A stretch of DNA of 37,836 bases, taken from contig CAZJVM010000022.1 in the NCBI GenBank assembly GCA_964549305.1, positions 1 to 37,836 of the forward strand. The letters run 5' to 3'. The position numbers were made by a program, and so were the translations under genes. This DNA comes from an uncultured bacterium. GTDB taxonomy: Bacteria > Schekmanbacteria > GWA2-38-11 > J061. Each line of letters opens with the position of its first letter. The first letter of the stretch is position 1. Under the pieces are notes generated by a model. It searched no databases and was not told where the DNA came from. It saw only the letters and a list, made by a program, of their open reading frames with translations. Shown one piece after another: positions 1-37,836 of the stretch.

Positions 1-52
1 TCTCCAATTCAAAATTCTTAATAAGCTTTTCTAACTTGCTTCTTGTCTCCAT
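1..52 (-). CDS. N-terminal fragment of an unknown protein running off the left edge (METRSKLEKLIKNFELE...)
   Basis: CAT at 50-52 opens a stop-free minus-strand frame to the window edge; TAAGG lies upstream on the minus strand, followed by an AT-rich intergenic region. Confidence 0.45.
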   Translation of the reverse strand, partial: METRSKLEKLIKNFELE

Positions 53-485
53 TCTTTTAACCTTAAATTATTTTATTAATATTAATTTGCTTATTTTTAA
101 ACAATTCATATTCAAAAACAAGCGTTTAAAATGAAATAATTTTTACCTTACAAATATGAGGATATTCTACCAGAAAGTAAGGGACAGCAGTATGTCAGGA
201 GTGAAAAATCTTAAAGCAATATTTTCGGAAAAGTAATTTTGATAAATATAAAAGAAAATGTCCTAATATTATTCTTTTGTTAAGAAAAATAATTCTACAG
301 GTATTGCCGGCAGAAATTGTTGAAAAACAAAATCTTATAAGAATTAATAACTTGTTTCTTAAATAAATTCTCTTCCGGATTGCCCGGTAAGCACCGTGCA
401 ATGACTACCTGATAAAAGATATAAATACCACTCTTCGAAATACTTACTCTTGCACAACCGGTTGTTTTTCTTTTATGATAAAAAA

Positions 486-1820
486 ATGCAAACATATTTT
501 CAGGAACTTTTAGGCACTATAAACTCCTATGTGTGGGGATTGCCGCTTATTCTCCTCCTCCTCGGCACAGGACTTTATCTTACCGTAATTCTTAAAGGAA
601 TTCAGTTTCGCAAACTTTATTACTCCCTTTATCTTGCCTTAATTAAAAGAAAAGAAGACGGTGATGCAGAAGGCGACATCACACACTTTCAGGCATTGAT
701 GACTGCTCTTGCCGCAACAGTGGGCACAGGGAATATTGCGGGAGTGGCAACTGCGATTGCAATAGGCGGACCGGGCGCCCTCTTCTGGATGTGGGTTACG
801 GGGCTTGTTGGAATGGCAACAAAATACACTGAGGCCATTCTCGGAGTAAAATACCGCGTAAAGGATAAGCTCGGCACAATGAGCGGCGGTCCGATGTATT
901 ACATTTCAAAAGGATTGGGGCTTAAATGGCTCGGCGCCGCGTTCGCTTTCCTTGCGGCGATGTCCGCTTTCGGCACCGGTAATATGGTGCAGTCAAACTC
1001 CGTTGCACAGGCAATGAAATCAGTATTTCACATCCCGTCGTTATACACAGGGATAGTTCTCGCTCTGCTCACCGCTCTTGTTGTCCTTAAAGGAATTAAA
1101 AGCATAGGACAGGCAACATCATTTCTTGTTCCTGTGATGATTGTATTTTATATGGCGGCGGCGTCCCTGATTCTCATACTTAATTACAAAGCAATTCCCG
1201 AAATATTAAGTCTTATATTCACTCAAGCCTTTAACCCCACGGCGGCAACTGGAGGATTTGCAGGAGCAACCGTATATGCCACAATGAGGATAGGAGTGGC
1301 GCGCGGAATATTTTCAAACGAGTCCGGGCTTGGAAGCTCACCGATTGCGGCGGCGGCGGCACAGACGAAAAATCCGATGACACAGGCGCTTGTTTCCATG
1401 ACGCAGACATTTATAGACACCATCGTAGTCTGTTCATTTACCGGCTTTGCCATTCTTTCAACAGGACTTTGGAAAAGCGGGAAAACCGGTGCGGAACTTA
1501 CATCACTTGCCTTTGAATATAATCTTTCAGGCATAGGCGATGTGATTGTAGCCATAGGCCTTATAACCTTTGCTTACTCAACAATCCTCGGATGGTGCTA
1601 CTACGGAGAGAAATCAATCGAATATCTTCTTGGCGAGCGTTCTGTATATCCATACAGGGTTCTATTCTGTATTTTCACTGCCCTCGGCGCGGTTCTTGAG
1701 CTCAACACCGTATGGGCGGTATCTGACATAATGAACGGTATGATGGCGTTTCCCAACCTCATCGGGCTTTTAGGACTCGGGATGATTGCAAAACGGGAAA
1801 CAGATACGTCAGATTTGTAG
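486..1820 (+). CDS. Sodium:alanine/glycine symporter (AGCS family)
   Basis: Motifs [47 protein letters not shown] and TFIDT, with many TM segments. ATG 486 preferred over TTG 450. Confidence 0.93.
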
Positions 1821-1848
1821 CCCTGCCGGACAACCCCTTTCCAATAAT

Positions 1849-1881
1849 AAAAAAAGGCAGAGTCTCATTTGAAACTCTGCC
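1849..1881 (-). terminator. Intrinsic terminator downstream of aconitase, possibly bidirectional
   Basis: Minus strand reads GGCAGAGT-loop-ACTCTGCC followed by a T run, between convergent genes. Confidence 0.8.
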
Positions 1882-1906
1882 CTAAAATCAAATAACTCTT
1901 AATAAG

Positions 1907-3838
1907 TTATTTTTTTACATTCTTCTTCGTGTAATTAAGCAGACCGCCTGCAAGAATTATCGCTTTTTGCCTGTCGGTCAGATCGTATGTTGCCTCGAGA
2001 ACCTTCTTTGTCCTGAGGTTTTTCACTTTGAGCGGTTCGTTATTCTTCAGCGCCTTGTGGACATTCTCTATTTTAAGCGCGTCGCCTTCCTTAAAGGCGC
2101 CATAGTCAGCATTCCTGCTGAAGGTGAGAGGGAGAATTCCAAAGTTCACGAGGTTTGCCCTGTGTATTCTCGCAAATGATTTCGTCAGGACAAACTTCAC
2201 TCCGAGATACATAGGCGCAAGCGCCGCGTGCTCACGACTTGACCCCTGTCCGTAATTGCCCCCGCCAATGATAAATCCGCCTTTGTTTTTCTTCGCGCGA
2301 TCTGAAAAATTCGGATCCACAACTTCAAATACGTGCTCCGAGATTTTTGGAATGTTGGACCTTAAAGGCAGAATCTTCGAACCTGCGGGCATAATGTGGT
2401 CAGTGGTAATGTTATCACCTACCTTGAGAAGCACTTTACCTGAAAGCGTATTGGGAAGTGGCTTATTACTTGGAAGCGGCGCAATGTTAGGCCCTCTGAG
2501 CACTTTCACCTTACTTCCGTTTCTAGGCGGTTTGACCAGAAGGTTGTCATTGACAATGAACTTCGAAGGCATTGCCACCTTTGGATATTTTCCCAGTTTG
2601 CGCGGGTCCGCCATTTTTCCCTTCAACGCCGTCGCCACTGCGACTTCAGGGCTTGCAAGATAAACCTGACCGTCCTTCGTACCTGACCGACCGAGGAAGT
2701 TTCTGTTAAATGTCCTCACTGTAATGCCTCCGCTGCAGGGAGACTGACCCATTCCGATACAGGCACCGCAGGCAGATTCAAGGATTCTTGCGCCTGCCGC
2801 AACTATGTCCGCGAGAGCGCCGTTTCTTGAAATCATTTCAAATACCTGCTTCGAACCGGGCGCCACGGCAAAGCTAATATCAGGGCTTACCTTCTTTCCC
2901 TTGAGAAGGCCCGCGACAGTCATAAGGTCTTTATAGGATGAATTTGTACAACTTCCGATGATTACCTGCTGTACGGGCTTTCCCTCTATATCCTTCACCC
3001 TGCATACATTGTCAGGCGAATGGGGCTGCGCGATTAGCGCTTCGAGTTTGTTCAAATCGATTGTTATAACCTCATCGTAATCGCACCCTCTGTCCGCTTT
3101 CAGCTCCTTCCAGTCCTTCGTTCTCCCCTGCGCCTTGAGAAATGCTTTTGTCGTCGCATCACTGGGAAATATCGATGTGGTCGCTCCGAGCTCCGCTCCC
3201 ATATTCGTAATGGTTGAGCGCTCCGGCACTGTAAGCGTTTTAACTCCCGGGCCGCCGTATTCAAAAATCTTTCCTACACCGCCCTTTACTGATACGCGCC
3301 TTAAAACTTCAAGGATGATATCTTTTGCGGAAACTCCGGGGCGAAGCTTGCCCTTCAGCTCCACGAGAACAACTTTCGGCGTCGCGAGATAAAAAGGGCC
3401 TCCTCCCATTGCCACTGCCACATCGAGTCCTCCCGCGCCGATTGCAATCATTCCTATGCCCCCGCCGGTAGGCGTATGACTGTCCGAACCGAGCAATGTC
3501 CTTCCGGGCACTCCGAAGCGTTCTACATTTACCTGATGACAGATTCCGTTTCCGGGTTTTGAAAAATAGATGCCGTATTTTGCCGCAACGGACTGTAGAT
3601 AGCGATGGTCGTCGGCGTTTTCAAATCCCGATTGAAGCGTGTTGTGGTCAATATAGCTTACGGACAGTTTTGTTTTGACTCTCGGTATTCCAAGCGCTTC
3701 AAACTGCAGATACGCCATTGTGCCCGTCGCGTCCTGAGTAAGAGTCTGGTCGATTCTTATGGCAATCTCTTCTCCGGCAACAAGCTTTCCGCTAACAAGA
3801 TGTGATTTTAAAATCTTCTGGGTCAGATTCAAGCTCAC
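1907..3838 (-). CDS. Aconitate hydratase, short (~640 aa) Aquifex-type
   Basis: Motifs QDATGT, GICHQV, DSHT, IGSCTNS, ACGACIGMG, NRNF, TTDHI and GQGSSREHAA; GTG start with GGAGG RBS. Confidence 0.92.
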   Translation of the reverse strand: MSLNLTQKILKSHLVSGKLVAGEEIAIRIDQTLTQDATGTMAYLQFEALGIPRVKTKLSVSYIDHNTLQSGFENADDHRYLQSVAAKYGIYFSKPGNGICHQVNVERFGVPGRTLLGSDSHTPTGGGIGMIAIGAGGLDVAVAMGGGPFYLATPKVVLVELKGKLRPGVSAKDIILEVLRRVSVKGGVGKIFEYGGPGVKTLTVPERSTITNMGAELGATTSIFPSDATTKAFLKAQGRTKDWKELKADRGCDYDEVITIDLNKLEALIAQPHSPDNVCRVKDIEGKPVQQVIIGSCTNSSYKDLMTVAGLLKGKKVSPDISFAVAPGSKQVFEMISRNGALADIVAAGARILESACGACIGMGQSPCSGGITVRTFNRNFLGRSGTKDGQVYLASPEVAVATALKGKMADPRKLGKYPKVAMPSKFIVNDNLLVKPPRNGSKVKVLRGPNIAPLPSNKPLPNTLSGKVLLKVGDNITTDHIMPAGSKILPLRSNIPKISEHVFEVVDPNFSDRAKKNKGGFIIGGGNYGQGSSREHAALAPMYLGVKFVLTKSFARIHRANLVNFGILPLTFSRNADYGAFKEGDALKIENVHKALKNNEPLKVKNLRTKKVLEATYDLTDRQKAIILAGGLLNYTKKNVKK

Positions 3839-4035
3839 TTGAACATCCTCCTTCGGTTAAATTAGCATTCAATATCTTCAAAAAAAGAAAATATTTCGCA
3901 TCCAGATATGTGAAATAATTCACAAAAAAAACTTTTTCTAATTACACGAAAAAAGTTGAAAAGTCTAATTAAAAAAGAGGTTAAGAGGGAAAGATAAACC
4001 CTTTGAGGGATGTTATAAATCAGGCAATACCGCGG

Positions 4036-4893
4036 CTAACCTTTGAAGGTATCGGCAAGGGTAAAAATCATAACGGCTATGCTTACCACAGCGTTTACCG
4101 TGAAGAATGCCTCGTTTATTCTGCTGAAATCATCTTCCTTTACGATGAAATGCTCATAGGCAATGAATATTGCGCACAAACAGACACCGGCAATGAAAAT
4201 TATTCCGAGATTTGCCGAATATGTCAAAAAACAGAGCGCAACAATCATCAATGCGTGGAGAACGCGCGCTGAGACAAGTGATGCCTTTACTCCAAACTTC
4301 ACCGGGAATGAATGGAGTCCTTCTTTTTTGTCAAAATCCAAATCCTGAAGGGAATACAGGATGTCAAAGCCGGCAGTCCATAGAAGCACTGCCGTGCCGA
4401 GAAGTATGGATGTTAAAGAAATTTCTCCCCTTACGGCAACCCACGCGCCCACGGGGGCAACTCCCAGCGCGAGTCCGAGAAAAAAATGTGAAAGAAAGGA
4501 GAAGCGCTTCGTAAATGAGTAAAAGGAAATTATAAGTATCGCCACAGGAGAAAGAACGAAGGCAAGACGGTTTATGTTGTAAGCCGATAATTCGAATATC
4601 AAAAGAGCGCCTGCCGCATAGGCAAACATCCTCTTCCTGCTTAATCGTCCCGCGGGAATTGCCCTGTTTTTCGTCCTTTCGTTTCTGCTGTCATAATCGG
4701 CGTCAATGATTCTGTTAAAAGCCATCGCCCAGCTTCTTGCGCCAAACATTGCAAGAATAACCCAGAAAAAAAGCCCAGGTCCGGGGAAGGAATCCGCGGC
4801 TATAACCATTGATGTTATCGCGAAGGGAAGAGCAAAAACGGTGTGCTCTATTTTTATGTCTTTTAAAAAATCAGTTAATCCGCTCTTTGCCAT
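4036..4893 (-). CDS. UbiA-family polyprenyltransferase, futalosine-pathway (MqnP-like) subtype
   Basis: Motifs IKIEHTVFALPFA, AMAFNRIIDADYD..N.RT..R.IPAG, YSFTKRF and GFDILYSLQD..FD; 1-bp overlap with the methyltransferase gene. Confidence 0.88.
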   Translation of the reverse strand: MAKSGLTDFLKDIKIEHTVFALPFAITSMVIAADSFPGPGLFFWVILAMFGARSWAMAFNRIIDADYDSRNERTKNRAIPAGRLSRKRMFAYAAGALLIFELSAYNINRLAFVLSPVAILIISFYSFTKRFSFLSHFFLGLALGVAPVGAWVAVRGEISLTSILLGTAVLLWTAGFDILYSLQDLDFDKKEGLHSFPVKFGVKASLVSARVLHALMIVALCFLTYSANLGIIFIAGVCLCAIFIAYEHFIVKEDDFSRINEAFFTVNAVVSIAVMIFTLADTFKG

Positions 4894-5588
4894 TATTTTT
4901 TTACACCCGTATGAAGCGTCGCGATACCCATTGAAAGGTCATTATATTCAACTTCTTCAAATCCCGCGGAGATAAGTTTTTCGCTCATTTCACCGCGCGT
5001 GACAAACCCTTCCACTGAGTCGCGGAGATAGGAGTAGGCGGAAGCGTCGCCTGAAACTATTCTCCCTATTGCCGGTAGTATGAAGCGCAGATAGGGCAGA
5101 AAAAGATATGACAGGAAAACTCCCTCGGGTTTGTAGAAATCAAGGACTACCGCCCTGCCTCCTTTTCTGATTACACGGGACATCTCGGACAAAGCGTCAT
5201 CGAGCGCGGGAATATTCCGCAATCCGAAAGCAACAGTGACGGAATCGAAAATATCCCCCTTAAAGGGAAGCTTGAGGGAGTCAGCGGAAAATATCTCGAT
5301 TTCATCGAGAATTTTATTTCCTTTGATTTTTCTTTTCCCCTCGACAAGCATTTCAGGACAAAAATCCGAGGAAACAACAACCGCTGACTCATTCTGTCTC
5401 TTTATCTCTATTGAAAGGTCAAGCGTGCCCGCGCACATATCGAGTACCCTATTTCCCGCGGAAAGCGCCGTGCGCGCGGATTTTTCCCTCCACCCTCTGT
5501 CAAGCCCGAAACTTAAAAGATGGTTCAGAAGGTCGTATCGCCCCGTTATGGAGGCAAACATCTTTTTTACGAATTTGGGATTTGCCAT
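4893..5588 (-). CDS. menG: Demethylmenaquinone methyltransferase (UbiE/MenG family)
   Basis: Motifs MFASI...YDLLNHLLSFGLD..WR, VLDMCAGTLD, AFGLRN and AYSYLRDS; ATG 5588 has an AAGGA RBS (ORF track extends to 5615). Confidence 0.88.
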   Translation of the reverse strand: MANPKFVKKMFASITGRYDLLNHLLSFGLDRGWREKSARTALSAGNRVLDMCAGTLDLSIEIKRQNESAVVVSSDFCPEMLVEGKRKIKGNKILDEIEIFSADSLKLPFKGDIFDSVTVAFGLRNIPALDDALSEMSRVIRKGGRAVVLDFYKPEGVFLSYLFLPYLRFILPAIGRIVSGDASAYSYLRDSVEGFVTRGEMSEKLISAGFEEVEYNDLSMGIATLHTGVKK

Positions 5589-5829
5589 TGATATTTCCTT
5601 AATTACAGTGCGCATTTAACACAAATAAACTCTCAAATCTATATTCAACTGCCCGCTTATTTGTTTTGCTTTTTCGAAAATTCTTTCGCGCTTTCTTCAA
5701 AGTATTTAAATTGACTAAAAAAAACATCTGCATTAAAATGCCCGTAAAAGCAAAATCTGAATTGTTTAAAACCATTTCCAATTAAGCATTGTTGCGAAAT
5801 TAAAGAGAACGCTGAAAAGGAGACCTCAA

Positions 5830-7023
5830 ATGGAACTAAGTGACAGAGCAAATGGACTTAAACCCTCACCTACTCTTTCGATAACAGCCCTTGCAAACAA
5901 ACTGAAATCAGAAGGAAAGGATGTAATAGGATTCGGCGCGGGACAACCCGATTTTGACACGCCCGACAATATTAAAAATGCCGCGAAAAAAGCCATAGAC
6001 GACGGATTCACGAAGTACACGCCTTCCGCGGGAATAAACGAGCTTAAGGACGCTATTATAGAAAAATTCAAAACGGAAAACGGTCTTGAGTATAAAAGAA
6101 CGGAAATTACCGTATCATCGGGAGCGAAGGATTTTCTTTTCAATCTCGCAATGGTGCTTCTGAATCCCGGAGATGAAGTGATTATTCCGTCGCCTTACTG
6201 GGTTTCATATCCCGACCAGGTGGAGATTGCGGGAGGAAAACCCGTAATAGTTGAAACGCGCGAAGAAGACGGATTCTGCCTTAAAGCCGGCGCGCTGAGG
6301 GAAAAGATTACAGACAGGACAAAAGCGCTCATTCTCAACTCCCCGTCAAACCCCACAGGCGGAGCATATGATATAAAAAATCTCGAAGAGATCGCGGAAG
6401 TCATCCTTGAAAAGGATATACTCGTCATAACGGATGAAATCTACGAACGCCTTGTTTATGACGGATACAAACACACGAGCATCGCTTCCCTTTCAAATGA
6501 AATAAAGAAGAACTCGATTGTCGTTAACGGCGTATCAAAAACATATTCGATGACAGGCTGGAGAATCGGATATGCCGCGGGGGATGAGAAAATAATGTCC
6601 GCAATCGGAAAGCTTCAGAGCCAATCAATATCGAACCCGGTTTCAATCTCTCAGATGGCAAGTGTCGAGGCAATTACGGGCGACCAGTCGGCAGTTGAGA
6701 AAATGAGATTAGCCTTCGATGAGAGGAGAAAATTCATAATTTCAAAACTCAACTCGATCGAGGGAGTGAAATGCTTCAACCCGAAAGGCGCATTCTATTC
6801 ATTTCCTAATTTTTCCGGAATCTACGGAAAATCCTTTGAAGGGAAAGCAATAAATTCTTCAAATGACCTCTCAGAGCTTTTGCTTGGCAACTCGAATGTG
6901 GCAGTTGTCCCCGGTTCCGCATTCGGGAGCGACAGCAATATCAGAATATCCTATGCCACAAGCATGGAGATGATCGAGAAAGGATTGAAACGGATAGAGG
7001 ATTTTGTTTCCGAATTAAAATAA
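5830..7023 (+). CDS. aspC: Aspartate aminotransferase (class I/II, PLP-dependent)
   Basis: Motifs G.PDFDTP, TKYT, NSPSNPTG, DEIYE, SKTYSMTGWRIG (PLP lysine) and RISYA; AAGGAG RBS. Confidence 0.92.
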   Translation: MELSDRANGLKPSPTLSITALANKLKSEGKDVIGFGAGQPDFDTPDNIKNAAKKAIDDGFTKYTPSAGINELKDAIIEKFKTENGLEYKRTEITVSSGAKDFLFNLAMVLLNPGDEVIIPSPYWVSYPDQVEIAGGKPVIVETREEDGFCLKAGALREKITDRTKALILNSPSNPTGGAYDIKNLEEIAEVILEKDILVITDEIYERLVYDGYKHTSIASLSNEIKKNSIVVNGVSKTYSMTGWRIGYAAGDEKIMSAIGKLQSQSISNPVSISQMASVEAITGDQSAVEKMRLAFDERRKFIISKLNSIEGVKCFNPKGAFYSFPNFSGIYGKSFEGKAINSSNDLSELLLGNSNVAVVPGSAFGSDSNIRISYATSMEMIEKGLKRIEDFVSELK

Positions 7024-7034
7024 GGGGAGCAAAA

Positions 7035-7436
7035 ATGGAAAACGACGGGGAGCGCCCTTCTGTGCTTGTTATAGAAGACAATGATGTCTTTCAGTCGTTT
7101 CTGCACAGATTTCTCATAACCAAAGACATTGAGGTAACACTTGCGTCAAACGGATTGGAAGGACTCGAGGCAATTGAAAAAAAACATTTCGATCTCATAA
7201 TCACCGACCTTAAAATGCCTAAAATGGACGGTATGGAATTTCTGAAAAACCTCAGGCTCTCCAAAAAGGACCACTCCACCGTTATAGTCCTCACGGCATA
7301 CGGAGAAATGGACAATTATGTGCAGGCGTTAAACTGGGATGTATTCGAGTTTCTGCATAAACCCGTTGATATCGATGTGCTTTCCGATATAGTCGGAAAA
7401 GCCATTAAAAAAAACAGAATGCAGAGTAAGGATTAG
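7035..7436 (+). CDS. Single-domain response regulator (receiver only)
   Basis: Motifs VLVIEDN, DLIITDLKMPKMDG (phospho-Asp), LTAYG and KP; GGGGAG RBS; 11 bp after aspC. Confidence 0.88.
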   Translation: MENDGERPSVLVIEDNDVFQSFLHRFLITKDIEVTLASNGLEGLEAIEKKHFDLIITDLKMPKMDGMEFLKNLRLSKKDHSTVIVLTAYGEMDNYVQALNWDVFEFLHKPVDIDVLSDIVGKAIKKNRMQSKD

Positions 7437-7554
7437 AATCTCTCTTATTTTCTTTCGATGTTTTATTAATATTGTATCGAGTGTATCAAGATAATTGCCT
7501 TCACTAAATGAAGCATCAATGATTTTCACTAATTTTGCTTCTTTCCACATTGAT

Positions 7555-8439
7555 TCAAGAGGTCATCCTGAGGAGACTTTCCCACCTTTCGTCTACCATC
7601 TTCTGAATTCCGGCAATCTCCCTTTCCGAGAGATGAGAAAATCGTTTCTGAAGACTGAAGTAATCAGTAACGGGAATTTCCTTTTCAGGATGGCTTACAA
7701 CATATTTCTCTCCGTCAAAAACTTCGTAAAGAGGATGCATCTTTGACCACGTGGCATAACGGGCAATCCTTATGGAATCCTCAGATGACGACCTCCATCC
7801 CGGAGGACAGGGAGAAATTATGTGAAAGAAGCGAAGCCCTTTCATTCCCGAAGCTTTTTTGAACTTGGCATAAAGATCTTCCGGATACGCAATATTGCCC
7901 GTTGCGGCATAGGGAATCCTGTGCGCCGCCATAATCTGGATAATATCTTTTTTGGGCCTGTCCTTGTAATGGGAACCGGGGGTAGTAGTCGTCCATGCTC
8001 CAAGCGGTGTCGATGAACTTCTCTGTATTCCCGTATTCATATACGCCTCATTATCATAGCAAACATAGATGATATCGTCGTTTCTTTCCGCTGCTCCGGA
8101 AAGTGCCTGAAGCCCGATATCAAAAGTGCCTCCGTCTCCCGCAAGCGCCACCACGTGAATATCTTTTTTATTCTGCGTTTCAAGTGACGCCCTGATGCCC
8201 GACGCAGTTGACGCGGCGGTTTCAAAAGCTGTGTGAATGACGTTCACCTTCAGGGTGGAATAGGGATAAGGCCCCTGAATAACCGACCAACAGCAGGCGG
8301 GAATGACTATTATCGTTTTTTTGCCAAGCGCCTTCAGCAGATATCTTCCAACAATCGGAGCACCGCATCCCTGACAAGCGTAATGCCCCGGATGAAAAAG
8401 CTCTGCCGACGGTATTTTTATTTTTTCAGATCCAGCCAT
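7555..8439 (-). CDS. 2-oxoacid:ferredoxin oxidoreductase beta subunit (TPP-binding, PorB/VorB-like)
   Basis: Motifs ACQGCG, PACCWS, GDGGTFDIG, YDNEAYMNTGIQRS and SPCPPGW. Confidence 0.9.
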   Translation of the reverse strand: MAGSEKIKIPSAELFHPGHYACQGCGAPIVGRYLLKALGKKTIIVIPACCWSVIQGPYPYSTLKVNVIHTAFETAASTASGIRASLETQNKKDIHVVALAGDGGTFDIGLQALSGAAERNDDIIYVCYDNEAYMNTGIQRSSSTPLGAWTTTTPGSHYKDRPKKDIIQIMAAHRIPYAATGNIAYPEDLYAKFKKASGMKGLRFFHIISPCPPGWRSSSEDSIRIARYATWSKMHPLYEVFDGEKYVVSHPEKEIPVTDYFSLQKRFSHLSEREIAGIQKMVDERWESLLRMTS

Positions 8440-9575
8440 ATCTCATCACCTGTTTTAATTTTTCTGTTGGAAAGCATTGTATCAACAGCTTCATTCAGCA
8501 CTCCCATATGCACATCCCTTCCGCCGAGTCCCACGACGAATGGATAGATGACGGGCATATCTCCGTTGCCCGTAATATTCGCTCTCAATGTCTGCGCGAA
8601 AACTCCGCCGTTTCCCGGTGAGTAATTGCGGTCGATTACTCCAACTTTCTTTTTGCCTTTCAATGCCTTCATAATGTCATCGCGGGGAAAAGGGTTGAAG
8701 AGCCTGAGTTTTATCAGTCCCGCCTTTATCCCCTTCTCCCTGTAATTGTCCACAACCATACGCGCGGTACTTGTAACGGTGCTCGAAGTTATAAGACTTA
8801 TCTCGGCATCGTCGTTTCTGTATTCCTCAAGCGTCGCGTAAGCTCTGCCAAATTTTTTTCCGAATTCAGCTCCGCATTTATTAACGATTCCGGGCACTGT
8901 ATCCATTGACTCCTTAATCATATGCCTGAACTCCATATAATGCTCGGGATATACAATGCTGTTGAAGGCACCGGGATTTTTCACGTCGATTTTAAATCTC
9001 GGCTTTAATTTACCGAGGAAACGGTCAACATCCGGCTGTGAGGGTATATCAACTGCTTCATTGGTGTGAGAAAGATAAAAGCCGTCGAATACTACCATAA
9101 AGGGCAGATTTACCTTTTCCGCAATCCAGTATGCCTGAAGCATTGAATCAAGCACTTCCTGATTGCTTTCGCAGTAAAGCTGAATCCATCCCGTATCCCG
9201 CTGGGAAAGTGAATCCGTTTGGTCTGTCCAGATGCTCCACGGCGGGCTTACCGCCCTGTTGACATTTGTCATAACAAGAGGCACTCTCGACCCTGCCGCC
9301 CAGTGAAGCATTTCGTGCATCAACAGAAGACCCTGCGACGAAGTTGCCGTAAAAACCCTCGAGCCCGCAAGCGCCGCACCGATACAGCACGCCATAGCGG
9401 AATGTTCGGATTCCACCTTTAGGAATTGGGCGTTAATTTCGCCTCCGGCACACATTTCGGAAATAAGCTCCACAACCTGTGACTGCGGAGTAATGGGGTA
9501 TGCCGCGACAACGGAAACGCGGGAAAGTTTCACGCCTATTGAAACGGCATGATTTGCCATCAGCACCTTTTTCAA
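8418..9575 (-). CDS. 2-oxoacid:ferredoxin oxidoreductase alpha subunit (PorA-like)
   Basis: Motifs AYPITPQ, VESEHSA, TATSSQGL, NRAVSPPWSIWTDQ and GLGGRD; TTG start with GAGGAGG RBS overlapping the upstream gene. Confidence 0.9.
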   Translation of the reverse strand: MKKVLMANHAVSIGVKLSRVSVVAAYPITPQSQVVELISEMCAGGEINAQFLKVESEHSAMACCIGAALAGSRVFTATSSQGLLLMHEMLHWAAGSRVPLVMTNVNRAVSPPWSIWTDQTDSLSQRDTGWIQLYCESNQEVLDSMLQAYWIAEKVNLPFMVVFDGFYLSHTNEAVDIPSQPDVDRFLGKLKPRFKIDVKNPGAFNSIVYPEHYMEFRHMIKESMDTVPGIVNKCGAEFGKKFGRAYATLEEYRNDDAEISLITSSTVTSTARMVVDNYREKGIKAGLIKLRLFNPFPRDDIMKALKGKKKVGVIDRNYSPGNGGVFAQTLRANITGNGDMPVIYPFVVGLGGRDVHMGVLNEAVDTMLSNRKIKTGDEIWLDLKK

Positions 9576-11335
9576 GACTTGACCTCCTCAATCATCTCGA
9601 TTATGTCGCGCGGACACTCTGAGGCGCATATGGAGCACCCCTTGCAGTGGTCATAATCTATTTCATAGCTAAAGCCTTTTTTTATTTTCTTGAGCACCGA
9701 TATATCGGGACAAAACTTATAACAGTTGTCGCAATCGTTACAACTACCGCAGTTAAAGCACCTCTTTGCCTCGGTGGGAGCCTCTTTTTTTGTAAGAGTT
9801 TTGCTCACTTCGGAAAAAGAGGAAGTGCGAGACTTTAAATCCGCTTTCCTTATTTCCGGCGGGTCTGCCTGCAGAAAATAGTCCATATTGAGTTCCTGAA
9901 ATTCAACTATATTGCCCAGTCTTTCAATCACATCTTCACCTGCACCGTCAAAATTCTCAAAGGAAATTCCTCCTTCGGCGCCGATACGGATTTTTTCCGA
10001 TTCAAGTGTAAAGCTTAACCCCTCAATCATCGAATTCACTGCAAGCGCCGCATTTTTCCCTGCCGCAACCGCTTCCACAATGCTTCTCGGTCCTCCTGAA
10101 AAATCGCCTGCCATAAACACCCTGTCAATGGCCGTAATGCATCCGCCGAGCAAACCGCCTCCGAAGCTTCCCGAATTCGCATAGGGGGACAAAACCGAAT
10201 AATCAATCTCTTCACCTATTGCCGCAATGGCGCAATCAAAGTCCTCGCAGAATGTATCTTTCTTCACGGGTACGGGACGCCTTCTGCCACTGTTGTCCGG
10301 TTTTCCCAGTTTCATCCGCTGAAACCTGATTCCTTCCAATCTCCCCTTTTCATCTTTTATAAACTCGCAGGGCGCCACAAGAAAATATATCTCAACACCT
10401 TCATCGACGGCTTCTGATATTTCTTCGGGAAACGCTCCCATTTCAATCCTTGTGCGCCTGTAAAACATCTTGACCTCACATCCCATGCGGAGGGCGCTTC
10501 TTGCAACATCAACAGCGGTATTTCCACCGCCTATTACGGCGACTTTTTTCCCCGGCGCTTTTGTTTTTCCCAAACTTAAATCACTCAGAAATTTGCTTCC
10601 GTCTACTAGCCCCCGGGCATCCTCTCCGGGTATCTCCAGTTTTCGCGAAAGCGAGGCGCCCGTTGCCACAATAACGGCATCCGATTTTTTTAGAAGCCCT
10701 TTGATTGTAAAATCCTTACCGAGTTTTTTGCCGCAGGAAATATTCACTCCCGACTCTGTTATCTTTCTGATTTCCCAATCCACTATATTTTTGGGAAGGC
10801 GATACGAAGGAATACCGTATTGCAGTATTCCTCCAGGTTTGCCGAATGCGTCATAAACGGAAGTCCGGAAACCCCTCTTTGAAAGGTGGTATGCCGCAGT
10901 CAAACCGGCAGGCCCCGCCCCTATAATTGCTATTTCATTTTTTTTCTTCTTTCTTCCCGCTCTTCTCCCGCCTTTTCCCTTGTACTTCTGAAAAGCCATA
11001 TCCGAAACAAATCTTTCCATCGCGTTTATGGAAAGGGGTTCATCGAAGAAACCTCTGTTGCATCCGCTTTCACAGGGATGATAACAGGCGCGCCCGCAAA
11101 CAGCGGGAAAGGGGTTTTCTTCTCTTATGAGATTCCAGGCATCGATATGCTTACCCGATGCCGCAAGGGACATAACGCCTTCTATATTTTCTCCCGCGGG
11201 ACAGGATTCCCTGCAGGGTGCCGTTTTTTCCCTGTATATGGGACGCACATTTCTCCACGCGCCGGTAATATTCTTCGTAACCGACTCGTTGCAAAGCGCC
11301 AAAGGAAGTGAATTATTCTTATTTTTTCTTTTCAT
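9572..11335 (-). CDS. GltD/NfnB-like FAD/NAD(P) Fe-S oxidoreductase embedded in a PorD-like delta subunit
   Basis: N-terminal KNITGAWRNVRP; PCRESCP and CGRACYHPCESGCNR; GAGPAG and GGGNTAVDVAR dinucleotide folds; C-terminal CFNCGSCNDCDNCYKFCP and IDYDHCKGCSICASECP. Confidence 0.85.
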   Translation of the reverse strand: MKRKNKNNSLPLALCNESVTKNITGAWRNVRPIYREKTAPCRESCPAGENIEGVMSLAASGKHIDAWNLIREENPFPAVCGRACYHPCESGCNRGFFDEPLSINAMERFVSDMAFQKYKGKGGRRAGRKKKKNEIAIIGAGPAGLTAAYHLSKRGFRTSVYDAFGKPGGILQYGIPSYRLPKNIVDWEIRKITESGVNISCGKKLGKDFTIKGLLKKSDAVIVATGASLSRKLEIPGEDARGLVDGSKFLSDLSLGKTKAPGKKVAVIGGGNTAVDVARSALRMGCEVKMFYRRTRIEMGAFPEEISEAVDEGVEIYFLVAPCEFIKDEKGRLEGIRFQRMKLGKPDNSGRRRPVPVKKDTFCEDFDCAIAAIGEEIDYSVLSPYANSGSFGGGLLGGCITAIDRVFMAGDFSGGPRSIVEAVAAGKNAALAVNSMIEGLSFTLESEKIRIGAEGGISFENFDGAGEDVIERLGNIVEFQELNMDYFLQADPPEIRKADLKSRTSSFSEVSKTLTKKEAPTEAKRCFNCGSCNDCDNCYKFCPDISVLKKIKKGFSYEIDYDHCKGCSICASECPRDIIEMIEEVKS

Positions 11336-11900
11336 TTATCTTATCGAGAGCAGACAGGCAGCATTTCCTGTATGACTCCTTTGCCGCGAGGAGATTATCC
11401 TTTGCGTGGTCTTTCACTTCCTCTCTCAATGCTTTTTCAAGGGAAGTGAATTTAAGGGCTTTATTTATTCTCATATATGCGCCCAGTATTGCAGTATTCA
11501 CTATGGGCGATGATATTGTGCCAAGCTTGTATTTAAGAGCAATATCCGTGGCATTCACGGTATAGACCTTGAAACCGTTAAAACCGCTGAACTCTATTGG
11601 TTTTTTTCGAGTATTGATAAGTATGCTCCCGTTTTTTTTCAGCCCGTCAACAACATTCTGAAAGCTTATCAGTGTTTCATCGAGGATGACGACCGAATCG
11701 GGAGTATAGACATTGGTGCGCTGGCGAATGGGCTCTTTATCCACTCTCAGAAAAGCGGCAACGGGCGCACCGCGCCTTTCAAGCCCGAATACGGGGAAAG
11801 ACTGCACATAATATCCTTCATTGAATAAAGCAAGGGCGAGTATCTTGGATGCAACAACCGCACCCTGGCCTCCCCTGCCATGAAATCTTATTTCGAACAT
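11319..11900 (-). CDS. 2-oxoacid:ferredoxin oxidoreductase gamma subunit (PorG/PorC-like)
   Basis: Motifs EIRFHGRGGQG, FG.ERRGAPV.AF.R and PIVNTAILGA. Confidence 0.92.
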   Translation of the reverse strand: MFEIRFHGRGGQGAVVASKILALALFNEGYYVQSFPVFGLERRGAPVAAFLRVDKEPIRQRTNVYTPDSVVILDETLISFQNVVDGLKKNGSILINTRKKPIEFSGFNGFKVYTVNATDIALKYKLGTISSPIVNTAILGAYMRINKALKFTSLEKALREEVKDHAKDNLLAAKESYRKCCLSALDKINEKKK

Positions 11901-12122
11901 AATTTTATTTTAAATGAACTGCCTGAAAATTTCTTAAAGAAATAAAAAAAATCGGCTACTGAGTCTATAACAAGCTTTCTCTTTTTTTCAAGCAAAAGCC
12001 TTTTTCTTTCTATACATTTTTTTCTTATTTCCAGCGGAGAATAACCGGAATAAGGTCATCAGGGAACTGCGCCAAAGAAACACCTGTTCCCTGATTGCAT
12101 AAATACTCAACGTTTAAGGGGA

Positions 12123-12794
12123 CTAAAAGCCCAAAATCTCATTCACGAGTATCACCGACATTCTGCCCGGTGAAGGCTGCCCTTCTATTATGGAAAACAT
12201 ATTGCATATTCTTTGCGGAGGATAACATATATCCTCCTCGCAAAAACCTGTCTTCGCGCAGGGAGAATCGGCGCCGAAACGCATACTGTTCATAGGACCG
12301 GCAGTAAGATAGACTCTCTCGAATCCTTCCTGAATGTTTTTTACAATCTTGTTCACTCCCGTCACGATGATGACTTTTTTCGGTCCGTAAATCATCGAAG
12401 CAATTCTGTTGCCGATTCCGTCGGCGTTTATCAATTCACCTTTCAGAGTGAGGGCATTTGTGCTTGAAAGAAAGACATCCGCAGTCAACCCTTCATACCT
12501 GAGACGGTCAACTTCTTCGGCGGAAATATCGTCCCTGTATCTGTCAAGGAGGTTTATCTTCATTGAGCGAAGAGTGTCGATTACTCCGGAATCCACTAAG
12601 GTCGTTGACCCTCCCAGTGCAACGCTTGCCCCTGCGGGAATCATCTTTTTCACTTTTCTTCTGGCATCAGCGCTTGATTTTACAAAAACACCTTCGATAT
12701 TTCTTTTTTTAAGCTCGGCGCAGACCTTCTCCGCCATTTTCACCACGTACGCTTCCCTGGGGTTGACTGACTTTTTTTTAGTTTTTTTTACCAT
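12123..12794 (-). CDS. LUD-domain (LutC/YkgG-like) protein
   Basis: Motifs GGSTTL, ADVFLSSTNALT..GELINADGIGNR, GPKKVIIV.G.NKIV and C-terminal PCAKTGFC...C..PQRIC. Confidence 0.85.
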   Translation of the reverse strand: MVKKTKKKSVNPREAYVVKMAEKVCAELKKRNIEGVFVKSSADARRKVKKMIPAGASVALGGSTTLVDSGVIDTLRSMKINLLDRYRDDISAEEVDRLRYEGLTADVFLSSTNALTLKGELINADGIGNRIASMIYGPKKVIIVTGVNKIVKNIQEGFERVYLTAGPMNSMRFGADSPCAKTGFCEEDICYPPQRICNMFSIIEGQPSPGRMSVILVNEILGF

Positions 12795-12798
12795 TTTT

Positions 12799-13077
12799 TT
12801 AAATCTCTATTTTAAAATCTATGTATCTTCCCGTCCATTCTCCGTAAACCACATCCACATTTTCAACGGTTGATGAGGCAGGCCCTATTTTTAGAAATTC
12901 TACAAAGGAATTAATGTCTTCTTCGTTCCCTTCGGCATAGGAAAAGACCGAACCGTCAGGCTCATTTTTCACATAACCGCAGACTCCCGTCTTTCTTGCC
13001 TCAAGAACGGTAAAATATCTGAATCCCACTCCCTGAACGATTCCCCTGATTTTTACCTTCACCGATATTTTATCCAT
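12799..13077 (-). CDS. acyP: Acylphosphatase
   Basis: Motifs G.VQGVGFR, GYVKN..DGSV and GP..S.V; 92 aa. Confidence 0.92.
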   Translation of the reverse strand: MDKISVKVKIRGIVQGVGFRYFTVLEARKTGVCGYVKNEPDGSVFSYAEGNEEDINSFVEFLKIGPASSTVENVDVVYGEWTGRYIDFKIEI

Positions 13078-13281
13078 ATTTTTTTCCTTTTGTCAGGATT
13101 ATAAGACAGAGAAGAAAGAAGGGTCAAGTGCCGATATTTTTTCCCCTTCAGTAGAATTATAAATTTTTTCACAACTCATATTTTAATAATTGCATATTCA
13201 TATTTTGTCCTCTACTATGTTTTTTTTATATTTTCTTAATTTTTAGATAAAAAAAATTCGAGAATATAGGTTTTAAAAACT

Positions 13282-14583
13282 ATGAATATTGAAAAGCTGA
13301 TAAAAACAAAGAAGGCAAAAATAGCGATAATAGGACTCGGTTATGTGGGACTTCCCCTTGTAATGGAAATTCTGAGATCGGGCTTTACTGTTACCGGCAT
13401 AGATGTAGACGTAAAGAAAGTTGCCCGAATCAACAGGGGAAAATCCCCTGTTTTAGATGTAAGCGACACAAACCTCAAAAAAGCTATCAAGTCGGGAAAA
13501 TTCAGAGCGACTACCGATTACAGTATTCTTTCAGATTCAGATGTAGTCAGCATCTGCGTGCCCACTCCGCTGAGAAAGACAAAAGATCCCGATATTTCCT
13601 TTATTATCTCCGCCGTAAACGAAATCAGAAAATATATCCGCAACGGACAGGTAATCATTCTTGAAAGCACAACATATCCCGGCACTACGAGAGAGCTTAT
13701 CAAACCTTCCCTCGAGTCAGGCGGATTGAAGACGGGAAAGGACTTTTACCTCGCTTTTTCACCTGAGCGCATCGACCCCGGAAACAAACAATACAACACG
13801 AAAAACACCCCGAAGGTCGTTGGCGGAATATCGGATAAATGCACGAGAGTAGCGGGGCTTTTTTATTCGCAGTTTATCGATAATGTGATGAAAGTTTCGG
13901 GAAGCGATTCTGCCGAAATGGTTAAACTTCTCGAAAACACCTTCAGAAGCGTGAATATCGGTTTGGTCAACGAAATGACCCTCATCTGCGAAAAGCTCGG
14001 AATAAATGTATGGGAAGTCATAGATGCCGCGGCAACTAAACCGTTCGGATTTATGCCCTTTTATCCTGGACCGGGGCTTGGCGGGCACTGCATTCCCATC
14101 GACCCCCATTATCTTTCCTGGAAGCTTAAAGAGCTAAATTACAATGCCCGTTTTATAGAGCTCGCCGGCGAAGTCAACTCACATATGCCCGAGTTTGTAG
14201 TAAGCAAGATTATCTCCTCACTCAATGACAAAAGCAAAAGCGTAAAGGGCGCAAAGATTCTCGTACTCGGTGTTTCCTATAAAAACGATATTAACGATAT
14301 GAGGGAATCTCCCGCACTGGACATCATCGAAATATTGAGCAGGAAGGGCGCGAAAATTTCTTACCACGACCCTTACATTCCATCATTTGAAATCAAGGGA
14401 AAATCGTTCAAGTCGAAGGCGCTTACGGCAAATTTATTAAAAAACTCTCACTGCACTGTCATAACGACCAGTCATAAATGCGTGGACTACGGAAAAGTGT
14501 TAAAGAACGCCACAACAATAATCGATACGCGCAACGCGCTGAAGGGCTTTAAAAAGAACAGGAAAAAAATAATCACTCTCTGA
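13282..14583 (+). CDS. UDP-N-acetyl-hexosamine 6-dehydrogenase (WbpA/TviB/WecC family)
   Basis: Motifs IGLGYVGLPL, CVPTP, ESTTYPGTT, SPERIDPG, KLLENTFR, GPGLGGHCIPIDP and RESP. Confidence 0.92.
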   Translation: MNIEKLIKTKKAKIAIIGLGYVGLPLVMEILRSGFTVTGIDVDVKKVARINRGKSPVLDVSDTNLKKAIKSGKFRATTDYSILSDSDVVSICVPTPLRKTKDPDISFIISAVNEIRKYIRNGQVIILESTTYPGTTRELIKPSLESGGLKTGKDFYLAFSPERIDPGNKQYNTKNTPKVVGGISDKCTRVAGLFYSQFIDNVMKVSGSDSAEMVKLLENTFRSVNIGLVNEMTLICEKLGINVWEVIDAAATKPFGFMPFYPGPGLGGHCIPIDPHYLSWKLKELNYNARFIELAGEVNSHMPEFVVSKIISSLNDKSKSVKGAKILVLGVSYKNDINDMRESPALDIIEILSRKGAKISYHDPYIPSFEIKGKSFKSKALTANLLKNSHCTVITTSHKCVDYGKVLKNATTIIDTRNALKGFKKNRKKIITL

Positions 14584-14616
14584 GTTCATTAATTTAACGT
14601 AAGAAGGAAAAGTAAA

Positions 14617-15540
14617 ATGCCAGCATATCTTGTAACGGGAGGAGCGGGATTTATCGGGTCTAATATATGCGATGAACTGACAGACAGGAATATGAAAACC
14701 AGAGTATTCGACAACCTGTCAACGGGAAAAACGGACAATCTCAGGCATCTCGAGGGAAAGATTGAATTCATAAAGGGCGACCTCAGGAATATGGACGACC
14801 TTAAACCTGCAGTAAAAGGTATCGACACAATCTTTCATTTAGCCGCAATCCCATCGGTAATAAGGTCTGTGCAGGATCCAGTTACAAGCAATTCCGCAAA
14901 CATCGACGGCACTCTCAATCTGCTCGTTGCAGCAAGGGATGCGGGTGTGAGAAGAATAATTTTTGCCGGTTCATCATCTGCTTACGGCGACACCGTGGAA
15001 GACAGCAAGTATGAAGATATGAAACCCTCCCCTCTTTCACCCTACGCGATTTCAAAAGTCACGGGAGAATATTACTGCAGGGTATTTTCCAACCTCTACG
15101 GCATTGAAACCGTCGTACTGAGATACTTCAATGTTTTCGGACCGAGACAGGACCCCTCATCGCCCTACTCCGGAGTAATATCCATATTCGTCAAAAAGAT
15201 GAAATCGGGCGAACAACCGACAATTTACGGAAACGGAGAACAGTCAAGGGACTTCACATTCGTTAAAAACGTTATCAACGCCAACCTTCTCGCGGCAAAG
15301 ACGGAAGGCATTTCAGGCAACATTATCAATATTGCCTGCGCAAGCAGAATTACCGTGAACAAACTCGTTGAACAGCTTAATGAAATCCTCGGGACCCACA
15401 TCTCACCCCTGTATGCCGAACCGCGTCCCGGCGATATCCTTCATTCTCTCGCGGATATCAGCAAAGCCAAAAAACTTCTCGGTTACGAACCTGAAGTCCC
15501 CTTTGGCGAAGGCCTTAGAAAAACAGTTGAAAGTATTTGA
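14617..15540 (+). CDS. NAD-dependent nucleotide-sugar 4-epimerase (WbpP/TviC-like SDR)
   Basis: Motifs TGGAGFIGS, SSSAYG, SPYAISK, LRYFNVFGPRQDP.SPYSGVI and QSRDFTFV. Confidence 0.9.
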   Translation: MPAYLVTGGAGFIGSNICDELTDRNMKTRVFDNLSTGKTDNLRHLEGKIEFIKGDLRNMDDLKPAVKGIDTIFHLAAIPSVIRSVQDPVTSNSANIDGTLNLLVAARDAGVRRIIFAGSSSAYGDTVEDSKYEDMKPSPLSPYAISKVTGEYYCRVFSNLYGIETVVLRYFNVFGPRQDPSSPYSGVISIFVKKMKSGEQPTIYGNGEQSRDFTFVKNVINANLLAAKTEGISGNIINIACASRITVNKLVEQLNEILGTHISPLYAEPRPGDILHSLADISKAKKLLGYEPEVPFGEGLRKTVESI

Positions 15541-15627
15541 GGCAATTGCTTTAATATCATACCGTAAAATTTCTATTTCCCGTTTCAGGGAAACAAGCTA
15601 ATTTTGAATTTTAAGAGGAGTCGAAAA

Positions 15628-16989
15628 ATGATAAATCCGCAAATTTTCAGGCAGTATGATATCAGAGGACTCGTTGGAAGCGACCTTACACCGGATATAG
15701 TGGAGACAATAGGCAGGGCATTTGCCACATACCTCGCGCGTGAAGGAAAAAGAAAAATTTCAATCGGATATGACATCCGCTTAAGTTCCGAAGAATTTAA
15801 AGACGCAATAATAAAGGGTGCGACTTCCGCGGGATGCGACTGTATAGACATCGGCATGGTACCCACTCCCATACTTTACTATTCCCTCTTCGAGCTCGAT
15901 GTTGACGGAGGCGTAATGATTACGGGAAGTCACAACCCCCCTGAGTTTAACGGGCTGAAACTGTGCAACAACAAGACGACACTTTACGGAGAGGAAATTC
16001 AGAAAATAAGAAAGATTATCGACGCGGGAGAATTTTCAAAAGGAAGCGGTTCATCATCTAGCGCCTGCATCAATGAAAAATATATTGAAATGGTTGCGGG
16101 AAAAATAAATATCGAAAAGCCTGTAAGAGTGGCAATGGATTCGGGAAACGGCACGGCATCGAATATTGCCCCTGCCCTTTTGAGAAAACTGGGATGTGAA
16201 GTAAAGGAACTTTTCTGCGAACCTGACGGAAATTTTCCAAATCACCATCCCGACCCTACAATCAAGAAAAATCTCGAAACCCTCATAAACACCGTGCTGG
16301 AAGGTAAATACGACATGGGTATAGGCTATGACGGCGACGCTGACAGAATCGGCGTCATTGACGACAAGGGAAATATTATCTGGGGCGACCAGCTTATGAT
16401 TCTCTTTTCAAGGGAGATACTTAAAAACAGTTCTCAACCGATAGTCTTTGAAGTCAAATGTTCTCAAACGCTCTATGACGATGTAAAAAAACACGGCGGC
16501 ACTCCCGTTATGTGGATGGCAGGACATTCGTTAATAAAAAACAAAATGAAAGAAATCAATGCCCCCCTTGGGGGAGAAATGAGCGGCCATATGTTTTTCG
16601 CGGACAGGTACTTTGGTTATGACGACGCCATATACGCGTCATGCAGAATGGCGGAATTGCTCTCAAAGACTGACAAAAAATGTTCTGAACTTCTCGCCGA
16701 CATCCCCAGGATGTACAGCACTCCCGAAATACGCGTCGACTGCACAGACATTGACAAATTTCGCATCGTTTCCGAAGTGACGGAATATTTCAGAGGCAAA
16801 TACGAAATCATAGATGTTGACGGAGTGCGTTTTATGACTGAGGGCGGATGGGGGCTTATCAGGGCATCAAACACCCAACCTGTGCTTGTTCTCAGGTTTG
16901 AAGCTGACTCACCTGAAAAGCTCGACAAAATAAAGAGCATTGCTCTTTCAAAGCTAAGTGAATACGATTCGGTAACACTGCCCGAATAG
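15628..16989 (+). CDS. algC: Phosphomannomutase/phosphoglucomutase (AlgC-type)
   Basis: Motifs IFRQYDIRG, ITGSHNP, PDGNFPNHHPDP, DGDADR, GEMSGH and RASNTQP; ATG 15628 with GAGGAG RBS. Confidence 0.92.
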   Translation: MINPQIFRQYDIRGLVGSDLTPDIVETIGRAFATYLAREGKRKISIGYDIRLSSEEFKDAIIKGATSAGCDCIDIGMVPTPILYYSLFELDVDGGVMITGSHNPPEFNGLKLCNNKTTLYGEEIQKIRKIIDAGEFSKGSGSSSSACINEKYIEMVAGKINIEKPVRVAMDSGNGTASNIAPALLRKLGCEVKELFCEPDGNFPNHHPDPTIKKNLETLINTVLEGKYDMGIGYDGDADRIGVIDDKGNIIWGDQLMILFSREILKNSSQPIVFEVKCSQTLYDDVKKHGGTPVMWMAGHSLIKNKMKEINAPLGGEMSGHMFFADRYFGYDDAIYASCRMAELLSKTDKKCSELLADIPRMYSTPEIRVDCTDIDKFRIVSEVTEYFRGKYEIIDVDGVRFMTEGGWGLIRASNTQPVLVLRFEADSPEKLDKIKSIALSKLSEYDSVTLPE

Positions 16990-17014
16990 GATTAAAAAAC
17001 AAAAAAACGAGGCA

Positions 17015-19687
17015 TCAGGGACTGATATCTGATTTGCCCCGGAAGAAGTTTTTAATGAGGGCGGGAGTTAAAGTTTTTAAAAAGCGAAGACGCAAAAGAT
17101 TCATTGCAATATCCCTGTACGACTTGTCTCCGGAAATGGAGTTGTAAAGGATATCATAGAAGTACTTATTGTCCCTTGAATACTTCACCAATAACTGCAT
17201 CGCGTCGAAGTTGGTACCGAGACTGCAGAGATATCTGACCATTGCGCCATAGTAATAATCGGAAGTCAAATCCCTGCAAAGATATGAATAATAGCCGAAT
17301 GCCTCTTTGGAATATCCCTGATTGAAGATAACTTCCGCCGCGCGCGCACCCGTCGTAAGCGCCACATCTATGCCATGGGACTTGAAGGGTTTGACCCAAC
17401 CTGTGGCATTTCCCGTTATCACGTAACGGTCTCCGCAAACTCCGGAAGCGTATGAAATGGGAAACATACCTGAATAGTACTTAAGCTTTTCCCTTTCAAT
17501 AGAAGGTATTATATTTCTTACAGCGCGGTCATTCAGGAATAAATCCATATCGAGCGAAGTTATGTTTCTGCCCGCAATATTTACTACTATATAATCATAT
17601 TTTGGGACAACTGCGCCGAATTCGATATTGCTCAGAGAAGAGAGAAGAAAGGCATAAATGCCGTTTCTGAATTTTTCATCAATGTCATCGTGTCTTATAT
17701 CAATTTTTGTCATAAAGGTTTTCATCATCTTCTCAGGGCGCCTGTATCTTCCGTCAGTGGCTTTTTCGAATACCTCGAGCATTGCATCGTCTAACCCGAA
17801 AGCGCCTACGACAACATCGGCTTTCCTGAAACAGCTTTCGCTGTATACCCTTACCTCGTTAGTAAAGGATGTATGAGGAAACTCGATTCCGTTAACTCTG
17901 CTGTGTATGACTTCCGCCCCGAGCGCTTTGGCGTAATTGAGCAGATAACGGTCCATTTCCACCCTTCTCACCGTATAGAATGGCTTGTTGTCCTCTCTTC
18001 TGATCAGGTCTATTTCTTCGTCTTCAGTGCAAAGGACATACTTGTCAATCCTGCTTCTGAAAATCGCCTGAGGCATATTCGCGCCTACAAGGGAGTATAG
18101 AATCCTCATTGCGTCGGGAGAGAGAATACCCATACATTGATTGAAGTGATTGGAAAAATCTTTTCCCTCAAAAATAGTAACCTGAATTTTTTTGTTGGCT
18201 TCGGCAGCCATTTTCAAAAGCGCTATAGCGCAGCTTGTTCCCGCAGGCCCTCCGCCGATTATTATTACCCTGCCTGCCTTATCCAGAGTATAGTGCGGAA
18301 CAGCAATTATTTTTCTCCGTATCTTTCTTTTTATTTTTTCTTCTTCGCTTTTCTTCTCGCTATCGACTACTCCGGCAGAAAGAAGCTTTACAACAAATTG
18401 AACAATAAATGTAAAAAGGAGGCGCGGAGAAAGGCTTCTTGTTAGAATCCATCTGTAAGGCGCTTCACCGCTGAAAAAATACCACATACACTTGCTCATA
18501 TAACGCTGTTTCGGAGAAGTGCGCCTCTGTTCGATATCTGCTACGGTAACCTGCACCTGAGAAAGGAGTTTGTTATTGGCAACATGGTCGTTGATGTAAA
18601 ACATCATCTTTCCGTAACGATTGTCCGCGTCAAACATCTTCCTGCACCTTGAATAAAAATGCTTTCTAAGAGATTTGCCGTCTATACCGTAATTCACCAT
18701 TGCCTCTGCCGCAAAAAGCGCAGATGAGTAAGCGGACTCAATTCCGTTTTTCAAATACCTTGAATCGCAGGCATCTCCTATGATTGCCATTCTGTCGCAG
18801 AAAGGATTTCCGGCTGCCGTAACGGGAAGTTTAGGATGGCAGTGGCATACTATATTTTCGCCCTCAGGGAGATACTTTTTAATTTCACTCCCGCGGATTG
18901 CCTCACGCAGATCATTTATCTTAACGTACGCACCTATTGCCGTAACGGTAAGTATATTTTTCTTTGGCGTTATAGCCACGAATTTGAGCTTTCTGTTTCC
19001 GAAATTGAACATATGAATCATATTGCCGAGTTTCTTCTCAATAAATTCCTCATCGACAACAATTTCAGCCTGGCAGGCGTGCCACGTTTGGGGAGGCACA
19101 TAAGCAAAGGGCATTTTTTTGTGGAGATTGCTGTTGACTCCGAACGCGCCTACGATTAAATCATATTCTTTCCATTCGTTTTCTCCCTTTCCGTCCTGGA
19201 GGGCTATTTGCGGTTTTTCCCCGATACGTACCTCTTTTACGAGCTTCTTACTCCATCGCGCGCCTTCCGATACAACCTTATCGAGTAAAAGGCGGTCAAA
19301 GCTCATATAGCCATCTTCCGAAGAAATGGGGCCTATGCCGCGAAATATGGTATATATTGGAGTATTGGGATCTTTATAAAGAGTTATAAACTGCTCTTTG
19401 AGATGAAAAGCATAACCGTTAATCTCCTGCCTTACCGATTTTTCCTCCAGGTCAATGCCTTCCTTATGGAGTTTTTTTATTACCTTGTAACCAAGAACTC
19501 CAGCGCACATATTGCAATCGCGTGGAAGATTGCTGGTAAAGGATTTCGCGTCATAAATATCTATGTCTCCGTCGATACCCTTTTTATGGGAAAGCTTGTG
19601 AAGAAAATGCGCGAACAAACTTCCCGCGGGTCCACCGCCTATGACCGCGGCACGAAATCCACTTTCAAGTTTGATTTTGGTATTCAT
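17015..19687 (-). CDS. Tandem two-domain FAD-dependent oxidoreductase, geranylgeranyl-reductase-like fold x2
   Basis: Two parallel halves: IGGGPAG...C...VGAFG...IGDA...K NGIESA and IGGGPAG...C...VGAFG...TGNA...K SHGIDVA, joined by a hydrophobic then charged linker. Confidence 0.75.
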   Translation of the reverse strand: MNTKIKLESGFRAAVIGGGPAGSLFAHFLHKLSHKKGIDGDIDIYDAKSFTSNLPRDCNMCAGVLGYKVIKKLHKEGIDLEEKSVRQEINGYAFHLKEQFITLYKDPNTPIYTIFRGIGPISSEDGYMSFDRLLLDKVVSEGARWSKKLVKEVRIGEKPQIALQDGKGENEWKEYDLIVGAFGVNSNLHKKMPFAYVPPQTWHACQAEIVVDEEFIEKKLGNMIHMFNFGNRKLKFVAITPKKNILTVTAIGAYVKINDLREAIRGSEIKKYLPEGENIVCHCHPKLPVTAAGNPFCDRMAIIGDACDSRYLKNGIESAYSSALFAAEAMVNYGIDGKSLRKHFYSRCRKMFDADNRYGKMMFYINDHVANNKLLSQVQVTVADIEQRRTSPKQRYMSKCMWYFFSGEAPYRWILTRSLSPRLLFTFIVQFVVKLLSAGVVDSEKKSEEEKIKRKIRRKIIAVPHYTLDKAGRVIIIGGGPAGTSCAIALLKMAAEANKKIQVTIFEGKDFSNHFNQCMGILSPDAMRILYSLVGANMPQAIFRSRIDKYVLCTEDEEIDLIRREDNKPFYTVRRVEMDRYLLNYAKALGAEVIHSRVNGIEFPHTSFTNEVRVYSESCFRKADVVVGAFGLDDAMLEVFEKATDGRYRRPEKMMKTFMTKIDIRHDDIDEKFRNGIYAFLLSSLSNIEFGAVVPKYDYIVVNIAGRNITSLDMDLFLNDRAVRNIIPSIEREKLKYYSGMFPISYASGVCGDRYVITGNATGWVKPFKSHGIDVALTTGARAAEVIFNQGYSKEAFGYYSYLCRDLTSDYYYGAMVRYLCSLGTNFDAMQLLVKYSRDNKYFYDILYNSISGDKSYRDIAMNLLRLRFLKTLTPALIKNFFRGKSDISP

Positions 19688-19811
19688 AAGCCTCTCTTAA
19701 AAACATACAGTATTTTCCTGTTTTTTAAAAGTTTATTACAGTATAATTTTTAAATTGTTATTTTTTTAATGCTCGTTTTTATCCGTTGAAAAACAGGGGA
19801 GCCGGGAAAAA

Positions 19812-20600
19812 ATGCGTGAAACCGTTACAATGTGGAAATATACTAAAATGGTTGTGCTTTGCGCTATAACGGCTGCAATATTCGCGGCAATTCTGATTCC
19901 CATGAAAAGCATACCAATCATACCCGGGTCAACGGAAATCAGGCCCGCGTCGGTCATTCCCGTTGTCTTCGGAATTCTCTTCGGGCCTGCCGGTGCCTGG
20001 GGTTCCGCATTGGGAAATTTAATAGGCGACTTCTTCGGCACTCTGGGAATAGGAACAATCTTCGGCCTTATAGGAAATTTTTTCTTCAGTCTCACGGCAT
20101 ACCGCTTAATCAACGCAAGGGACATTTATCATAACTACTGGCAAAAGAAGAGCAAGGTAGTCTTCTGTTCCTTTTTTCTTTATGTGGGCATCGTATCGAG
20201 CGCCGCCTGCGCGTCTATAATTGCCTGGGGGTTAGACATTCTCGGTCTTGTCCCCTTCTCGGTGCTCGCGTCGATTATCTTCATCAACAATCTCATAGTC
20301 TCCGTAGTCCTCGGTCCCCTCGTATTCCTTGTCCTTTATCCGAGAGTGGAAAAATGGGATATGCTTTGGACCGACATACTGAAGGCTTCCGATTTTCACA
20401 AATGCACAGCATCAAAAACCGCAAAGATTCTAATCATCACCGGAAGCATCGGAGCGCTGGCAGTTGGAATTATCCTTTCATCGGGATTCGGCGGAAAAAT
20501 CCCCATAGTTTCCGAGGGGTCTTTTCTTTCTCAATACGCAACCGGGATATCAGTTGTACCGTTCCTCATCATACTCTTAGCTGGCTGTATAATACCCTGA
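19812..20600 (+). CDS. ECF transporter substrate-specific S component (QueT-like family, extended)
   Basis: Motifs MWKYTKMVVL, IIPG.TEIRPA..IPVVFGILFGPAGAWG.A.GNLIGD; about 7-8 TM segments; adjacent to the ECF ATPase gene. Confidence 0.8.
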   Translation: MRETVTMWKYTKMVVLCAITAAIFAAILIPMKSIPIIPGSTEIRPASVIPVVFGILFGPAGAWGSALGNLIGDFFGTLGIGTIFGLIGNFFFSLTAYRLINARDIYHNYWQKKSKVVFCSFFLYVGIVSSAACASIIAWGLDILGLVPFSVLASIIFINNLIVSVVLGPLVFLVLYPRVEKWDMLWTDILKASDFHKCTASKTAKILIITGSIGALAVGIILSSGFGGKIPIVSEGSFLSQYATGISVVPFLIILLAGCIIP

Positions 20601-20608
20601 TTTCTCAA

Positions 20609-22321
20609 ATGGATAAGGAAAAAAAACCACTTCTTGAAGCCGAAGATATAACCTTTTCCTATAAAAATTCTTCGAATAAACAGCTTGACGGCATCTCATT
20701 CAAAATCAATGAAGGTGATTTTGTGGCAGTACTTGGAAAAAGCGGCGCAGGAAAATCCACTCTTTTGCTTACCCTAAACGGTCTCATTCCAAACTTAATC
20801 AGAGGAGATTTCAAGGGGAAAGTAACACTACTGGGGCAGGATATTTCATCTTCGTCCCTTGCGGAATCATCAAAAATAACGGGCATAGTTTTTCAGGATT
20901 TCGAATCACAGCTTTTCTCCACAAGCGTTGACCTCGAAATTGCCTTCGGACTTGAGAATCTCGGAAGGGAAAGGGAAAAAATCAAAGAGGCTATTTTAAA
21001 ATACCTCGCGATGACGGGGCTTGACGGTTTTGAATCAAGACAACCCGCAATGCTTTCGGGGGGAGAAAAACAGCGCCTTGCAATTGCGTCAATGCTTGCT
21101 ATGGAACCGGTTTTAATCTGCCTCGACGAACCCACCACCGACCTTGATCCGGAAGGCAAGGAAAGCGTCTTTAATGTGGTAAAAAAAATCAAGGAAGACA
21201 GGAACAGGACTATCGTGGCAGTGGAACACGAAACTGACGAACTCATTAATTCCGACAAGTGCATACTGATTAACGAGGGAAAAATAATCTTCCTGGGAAA
21301 AAGCGAAGAGATTTTTATAAAAACCGATATGCTCGAGGAATACGGAATCCTTCCTCCCCAACTTGCCCTCATTGCAAAACTTGCGGGTTTCGAAAGGCCT
21401 TTTCGCAACGCGGAAGAATCGGTTTCTTTCATAAAAGCAAAGGGATATTCCATCGACGGGAACGCCGTGGCAAATCTGAAGCAAAGAGATGAGGAAGAGT
21501 TTTCCGCCATAAGGAATTCAGAAATTGAGATAGAATTGGATAATGTGTTTTTTTCCTATGAAGGTGAAAAAGATATCCTCAAAGATATGTCAATTCAATT
21601 CAGGAAAGGCGAGATAACGGCTATTGCCGGAGGAAACGGAAGCGGAAAAACAACTCTTGTAAAGCATTTCAACGGACTGCTTTCTCCCAAATCAGGGAAG
21701 ATAAAGTTAATGGGCAGGGATATAAATGATTACAGCAGTATCGAGCTTGCGCAAAAAGCGGGATTCGTTTTCCAGAATCCCGACTGCCAGATTTTTTCCG
21801 AAACGGTAATGGATGAAGTGGCATTCACACCGCGCCTCCTCGGACTCGATGAGGAGGAAATCGAAAGGAGAGTGAAGGACGCGCTTGATGCCGTGGGACT
21901 TTCCGCCTATGCTGATTATGATCCATTTGTTCTCACAAAGGGCGAAAGACAGAAAATTGCCGTAGCATCGGTGCTTGCGGCGAAAAGCCGTATCATCATA
22001 CTCGATGAACCAACCACGGGGCTTGATTTCAGCGAGCTTAAGGGAATGATGGAGCTTCTTCTCGATTTAAACGGGCAGGGGCATACTATCATTATGGTAA
22101 CCCACTCCATGCACGTAATCACGAATTATGCAAAAAGATTGATAATAATGAATAAGGGGAAGATTGCTTTTGACGGCAAAACAGCAGACGCTGTGGCGGA
22201 CGAAAAACTGCTGTCTGAAAACAATATGAAGGCGCCTGAAGTAGTAAAAATATCCTCTTTGCTCGGATGTCCGCTGAAATCCTTTGATGATTTTAAAAAA
22301 GCGGTTAAAATAAATAATTGA
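20609..22321 (+). CDS. ECF transporter ATPase with duplicated A-A' domains
   Basis: Two NBDs: GKSGAGKST/LSGGEKQR/DEPT and GGNGSGKTT/FQNPD/LTKGERQK/DEPT. ATG 20609 lies 8 bp after the S-gene stop; the ORF-track start at 20354 overlaps the S gene. Confidence 0.9.
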   Translation: MDKEKKPLLEAEDITFSYKNSSNKQLDGISFKINEGDFVAVLGKSGAGKSTLLLTLNGLIPNLIRGDFKGKVTLLGQDISSSSLAESSKITGIVFQDFESQLFSTSVDLEIAFGLENLGREREKIKEAILKYLAMTGLDGFESRQPAMLSGGEKQRLAIASMLAMEPVLICLDEPTTDLDPEGKESVFNVVKKIKEDRNRTIVAVEHETDELINSDKCILINEGKIIFLGKSEEIFIKTDMLEEYGILPPQLALIAKLAGFERPFRNAEESVSFIKAKGYSIDGNAVANLKQRDEEEFSAIRNSEIEIELDNVFFSYEGEKDILKDMSIQFRKGEITAIAGGNGSGKTTLVKHFNGLLSPKSGKIKLMGRDINDYSSIELAQKAGFVFQNPDCQIFSETVMDEVAFTPRLLGLDEEEIERRVKDALDAVGLSAYADYDPFVLTKGERQKIAVASVLAAKSRIIILDEPTTGLDFSELKGMMELLLDLNGQGHTIIMVTHSMHVITNYAKRLIIMNKGKIAFDGKTADAVADEKLLSENNMKAPEVVKISSLLGCPLKSFDDFKKAVKINN

Positions 22322-22400
22322 TGAAACATTTGGAGAGAATATTTAAGTTTTAGAATTTCTATAAGATTTATTAAAGTTTAAGGCCTCAAATTTTCATCTT

Positions 22401-22416
22401 TGGCACGTATATTGCA
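22401..22416 (+). promoter_or_regulatory. sigma54 (-24/-12) promoter
   Basis: TGGCACGTATATTGCA matches TGGCAC-N5-TTGC, 40 bp upstream of the activator ATG. Confidence 0.85.
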
Positions 22417-22456
22417 TAATAGTTTTGATTATATTTTTTTTTAAAAACTAAAATAA

Positions 22457-24805
22457 ATGAATAAAGGACCTGAAATACTTGTCGTAGACGACAACAAAAG
22501 CTTCAGAAGAGGTCTCAACCTCTCCTTCAGCGCTGAAGGTTACAGCGTAACCGAAGCCGAAAACGGCATTCAGGCGTTAAAAACTCTTAAAGAGGGAAGT
22601 TTTGATATTCTCATCAGCGATATCCGGATGCCGGGATTGAGCGGACTCGAACTTCTTGAAAAATTAAAGGAAATGGAGTGCGACTGCCCGGTAATAATGA
22701 TTACGGCGCACGCTTCAGTGGATGTTGCCGTTGACGCAATGAAGAAGGGCGCATTCGATTTCATCGAAAAACCCTTTAAATTTCAAGACATTGAGCTGAA
22801 AGTCAAAAAAGCCCTCGAAAAGCTTTCACTCGTTCGCGAGGTGAAAAAGCTTTCACGGGAAAACGAATATCTCAAGGACGAGGCGAAAAGCGAATACGAC
22901 TTCGAAAACATTGTCGGGAAAAGCAAAAAGATGCTTGAAGTCTATTCGCTCATAAAGAAAATCGCGGCAAGCAGTTCAAACGTGCTGATTTACGGCGAAA
23001 GCGGCACGGGAAAAGAGCTTGTGGCAAGGGCAGTGCATTACAGAAGCGACAGAAGCAACGCGCCTTTTATTAGAATCAACTGCAGTGTCTATCCTGAAAA
23101 CCTTCTCGAAAGCGAACTTTTCGGACATGAAAAAGGCGCCTTTTCAGGCGCTTCGAAATCACGCGTCGGCAGGTTTGAAATAGCAGACGGAGGGAGCATC
23201 TTTATCGATGAAATCGGCGAGCTTTCGGCGCCCGCACAGATAAAGCTTTTAAATGTCATACAGGAAAGAGAGTTTGAAAGAATCGGTGACAATAAGACAA
23301 GAAAGGTAGATGTGAGAATAATCGCCGCAACGAACAAAGACCTTGCGGAATCTGTAGTCAACAAGCAATTCAGGGAAGACCTTTATTACAGGCTCAATGT
23401 CATAAGCATCACTCTACCGCCTCTTAGAGAAAGAAAGGAAGACATCCCCGCTCTCAGTTTCCATTTTTTGAAAAAATACGGAACAGGCAAAAACGCACTG
23501 AAAAAACAACCGATTACAGGAATTTCCAAAGACGCGCTGGACATTCTTTCGGCGTATCATTGGCCGGGAAACGTAAGAGAGCTTGAAAATGTCATAGAGC
23601 GCGCGGTAGTCCTCGCCGAAGGTTCACTTCTTGAAACTCCCGACCTTCCCATGGCGATTCGCACAGATAACCACGCGGAAAGAGTCATCGCGGAAAATGA
23701 CGGCGGAAACCTTCAGGACAAAATCGCGGATTATGAAAAGGCAATTATCGAAAAAGCATTCGAAAAATGCAACGGAGTCATTTCTAAAACAGCGGAAGAG
23801 TTGGGAGTGGAAAGAAATGCCCTTCGTTACAAGCTTAAAAAATACGGTTTCATCGCCCTTTTTCTTTGCGCCTTCCTCTATTCAGTCTTTATGCCGACTG
23901 CATACGCTTTTGACAGCGATGTAAAAGAGGAAACAACGATACTTTGGTCTAAAATATCTGATATTAAAGCGAAAATCAGAGATATATCAACACGGCAGAA
24001 ACTGATTGAGCGAACTTCAAAAGAAAAATCAGAACTGCTGGAAAGAAAAAAGCTGTCCGGCGGTTTTCTTCCCGCATCGGCAGACAATGAGATACAGAAT
24101 CTTTTAAAAGAGATACGCGACCTTTCCGACGAATACACATCCCTTCAGAAGGAGAAAATACGGTTATCACGGGAAATATCAGACTATTCGGAACAATATA
24201 TAAAAGCAGGCTCTCTCAGAATTAAGATGTTGACTGAGAACATCCGGAAAACTTCTTCCGGAGGGGAAACGCCGGAGTGGATTCAGGAATACAGGGAAAT
24301 AGAGGAGATAGAAAAGAATATCTCGCAAGTGACATATTCAGGAAAAAGCAGACTGGAAATCATTGACGGAAACATAGAAATAAGCATATTCAGAAATAAT
24401 CCAAATAATATAGACAGGATAACGGAAGAAATCGAATATATTGACGAAGGCGTAAGTATGCTTATCCAATCGCTCGATAAACTCCATTCAAGACTGGAAT
24501 ATCTTTACAACGTAAAGGAAGCTAAGGAAAGACTAAGTGCTATGTATCGCCGGATTCACTCGGGCGACCGCCTGAAACCCTCTGAACTTGCAGCGGTTTC
24601 AAATCTTGAAAAAGACATAAAATCCCTCGAAGATGAAATTGAAATAATTAAGAATGATATCTCCTTGTCTGAGATAAAGATAAAAGAATTCAAAAAAAAA
24701 TATGCGGAATTAGAAGAAATGATATCCTCATATGAAGACGAGAATATAATAACGGAAAACAAGAGAAAAGAAAACCTGTTGATTCCCGCAAAATCAGAGA
24801 AGTAG
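22457..24805 (+). CDS. sigma54-dependent response regulator (REC-AAA+-HTH, NtrC/AtoC family) fused to a hydrophobic helix and ~300-aa coiled-coil domain
   Basis: REC (VVDD, SDIRMPGLSG, KP); Walker A GESGTGKE; ESELFGHEKGAFSGA; FREDLYYRLNV; WPGNVRELEN; Fis-type HTH ending LRYKLKKYG; then FIALFLCAFLYSVFMPTAYA and heptad-rich E/K/I/L sequence. Confidence 0.88.
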   Translation: MNKGPEILVVDDNKSFRRGLNLSFSAEGYSVTEAENGIQALKTLKEGSFDILISDIRMPGLSGLELLEKLKEMECDCPVIMITAHASVDVAVDAMKKGAFDFIEKPFKFQDIELKVKKALEKLSLVREVKKLSRENEYLKDEAKSEYDFENIVGKSKKMLEVYSLIKKIAASSSNVLIYGESGTGKELVARAVHYRSDRSNAPFIRINCSVYPENLLESELFGHEKGAFSGASKSRVGRFEIADGGSIFIDEIGELSAPAQIKLLNVIQEREFERIGDNKTRKVDVRIIAATNKDLAESVVNKQFREDLYYRLNVISITLPPLRERKEDIPALSFHFLKKYGTGKNALKKQPITGISKDALDILSAYHWPGNVRELENVIERAVVLAEGSLLETPDLPMAIRTDNHAERVIAENDGGNLQDKIADYEKAIIEKAFEKCNGVISKTAEELGVERNALRYKLKKYGFIALFLCAFLYSVFMPTAYAFDSDVKEETTILWSKISDIKAKIRDISTRQKLIERTSKEKSELLERKKLSGGFLPASADNEIQNLLKEIRDLSDEYTSLQKEKIRLSREISDYSEQYIKAGSLRIKMLTENIRKTSSGGETPEWIQEYREIEEIEKNISQVTYSGKSRLEIIDGNIEISIFRNNPNNIDRITEEIEYIDEGVSMLIQSLDKLHSRLEYLYNVKEAKERLSAMYRRIHSGDRLKPSELAAVSNLEKDIKSLEDEIEIIKNDISLSEIKIKEFKKKYAELEEMISSYEDENIITENKRKENLLIPAKSEK

Positions 24806-24843
24806 CGAAAAATTTTTTTTCATCACCGAAAAAAAATTTTCAC
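24806..24843 (+). promoter_or_regulatory. Candidate upstream activator sequences (two tandem imperfect palindromes)
   Basis: CGAAAAATTTTTTTTCA (24806-24822) and CGAAAAAAAATTTTCA (24827-24842), starts 21 bp apart, about 110-145 bp upstream of the sigma54 site. Confidence 0.55.
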
Positions 24844-24909
24844 CCTTTATAGCTCAAACACATCCTAAAATCGCAGAAATACTTTCACAAAAAGGTTTAT
24901 TTCTCACAT

Positions 24910-24922
24910 ATTCAATAAGTTA
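24910..24922 (+). promoter_or_regulatory. Candidate IHF-binding site
   Basis: ATTCAATAAGTTA has one mismatch to WATCAANNNNTTR and lies between the UAS and the sigma54 promoter. Confidence 0.5.
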
Positions 24923-24949
24923 GAATTTTCTATTTATCCCAAAAAAACT

Positions 24950-24965
24950 TGGCACGAATTTTGCA
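24950..24965 (+). promoter_or_regulatory. sigma54 (-24/-12) promoter
   Basis: TGGCACGAATTTTGCA matches TGGCAC-N5-TTGC. Confidence 0.88.
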
Positions 24966-24985
24966 ATATAAAAAGCGACTTAATA

Positions 24986-25003
24986 CAGGACTTGTTTAGT
25001 CCG
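24986..25003. promoter_or_regulatory. Palindromic operator (GGACT-N5-AGTCC), Rrf2/IscR type-1-like
   Basis: CAGGACTTGTTTAGTCCG just downstream of the expected sigma54 start site; 16/18 identical to 36477-36494. Confidence 0.6.
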
Positions 25004-25026
25004 GTTTTATGAGGAGAATTAACAAT

Positions 25027-25368
25027 ATGGCTTTAATTTTAAAAAATAAAACCCGCGCCCGCCGGTCAGAGAAACGCCGTAAAGGTTACGGCAAAAACCT
25101 TCGCGTCTCTCCCTGCAAAAAGAACGATTGGGTATTCTCTGTTTCCGGCGGACGTTTTTTCAATAGAGGAAATTTTACCCTCCTCCACCTAACAGGATAT
25201 TGCGACTGCCTGCATTTAAAAGACGGATACCCTCCTGGCCCAATGCAGGTGGTTGCTTTTCCTTTTTTAAATTTATTTAAAACGAATGTATCTGTTCGTT
25301 CCGCTAATGAAGCAGTTAAAAAAAGAATGCAGGGTAAGAGACACATTTTTTTAAACTCTTACTTTTAA
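25027..25368 (+). CDS. Possible 113-aa basic leader ORF or hypothetical protein
   Basis: GAGGAG RBS ahead of ATG 25027, first ORF after the sigma54 promoter, stop abuts the cytochrome RBS. No recognisable family. Confidence 0.35.
   Translation: MALILKNKTRARRSEKRRKGYGKNLRVSPCKKNDWVFSVSGGRFFNRGNFTLLHLTGYCDCLHLKDGYPPGPMQVVAFPFLNLFKTNVSVRSANEAVKKRMQGKRHIFLNSYF
25202..25268 (+). terminator. Attenuator-like hairpin with U-tract inside the cytochrome leader
   Basis: GCGACTGCCTGCATT (25202-25216) pairs with AATGCAGGTGGTTGC (25242-25256) including 3 G-U pairs, followed by TTTTCCTTTTTT. Confidence 0.5.
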
Positions 25369-25375
25369 AGGAGAA

Positions 25376-26047
25376 ATGATGAAGATGAAAACTTTTTTAA
25401 TCACCTTTATTGTTTCATTATCGATGTTTGTATCAGCTTTTTTCATTACCGAAGTTGCAATTTCAAAATGCAGTAAATCGGTAACAAAGGGCAAAAACCT
25501 TTATGTGGCAAACTGCCAAAGCTGTCACGGCAATAAAGGAAAGATTCACAGAATCAACAGAGAAAGCAGAAGAAGCTTTATGAGGGATGTCCTTGGAAGC
25601 AAGGGCAGATCAGACAGACAGGACAAAGATAATGAAAACGGCGAAAACGAAAGAGATTTCGACAAAGATTCAGAAAATGCTTCAGGAAGTTCTTCAATGC
25701 CCGGTTTTAAAGGAACATTGAAAAAGAGTCAGGTTAATTCCATATACCGTTATCTTAAAAAACCTAAAAAAGCCTGCAACAACGGTGGTGGTAACAACAG
25801 TGGTGGAACAACAAATCCCACATACTCAAGCGACATAAGCAGTCTTCTGTCTTCAAACTGCACCGCCTGCCACAACTCTTCGTCTGCGGCAAAGGGAGTT
25901 GCACTCGATACTTACGCCGATGCCGTATCAAACGCTTCCGCGGCAAAAACAACTATCGATAGTGGCACTATGCCTCCGGGAGGTTCGCTTTCCGCCTCAC
26001 TTGTGTCAACATTTGATACCTGGGTGGCAAATGGCACTCCGCAATAA
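25376..26047 (+). CDS. Exported diheme cytochrome c
   Basis: Signal peptide; CQSCH...MPGF and CTACH...MPPG (His/Met class I type); Gly/Asn linker; second domain resembles planctomycete-type cytochrome c domains; AAGGAG RBS. Confidence 0.85.
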   Translation: MMKMKTFLITFIVSLSMFVSAFFITEVAISKCSKSVTKGKNLYVANCQSCHGNKGKIHRINRESRRSFMRDVLGSKGRSDRQDKDNENGENERDFDKDSENASGSSSMPGFKGTLKKSQVNSIYRYLKKPKKACNNGGGNNSGGTTNPTYSSDISSLLSSNCTACHNSSSAAKGVALDTYADAVSNASAAKTTIDSGTMPPGGSLSASLVSTFDTWVANGTPQ

Positions 26048-26069
26048 TAAAACAGAAATAGCATAACAG

Positions 26070-26100
26070 GAAAAAGGAGGCATTTTATGTCTCCTTTTTC
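26070..26100 (+). terminator. Intrinsic terminator after cytochrome c
   Basis: AAAAAGGAGGCAT-TTT-ATGTCTCCTTTTT followed by a T-rich tail. Confidence 0.85.
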
Positions 26101-26132
26101 TTATTTTTGAATAAAATATGGAGGATTTCATA

Positions 26133-26161
26133 TTGACAGTAATCAGAAAAAGAAATTTAAT
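26133..26161 (+). promoter_or_regulatory. Candidate sigma70 promoter of the U32 operon
   Basis: TTGACA-N17-TTTAAT, 20 bp before ATG 26182. Confidence 0.55.
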
Positions 26162-26181
26162 CAGAATTTTAAGGAAAAAAT

Positions 26182-27357
26182 ATGAAAATTACTTTGCCCA
26201 CGACATTCGAAGATTCATTCGTTGACGGACTTAGACAGATAAACGAAAATTCTCCTCAGGATTCACCTAAAATAGGAGAAGTTTACGGAAGTCTTCAAAG
26301 CTCCATTCTTGCTTCCGCGAGACCGTCGAAATATCTGCCCTCTCCCGATTTCAAGGGAATCAAAAAGCATATCAAAGCCCTGAATAGCGCGGGCATCGCT
26401 TTCTCTTATCTCGTGAATGCCCCCTGCATAGGGAATGTTGAATATTCCCAAACTGGAAGAAAAGAGATTGAAGAGCTTTTTGGCCGTCTTTGCGACAACG
26501 GAGTAACCCGAATGGTAGTTACCATTCCCTACCTTATAGAAATATTACGGGAAAAATTTCCCGGCATAGAAATCTGCGCGTCTTCAATCTGCTACATTTC
26601 AAACGTAAAAATCGCAAAACGCTATGAAGATCTGGGTGTAAAAAGAATCATCATCGACCCGGACAAAAACAGGGATTTCAACCTTATCAGAAAAATAGCA
26701 AACTCAGTTAATTGCGAAATTGAGATAATCGCAAACCATACCTGCATTCATCATTGTTCATATGAATACTACCACTACAACAATACAGGGCACGGGAGTC
26801 AGCGCGCGGAAAGAGTACGGGAGAAACCTTACAATCAATACAACCTGCTTTCCTGCACGCTGAAGAAGCTCGAATCTCCCTGGGAATTTCTCGCGTCTCC
26901 CTGGATACCGCCTGCAGACACAGGCGTTCTGAAAGATAAGGGTGTAAACTGGCTTAAACTTGCCGGCAGAGGGTCATCATCAGAAACTCTTCTTAAACTT
27001 GCAGACGCCTACGCTAACAGAAAGCACGATAAAGACCTGATCTCTCTTTTAGGCTGGTGCCACTGGAATAATTTCAGAAAAAAGGGAGACAATTCTTCAC
27101 TGCCGGAATTGAAAGTACTTCTCGACTCGGAAAAACTGGAAGGGTTCATCGATAAATTCAGAAAACATTATGACTGCGACGACGGTTGCGAAACCTGCAG
27201 TCATTGCAAAAAATACGCGGAAAAAGCTATAAGTTATGATATTGAGCTTTTAAAGGAATACAGAAAAAATCTTTCGGAGAAACTATCATCGGTTATCAGA
27301 GAAGACAAAAAGAAAGAGGCAACACAAAGGAATACACATCTCAAGGTATTACCCTGA
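26182..27357 (+). CDS. Peptidase U32-superfamily Fe-S protein (candidate O2-independent hydroxylase)
   Basis: Motifs EVYGS, F.YL.NAPC, ASSI, D.NRDF, ANHTCIHHC...H...C, PWI, LKLAGR; C-terminal CDDGCETCSHC. Confidence 0.78.
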   Translation: MKITLPTTFEDSFVDGLRQINENSPQDSPKIGEVYGSLQSSILASARPSKYLPSPDFKGIKKHIKALNSAGIAFSYLVNAPCIGNVEYSQTGRKEIEELFGRLCDNGVTRMVVTIPYLIEILREKFPGIEICASSICYISNVKIAKRYEDLGVKRIIIDPDKNRDFNLIRKIANSVNCEIEIIANHTCIHHCSYEYYHYNNTGHGSQRAERVREKPYNQYNLLSCTLKKLESPWEFLASPWIPPADTGVLKDKGVNWLKLAGRGSSSETLLKLADAYANRKHDKDLISLLGWCHWNNFRKKGDNSSLPELKVLLDSEKLEGFIDKFRKHYDCDDGCETCSHCKKYAEKAISYDIELLKEYRKNLSEKLSSVIREDKKKEATQRNTHLKVLP

Positions 27358-27372
27358 CTGAAAAATGATTTA

Positions 27373-28869
27373 ATGGAAAAGATATTCTTTATAACAGGCG
27401 CCACAGGGTTGCTTGGAAGCAGACTCGCTTATAACCTTATCTCGTCGGGTTATAAAACAATCTGTCTTTCACGGTCAAAGGACAACGAAGACGCGTACAA
27501 TCGTGTGCTAAAGAGCGTTTCCTTTTGGAGTGAAGAGGGTCTTCATAGATACAAAGACAATCTGGAGATAATAGAGGGCGACATTGAAAAGAAAAATCTC
27601 GGACTCCACAGGGAGACAATAGCACGCCTCGGAAATATCCGCCCCGTTGTCATACACTGCGCGGCTTGTACATCCTTTGATTTGCGCGACAGGGACTCCC
27701 TTTTCAAAACCAACCTCGAGGGCACCATAAACGCCACAGACGCGGCGCGCCTTTTTTCGGCATCCCAATTCAATCACATAAGCACGGCATATGTGGCGGG
27801 CAACTGCGATGATATATTTTCCGAAAATGATTTTGACGTGGGACAATCCTTTAAAAACGCCTATGAGTCATCTAAATTCGAAGCTGAAAAAGCAGTGAGA
27901 AAGTTCGGAGAAGAAACAGGGATTCAGGCATTGATATTCCGCCCTTCAATAATAATGGGAGACCACTCATCGGGAAAAACATTTAACTTCAACGCCATAT
28001 ACACATACTTAAGGGTCATCAACGCCATAAAGGGCAGAGGAATAGAAAAAAAAGAGGGCGAAATCAGATTTGAATGCAGAAAAGATGTCGTAAAAAACAT
28101 CATTCCCATAGATTACGCGGCAGACTCCGTTTCAAAAATCATACTTTCATCTGATGAAGATTCACCGCAAACATATCACATAACAAATCCGGGTCCTCCG
28201 TCATTTTCAGGGCTTAATGATTCTATTCACAGAATTCTTTCCGTAAATCCTCTTAATCTTGTGGAATCGCTTTCAGATAACGGAGATAAATCTTCTAAAA
28301 CTGAATTGCTTTTAAAAAACGCAATGAAGTCATATCGCCCCTACCTTTTTCACGAACCGCTTTTCGCCTCGATGCGCACCAATACGATTCTCGAAGAAAA
28401 AGGAATCTTCTTTCCTCAAATCGACGAAGCATACTACAAACGAATAGTTGACTTTTTTACAAAGAGGCACTCACATAATCTTCCGGAAAGAAGCGGCATA
28501 ATAAAGATTTTCGAGCTAAAAATGCGTCTTTCGGTCGGAAGCGAAATAATCCCCAATCTTAAGTCGCTAACGAAAGACTTCATACTTTGTATAAGCGATA
28601 TCGGTGTGACTTATTATATGAGCGTAGAAAATGGCAGGCTTGTGAAATTCGCTGTAAATGAATCCCCTGAAAAAGCGGTATTCAAGTTTATCACCTCTTG
28701 CGACACATTCGAAAAACTTCTCCTAATGAAAGTAGGTCCTCAGGAGGCATTTTTCAAAAAGCTTGTCCGAATTGAAGGCTCGGTTATCGATGCGCTCTCT
28801 CTTTCAACGGTTTTCGAAGAATTTTTCGCACTTTTCAATAAAGAGACAAATGCATCCCAAATGGTTTGA
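27373..28869 (+). CDS. Extended SDR (fatty acyl-CoA/thioester reductase-type) fused to a C-terminal SCP2-like lipid-binding domain
   Basis: Motifs ITGATGLLG, IHCAA, N.EGT, HISTAYVAG, YESSK (YxxxK), RPSII.G; C-terminus ...FEKLLLMKVGPQEAFFKKLVRIEGSV fits the SCP2 pattern. Confidence 0.8.
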   Translation: MEKIFFITGATGLLGSRLAYNLISSGYKTICLSRSKDNEDAYNRVLKSVSFWSEEGLHRYKDNLEIIEGDIEKKNLGLHRETIARLGNIRPVVIHCAACTSFDLRDRDSLFKTNLEGTINATDAARLFSASQFNHISTAYVAGNCDDIFSENDFDVGQSFKNAYESSKFEAEKAVRKFGEETGIQALIFRPSIIMGDHSSGKTFNFNAIYTYLRVINAIKGRGIEKKEGEIRFECRKDVVKNIIPIDYAADSVSKIILSSDEDSPQTYHITNPGPPSFSGLNDSIHRILSVNPLNLVESLSDNGDKSSKTELLLKNAMKSYRPYLFHEPLFASMRTNTILEEKGIFFPQIDEAYYKRIVDFFTKRHSHNLPERSGIIKIFELKMRLSVGSEIIPNLKSLTKDFILCISDIGVTYYMSVENGRLVKFAVNESPEKAVFKFITSCDTFEKLLLMKVGPQEAFFKKLVRIEGSVIDALSLSTVFEEFFALFNKETNASQMV

Positions 28870-29947
28870 CATAAGCACAGACGAGTGGATTCGCCATATC
28901 ACGGAAATCCATTTTCATCCCGAAGAAGGCGCGCCCTACTGGCTGAAATTTCAGAAGGAGCGCGGCATAGATGCCTTGCGCGAAATAAGACGCGCCGATG
29001 ACCTTATAAAACTGGGTCCTATGGATGAAAAAGAGCTTGCCCGAATTCCCGTGGAAGAATTCATTCCGAAGCGTTTTATGAAGGACAAATCGCGGATTCT
29101 CACAGCGGAAACGGGAGGCACAACGGGAGTTGTAAAGAATACGGCGTATTCCATCGGGGAATTCAGATATGCCTTCTCTGATTTCTTTCATAAGGTCGCG
29201 TCCGGGCGAAACTTTCCCGGCAACCTTAACTGGCTTTTTGTGGCGCCTTCGGGACCTCACATCATATACCGCTCGGCAATCGAGATGGCAAAATCATTTG
29301 GAGCAATGTCACCCTTTGCAGTTGATTTCGATCCGAGATGGGTAAAAAAATTGAACCCCGGTTCACTCCCCTTTAAACGATACAAGGCGCATATTCTGGA
29401 GCAGGCGCTTAGAATAATACATACTCAAAATATCGGAATTCTTTTTACCACTCCCGACATCGCCCTGAACATTGCCGAAGAGTTGAAACCGCGTACGCGC
29501 GAATTGATAAAGGGAATTCATCTCGGCGGACTTCCGGTTTTTCCCCATATTTACGAAAAACTGTCGGGGCTTTTCCCGTCGGCAGTCATTATACCGGGCT
29601 ACGGTAATACCCTTTTCGGGCTTACGCTCGAAGTCAAACATCCTGACAGGGATTACAATGTCACCTACTATCCTCCGGGTCCGCGGCTGATAATCGACAT
29701 TCTCAAGCTGTCAGACAACAAAGGTCCCGCGACGCTTGAAAAAACCGATTACGGTGAAAGAGGGCGTGTAGCTTTTCACCGCCTTGATGAAATATTTTTC
29801 ATCCCCAACCTCATAGAAAGAGATGAAGCGGAACGCGCCGAACCGGAATCTGTCTGTACCTGGAAAGCGGGCTCGCAGGACGGAATCAGAAACCCCGCGC
29901 CTTCGCGGGATAAAAAAGAAATAACCATTAAGGAGGGATTATATTGA
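28850..29947 (+). CDS. EhpF/GriC-type adenylate-forming aryl-carboxylate activating enzyme (PaaK-like ANL fold)
   Basis: Motifs HF.PE.GAPYW, ETGGTTG, PSGPH, VDFDPRWVKK, LFTTP, LGG, YGNT, YGERGRV, ERD.A.R and terminal EGLY match my recollection of the EhpF/GriC family. ATG 28850 overlaps the SDR gene end and gives 365 aa. Confidence 0.8.
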   Translation: MHPKWFDISTDEWIRHITEIHFHPEEGAPYWLKFQKERGIDALREIRRADDLIKLGPMDEKELARIPVEEFIPKRFMKDKSRILTAETGGTTGVVKNTAYSIGEFRYAFSDFFHKVASGRNFPGNLNWLFVAPSGPHIIYRSAIEMAKSFGAMSPFAVDFDPRWVKKLNPGSLPFKRYKAHILEQALRIIHTQNIGILFTTPDIALNIAEELKPRTRELIKGIHLGGLPVFPHIYEKLSGLFPSAVIIPGYGNTLFGLTLEVKHPDRDYNVTYYPPGPRLIIDILKLSDNKGPATLEKTDYGERGRVAFHRLDEIFFIPNLIERDEAERAEPESVCTWKAGSQDGIRNPAPSRDKKEITIKEGLY

Positions 29948-30540
29948 AAAGGGCATTAAGGGCTTTACTTCTGACGGCATTGTTTCTGTCATCGATTATA
30001 ATAACTTCCGCGCGATGTGAAACCGTGCGTTACGATTTTGACTCTTCTTCGAGCAAAATTGTTTTTCACGGCAGGTCCACCCTGCACGCATTTGAGGGCA
30101 TAGTTGAGGAGGTTTCCGGATTTGCCGGGGGCGACACGCAATATATCGAGAGGTCCTCAAACGGTGAATTTCACGTGAAAGTGGAATCGATGAAATGCGA
30201 AAGTGAAAAGATGAATAAAAATATGCTCGAAGACCTGGAATCCGAAAAATTCCCTTCCATAGATTTTGTACTCTCGGACACAAGTGTGCTAAAATCTCCT
30301 GATGAGGAAAAGCAATATTACCTTGCAAGCATTACGGGTAACCTGAGTATTCACGGCGAAACAAAAAAAATAACCTTCCCCGCGGAAGTGGAGATGAATG
30401 AAAAGGATTTCAATCTGCGGGCTACTGTGCCTCTTTCTCTTGCAGACTTTGACATAAAGCCGAAAACTCTGCTCTTTTTCATAAGAGTCAAGGATGATAT
30501 AACTCTTGATATAAACCTTCACGGGAAAAGGAATCAATAA
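29944..30540 (+). CDS. YceI-family periplasmic lipid/polyisoprenoid-binding protein
   Basis: Signal peptide; S.I.F.G.STLH.FEG, LESEKFP.I.F, G.L.IHG.TK, DF.I.P, V.D.I; TTGA overlap with the upstream stop; AAGGAGG RBS. Confidence 0.85.
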   Translation: MKRALRALLLTALFLSSIIITSARCETVRYDFDSSSSKIVFHGRSTLHAFEGIVEEVSGFAGGDTQYIERSSNGEFHVKVESMKCESEKMNKNMLEDLESEKFPSIDFVLSDTSVLKSPDEEKQYYLASITGNLSIHGETKKITFPAEVEMNEKDFNLRATVPLSLADFDIKPKTLLFFIRVKDDITLDINLHGKRNQ

Positions 30541-30543
30541 ATA

Positions 30544-31209
30544 TTGGAAGAAAAACTTTTTCTGGACAATAATGGAATCCCTCTCGAGGGAATTCTTTCC
30601 TATCCCGAAAACACATCTGAAGAGAAACCCGTTGCCATATTTCCTCCCCATCCGAAATTAGGCGGAAACATTGAAAACAATGTTGTAACTGCCCTATCAT
30701 CGTCGCTTAGCGACGCGGGCTTTTTAACAGGAAGATTCAACTACCGCGGAGTGGGCAAAAGCGGAATGGAAATTGAAAATACCACGCTCTTCGACTATTG
30801 GGAGAACCTCGACTCCTCGGGAGATTTTACGAATATAATTTCCGATGCTGCAATCATAACGGATAAATTGATGAAGGTTTCTTCTGCCAAAACCCTTTGC
30901 CTTGCAGGTTATTCTTTTGGCACGAGGATTGCCGCGGAATTTTGCGAAAAATCCTTCACTGAAAAAGCGGTATTCATATCTCCCCCCCTCTCCTTTTACG
31001 ATTATTCATTCCTCTCCTGTTTCAAAGGAAGCGCGCTCTTCATAATCGCGGAAAACGACATATGTCTCAGCGAAGACGAGTTAATATCCTTTATTGATAA
31101 AACCGGAATAAAGGGCAAAATCAAAGTAATAGACGGCGAAGACCATTTTTACAGGGAAAGCGAAGAAAAAATCGCGAAGCTTGCCGTGAATTTTTTACAA
31201 GAGGGCTAA
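30544..31209 (+). CDS. Alpha/beta hydrolase
   Basis: Motifs PHPKLGGNIENNVV, RFNYRGVGKS, nucleophile GYSFG, END and DHFY (Ser-Asp-His triad). Confidence 0.85.
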   Translation: MEEKLFLDNNGIPLEGILSYPENTSEEKPVAIFPPHPKLGGNIENNVVTALSSSLSDAGFLTGRFNYRGVGKSGMEIENTTLFDYWENLDSSGDFTNIISDAAIITDKLMKVSSAKTLCLAGYSFGTRIAAEFCEKSFTEKAVFISPPLSFYDYSFLSCFKGSALFIIAENDICLSEDELISFIDKTGIKGKIKVIDGEDHFYRESEEKIAKLAVNFLQEG

Positions 31210-31239
31210 AACCCTGCAGATAATTTTTAATTAATTCAT

Positions 31240-31995
31240 ATGGCGTCAATCAATATAAAAGATCTGGTTAAAAGTTATAACGACAGGCGCGCCCTCGACT
31301 GCCTCAATATGGAAATCCGAAGCGGTGAAATAATGGGGCTTTTGGGCCCAAACGGCGCGGGCAAAACAACGCTTCTCTCCATCCTCTCCGCTGTATTCAC
31401 TCAGGATAGCGGCACAGTTGATATTGTTGAAAAAAAGGGATTTTCCGGCACTCCCGCGGATTTCAAACAGAATACAGGAATTGTCCCCCAGGATATTTCA
31501 CTTTACGGAGATTTCAACTCTATTGAAAATATCGTTTTCTTCTCGAGGATGTACGGAAAGGGAGGAAAATCTCTCAGAGATAAAACTTCAGAGCTTCTTT
31601 CCCTGGCAGGACTTGAAAAGCGGAGCAGGGAAAGGATTAAAAATCTCTCCGGAGGAATGAAAAGACGGCTCAATTTCGTTTGCGGTCTGGTAAATTCTCC
31701 TTCTCTTGTCCTGCTCGACGAACCCACGGTCGGTGTTGACCCGCAGTCGCGCGAACACATATACTCCATGGTACGACGCCTTAGAGATGAAGGGGTGACG
31801 GTCATTCTTGCAACACACTATATGTTCGAAGCGGAAACACTGTGCGACAGGATTGCCGTTATGGACAGGGGAAAAGTTCTAATGGTGCACACTGCCGATG
31901 AATATATGTCTCTTTTCGGAGAAAAGCTGGGACTTGAAGGAATCAATATGGAAAAGATTTTTCTTCACATAACGGGGAAAGAACTTCGGGATTGA
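31240..31995 (+). CDS. ABC exporter ATP-binding protein (ABC-2/drug-resistance type)
   Basis: Motifs GPNGAGKTT, LSGGMKRRLN, LDEPTVGVDPQSR, THYM.EAE.LCDR and ITGKELRD. Confidence 0.92.
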   Translation: MASINIKDLVKSYNDRRALDCLNMEIRSGEIMGLLGPNGAGKTTLLSILSAVFTQDSGTVDIVEKKGFSGTPADFKQNTGIVPQDISLYGDFNSIENIVFFSRMYGKGGKSLRDKTSELLSLAGLEKRSRERIKNLSGGMKRRLNFVCGLVNSPSLVLLDEPTVGVDPQSREHIYSMVRRLRDEGVTVILATHYMFEAETLCDRIAVMDRGKVLMVHTADEYMSLFGEKLGLEGINMEKIFLHITGKELRD

Positions 31996-31996
31996 A

Positions 31997-33220
31997 ATGG
32001 TCAAACTTTTTTACATAGTCCTCAAAGAGCTGAAACTTCTCGCAAGGGACAAGACATCGCTCATCCTCATGACTGCCGTACCCATTGTCGTAATCTCCGT
32101 GGCAGGACTGGCATTGAGCGGACTTTACGGAAAATCAGGCACGGGAGTGAAGATTTATATTCCCGTTGCAGACCTCGACAACAGGGAGTTTTCCTCTATT
32201 TTGCCTGAAATTCTTGAAAAAAGCGGACTCTTTACAATAGAAAAAGTATCTGAAGAGGAAGCATACGCCCTTGTGAGGGATAAGAACAAAGCGGCAGCAG
32301 CAATAATAATTAAGCGGGGATTTTCAAAAAACTGCATTACCGGAGGTGTGCCTGAAATAAAACTGATAACCGACCCCGCAAAAGCTCTCGAAATATCAAC
32401 CGTAAAGAGCGCTCTCAGGGAATTCGAAATTCGCCTGTCTTCAGCACTTCAAAAAATAAGGGGCATGAAATCATCTTCGCTTCCCCTTCTGCTTTCTCTC
32501 AACCCTTCGCTCATTGAAACAAAATTCAGGTCGCTTATTAAAAAGGAATCCGCGTCATCGGTAAAAATTGTCGAGGAAAACCTTACGGGAATAAAAAAGA
32601 ATCTGAACTCATTCGACCAGAATGTTCCGGGATTCAGCATAATGTTTGCAATGTTCGGAATGCTATACGGCTTTTCGGAAAGTATTTTCAGGGAAAGAGA
32701 TGAAGACAATACCATAAGGCGTTTTCTCTCATCTCCGGCAGGTTTCTCATCTTTTCTTCTCGGAAAACTCATATCAAAAATAATAACGGGATTTATCCAA
32801 CTTGCCATACTTTTTGCCTTCGGACATTTTGTTTTCCATATGTCGCTGGGAAATTCATTGGCGGGAATGGCAACGGCTATTCTCGGAATCTCATTCGCTT
32901 CCGCGTCAATCGGGCTTCTCGTTTCGAGCCTTTCGGATACGCGCGAGCAGGCGCGCTCTCTCGGCACACTGGTAATTCTCACACTTGCGGGTCTTGGCGG
33001 ATGCTGGTGGCCTCTTTTTATAGAACCTTCATGGATGCAGAAGCTTTCACTTCTTGCAATGCCCGCGTGGGGGATGAACTGCTTTTATAACTTTATGCTG
33101 AGAGGCAAAGGAATCGCGGAAACTGCTTATTACCTTGGCGGACTCTATCTTTATGCCGTAATCGCCCTTGTCGCGGGAATGATAATTTTTTCACGCTGGG
33201 ATGAAAGGCGACTCCTTTGA
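31997..33220 (+). CDS. ABC-2 type exporter permease
   Basis: KELK...RD, one TM plus large extracytoplasmic loop, PGFSIMF, LGGCWWP, PSWMQ, five C-terminal TMs. Confidence 0.9.
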   Translation: MVKLFYIVLKELKLLARDKTSLILMTAVPIVVISVAGLALSGLYGKSGTGVKIYIPVADLDNREFSSILPEILEKSGLFTIEKVSEEEAYALVRDKNKAAAAIIIKRGFSKNCITGGVPEIKLITDPAKALEISTVKSALREFEIRLSSALQKIRGMKSSSLPLLLSLNPSLIETKFRSLIKKESASSVKIVEENLTGIKKNLNSFDQNVPGFSIMFAMFGMLYGFSESIFRERDEDNTIRRFLSSPAGFSSFLLGKLISKIITGFIQLAILFAFGHFVFHMSLGNSLAGMATAILGISFASASIGLLVSSLSDTREQARSLGTLVILTLAGLGGCWWPLFIEPSWMQKLSLLAMPAWGMNCFYNFMLRGKGIAETAYYLGGLYLYAVIALVAGMIIFSRWDERRLL

Positions 33221-33279
33221 TATAGATTATTAAACAAGTTAAGGTATCTCTTTATCGCGTTTTCTCTTCCCATCCCATA

Positions 33280-33288
33280 TGCTATAAT
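33280..33288 (+). promoter_or_regulatory. Extended -10 promoter upstream of ecfT
   Basis: TGCTATAAT (TGnTATAAT) 30 bp before ATG 33319. Confidence 0.55.
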
Positions 33289-33318
33289 CAAATTCATAAT
33301 TTCAAGAGCTCATAAATA

Positions 33319-34098
33319 ATGGACTATTTTCTCTACAAGGACAACGATTCGCCTGTTAACGGGCTTGACCCCCGAACGAAGATTTTTATTCTCGCAATCT
33401 CTTTTCTCCTTTCACTTCTTTTCCAGCATCCTCTTTACAACTCGGCAGTCCTTCTCCTGATTATCTGTTACGGCATAATGGGAAAAGCGACTGGAAGCAT
33501 CAAAGTGATATGGAAAATGATATTGGTGATTTCAATCCTTTCTGTACTCATCTGGACATTCTCACTCGGAGGGAAAACTCCGCTATTCTGGAAAATACGC
33601 CTCGAACCCCTTCTTTACGGAATTGCCGCGGCAATTAAGATAAACTCGATGATTATAGCGGGCCTTATTTTCCTCACCACAACGCGAAATGAAGACATAA
33701 GCCTGGGACTTATAAAACTGGGACTTCCCTACCGAATCGGCTTCGCCTTTTCAACTGCCCTGAGACTCGTGCCTACATTTATCGGTACGGCAATGACAGT
33801 GATTCAGGCGCAGAAGGCGCGCGGATTCGACCCTTTTACGGGAAGCATAATTGAAAGAATCAGGAAGTTTGTCCCTCTCCTGGGTCCCGTATTTCTCCTT
33901 ACGCTGAGAAGCGCGGACACTCTTTCCCTTGCCCTTGAGTCAAGGGGATTTTCCATAAGGGAAAAAAGGACTTTTTACAGGATGATAAATATAGACACAA
34001 AGGATATTATCTTTCTTTCGGTTACGGCAATTCTTCTTTTCGCGGCAATATGGATTAAGTTTACCGGCGCGGGAAACCTCGAAGGTATTATAAGGTAA
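33319..34098 (+). CDS. ecfT: ECF transporter transmembrane T component
   Basis: Motifs DS....LDPRTK, TT...D, ALR.VP and the two Arg motifs AQKARG and ALESRGF. Confidence 0.92.
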   Translation: MDYFLYKDNDSPVNGLDPRTKIFILAISFLLSLLFQHPLYNSAVLLLIICYGIMGKATGSIKVIWKMILVISILSVLIWTFSLGGKTPLFWKIRLEPLLYGIAAAIKINSMIIAGLIFLTTTRNEDISLGLIKLGLPYRIGFAFSTALRLVPTFIGTAMTVIQAQKARGFDPFTGSIIERIRKFVPLLGPVFLLTLRSADTLSLALESRGFSIREKRTFYRMINIDTKDIIFLSVTAILLFAAIWIKFTGAGNLEGIIR

Positions 34099-34103
34099 CC
34101 GAA

Positions 34104-35813
34104 TTACTCATCGGTATATTTTTTTTTACCGCGTTTTCTCAACGCTTCAAACATCACATCTATCCTTCTGTCCGCAATCCCTCTTATCAATGCTTCATCG
34201 AGAACACTCTTTGCTTCATCATACCTGCCGCTTTGCGCCAAAGTGCCCGCCAATCCCGCATATGCCGGGAAATAATTCTTGTCGGCTTCAATTGCACTCT
34301 TAAGGAGTTTTTCCGATTTTTCGTAATTACCTTCCTTCCTGTAAAGATTTCCTGCCCTTGTAAGCAAATCCGCGTCATTGTCCCTGATTTGAAGAGCGCT
34401 CTCATATTCTTTCAGCGCGGCATCGGACTTTCCTTCTTCTCTGAATATTTCACCGAGATTTGAGTGCGCTTTCCAGTTTTTCGCGTCTAAAGCGACTGCC
34501 CTTATAAATTCGACTTTTGCCTTCAGCACATTGCCTTTCGAATAATATGAATTCCCAAGGTTATTCCTGATTGCCGAAACACCGGGATAGCGTGAAACGG
34601 CGTATTCCCAAAGCGCGGCACTGTCCTTCCATATTGAAGACTGCATAACCGAAATCACAAAAAAGAAGAGAGCGACAAGGAATACTGCCGCAGGTGATAA
34701 TCTTTTCTTTGCCGGGGCAATCCTCTTACCAGTTCGCGCTTTCTCTAAATCCGTAAAATACTTTGTCACACACACGATTACAAACGATGGAAGGAAAAGA
34801 TACCTGTCAGCTTTTGAAATACTTATAGGTATTATTCCCGATACAGGCAGTATGGAAGCTACAAACCATAGTGTAAAAAAACCGGATAATTTACCGCCCT
34901 TTTTCAGAATAAGAAAAAGCGCGAGAACAAATACGATAAAAACTATAATGCTTTTAGCGGAGATTTCATCAGAAAGCATTCTCTCCTCATAAAGAGGGCT
35001 TAAGTTGAAGGGAAGAAATAATTTTTTAACATACCAGAGTAAAAGCGAAGGGAACTCCAACAGCGCTTTCAGGGACTTGCCTATATCCCATTCCTTCACA
35101 GTCCCTTTCCCGACACCGATTACAATTGTTGTAATGGTAATGAGAAAAGAGAGGATAAAAAAAGGAATCACCGCCATATATTGTTTTGCCTTTTCCGATG
35201 AGGCGGGATGTGAATATATCAGCAAAAAAACCAAATAAAGGGGAATTACAACCGACACCGGTTTTGACAACAGCGCGAACAGCGACGCGAGAAGCGATAT
35301 ACAATAGAATCTGGCAAACCGTCTTTTGTTTCCTTCGTCAAAGGCCTTCAAAAAGAAAATCAGCGCCGTAAAAATAAATATTCCGCTCAGCAGGTCTTTT
35401 CGCGCGGAAATCCAGCAGACAATTTCCGCGTGGGAAGGATGAAGGGCGAAGAGGAATACTCCGAGAAACGCCGTGTTTGCCTCCCCTGTAATTCTTTTTG
35501 AGAAATAAAAAACCGCAACAATGAAAATTATATACAGAAGGAGATTCGTAAGATGATAGCCAAAAGGGTTTTCCCTCCAGATTGCGTAATCAACGGCATA
35601 TGATATTTCCTTCAGCGGAAGATAGTCAGGGCCCGTTGTCTGCGTAAACACCCTTTTCAGCATGGCACCGTCCAAATGTTGAATTGTCCTGTTTTCGACC
35701 ACAAGGGCAATGTCGTCCCAATTGGTAAATTGGAAACTGAGCGCGCCCGAATAGCAGACTGCCGTAAACAGAATTATTATGAGCAGATATGTAGCGTTGG
35801 TCTTGTTAACCAT
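34104..35813 (-). CDS. GT-C membrane glycosyltransferase with C-terminal TPRs (TMTC-like)
   Basis: Motifs F.NWDD...V.N, Y.PL, GYHLTN, FALHP.H.E.V.WISARKD, ADRYLFLP, W.DS..LW, then TPR repeats (NNLG, HSNLG). Confidence 0.82.
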   Translation of the reverse strand: MVNKTNATYLLIIILFTAVCYSGALSFQFTNWDDIALVVENRTIQHLDGAMLKRVFTQTTGPDYLPLKEISYAVDYAIWRENPFGYHLTNLLLYIIFIVAVFYFSKRITGEANTAFLGVFLFALHPSHAEIVCWISARKDLLSGIFIFTALIFFLKAFDEGNKRRFARFYCISLLASLFALLSKPVSVVIPLYLVFLLIYSHPASSEKAKQYMAVIPFFILSFLITITTIVIGVGKGTVKEWDIGKSLKALLEFPSLLLWYVKKLFLPFNLSPLYEERMLSDEISAKSIIVFIVFVLALFLILKKGGKLSGFFTLWFVASILPVSGIIPISISKADRYLFLPSFVIVCVTKYFTDLEKARTGKRIAPAKKRLSPAAVFLVALFFFVISVMQSSIWKDSAALWEYAVSRYPGVSAIRNNLGNSYYSKGNVLKAKVEFIRAVALDAKNWKAHSNLGEIFREEGKSDAALKEYESALQIRDNDADLLTRAGNLYRKEGNYEKSEKLLKSAIEADKNYFPAYAGLAGTLAQSGRYDEAKSVLDEALIRGIADRRIDVMFEALRKRGKKKYTDE

Positions 35814-35950
35814 ATTGCCGAATTTGAGTTTCTTTTATCTTACCATATCTCGGCAAAGGGGTCAGTTATCAATCATTGTAATTTCGATTTTTGATCTTTT
35901 TTCTCTCCTTTCAGGCAGATTATTTTTTTGAGAGGAGTTCAATTCCCTTT

Positions 35951-35980
35951 TTGACATTCTCCCACTCATTTGCTTATAAT
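35951..35980 (+). promoter_or_regulatory. Consensus sigma70 promoter
   Basis: TTGACA-N18-TATAAT. Confidence 0.75.
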
Positions 35981-36010
35981 CTCCCGAAAAAACGGAGGAA
36001 ATATAATAAT

Positions 36011-36343
36011 ATGAAAAGAATTTTAATAATTCTCATTGTTGCGTTTCTATTGATAACGCCTGCCTTAAGCATTGCCGAAGAAGAGATACCTCTTGCGGGA
36101 AAACAGCAGGAGGAGGTTAAAAAACCGGGGGGCATTACTCCCTGCCTTATATCTGTTTTTATAAGTCCCCGTGCCGCGTTTGAATACAATGAAGGCAGGA
36201 AAATAAGGACAAGTGAAAAATTCTGTCTCTCCGGAATACTCGCCCCCATAGTGTTGCTTCTCGACGGTATCGATGCCTTTCGCGGAAAAACTATGTCTGA
36301 AATCGTTGTTGAAGAAGATTTGGATGAGAATGTGGTGAAATAA
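36011..36343 (+). CDS. Hypothetical exported or membrane protein (110 aa)
   Basis: GGAGG upstream; signal peptide MKRILIILIVAFLLITPALSIA; consensus promoter. ATG 36011 preferred over 35891. Confidence 0.65.
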   Translation: MKRILIILIVAFLLITPALSIAEEEIPLAGKQQEEVKKPGGITPCLISVFISPRAAFEYNEGRKIRTSEKFCLSGILAPIVLLLDGIDAFRGKTMSEIVVEEDLDENVVK

Positions 36344-36446
36344 GCAGATGATGAAAAGTGTAAAAAACTATTAATTTTGCAGTTGAGAAATGTTGAAGAA
36401 CCTTTAAGCGATTTCAAAGTGTTTGTGTCTTTAAAAAGAAATATCT

Positions 36447-36494
36447 TTGACAAAAAAAATATTTTGAAGTAGAAATCAGGACTAATTTAGTCCG
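36447..36494 (+). promoter_or_regulatory. sigma70-like promoter with downstream palindromic operator GGACTAA-T-TTAGTCC
   Basis: TTGACA (36447)-N17-TAGAAA; perfect 7-1-7 palindrome at 36479-36493 over the expected start site. Confidence 0.62.
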
Positions 36495-36527
36495 TTTTAA
36501 ATAATAATTTCTTTAAGGAGGAATGAT

Positions 36528-37028
36528 ATGAGCAAATCCGAAGACGCCTTGAAAGAAGCTTTTGCCGGTGAATCACAGGCAAACCGCAAATATCTCGCTT
36601 TTTCCGAAAAAGCAAAAAAAGAGGGAAAACCGCAGGCGGCAAGAATGTTTCTCGCAGCGGCAGAGGCAGAGACAGTACACGCCCACAACCACCTGAGAGC
36701 GATGAAAGGAATCGGAAGCACAAAGGAAAACCTCGAAGCAGCAGTTGCGGGAGAGACATTCGAATTTAAATCAATGTATCCCGAAATGATTCAAGCGGCG
36801 CAGGAGGAAGGAAATAAGGTCGCGGAAAAGTCTTTTCAGTATGCAAACGATGTTGAAAAGGTGCATGCCGCGTTATATCAGAAACTCCTTGATAATCTGG
36901 AAGGTGAGCAGGAAGAATATCCATACTATGTCTGCCCCGTATGCGGACATACATCGGAGAAAAATGCACCTGATTCTTGCCCCGTATGCGGCGCGAATGG
37001 TTCCATGTTCAAGAAAATAGATATCTAA
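36528..37028 (+). CDS. rbr: Rubrerythrin
   Basis: Di-iron motifs AFAGESQANRKY, ETVHA, E..E...MYP and EKVHA; C-terminal CPVCG...CPVCG; AAGGAGG RBS. Confidence 0.93.
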   Translation: MSKSEDALKEAFAGESQANRKYLAFSEKAKKEGKPQAARMFLAAAEAETVHAHNHLRAMKGIGSTKENLEAAVAGETFEFKSMYPEMIQAAQEEGNKVAEKSFQYANDVEKVHAALYQKLLDNLEGEQEEYPYYVCPVCGHTSEKNAPDSCPVCGANGSMFKKIDI

Positions 37029-37072
37029 ATATTACAGAATATTTTGTCACTATGAAGCGTGGTGTCTCACAG

Positions 37073-37836
37073 TCAGGCATCACGCTTTATTATTAGCTCA
37101 GATGAAATTCTCCCTGACTCGATAATAGTTGGCAAACCGCTTCCCGGATGAGTCCCTCCCCCAACGAGATAACAGTTTCGCACTTCCTCAAAATCATTGT
37201 GAGGTCTTAAGTAGAGCATCTGATTTATACTGTGGGCAAGATTGAAAATCCCCCCTCTGTAGACATATTTCTCATTTTCCCAGTCATCGGGTGTAATTAT
37301 CTTTTCAACCTTGATATGCTTCCTTAAATCTTTCAACCCCGCCCTCTCTTCAACTATCCCGAGCACTTTCTCCCTGTAGCGCAGTTTTTCATTGCTCCAG
37401 TCTATATTTGCGCTTCTGTTTGCAATGGGCACCAGAATATAGATTGTGGACTGCCCTTCGGGCGCAAGCGTCTTGTCACTTATACAGGCATTTTGTACAT
37501 ATATTGAAGGGTCTTCGGAAAGAACCTTTTTTTCCGCAATCTCCGCCACATTATTCCTGTAGTCAGGAGAAAAGATGATATTGTGGTGAGGAATGTCGTA
37601 AAGGCAGTCAAGCCCGAGATATATCATAAAAGATGAACAGGAATATTCTCTTGAAGAAATATCCGAAGGCGTGTATTTGCGCAAAATACCGTTTTCGAAA
37701 AGATTCGTCATTGCATAGGCAAAGTCTGCATTGATTACAACATAATCGGCGAACTCCTTCTCTCCGCTTTCAAGCTCGACTCCCTTAGCGCTTCCCTTTT
37801 CTACGATAACCTTTTTAACTCCACAGGAAGTGTGAA
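37073..37836 (-). CDS. Phytoene desaturase family (CrtI/CrtN-like), C-terminal part truncated by the window edge
   Basis: Frame is open to the edge (HTSCGVKKVIVEKG...VINADFAYAM); motifs YSCSSFMIYLG, HHNI, DPSIYVQN, LAPEG, TPDDW and YLVGGGTHPGSGLPTI.ESGRI. Confidence 0.88.
   Translation of the reverse strand, partial: HTSCGVKKVIVEKGSAKGVELESGEKEFADYVVINADFAYAMTNLFENGILRKYTPSDISSREYSCSSFMIYLGLDCLYDIPHHNIIFSPDYRNNVAEIAEKKVLSEDPSIYVQNACISDKTLAPEGQSTIYILVPIANRSANIDWSNEKLRYREKVLGIVEERAGLKDLRKHIKVEKIITPDDWENEKYVYRGGIFNLAHSINQMLYLRPHNDFEEVRNCYLVGGGTHPGSGLPTIIESGRISSELIIKRDA

Follow-up and report, generated by a model that had tools for sequence, protein, structure and literature searches.

Described systems closest to the locus

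In Pseudomonadota, UbiU and UbiV, together with the SCP2 protein UbiT, hydroxylate a prenylated quinone precursor without O2, and the same account describes a fusion of the ubiT and ubiU genes (PMC6747719). EhpF belongs to a pathway that is reported to convert phenazine-1,6-dicarboxylate, an aromatic acid (PMC3175449).

The operon described here lies in a stretch of 37,836 nt (the window) from an uncultured bacterium of the Schekmanbacteria. It resembles UbiT-UbiU-UbiV, as these are described, in placing a U32 Fe-S protein beside an SCP2 domain in an anaerobe, and the ubiT-ubiU fusion is a precedent for joining SCP2 to a pathway enzyme. It differs in encoding one divergent U32 protein rather than a heterodimer pair, in the spacing of the core cysteines of that protein and its extra, invariant C-terminal C-x3-C-x2-C-x2-C, and in having SCP2 joined to a reductase. 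The host's quinone is menaquinone, made via futalosine, and not ubiquinone.

The pairs EhpF/EhpG, GriC/GriD and ThnN/ThnO are two-protein, ATP-dependent carboxylate reductases from secondary metabolism. The adenylase of the window has EhpF as its closest solved homologue and is likewise without the C-terminal ANL domain. The partners EhpG, GriD and ThnO are aldehyde-dehydrogenase-like, whereas the window adenylase is paired with an SDR of thioester-reductase type that carries a fused SCP2 domain, and the cluster adds a hydrolase, a U32 protein and exporters. Carboxylic acid reductases (A-PCP-R) and the terminal reductases of NRPS/PKS systems, such as MxaA, share the homologous reductase domain and the logic of adenylation followed by reduction, but the window system is split into separate proteins, and the operon has neither a carrier domain nor a phosphopantetheinyl transferase. 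In LuxCDE, the hydrolase (LuxD), truncated synthetase (LuxE) and reductase (LuxC) form a trio that the three separate parts of the window system recall. The reductase, however, is of SDR type and not LuxC type, and LuxE acylates a cysteine, while the alignment of adenylase homologues contains no invariant cysteine and none of the 14 homologues matches Pfam LuxE at E values up to 1.

Layout of the operon

Seven intact, co-oriented genes occupy positions 26182-33220 (Table 1), and their ORF coordinates bear out the original prediction that neighbouring genes are separated or overlap by 30 bp or less throughout. The EhpF-like ORF opens at a TTG (28763), but ATG 28850 is the likely start because homologues align from there. 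The genes of the operon are translationally coupled. An operon promoter of its own, sigma-70-like and following a terminator, had also been predicted. The terminator-like hairpin was recovered by a scan; the promoter was read by eye only, and the number of promoter-like sites across the region does not exceed chance (22 found versus 15.8 +/- 3.8). The rule of the scan requires A as the second letter of the -10 hexamer, which kept the site at 26133 off its list.

Table 1. Coordinates of the operon genes and of features upstream of them.
Feature	Position	Strand	Remarks
Sigma-54 promoter motif, TGGCAC-N5-TTGCA	22401-22416	+	Perfect, 0 mismatches; 41 nt before regulator gene
Sigma-54-dependent response regulator (receiver, AAA+, HTH_8)	22457-24805	+	Sigma54_activat, E 2.7e-71
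Sigma-54 promoter motif	24950-24965	+	Perfect, 0 mismatches; 44 nt before ATG of ORF 25009
119-aa ORF, no family	25009-25368	+	May not be a real gene
Secreted dihaem c-type cytochrome	25376-26047	+	Signal peptide, two CxxCH motifs
Terminator-like hairpin, then T run	26068-26102	+	Scan; 16 pairs, 5 G-C, loop 3
Sigma-70-like promoter: TTGACA (26133-26138), 17-nt spacer, TTTAAT (26156-26161)	26133-26161	+	By eye
U32 gene	26182-27357	+	Intact ORF
SDR-SCP2 gene	27373-28869	+	Intact ORF; 15-nt gap after U32
EhpF-like gene	28850-29947	+	Intact ORF; likely ATG start; 20-nt overlap with SDR-SCP2
YceI gene	29944-30540	+	Intact ORF; 4-nt overlap with EhpF-like gene
Hydrolase gene	30544-31209	+	Intact ORF; 3-nt gap after YceI
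ABC ATPase gene	31240-31995	+	Intact ORF; 30-nt gap after hydrolase
ABC-2 permease gene	31997-33220	+	Intact ORF; 1-nt gap after ATPase

Protein families and motifs

Profile and structure-library searches agreed with the families originally assigned to all seven genes. The first product matches PF01136 (48.3 bits, cut-off 22.4), and its structural model (pLDDT 85.9) finds the U32 peptidase 5d88 as best PDB fold match (E 1e-9). Cysteines C188, C192, C225 and C332/C336/C339/C342 are invariant among 20 homologues, with C82 present in 17 of the 20. The core spacing, C188-x3-C192-x32-C225, is unlike CX6CX15CX3/4C, the pattern given for the majority of U32 families (PMC6747719). This divergent, single-domain U32 protein, probably an Fe-S protein, belongs to a rare subfamily (21 clusters). 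It was placed outside the RNA-modifying clades, scoring 17.1 bits with the TrhP model (cut-off 534), matching neither the UbiU nor the UbiV model, and sharing 28% identity with E. coli RlhA across 174 residues. Weak TrhP matches were seen in 14/20 subfamily members (best E 3.2e-6), and the host genome carries two further, canonical U32 genes.

The second product consists of a thioester-reductase-type SDR (residues 5-364; NAD_binding_4, 144.7 bits) and an SCP2 lipid-binding domain (residues 403-482; 29.9 bits, cut-off 21.3). The SDR part is homologous to carboxylic acid reductase 5mso (E 4.7e-16) and MxaA 4u7w (E 3.6e-14), lies below the NCBIfam thioester-reductase cut-off (123.7 versus 213.35), and has TGxxGxxG and Y164-x3-K168 motifs that are invariant in 14 sequences. 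The EhpF-like protein is collinear with EhpF (PDB 3l2k) over its whole length (E 2.7e-27 as a single sequence, 8e-46 as a profile). It has no Pfam match at E 0.001. A weak match to AMP-binding was seen for 13 of 14 homologues, and the P-loop residues G90, G93 and K96 are invariant. The protein is assigned to the ANL superfamily as an adenylating enzyme without the C-terminal ANL domain. Some database homologues are named ThnN, and the nearest protein-atlas cluster carries the automatic name 'Acyl-protein synthetase, LuxE', which is a lead only.

The YceI protein (PF04264, 76.6 bits, E 3.4e-21) has an N-terminal signal peptide, read by eye. The small alpha/beta hydrolase, whose Ser124-Asp172-His201 triad is intact, falls below the Hydrolase_4 cut-off (24.8 bits versus 27), but the Ser (in GYSFG), Asp and His each show conservation of at least 98% across 46 homologues. 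The ABC ATPase is DrrA-like (ABC_tran, 97 bits; TIGR01188, E 2.2e-67, at 227.5 bits below the cut-off of 312), and the permease matches ABC2_membrane_3 (129 bits, E 2.8e-37).

Conservation of the gene order and the wider family

The gene order recurs in other genomes, placing the operon beyond chance, and the synteny that the original prediction had proposed to look for was found, with U32, SDR-SCP2, EhpF-like, YceI, hydrolase and ABC-2 genes recurring in one order. Genomes of three further species in the phylum (L172, L173 and L174) keep all seven genes in order, and so do a Lentisphaerae MAG (L001, one contig with L090) and metagenome contigs L088/L089. The order is maintained up to the EhpF-like gene in L087, where the contig stops, and from the reductase onwards in a Syntrophales MAG (L032), where the contig begins. 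Four of the five species genomes analysed from the phylum carry the EhpF-like gene; the fifth, without it, is 70% complete. Among 80 loci fetched with the U32 protein as anchor, the reductase is directly downstream in 18, with the EhpF-like gene as well in 11. These 18 fall among the 21 loci with the U32 nearest to that of the window, the remaining three having 1.5 kb or less of downstream DNA, and neither gene was found in the 59 more distant loci. The same neighbours were thus recovered independently from the two anchors.

Within a larger conserved, uncharacterised gene-cluster family, the operon represents 'type A', the rarer form. In most members an MMPL exporter, a double U32, a class-III aminotransferase (argD/PigE-like, not HemL) and cytochromes b/c accompany the reductase, adenylase and hydrolase, and this form (type B) was found in anammox bacteria, Planctomycetota and Thermodesulfobacteriota. 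Among 80 loci fetched with the EhpF-like protein as anchor, many on short contigs so that all counts are lower bounds, the reductase is present in at least 55, SCP2 (fused or separate) in at least 64, U32 in at least 55, the aminotransferase in at least 54, the MMPL exporter in at least 57 and a cytochrome in at least 39. The hydrolase also belongs to the conserved core (38/80, again a lower bound). The exporter switches between ABC-2 and MMPL while the enzyme core is constant, and some loci have B12 radical-SAM lipid-type enzymes nearby. Relatives are rare, numbering 225 among genomes of 185,579 species, and in a Thermodesulfobacteriota sample the only positive among 301 genomes was the anchor genome itself. 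One cultured carrier is Hydrosulfovibrio ferrireducens CB1MN (L076). Full-text literature searches found no published description of such a cluster. The wider family and the place of the hydrolase in its core were absent from the original account.

Futalosine genes and the upstream region

Futalosine genes accompany the cluster in three arrangements, lying either next to it or within it. Directly upstream of the reductase in eight loci is an MqnE-MqnC fusion that scores above the NCBIfam cut-offs; in one complete genome (G001), this gene and the MqnA/D gene just upstream are the only copies found. An MqnA/D-family gene lies inside the cluster in 11 loci, mostly directly after the EhpF-like gene, and G003 has it as a third paralogue. 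The order in L092 is U32, MqnC/E-like radical SAM, MqnA/D-like, reductase, SCP2. The cluster is common among the retrieved anammox (Brocadiales) loci, often beside biosynthetic Mqn genes. The operon of the window contains no Mqn gene or aminotransferase; the futalosine link derives from the other variants, and the window's UbiA and UbiE genes are 21 kb away, in a host genome that has the futalosine pathway. The linkage to futalosine genes and cytochromes had not been part of the original prediction.

A homologue of the dihaem cytochrome is directly upstream of U32 in L087 (66%), L174 (58%) and L172 (48%), and type B loci have a c554-like cytochrome at the corresponding place. The 119-aa ORF has 44% identity by tblastn in L174. 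At its C-terminus the regulator is extended by some 320 aa that belong to no known family; a homologue is upstream of the operon in L172 as well, and sigma-54 regulators are near the cluster in 7/80 loci. When up to two mismatches are allowed, sigma-54 motifs are no more numerous than chance predicts (14 found versus 14.25 expected). The perfect motifs number only two in the window, both intergenic and just upstream of + strand genes, against a chance expectation of about 0.01 for 37.8 kb (our own estimate). Transcription of the operon is probably driven both from its own sigma-70-like promoter and through the adjacent sigma-54 regulator. Neither this regulator nor the sigma-54 promoter figured in the original account.

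Proposed function and alternatives

By inference from gene content, conserved motifs and conserved order and neighbourhood, which are the observed facts, the operon is tentatively read as a split carboxylic acid reductase coupled to O2-independent U32 oxidation of a lipophilic acid, with subsequent export, a reading that could well be correct. The EhpF-like enzyme would adenylate the carboxyl group; lacking the ANL C-terminal domain, it should give only the acyl-adenylate. The SDR would then use NAD(P)H to reduce the activated acid to the aldehyde, and probably on to the alcohol because the type A variant has no aminotransferase, while the fused SCP2 domain would grip the hydrophobic part of the substrate. 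Thioester-reductase domains normally use carrier-bound thioesters, and no carrier protein is encoded in the operon. The Ser-Asp-His hydrolase may supply or release the acyl group. The divergent U32 protein would carry out an O2-independent oxidation or hydroxylation, comparable to UbiU-UbiV with UbiT, and the ABC-2 exporter would hand the product to periplasmic, lipid-binding YceI. Several points count against the reading. Even U32 proteins that have been characterised are described as lacking a demonstration of direct hydroxylase activity in vitro (PMC10990095). The absent carrier protein, the core-cysteine spacing of the U32, the score of the reductase below its cut-off, the rarity of the family and the lack of Mqn genes in the operon itself also belong here.

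A fatty-acid reductase could be built just as well from the hydrolase, adenylase and reductase. On this unlikely but serious alternative, a LuxCDE-like system would serve an envelope lipid: the hydrolase would free an acyl group, the adenylase activate it and SDR-SCP2 reduce it, ABC-2/YceI or MMPL exporting a fatty aldehyde or alcohol (an amine in aminotransferase variants), and U32 would modify the lipid or have a side role. The mirrored LuxD/LuxE/LuxC trio and the atlas lead agree with this, as does NAD_binding_4, the fatty acyl-CoA reductase family; SCP2, MMPL, YceI and ABC-2 all point to lipid, and so do the B12 radical-SAM neighbours. The missing LuxE matches and invariant cysteine argue against it, EhpF is described in an aromatic-acid pathway, the U32-dependent hydroxylations described are on aromatic or heteroaromatic rings, and the recurrent futalosine and cytochrome neighbours would be left unexplained.

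It is improbable that the genes serve anoxic uptake, detoxification or catabolism of an aromatic acid, or drug efflux with ABC-2 as a resistance pump unrelated to biosynthesis. DrrA/DrrB-like pumps are typical resistance exporters, and an aromatic compound from outside the cell is a conceivable substrate for EhpF-type and U32 enzymes, but the translational coupling, the exchange of exporters around a constant core, the Brocadiales loci with Mqn genes and the absence of ring-reducing or beta-oxidation genes speak otherwise. Modification of a cofactor for the cytochromes, for example a haem carboxylate, is very improbable: cytochromes are the commonest non-core neighbours, one being directly upstream of U32 in the window, L087, L172, L174 and most type B loci, yet the clusters have no haem-biosynthesis gene, the aminotransferase is not of HemL type, and SCP2, MMPL, YceI and the Mqn genes suit a quinone or lipid better. 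Least credible is chance adjacency of unrelated genes to a housekeeping U32 RNA hydroxylase or peptidase. The family is described as including RNA-modifying TrhP and RlhA, and weak TrhP matches exist in the subfamily, but the order crosses phyla from two anchors, the TrhP score is far below cut-off, and the genome has two other U32 genes of canonical type.

Split carboxylate reduction with U32 oxidation and export remains the preferred reading. The scheme originally put forward, of acid activation and reduction, O2-free hydroxylation and carriage and export of a lipophilic product, appears consistent with all the findings. An antimicrobial product, one of its suggestions, is unsupported. The substrate is most likely an aromatic, futalosine-derived acid of naphthoate or quinone type, and a quinone-like cofactor may be the product, the reading favoured by the genomic context.

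Organisation of the operon and upstream signals

The operon encodes, in order, a U32 protein, an SDR-SCP2 reductase, an EhpF-like adenylase, a YceI protein, a hydrolase, an ABC ATPase and an ABC-2 permease. All seven genes are intact, lie on the + strand and are separated by 15, −20, −4, 3, 30 and 1 nt, where the −20 nt value assumes that the EhpF-like gene begins at the ATG at 28850. This codon was taken as the start because homologue alignments begin there; the ORF itself opens with a TTG at 28763. The coordinates, shared orientation and close spacing given in the original prediction were all borne out, as were its seven family assignments (by profile searches, and for EhpF by a match to the solved structure). 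Features of the region are collected in the table.

Features in and around the operon of contig CAZJVM010000022.1
Feature	Position (nt)	Remarks
UbiA-family prenyltransferase and UbiE/MenG-type methyltransferase	4036–5615	Adjacent genes; − strand; 21 kb upstream of operon
QueT-like S component and fused double ABC ATPase (ECF type)	19812–22321	Before regulator/cytochrome/operon block
Sigma-54 motif TGGCAC-N5-TTGCA		Perfect; before sigma-54 response regulator gene
Sigma-54 response regulator gene	22457–24805	782 aa
Sigma-54 motif TGGCAC-N5-TTGCA		Perfect; 44 nt before ORF 25009
Secreted dihaem cytochrome c	25376–26047	After ORF 25009, before operon
Terminator-like hairpin	26068–26102	Upstream of operon
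Sigma-70-like promoter (TTGACA, 17 nt, TTTAAT)	26133–26161	Seen by reading the sequence; not listed by promoter scan
Seven-gene operon	26182–33220	+ strand
Sigma-54-like motif	30918–30933	One mismatch; within hydrolase gene, ~307 nt before ABC ATPase start
ECF T component (CbiQ family)	33319–34098	Directly after operon block

Promoter-like sites were not enriched in the region. When the other loci were scanned with the strict sigma-54 pattern, 10 matches were found in 1.88 Mb, and the position of three of them upstream of the reductase gene (L027, L034 and L042) is suggestive only. A perfect sigma-54 motif is present in another species genome of the phylum (L172) at the place equivalent to the imperfect motif within the hydrolase gene. 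This motif overlaps the codons of a conserved F-G-T-x-I-A sequence past the catalytic serine, and so the coding sequence, not an internal promoter, may account for it.

The known domains of the sigma-54 response regulator stop at residue 463 (HTH_8), and the remaining ~320 C-terminal residues gave no family match. The long form of this protein is kept in L172 (53% identity). With ECF genes on both sides, the 11-kb block of regulator, cytochrome and operon looks like an insertion into a set of ECF transporter genes. The CbiQ and TPR genes also follow the operon in a locus of the same genus (L174) and were not seen in L172 or in L173, a third genome of the phylum.

The U32 protein

The U32 protein scored 48.3 bits against PF01136 (cut-off 22.4), and its structure model (pLDDT 85.9) is a confident TIM barrel with U32 peptidase 5d88 as the best PDB match (E 1.1e-9; TM 0.70, normalised to the target). 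Across the 20 members of its subfamily, C188, C192 and C225 are invariant, with the spacing C-x3-C-x32-C, and C82 is present in 17; a second invariant motif, C-x3-C-x2-C-x2-C, occurs at residues 332–342. The core spacing is not that of the common U32 pattern CX6CX15CX3/4C, in which four conserved cysteines bind a 4Fe-4S cluster (PMC6747719).

The protein could be placed with none of UbiU, UbiV, TrhP or RlhA. No match to the UbiU and UbiV models (NF047963, NF047965) was found at E 0.01 among the 20 subfamily members. Membership of an RNA-modifying clade, which the original prediction had named as counting against it, was not found either: the score against the TrhP model NF011996 was 17.1 bits (E 0.0018), below the cut-off of 534 bits, and RlhA has two U32 domains in about 650 aa, whereas the window protein has 391 aa and one domain and aligns with E. 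coli RlhA along 174 residues at 28% identity (E 7e-9). The clade is rare, with 21 protein clusters in a large protein database. There are twelve U32 subfamilies, most of them without a known function, and no U32 hydroxylase has so far been reconstituted in vitro (PMC10990095).

Remoter relatives (27–37% identity) were found in metagenome loci L106–L166, some labelled Bathyarchaeia. Their U32 genes often occur two or three in tandem, at times adjoining B12 radical-SAM genes, and none of the operon's other genes is present at these loci, which look like a separate, uncharacterised U32 system.

Adenylase, reductase and export proteins

The EhpF-like protein has no Pfam or NCBIfam match at E 0.001, and was assigned by its similarity to the solved EhpF structure (E 2.7e-27; residues 10–330 against 20–336 of the 366-residue chain), which strengthened to E 8e-46 with a 14-sequence profile; the match spans the whole length. 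Thirteen of the 14 homologues weakly match the AMP-binding family. The protein is 365 aa long, lacks the C-terminal ANL subdomain and carries invariant P-loop residues G90, G93 and K96. Identity as a LuxE acyl-protein synthetase was dropped, as none of the 14 homologues matched Pfam LuxE at E up to 1.

The reductase contains an NAD_binding_4 domain (144.7 bits) with the motifs TGxxGxxG and Tyr164-x3-Lys168, in which T8, G9, G12, G15, Y164 and K168 do not vary among 14 sequences. It is homologous to the reductase domains of carboxylic acid reductase (CAR) and MxaA, and scored 123.7 bits against TIGR01746, under the cut-off of 213.35. An SCP2 domain (PF02036) occupies residues 403–482 (29.9 bits, cut-off 21.3). 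No carrier-protein gene is present in the operon or flanking genes, and a carrier-dependent CAR was rejected on this ground.

The hydrolase falls just under its Pfam cut-off (24.8 against 27), but the GYSFG serine (S124), Asp172 and His201 are each kept in at least 98% of 46 homologues. Its score against SglT NF058544 was 52 bits, short of the threshold of 300, and by sequence it is a generic small alpha/beta hydrolase. YceI (PF04264, 76.6 bits) is predicted to be secreted, from a hydrophobic N-terminal signal peptide read by eye. The last two genes have the make-up of a DrrAB-type ABC-2 exporter, i.e., an ABC ATPase and an ABC-2 permease with Pfam scores above the cut-offs and no substrate-binding protein; the ATPase scored 227.5 bits against the DrrA subfamily model, under its cut-off of 312.45.

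Conservation of gene order

The operon genes are single-copy in the 2.94-Mb genome, and their closest database homologues carry the label Candidatus Schekmanbacteria. The EhpF-like gene was found in four of five species genomes of the phylum, the one without it being 70% complete. The seven-gene order is whole in all three compared genomes of the phylum, with the cytochrome upstream in two and the sigma-54 regulator in one. A Lentisphaerae MAG (L001) and two metagenome contigs (L088 and L089) share this seven-gene order; L087 has it as far as the contig extends, and a Syntrophales MAG (L032) from the reductase onward.

In an independent test, a metagenome search with U32 only (80 loci), the reductase lies directly downstream in 18, and 11 of these also carry the EhpF-like gene. 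The 18 belong to the 21 loci with the U32 proteins nearest to that of the window; the other three have 1.5 kb or less of downstream DNA. Neither the reductase nor the EhpF-like gene was found at the 59 loci with remoter, Bathyarchaeia-type U32 genes, often in tandem. The presence of the reductase beside the nearest U32 genes and its absence from the remoter ones indicate that the U32 clade of the window is dedicated to the cluster. The recurrence in other genomes of the order U32, SDR-SCP2, EhpF and YceI, which the original prediction had called for, was seen.

A shortened variant at L095 consists solely of a c554-like cytochrome, a window-type U32 and the reductase, and the genes beyond it are unrelated (RNase II, DUF3047 and RF3).

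A larger cluster family

A search with the EhpF-like protein gave 225 relatives, and neighbourhoods were counted in the best 80 of them. The counts are lower bounds, many contigs being short: SCP2, fused or separate, in at least 64 of the 80 loci, an MMPL exporter in at least 57, the reductase and any U32 in at least 55 each, an aminotransferase in at least 54, a cytochrome in at least 39 and the hydrolase in at least 38.

The dominant form (type C) comprises the reductase, SCP2 (either fused to it or encoded on its own), the EhpF-like gene and an exporter of the MMPL (HAE3) type, often with the hydrolase, and also a double U32 of ~680 aa, a class-III omega-aminotransferase, and b-type and c554-like multihaem cytochromes. 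In type B, the order is c554-like cytochrome, window-type U32, reductase, SCP2, aminotransferase, MMPL, EhpF-like gene and hydrolase; at least nine metagenome loci have it, as does a cultured bacterium, Hydrosulfovibrio ferrireducens CB1MN (L076). The window form (type A) has a single U32, YceI and ABC-2 and is without the aminotransferase. In a FastTree reconstruction of 87 EhpF-like proteins, type A forms one clade beside the anammox clade, and L080, which has YceI and no ABC permease match, is placed elsewhere. The aminotransferase was considered as HemL and rejected, its best models being argD/PigE-like.

More than half of the best 80 loci carry an anammox Brocadiales label (Brocadia, Kuenenia, Scalindua, Anammoxibacter, Loosdrechtia and unclassified Brocadiaceae), and the others are mostly Planctomycetota and Thermodesulfobacteriota. 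Most of the retrieved anammox loci have the family, as do many Planctomycetota and some lineages of sulfate or iron reducers. In a sample of 301 Thermodesulfobacteriota genomes, the EhpF-like gene was found in one, the anchor genome. Ladderane clusters were considered among the substrate ideas; none of six related terms appears in the 2009 comparative paper.

The double U32 was seen in L023, L027, L046, L020 and 49 other loci, and always adjoins the class-III aminotransferase. Its N-terminal half is like TrhP, UbiU and RlhA, and aligns with E. coli RlhA along 276 aa at 40% identity; the C-terminal half is like UbiV and not alignable with that of RlhA. The protein has the look of a UbiU-UbiV-type pair joined by fusion.

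Association with menaquinone genes

Genes of the futalosine pathway accompany the family in three distinct arrangements, which tie it to menaquinone enzymes. In eight loci, the gene immediately upstream of the reductase is an MqnE-MqnC fusion, over the NCBIfam cut-offs; in one complete genome (G001), no such copies were found other than this fusion and the MqnA/D gene that precedes it. An MqnA/D-family gene is present inside the cluster in 11 loci, mostly directly after the EhpF-like gene. These loci (labelled Gemmataceae, Singulisphaera, Phycisphaerales and other Planctomycetota) are without the double U32, and in genome G003 the cluster gene comes in addition to two other paralogues. The third arrangement, at L092, is U32, MqnC/E-like radical SAM, MqnA/D-like gene, reductase and SCP2.

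No Mqn gene is present in the window's operon. The futalosine pathway of this genome is on other contigs, where UbiD-type decarboxylases adjoin MqnA/D, and the idea that the cluster replaces the menaquinone decarboxylase was rejected for this reason. The UbiA/UbiE pair of the window probably provides late menaquinone steps. A hopanoid substrate was also rejected for this genome: with a marker completeness of 100%, it gave no squalene-hopene cyclase, and the matches to HpnN, HpnJ and HpnA were far under their cut-offs. An aminotransferase partner elsewhere in the genome was not retained: of four found, the one examined (on C14, near an MqnC-like radical SAM gene) looks like BioA, because a BioB-like gene adjoins it.

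Possible function of the cluster

From the gene content, motifs and neighbourhood observed, we infer every chemical step of a general mechanism in which an acid is reduced, oxidised by the U32 protein independently of O2 and exported, a reading held tentatively and at slightly less than an even chance. The EhpF-like enzyme would form an acyl-adenylate, as expected from the presence of the ANL P-loop and absence of the C-terminal ANL domain, and would make up a split carboxylate reductase with the SDR. EhpF/EhpG, GriC/GriD and ThnN/ThnO resemble this arrangement; their partners are aldehyde-dehydrogenase-type. As type A is without the aminotransferase, its end product would be an aldehyde, or an alcohol after a second reduction; an amine would be expected from the aminotransferase of types B and C. 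The fusion of SCP2 to the reductase argues for a hydrophobic substrate, and the ABC-2 exporter with secreted YceI in the window, or MMPL in other loci, implies that a lipid-like product is exported. Hydroxylation by the U32 protein would be O2-independent by analogy with UbiU-UbiV-UbiT (PMC6747719 and PMC10990095).

The main rival, a LuxCDE-like fatty-acid reductase serving an envelope lipid, also fits, as the trio of hydrolase, adenylase and reductase matches. The recurrent b- and c-type cytochromes, the Mqn genes and the EhpF pathway, which is an aromatic-acid pathway (PMC3175449), make a naphthoate- or quinone-type substrate more likely than a plain fatty acid. The most specific version of the quinone-type reading, unlikely in its full detail, is a futalosine-derived naphthoquinone-type lipid, its carboxyl reduced and its ring hydroxylated without O2 by a new U32 class, that is exported and serves cytochromes. 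The carboxyl, normally removed, would become hydroxymethyl in the window form and aminomethyl in the variants that have the aminotransferase, and the product, on the periplasmic side, would serve dedicated b- and c-type cytochromes of anaerobes including anammox bacteria. There is a real chance that the product is a new quinone-like lipid.

Judged by sequence, the operon passes the tests of its individual families but as a whole matches no characterised system, and no published description of this gene combination was found in a search of full-text literature whose coverage took in few subscription journals. Since it has no NRPS or PKS core, the cluster may, as the original prediction suggested, be missed by rule-based cluster finders. 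The parts and synteny of the original prediction stand and its chemistry stays conditional; the wider family, the futalosine link and the probable sigma-54 control had escaped it.

Hydroxylation without O2 in anaerobes is a live question, and a rare U32 clade, and in the sister clusters a double U32, locked into a conserved cluster with SCP2, a split carboxylate reductase and exporters offers a testable context for a new U32 substrate. As the family adjoins futalosine genes and quinol-type cytochromes, the product could be an unrecognised respiratory lipid or cofactor, which would concern environmentally important anaerobes.

Follow-up and report, generated by a model that had tools for sequence, protein, structure and literature searches.

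The gene cluster surrounding an overlapping pair of genes, which encode a short-chain dehydrogenase/reductase (SDR) with an SCP2 domain and an EhpF-like adenylate-forming enzyme, is widespread in anaerobic bacteria, is often found among menaquinone genes and probably serves to modify and export a quinone-like lipid. The cluster was found in the window (the whole stretch of DNA analysed, 37,836 nucleotides from an uncultured bacterium), and the reading that we tentatively favour, made from sequence, is that the pair would form the core of a sigma-54-controlled, futalosine-tied lipid tailoring and export module and would reduce the carboxylate of 1,4-dihydroxy-6-naphthoate or its prenylated form. 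Directly observed are the family assignments, the conserved gene association, the lack of an aldehyde dehydrogenase (ALDH) or carrier protein as partner, and the link to Mqn genes. The features of the cluster are as follows.

22401..22415, + strand: exact sigma-54-type consensus (TGGCAC-N5-TTGC) 5' of the regulator gene; a site lies at the equivalent place in genome G002
22457..24805, + strand: sigma-54-dependent response regulator of the NtrC/AtoC type, 782 aa (AtoC 5.8e-152 over residues 6-465; ~466-782 without a family)
24950..24964, + strand: exact sigma-54-type consensus within the 200-nt gap ahead of the cluster; a one-mismatch site lies at the equivalent place in G002
25009..25368, + strand: small ORF, 119 aa, possibly a 5' leader, with a 44% identical stretch in G001 and no NCBIfam match
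25376..26047, + strand: c-type cytochrome, 223 aa (weak cytochrome c family matches; G001 and G002 have orthologues in the same position)
26182..27357, + strand: divergent member of the U32 family, 391 aa, in which two groups of 4 Cys are invariant (sequence and fold match to PDB 5d88)
27373..28869, + strand: NAD(P)H-dependent extended SDR of the R-domain/fatty acyl reductase (FAR) type (~residues 1-370) with an SCP2 lipid-binding domain (~375-498), from NCBIfam, cluster Pfam and fold search
28850..29947, + strand: EhpF-like adenylate-forming enzyme of 365 aa, made up of the ANL N-domain alone and with an invariant G-x-Y at its C-terminus, from PDB search, alignment and tree
29944..30540, + strand: YceI-like lipid/polyisoprenoid-binding protein of the periplasm, with a signal-like segment at its N-terminus (YceI family 2.3e-5; orthologues at the same place in G001-G003, L003 and L004)
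30544..31209, + strand: small alpha/beta hydrolase, 221 aa, Ser124-Asp172-His201 (PDB 3trd 8.8e-16, also 2i3d)
30918..30932, + strand: third exact sigma-54-type site, within the hydrolase gene and 5' of the ABC genes; exact equivalent in G002
31240..31995, + strand: ABC-2 type exporter ATPase (DrrA subfamily 2.2e-67; syntenic in G001-G003, L003 and L004)
31997..33220, + strand: ABC-2 type exporter permease (SagH family 1.5e-22, DrrB; syntenic in G001-G003, L003 and L004)

The window holds three exact matches to the consensus used for these putative promoter sites, which we take to be that of sigma-54. The regulator has an orthologue (53% identity) preceding the same cluster in G002 and homologues upstream in anammox loci, and synteny of the cluster was seen in three of the four genomes of the window's order. 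An Rfam scan of the 410-nt leader (24700-25500) gave nothing near the gathering score. The U32-family protein matched the U32 peptidase of PDB 5d88 both in sequence (E 2.6e-4) and as top fold match (E 2.4e-7, TMt 0.67, using a model of mean pLDDT 71.9 built on only 6 sequences); Peptidase_U32 (PF01136) made up 20 of its 30 ESM Atlas matches, with a top score of 0.97, and TrhP was matched in NCBIfam at 1.8e-3, far under the cut-off. It has the TIM-barrel-like core and the conserved 4-Cys motif of the U32 family; its invariant cysteines in the 6 sequences are C82/C188/C192/C225 and C332/C336/C339/C342, and the Ser-Asp-His triad of the hydrolase is invariant in 31 of 31 sequences. The U32, hydrolase, exporter and aminotransferase partners, which are conserved, and the sigma-54 context had been missed by the sequence-only reading of this DNA.

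That reading had placed the adenylase ATG (28850) in the last 20 bp of the SDR-SCP2 gene and suggested translational coupling. An ORF check confirmed the coordinates (27373-28869, + strand, 498 aa, and 28850-29947, + strand, 365 aa counted from the ATG), which give a 20-nt overlap, the TGA of the SDR-SCP2 gene being 28867-28869, and ATG 28850 is favoured over an upstream TTG at 28763 because the closest eight homologues are 362-365 aa long with 100% query coverage. The overlap or abutment is repeated in relatives G001 and G002 (HSP coordinates), but translational coupling would be limited to a small clade: among the 63 SDR-positive loci of the family no more than 3 have the two genes side by side, while a transporter gene lies between them in 46 and a hydrolase gene in 11. 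Complex prediction for the two proteins from two alignments gave ipSAE 0.00 in two runs, which counts neither for nor against pairing.

Residues 10-330 of the adenylase match the solved EhpF (PDB 3hgu/3l2k, chain 20-336 of 366) at E 2.7e-27, with no PaaK structure among its PDB matches at E <= 10 and no NCBIfam match of any kind, which upholds the earlier view of it as a relative of EhpF and not of PaaK. The ANL C-terminal (A9-A10) subdomain is absent, the chain stopping ~40 residues past the hinge. Invariant among 22 aligned sequences are G93, K96, G250-Y251-G252-N253-T254, D313, R324-D325, G363 and Y365 (G93/K96 being the P-loop region), and no Cys is invariant among them. Plasmid genes that carry the annotation "arylcarboxylate reductase" or "phenazine biosynthesis protein" share ~30% identity with the protein, and in a quick tree, for which the tool warned of long branches, 7 plasmid EhpF/GriC-type rows stood on one side of a branch (SH-aLRT 100) and 84 window-type rows on the other, so that the phylogeny sets the SDR-linked proteins apart from the ALDH-linked EhpF/GriC-type proteins, in support of the sequence-only reading. 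A search at E <= 0.001 gave 579 representatives out of 1.84 billion, which makes the family a small one. Some of its members are fused with ALDH (P0246) or with domains of MDR alcohol dehydrogenases (P0248, P0249), and there are also an abH::EhpF-like protein (P0245) and one in-frame EhpF-like::MqnD-like ORF.

The SDR has the Rossmann TGxxGxxG, the catalytic Tyr-x3-Lys and the R-domain fold of thioester reductases and FARs, with G9/G12/G15, R34, Y164 and K168 invariant among 24 aligned sequences and no invariant Cys among them. Its best whole-protein NCBIfam match is PRK07201 (1.6e-43); thioester reductase TIGR01746 was matched at 1e-35 with 123.7 bits, below the curated cut-off of 213, and the carboxylic acid reductase (CAR) model NF041592 at 72.5 bits against a cut-off of 1300, with only the R part covered. 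Pfam PF07993 and PF02036 (SCP2) are on record for its own database cluster, and PF02036 also for many homologues. In the fold search with the AlphaFold model (pLDDT 88.9), the terminal R domains of PKS/NRPS came closest, together with the R domains of CARs and rice fatty acyl reductase; the top matches are the MxaA R domain (TMt 0.76-0.77), PKS thioreductase, FAR and CAR R, and the model aligns with rice fatty acyl reductase over 462-464 columns. The SCP2 part (~residues 375-497) was modelled as a helix, a five-stranded sheet and helices, with pLDDT mostly 77-91. Substrates of R-type SDRs are thioesters.

Related loci were gathered by alignment search, a single-protein query having given one locus only, and 80 were compared within the fetched flanks (45 with at least 6 kb of flank). 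A same-strand upstream SDR(-SCP2) gene was found in 63/80 loci (41/45 of those with at least 6 kb), counts which, like the others here, overstate support because the loci are phylogenetically non-independent; a class-III aminotransferase was as conserved as the SDR (56/80 and 40/45), and there was an MMPL transporter in 58, a hydrolase in 47 and a double U32 gene in 46 of the 80. ALDH was found in none of the 80, and a carrier protein (ACP) lay near the adenylase in only one and nowhere on the window's contig; an ACP family search of the window's own genome gave matches only on contigs C16 and C70, and its ALDH genes sit on other contigs than the pair. Of six annotated plasmid loci of the canonical EhpF/GriC type, five have an ALDH after the adenylase, and this, with the separate tree branch, makes the SDR look like a non-orthologous replacement of the reductase partner. 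The proposals that the partner is an R-type SDR with SCP2 in place of a GriD/EhpG-type ALDH, and that no carrier lies nearby, are supported by these counts. A reverse check found an EhpF-like gene in 5/5 loci with an SCP2-bearing SDR versus 0/75 SDR loci without SCP2, a test resting on just 5 SCP2-type loci, as the narrower SDR alignment returned mostly unrelated PF07993 SDRs (75/80).

The module was found in anammox bacteria, other Planctomycetota, Desulfobacterota and relatives, and a ladderane- or anammox-specific role was ruled out by its wide occurrence outside anammox bacteria. In anammox loci it adjoins cytochrome b6/multihaem gene sets. The conserved neighbour F11 (500-555 aa) gave only "hypothetical" or "lipoprotein" clusters in the ESM Atlas, and NCBIfam at E <= 0.1 yielded nothing useful for nine neighbour families without assignment. 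Literature searches turned up no paper on the SDR-SCP2/EhpF-like gene association.

Futalosine-pathway genes (MqnA, MqnE-MqnC, MqnD-like) were present in 25/80 loci, which the records assign to four phyla, lending support to the earlier guess of a prenylated or naphthoate substrate, and the fetched flanks of the other 55 held no Mqn gene. An MqnD-like gene (PDB 2czl/3a3u, 1.4e-43) occurs in 18 loci, directly 3' of the adenylase gene in 13 of these, and MqnA (PDB 7ahr, 8e-21) and an MqnE-MqnC fusion lie upstream of the SDR in 7-8 loci. For four planctomycete genomes (G031, G038-G040) the only strong MqnC/MqnE-class matches found lie with the module, at operon coordinates in G031 and on one contig each in G038-G040, and they include the only match above the MqnC cut-off. 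The window-type cluster itself has neither an aminotransferase nor an Mqn gene, MqnP and MenG being ~20 kb off. The C6 carbon of 1,4-dihydroxy-6-naphthoate is normally lost through decarboxylation. UbiD-type decarboxylases were found in 4 of 5 module-bearing genomes tested, with four copies in the window's own genome, so the module is not simply a replacement for naphthoate decarboxylation, and a role as general substitute for the UbiD-type step was ruled out.

Under the favoured reading, the EhpF-like enzyme would adenylate an aromatic carboxylate, most likely the 6-carboxyl of 1,4-dihydroxy-6-naphthoate or a prenylated form, and the SDR, with NAD(P)H, would reduce the acyl group so activated to an aldehyde and possibly on to an alcohol, while the SCP2 domain held the lipid tail. 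The co-operonic class-III aminotransferase of most other lineages would then make an amine, the U32-family Fe-S protein (from a family of O2-independent hydroxylases) might modify the ring, and the product would be passed to the periplasmic YceI and the ABC-2 exporter here, or to the HAE3/MMPL transporter elsewhere. SCP2, YceI and the MMPL/ABC-2 genes give the module its lipid character; we infer the substrate, what the hydrolase and the U32 protein do, and the transfer from adenylase to SDR, which may proceed from acyl-AMP directly or via CoA/pantetheine. Because neither protein has a carrier, a CoA-ligase C-terminal subdomain or a conserved Cys, we know of no precedent for the chemistry of such a hand-over of the acyl group. 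In its most far-reaching form, rather unlikely as a whole, the proposal is of an undescribed O2-independent futalosine branch in which the C6 carbon would be kept and converted by a carrier-free adenylase/SDR (plus transaminase in most lineages) and a U32 hydroxylase, giving a new 6-formyl-, 6-hydroxymethyl- or 6-aminomethyl-, possibly extra-hydroxylated, naphthoquinone lipid exported to the envelope of the anammox and other bacteria named above; this would be the first R-type SDR to reduce an acyl-adenylate without a thiol carrier.

Of known systems, EhpF/EhpG and GriC/GriD are reportedly two-protein aryl-carboxylate reductases of the phenazine and grixazone pathways, with ThnN/ThnO in thienamycin. 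The module shares with them an adenylase homologous over its full length, built as a short ANL enzyme that ends without a C-terminal subdomain, and a reductase encoded separately in the same operon, but their partner is an ALDH-family protein directly downstream where here it is the R-type SDR-SCP2, and the SDR-linked adenylases fall outside the clade of characterised or annotated members. The catalytic Cys of ALDH could take over the acyl group; that of the EhpG/GriD type has no counterpart in the module. CARs (A-PCP-R in a single chain) use the same kind of reductase domain, and their R domains rank with the best matches of the SDR in both sequence and fold; they likewise follow ATP activation with NADPH reduction to the aldehyde, but the module lacks a phosphopantetheine carrier, its parts are separate proteins with SCP2 fused to the reductase, and its adenylase comes from another ANL branch without the C-terminal subdomain. 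UbiU/UbiV/UbiT, a system for hydroxylating ubiquinone without O2, resemble it in having a U32-family Fe-S protein beside an SCP2 lipid-carrier domain (JGI: "YhbT") in a quinone-related setting, and the double-U32 genes of related loci match UbiU at 1.6e-49 to 2.1e-52 and TrhP at 1.5e-61, all below family cut-offs, but the window's U32 protein is very divergent, SCP2 is fused to the reductase and the ubiquinone pathway is not involved. Hydroxylase activity may be suggested for the U32 protein from its family, which PMC10990095 ties to hydroxylation of aromatic or heteroaromatic rings. In the naphthoquinone branch of the PM100117/18 polyketide pathway of Streptomyces caniferus, as given in PMC4763440, a second futalosine set (MqnA/C/E/D homologues) supplies 1,4-dihydroxy-6-naphthoate as branch point, and adenylation of its 6-carboxyl has been proposed for an ANL enzyme, as we suggest here, but that enzyme, GonSL, has its own ACP and feeds a PKS, neither of which the module has, its follow-up enzymes being the reductase and, elsewhere, a transaminase.

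A convergent ligation, although unlikely, would fit the evidence as well as reduction of the adenylate by the SDR. The SDR-SCP2 would reduce an ordinary acyl thioester to a fatty aldehyde or alcohol (or an amine, via the aminotransferase where there is one), and the EhpF-like enzyme would adenylate naphthoate or another aryl acid and join it to that amine or alcohol, perhaps via an acyl-Ser on the hydrolase, so that an amide- or ester-anchored quinone lipid is exported and there is no carboxylate reductase. This would solve the problem of the missing thiol, as FAR-type SDRs use acyl-CoA/ACP, and it agrees with the PRK07201 match, the alignment to rice fatty acyl reductase, the conserved hydrolase with its invariant triad, the P0245 fusion, the mostly non-adjacent SDR and adenylase genes and an aminotransferase conserved to the same degree as the SDR; with the U32, hydrolase, exporter and aminotransferase partners conserved, the two enzymes could each have a substrate of its own. 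Every characterised or annotated adenylase relative, on the other hand, is partnered by a reductase (ALDH neighbours; ALDH and MDR fusions), the module's sole reductase is the SDR, no precedent was found for an EhpF-type amide or ester ligase, and the P0245 gene call, on a GC-rich contig, may reflect read-through. LuxE and LuxC both go through Cys acyl intermediates, and a generic LuxCDE-like fatty-acid reductase, which we regard as distinctly unlikely, would have the hydrolase as acyl-ACP transferase, the EhpF-like protein as synthetase and the SDR as reductase, making an envelope-lipid aldehyde, alcohol or amine, with the menaquinone neighbourhood incidental. LuxD/LuxE/LuxC are paralleled by the hydrolase-fold protein, the short acid-activating ANL enzyme lacking its C-domain and the reductase, as three separate parts without a carrier, lipid-binding and lipid-export genes are conserved, and the 55 loci lacking Mqn genes would be explained, but LuxC is ALDH-like where the module has an SDR, the conserved Cys of LuxE and LuxC is absent, and no sequence relation to the Lux families was detectable in NCBIfam. 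The known adenylase relatives also belong to aryl-acid pathways (phenazine clusters, "arylcarboxylate reductase" genes), and the Mqn genes recur in four phyla, with the operon copies the only strong ones in four genomes, which does not suit an incidental neighbourhood; nor does the link of U32 proteins to aromatic or heteroaromatic ring hydroxylation (PMC10990095).

It is improbable that the SDR instead serves a glycolipid or hopanoid-like pathway as an epimerase, a dehydratase or an enzyme of the 3-beta-HSD type, with a sugar or a polycyclic lipid as substrate and a chemistry unconnected with that of the adenylase: weaker NCBIfam matches to HpnA (8e-14), LegB, RmlD and SdmB, the PF01370, PF01073 and PF16363 records for its cluster, the HpnN-like HAE3/MMPL transporter found elsewhere and the ArnT/ArnC-like genes of Brocadia loci all point that way, but thioester-reductase and FAR families score far above these across the entire catalytic region, the 23 best fold matches all are R domains, FAR and CAR, with nucleotide-sugar epimerases from rank 24 on, and only a few anammox loci have the glycosyltransferase genes. 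A common aryl-CoA ligase of the PaaK type, working with a neighbouring dehydrogenase in anaerobic aromatic-acid breakdown, is suggested by the JGI label "PaaK-like adenylate-forming protein" on some homologues, but is largely refuted and very improbable, as PaaK HMM TIGR02155 matches three other genes of the window's own genome (C74, C2, C18) and not its adenylase at E <= 0.001, no PaaK structure was matched at E <= 10, the genome's own PaaK-like protein enters the adenylase tree on a branch of length 10, the family is small, and the gene context is one of lipid binding and export, not catabolism.

If the SDR-SCP2 and EhpF-like pair works by carboxylate reduction as proposed, it would constitute a new minimal architecture for this reaction, a C-domain-less adenylase with a free R-type SDR and neither carrier nor ALDH, which would matter to biocatalysis and to the question of how an acyl-adenylate may be reduced. 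The module also provides a gene context for one uncharacterised U32 subfamily and, being co-operonic with the only strong MqnE/MqnC-class matches found in four planctomycete genomes and lying beside an MqnD-like gene in many others and beside cytochrome b6/multihaem genes in anammox bacteria, it is a concrete, testable candidate for a step or product of quinone metabolism in strict anaerobes.

The plus strand of the window between 25.3 and 33.2 kb is a tightly packed row of genes, within which the two genes of interest lie as follows.

27373–28869, + strand: SDR-SCP2 gene (498 aa)
28850–29947, + strand: EhpF-like adenylase gene

The two open reading frames overlap by 20 nt, from the ATG at 28850 to the TGA at 28867–28869, and this ATG is backed as the adenylase start by the closest homologues, which measure 362–365 aa and align over the full query. 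The SDR protein matched the TIGR01746 thioester-reductase domain model over residues 6–360 (1e-35, under the curated cut-off), PRK07201 (1.6e-43) and, more weakly, a carboxylic acid reductase (CAR) model (1.5e-20), and its PDB matches were a CAR R domain (4.7e-16), MxaA and further NRPS/PKS R domains. PF07993 and PF02036 (SCP2) are both recorded for its database cluster, and JGI labels its homologues "lipid carrier protein YhbT". The closest folds to its AlphaFold model (pLDDT 88.9, alignment of 24 sequences) were the myxalamid R domain (TMt 0.76–0.77), a PKS thioreductase, rice fatty acyl reductase and CAR R domains, with sugar epimerases found only from rank 24 down. G9, G12 and G15 of the glycine-rich loop, R34, Y164 and K168 were invariant across the 24 aligned sequences, and no cysteine was. 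The EhpF-like protein had no match in NCBIfam; it resembles the solved EhpF over nearly its full length (E 2.7e-27), retains the ANL-type P-loop region, G-Y-G-N-T, D313 and R324-D325, and ends, just some 40 residues past the hinge, in an invariant G-x-Y, with no invariant cysteine in its alignment. The ORF coordinates, family matches and invariant residues thus confirm the overlapping pair that the sequence-only reading had described.

A scan with an alignment, covering one genome per species, gave at least 588 stretches encoding EhpF-like relatives. The best 80 loci were analysed; most belong to Planctomycetota (anammox Brocadiales, Pirellulales, Gemmataceae, Phycisphaerae), Desulfobacterota or Lentisphaerota, and other phyla contribute a few.

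Genes near the EhpF-like gene (tblastn, 50 bits, 30% query cover), as counts in the best 80 loci and in the 45 of them flanked by 6 kb or more on each side
SDR(-SCP2), always on the same strand: 63/80; 41/45
Class-III aminotransferase: 56/80; 40/45
HAE3/MMPL transporter: 58/80; 37/45
Double-U32 protein: 46/80; 33/45
Small alpha/beta hydrolase: 47/80; 28/45
Acyl carrier protein: 1/80; 0/45
Aldehyde dehydrogenase (ALDH; query from the window's own genome): 0/80; 0/45

For 13 of the 17 loci lacking an SDR match, the flank falls short of 6 kb on one or both sides. Examples of the aminotransferase gene are at 11198–12472 in L011 and 11707–12999 in L027, from a Kuenenia and a Sedimentisphaerales operon. 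In a reverse scan of 80 loci with the SDR alignment, an EhpF-like gene accompanied all five SDRs that bear SCP2, a small sample, and none of the 75 that lack it. These counts bear out the claims that no carrier protein lies nearby and, for the best 80 of the at least 588 stretches, that the conserved partner is an SDR and not a GriD-type ALDH. The proposed translational coupling fared less evenly: the overlap is present in the window's small clade, but the SDR and adenylase genes are directly adjacent in only 3 of the 63 SDR-positive loci, the others having MMPL (46), the hydrolase (11), both (1) or something else (2) between them, and so coupling is a trait of that clade and not of the family.

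The EhpF-like family is small: out of 1.84 billion, 579 representatives match at E ≤ 0.001 and 94 at 1e-30. The PaaK model TIGR02155 matched three other genes of the window's genome and not the adenylase, and no PaaK structure was among its PDB matches at E ≤ 10, which upholds its assignment as an EhpF relative rather than an ordinary PaaK; that it is a PaaK-type catabolic ligase is extremely improbable. Plasmid-borne relatives, sharing about 30% identity, carry the annotation "arylcarboxylate reductase", "phenazine biosynthesis protein" or "AMP-binding protein". Seven of their contexts were inspected, of which six were annotated, and in five of these an "aldehyde dehydrogenase family protein" directly follows the adenylase (an E. 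coli phenazine-type cluster, Streptomyces goshikiensis, Pantoea agglomerans, Burkholderia ubonensis and Halalkalicoccus), the sixth having a type I PKS there. Most of these canonical EhpF/GriC-type relatives have an ALDH partner, whereas the window's family mostly has an SDR in its place. In a quick-search tree with long-branch warnings (92 rows, none dropped: the window, the 80 loci, three relatives, the seven plasmid proteins and one PaaK-like outgroup from the window's genome), the plasmid proteins formed one side of a branch (SH-aLRT 100) and the window adenylase clustered, with support of 99, with those of three genomes of its order (G001–G003) and of loci from Lentisphaerota (L003) and Syntrophales (L004).

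Of the four other genomes from the same order as the window, three have the adenylase gene; the remaining one is 70% complete. The gene order in G001–G003 is U32-like, SDR-SCP2, EhpF-like, YceI-like, hydrolase, ABC-2 ATPase and permease, with a cytochrome c gene ahead of the row in G001 and G002 and a sigma-54 response regulator upstream in G002, and the module core is common to L003 and L004. By sequence and model the 391-aa gene upstream of SDR-SCP2 encodes a divergent U32 protein: PDB 5d88 was its top match both by sequence (2.6e-4) and by fold (2.4e-7, TMt 0.67; a moderate model from six sequences, pLDDT 71.9), 20 of its 30 Atlas look-alikes are Peptidase_U32, and eight cysteines are invariant. 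Passages of one study tie U32 proteins to prephenate-dependent, O2-independent hydroxylation and describe most subfamilies as uncharacterised (PMC10990095). The hydrolase has a Ser-Asp-His triad that is invariant in 31/31 sequences, and resembles the uncharacterised structures 3trd and 2i3d. Three exact TGGCAC-N5-TTGC sites occur in the window.

22401: ahead of the regulator gene
24950: in the gap preceding the cluster
30918: within the hydrolase gene, ahead of the ABC genes

Equivalent sites are found at all three positions in G002, where one of them deviates from the consensus at one base and the other two are exact, and at none of them in G003. The sigma-54 response regulator of the window (22457–24805) carries about 300 C-terminal residues beyond its NtrC-type match (residues 6–465 of 782), and its G002 orthologue aligns across residues 7–758. 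Together with the cluster it splits apart the genes of an ECF transporter (19812–22321 and 33319–34098), the upstream part encoding an S-like component and a double ATPase and the CbiQ-type T component following directly after the ABC-2 permease, as in G001. A phytoene-desaturase (CrtI) family gene (37073–37834, − strand) runs off the window end.

The main new result is an association with menaquinone synthesis, as an early futalosine gene is present in 25 of the best 80 loci, with record labels of Planctomycetota, Pseudomonadota, Actinomycetota and Hydrogenedentota. An MqnD-like gene of about 290 aa (1.4e-43 to solved MqnD, 2czl/3a3u; 2.1e-50 to AF1704) is present in 18 of the 80, mainly of Gemmataceae and Planctomycetaceae types, and in 13 of these directly follows the EhpF-like gene. 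Seven of the 80, of Pirellulales, Sedimentisphaerales and Phycisphaerales type, have the chorismate dehydratase MqnA (7ahr, 8e-21) and an MqnE-MqnC fusion (TIGR03700 and TIGR03699 well over cut-offs) directly upstream of SDR-SCP2, and an eighth has the fusion without MqnA. The only strong MqnC/MqnE-class matches in four module-bearing planctomycete genomes fall at the coordinates of the module operon (G031) or on a single contig each (G038–G040), and include the sole match over the MqnC cut-off. The operon's MqnD-like gene has a single further paralogue (37% identity), taken to be MqnA, in each of three genomes of Gemmata or actinobacterial type. One locus from an uncultured Planctomycetaceae MAG (L075, 7914–9938) has a single in-frame EhpF-like::MqnD-like ORF of 674 aa, which may be a genuine fusion or an artefact of assembly. 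Downstream of the operon, anammox loci carry genes for cytochrome b6, subunit IV and multihaem cytochromes. The window itself has two late menaquinone genes, some 20 kb ahead of the cluster, and a gene of the geranylgeranyl reductase family.

4036–5615, − strand: MqnP-type UbiA prenyltransferase (285 aa) and MenG/UbiE methyltransferase (240 aa)
17015–19687, − strand: 890-aa protein, matching the geranylgeranyl reductase family over residues 474–790 and, faintly, MenJ; N-terminal half unassigned

As for the surroundings of other loci, L013 (13414–17092) and 26 more, mostly anammox, have cytochrome b6-like, subunit-IV-like and two multihaem NrfH-like genes after the aminotransferase, and L038 and other Brocadia loci have ArnT-like (GT-C) and ArnC-like (polyprenyl-phosphate sugar) glycosyltransferase genes between SDR/SCP2 and MMPL. 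In the complete 7.5-Mb chromosome of G031, which holds locus L027, the search for the UbiD family was negative at E ≤ 0.001, as was a single-query search for MqnD-like genes.

In the window's own genome a profile of 14 operon-linked MqnD-like sequences matched only MqnA (contig C19, 3925–4734), and a single-protein query found no MqnD in G001–G003 (97–99% complete). Judged from these searches, the MqnD step could be missing or replaced in the window's lineage. Despite the lack of an MqnD match, MqnA, MqnE, MqnC and a third paralogue, MqnP, MenG and four UbiD homologues are present.

MqnD yields 1,4-dihydroxy-6-naphthoate, an aromatic carboxylic acid of the type expected as substrate for an EhpF/GriC-type adenylase. 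For a Streptomyces pathway, passages of one paper propose a branch at this compound via adenylation of the 6-carboxyl (PMC4763440). Our best reading of the module, held tentatively and somewhat short of an even chance, is carboxylate reduction of (prenyl-)dihydroxy-6-naphthoate with tailoring and export. The adenylase would activate the carboxyl, SDR-SCP2 would reduce it to the aldehyde and, in the window type, possibly further to the alcohol, the aminotransferase of most other lineages would give the amine, the U32 protein would hydroxylate, and the product would leave via YceI and ABC-2 or via MMPL. The pairing is read as a reduction because the SDR occupies the place of the ALDH partner and because natural fusions of EhpF-type proteins exist with ALDH (P0246, 1258 aa) and with zinc-type alcohol dehydrogenase (MDR) domains (P0248 and P0249, 725 and 729 aa), although none of five long matches was a fusion with a PF07993 SDR, and the fusions are thus weak evidence.

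The weak point of this best reading is the chemistry of the acyl hand-over. R-type SDRs act on thioesters, and as a carrier, a thioester-forming ANL subdomain and a conserved cysteine are all absent here, reduction would have to proceed directly from the adenylate, which to our knowledge is without precedent for an R-type SDR, or via free CoA or pantetheine. This problem is sidestepped if ordinary acyl thioesters are the starting material from which the SDR and the aminotransferase produce a fatty amine or alcohol, and the naphthoate is attached to that product by the adenylase, perhaps together with the hydrolase; an alpha/beta hydrolase::EhpF-like fusion (P0245, 674 aa) favours such a convergent ligation, but could be a read-through gene call. 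We consider this route unlikely, yet the computed evidence fits it and naphthoate reduction alike. A Lux-like fatty-acid reductase is quite unlikely and a non-acyl role of the SDR very unlikely; these, like the PaaK-type ligase, rank below both.

A literature search, at the level of search results and passages of a few papers, found no paper on this gene association. The parts belong to known families, and it is the combination that is new: an EhpF-type adenylase, a free R-type SDR-SCP2, U32, a hydrolase and an exporter, with a transaminase present or absent, embedded in futalosine operons. A bolder reading, which we regard as doubtful, is that the module would make a naphthoquinone lipid of unknown kind.
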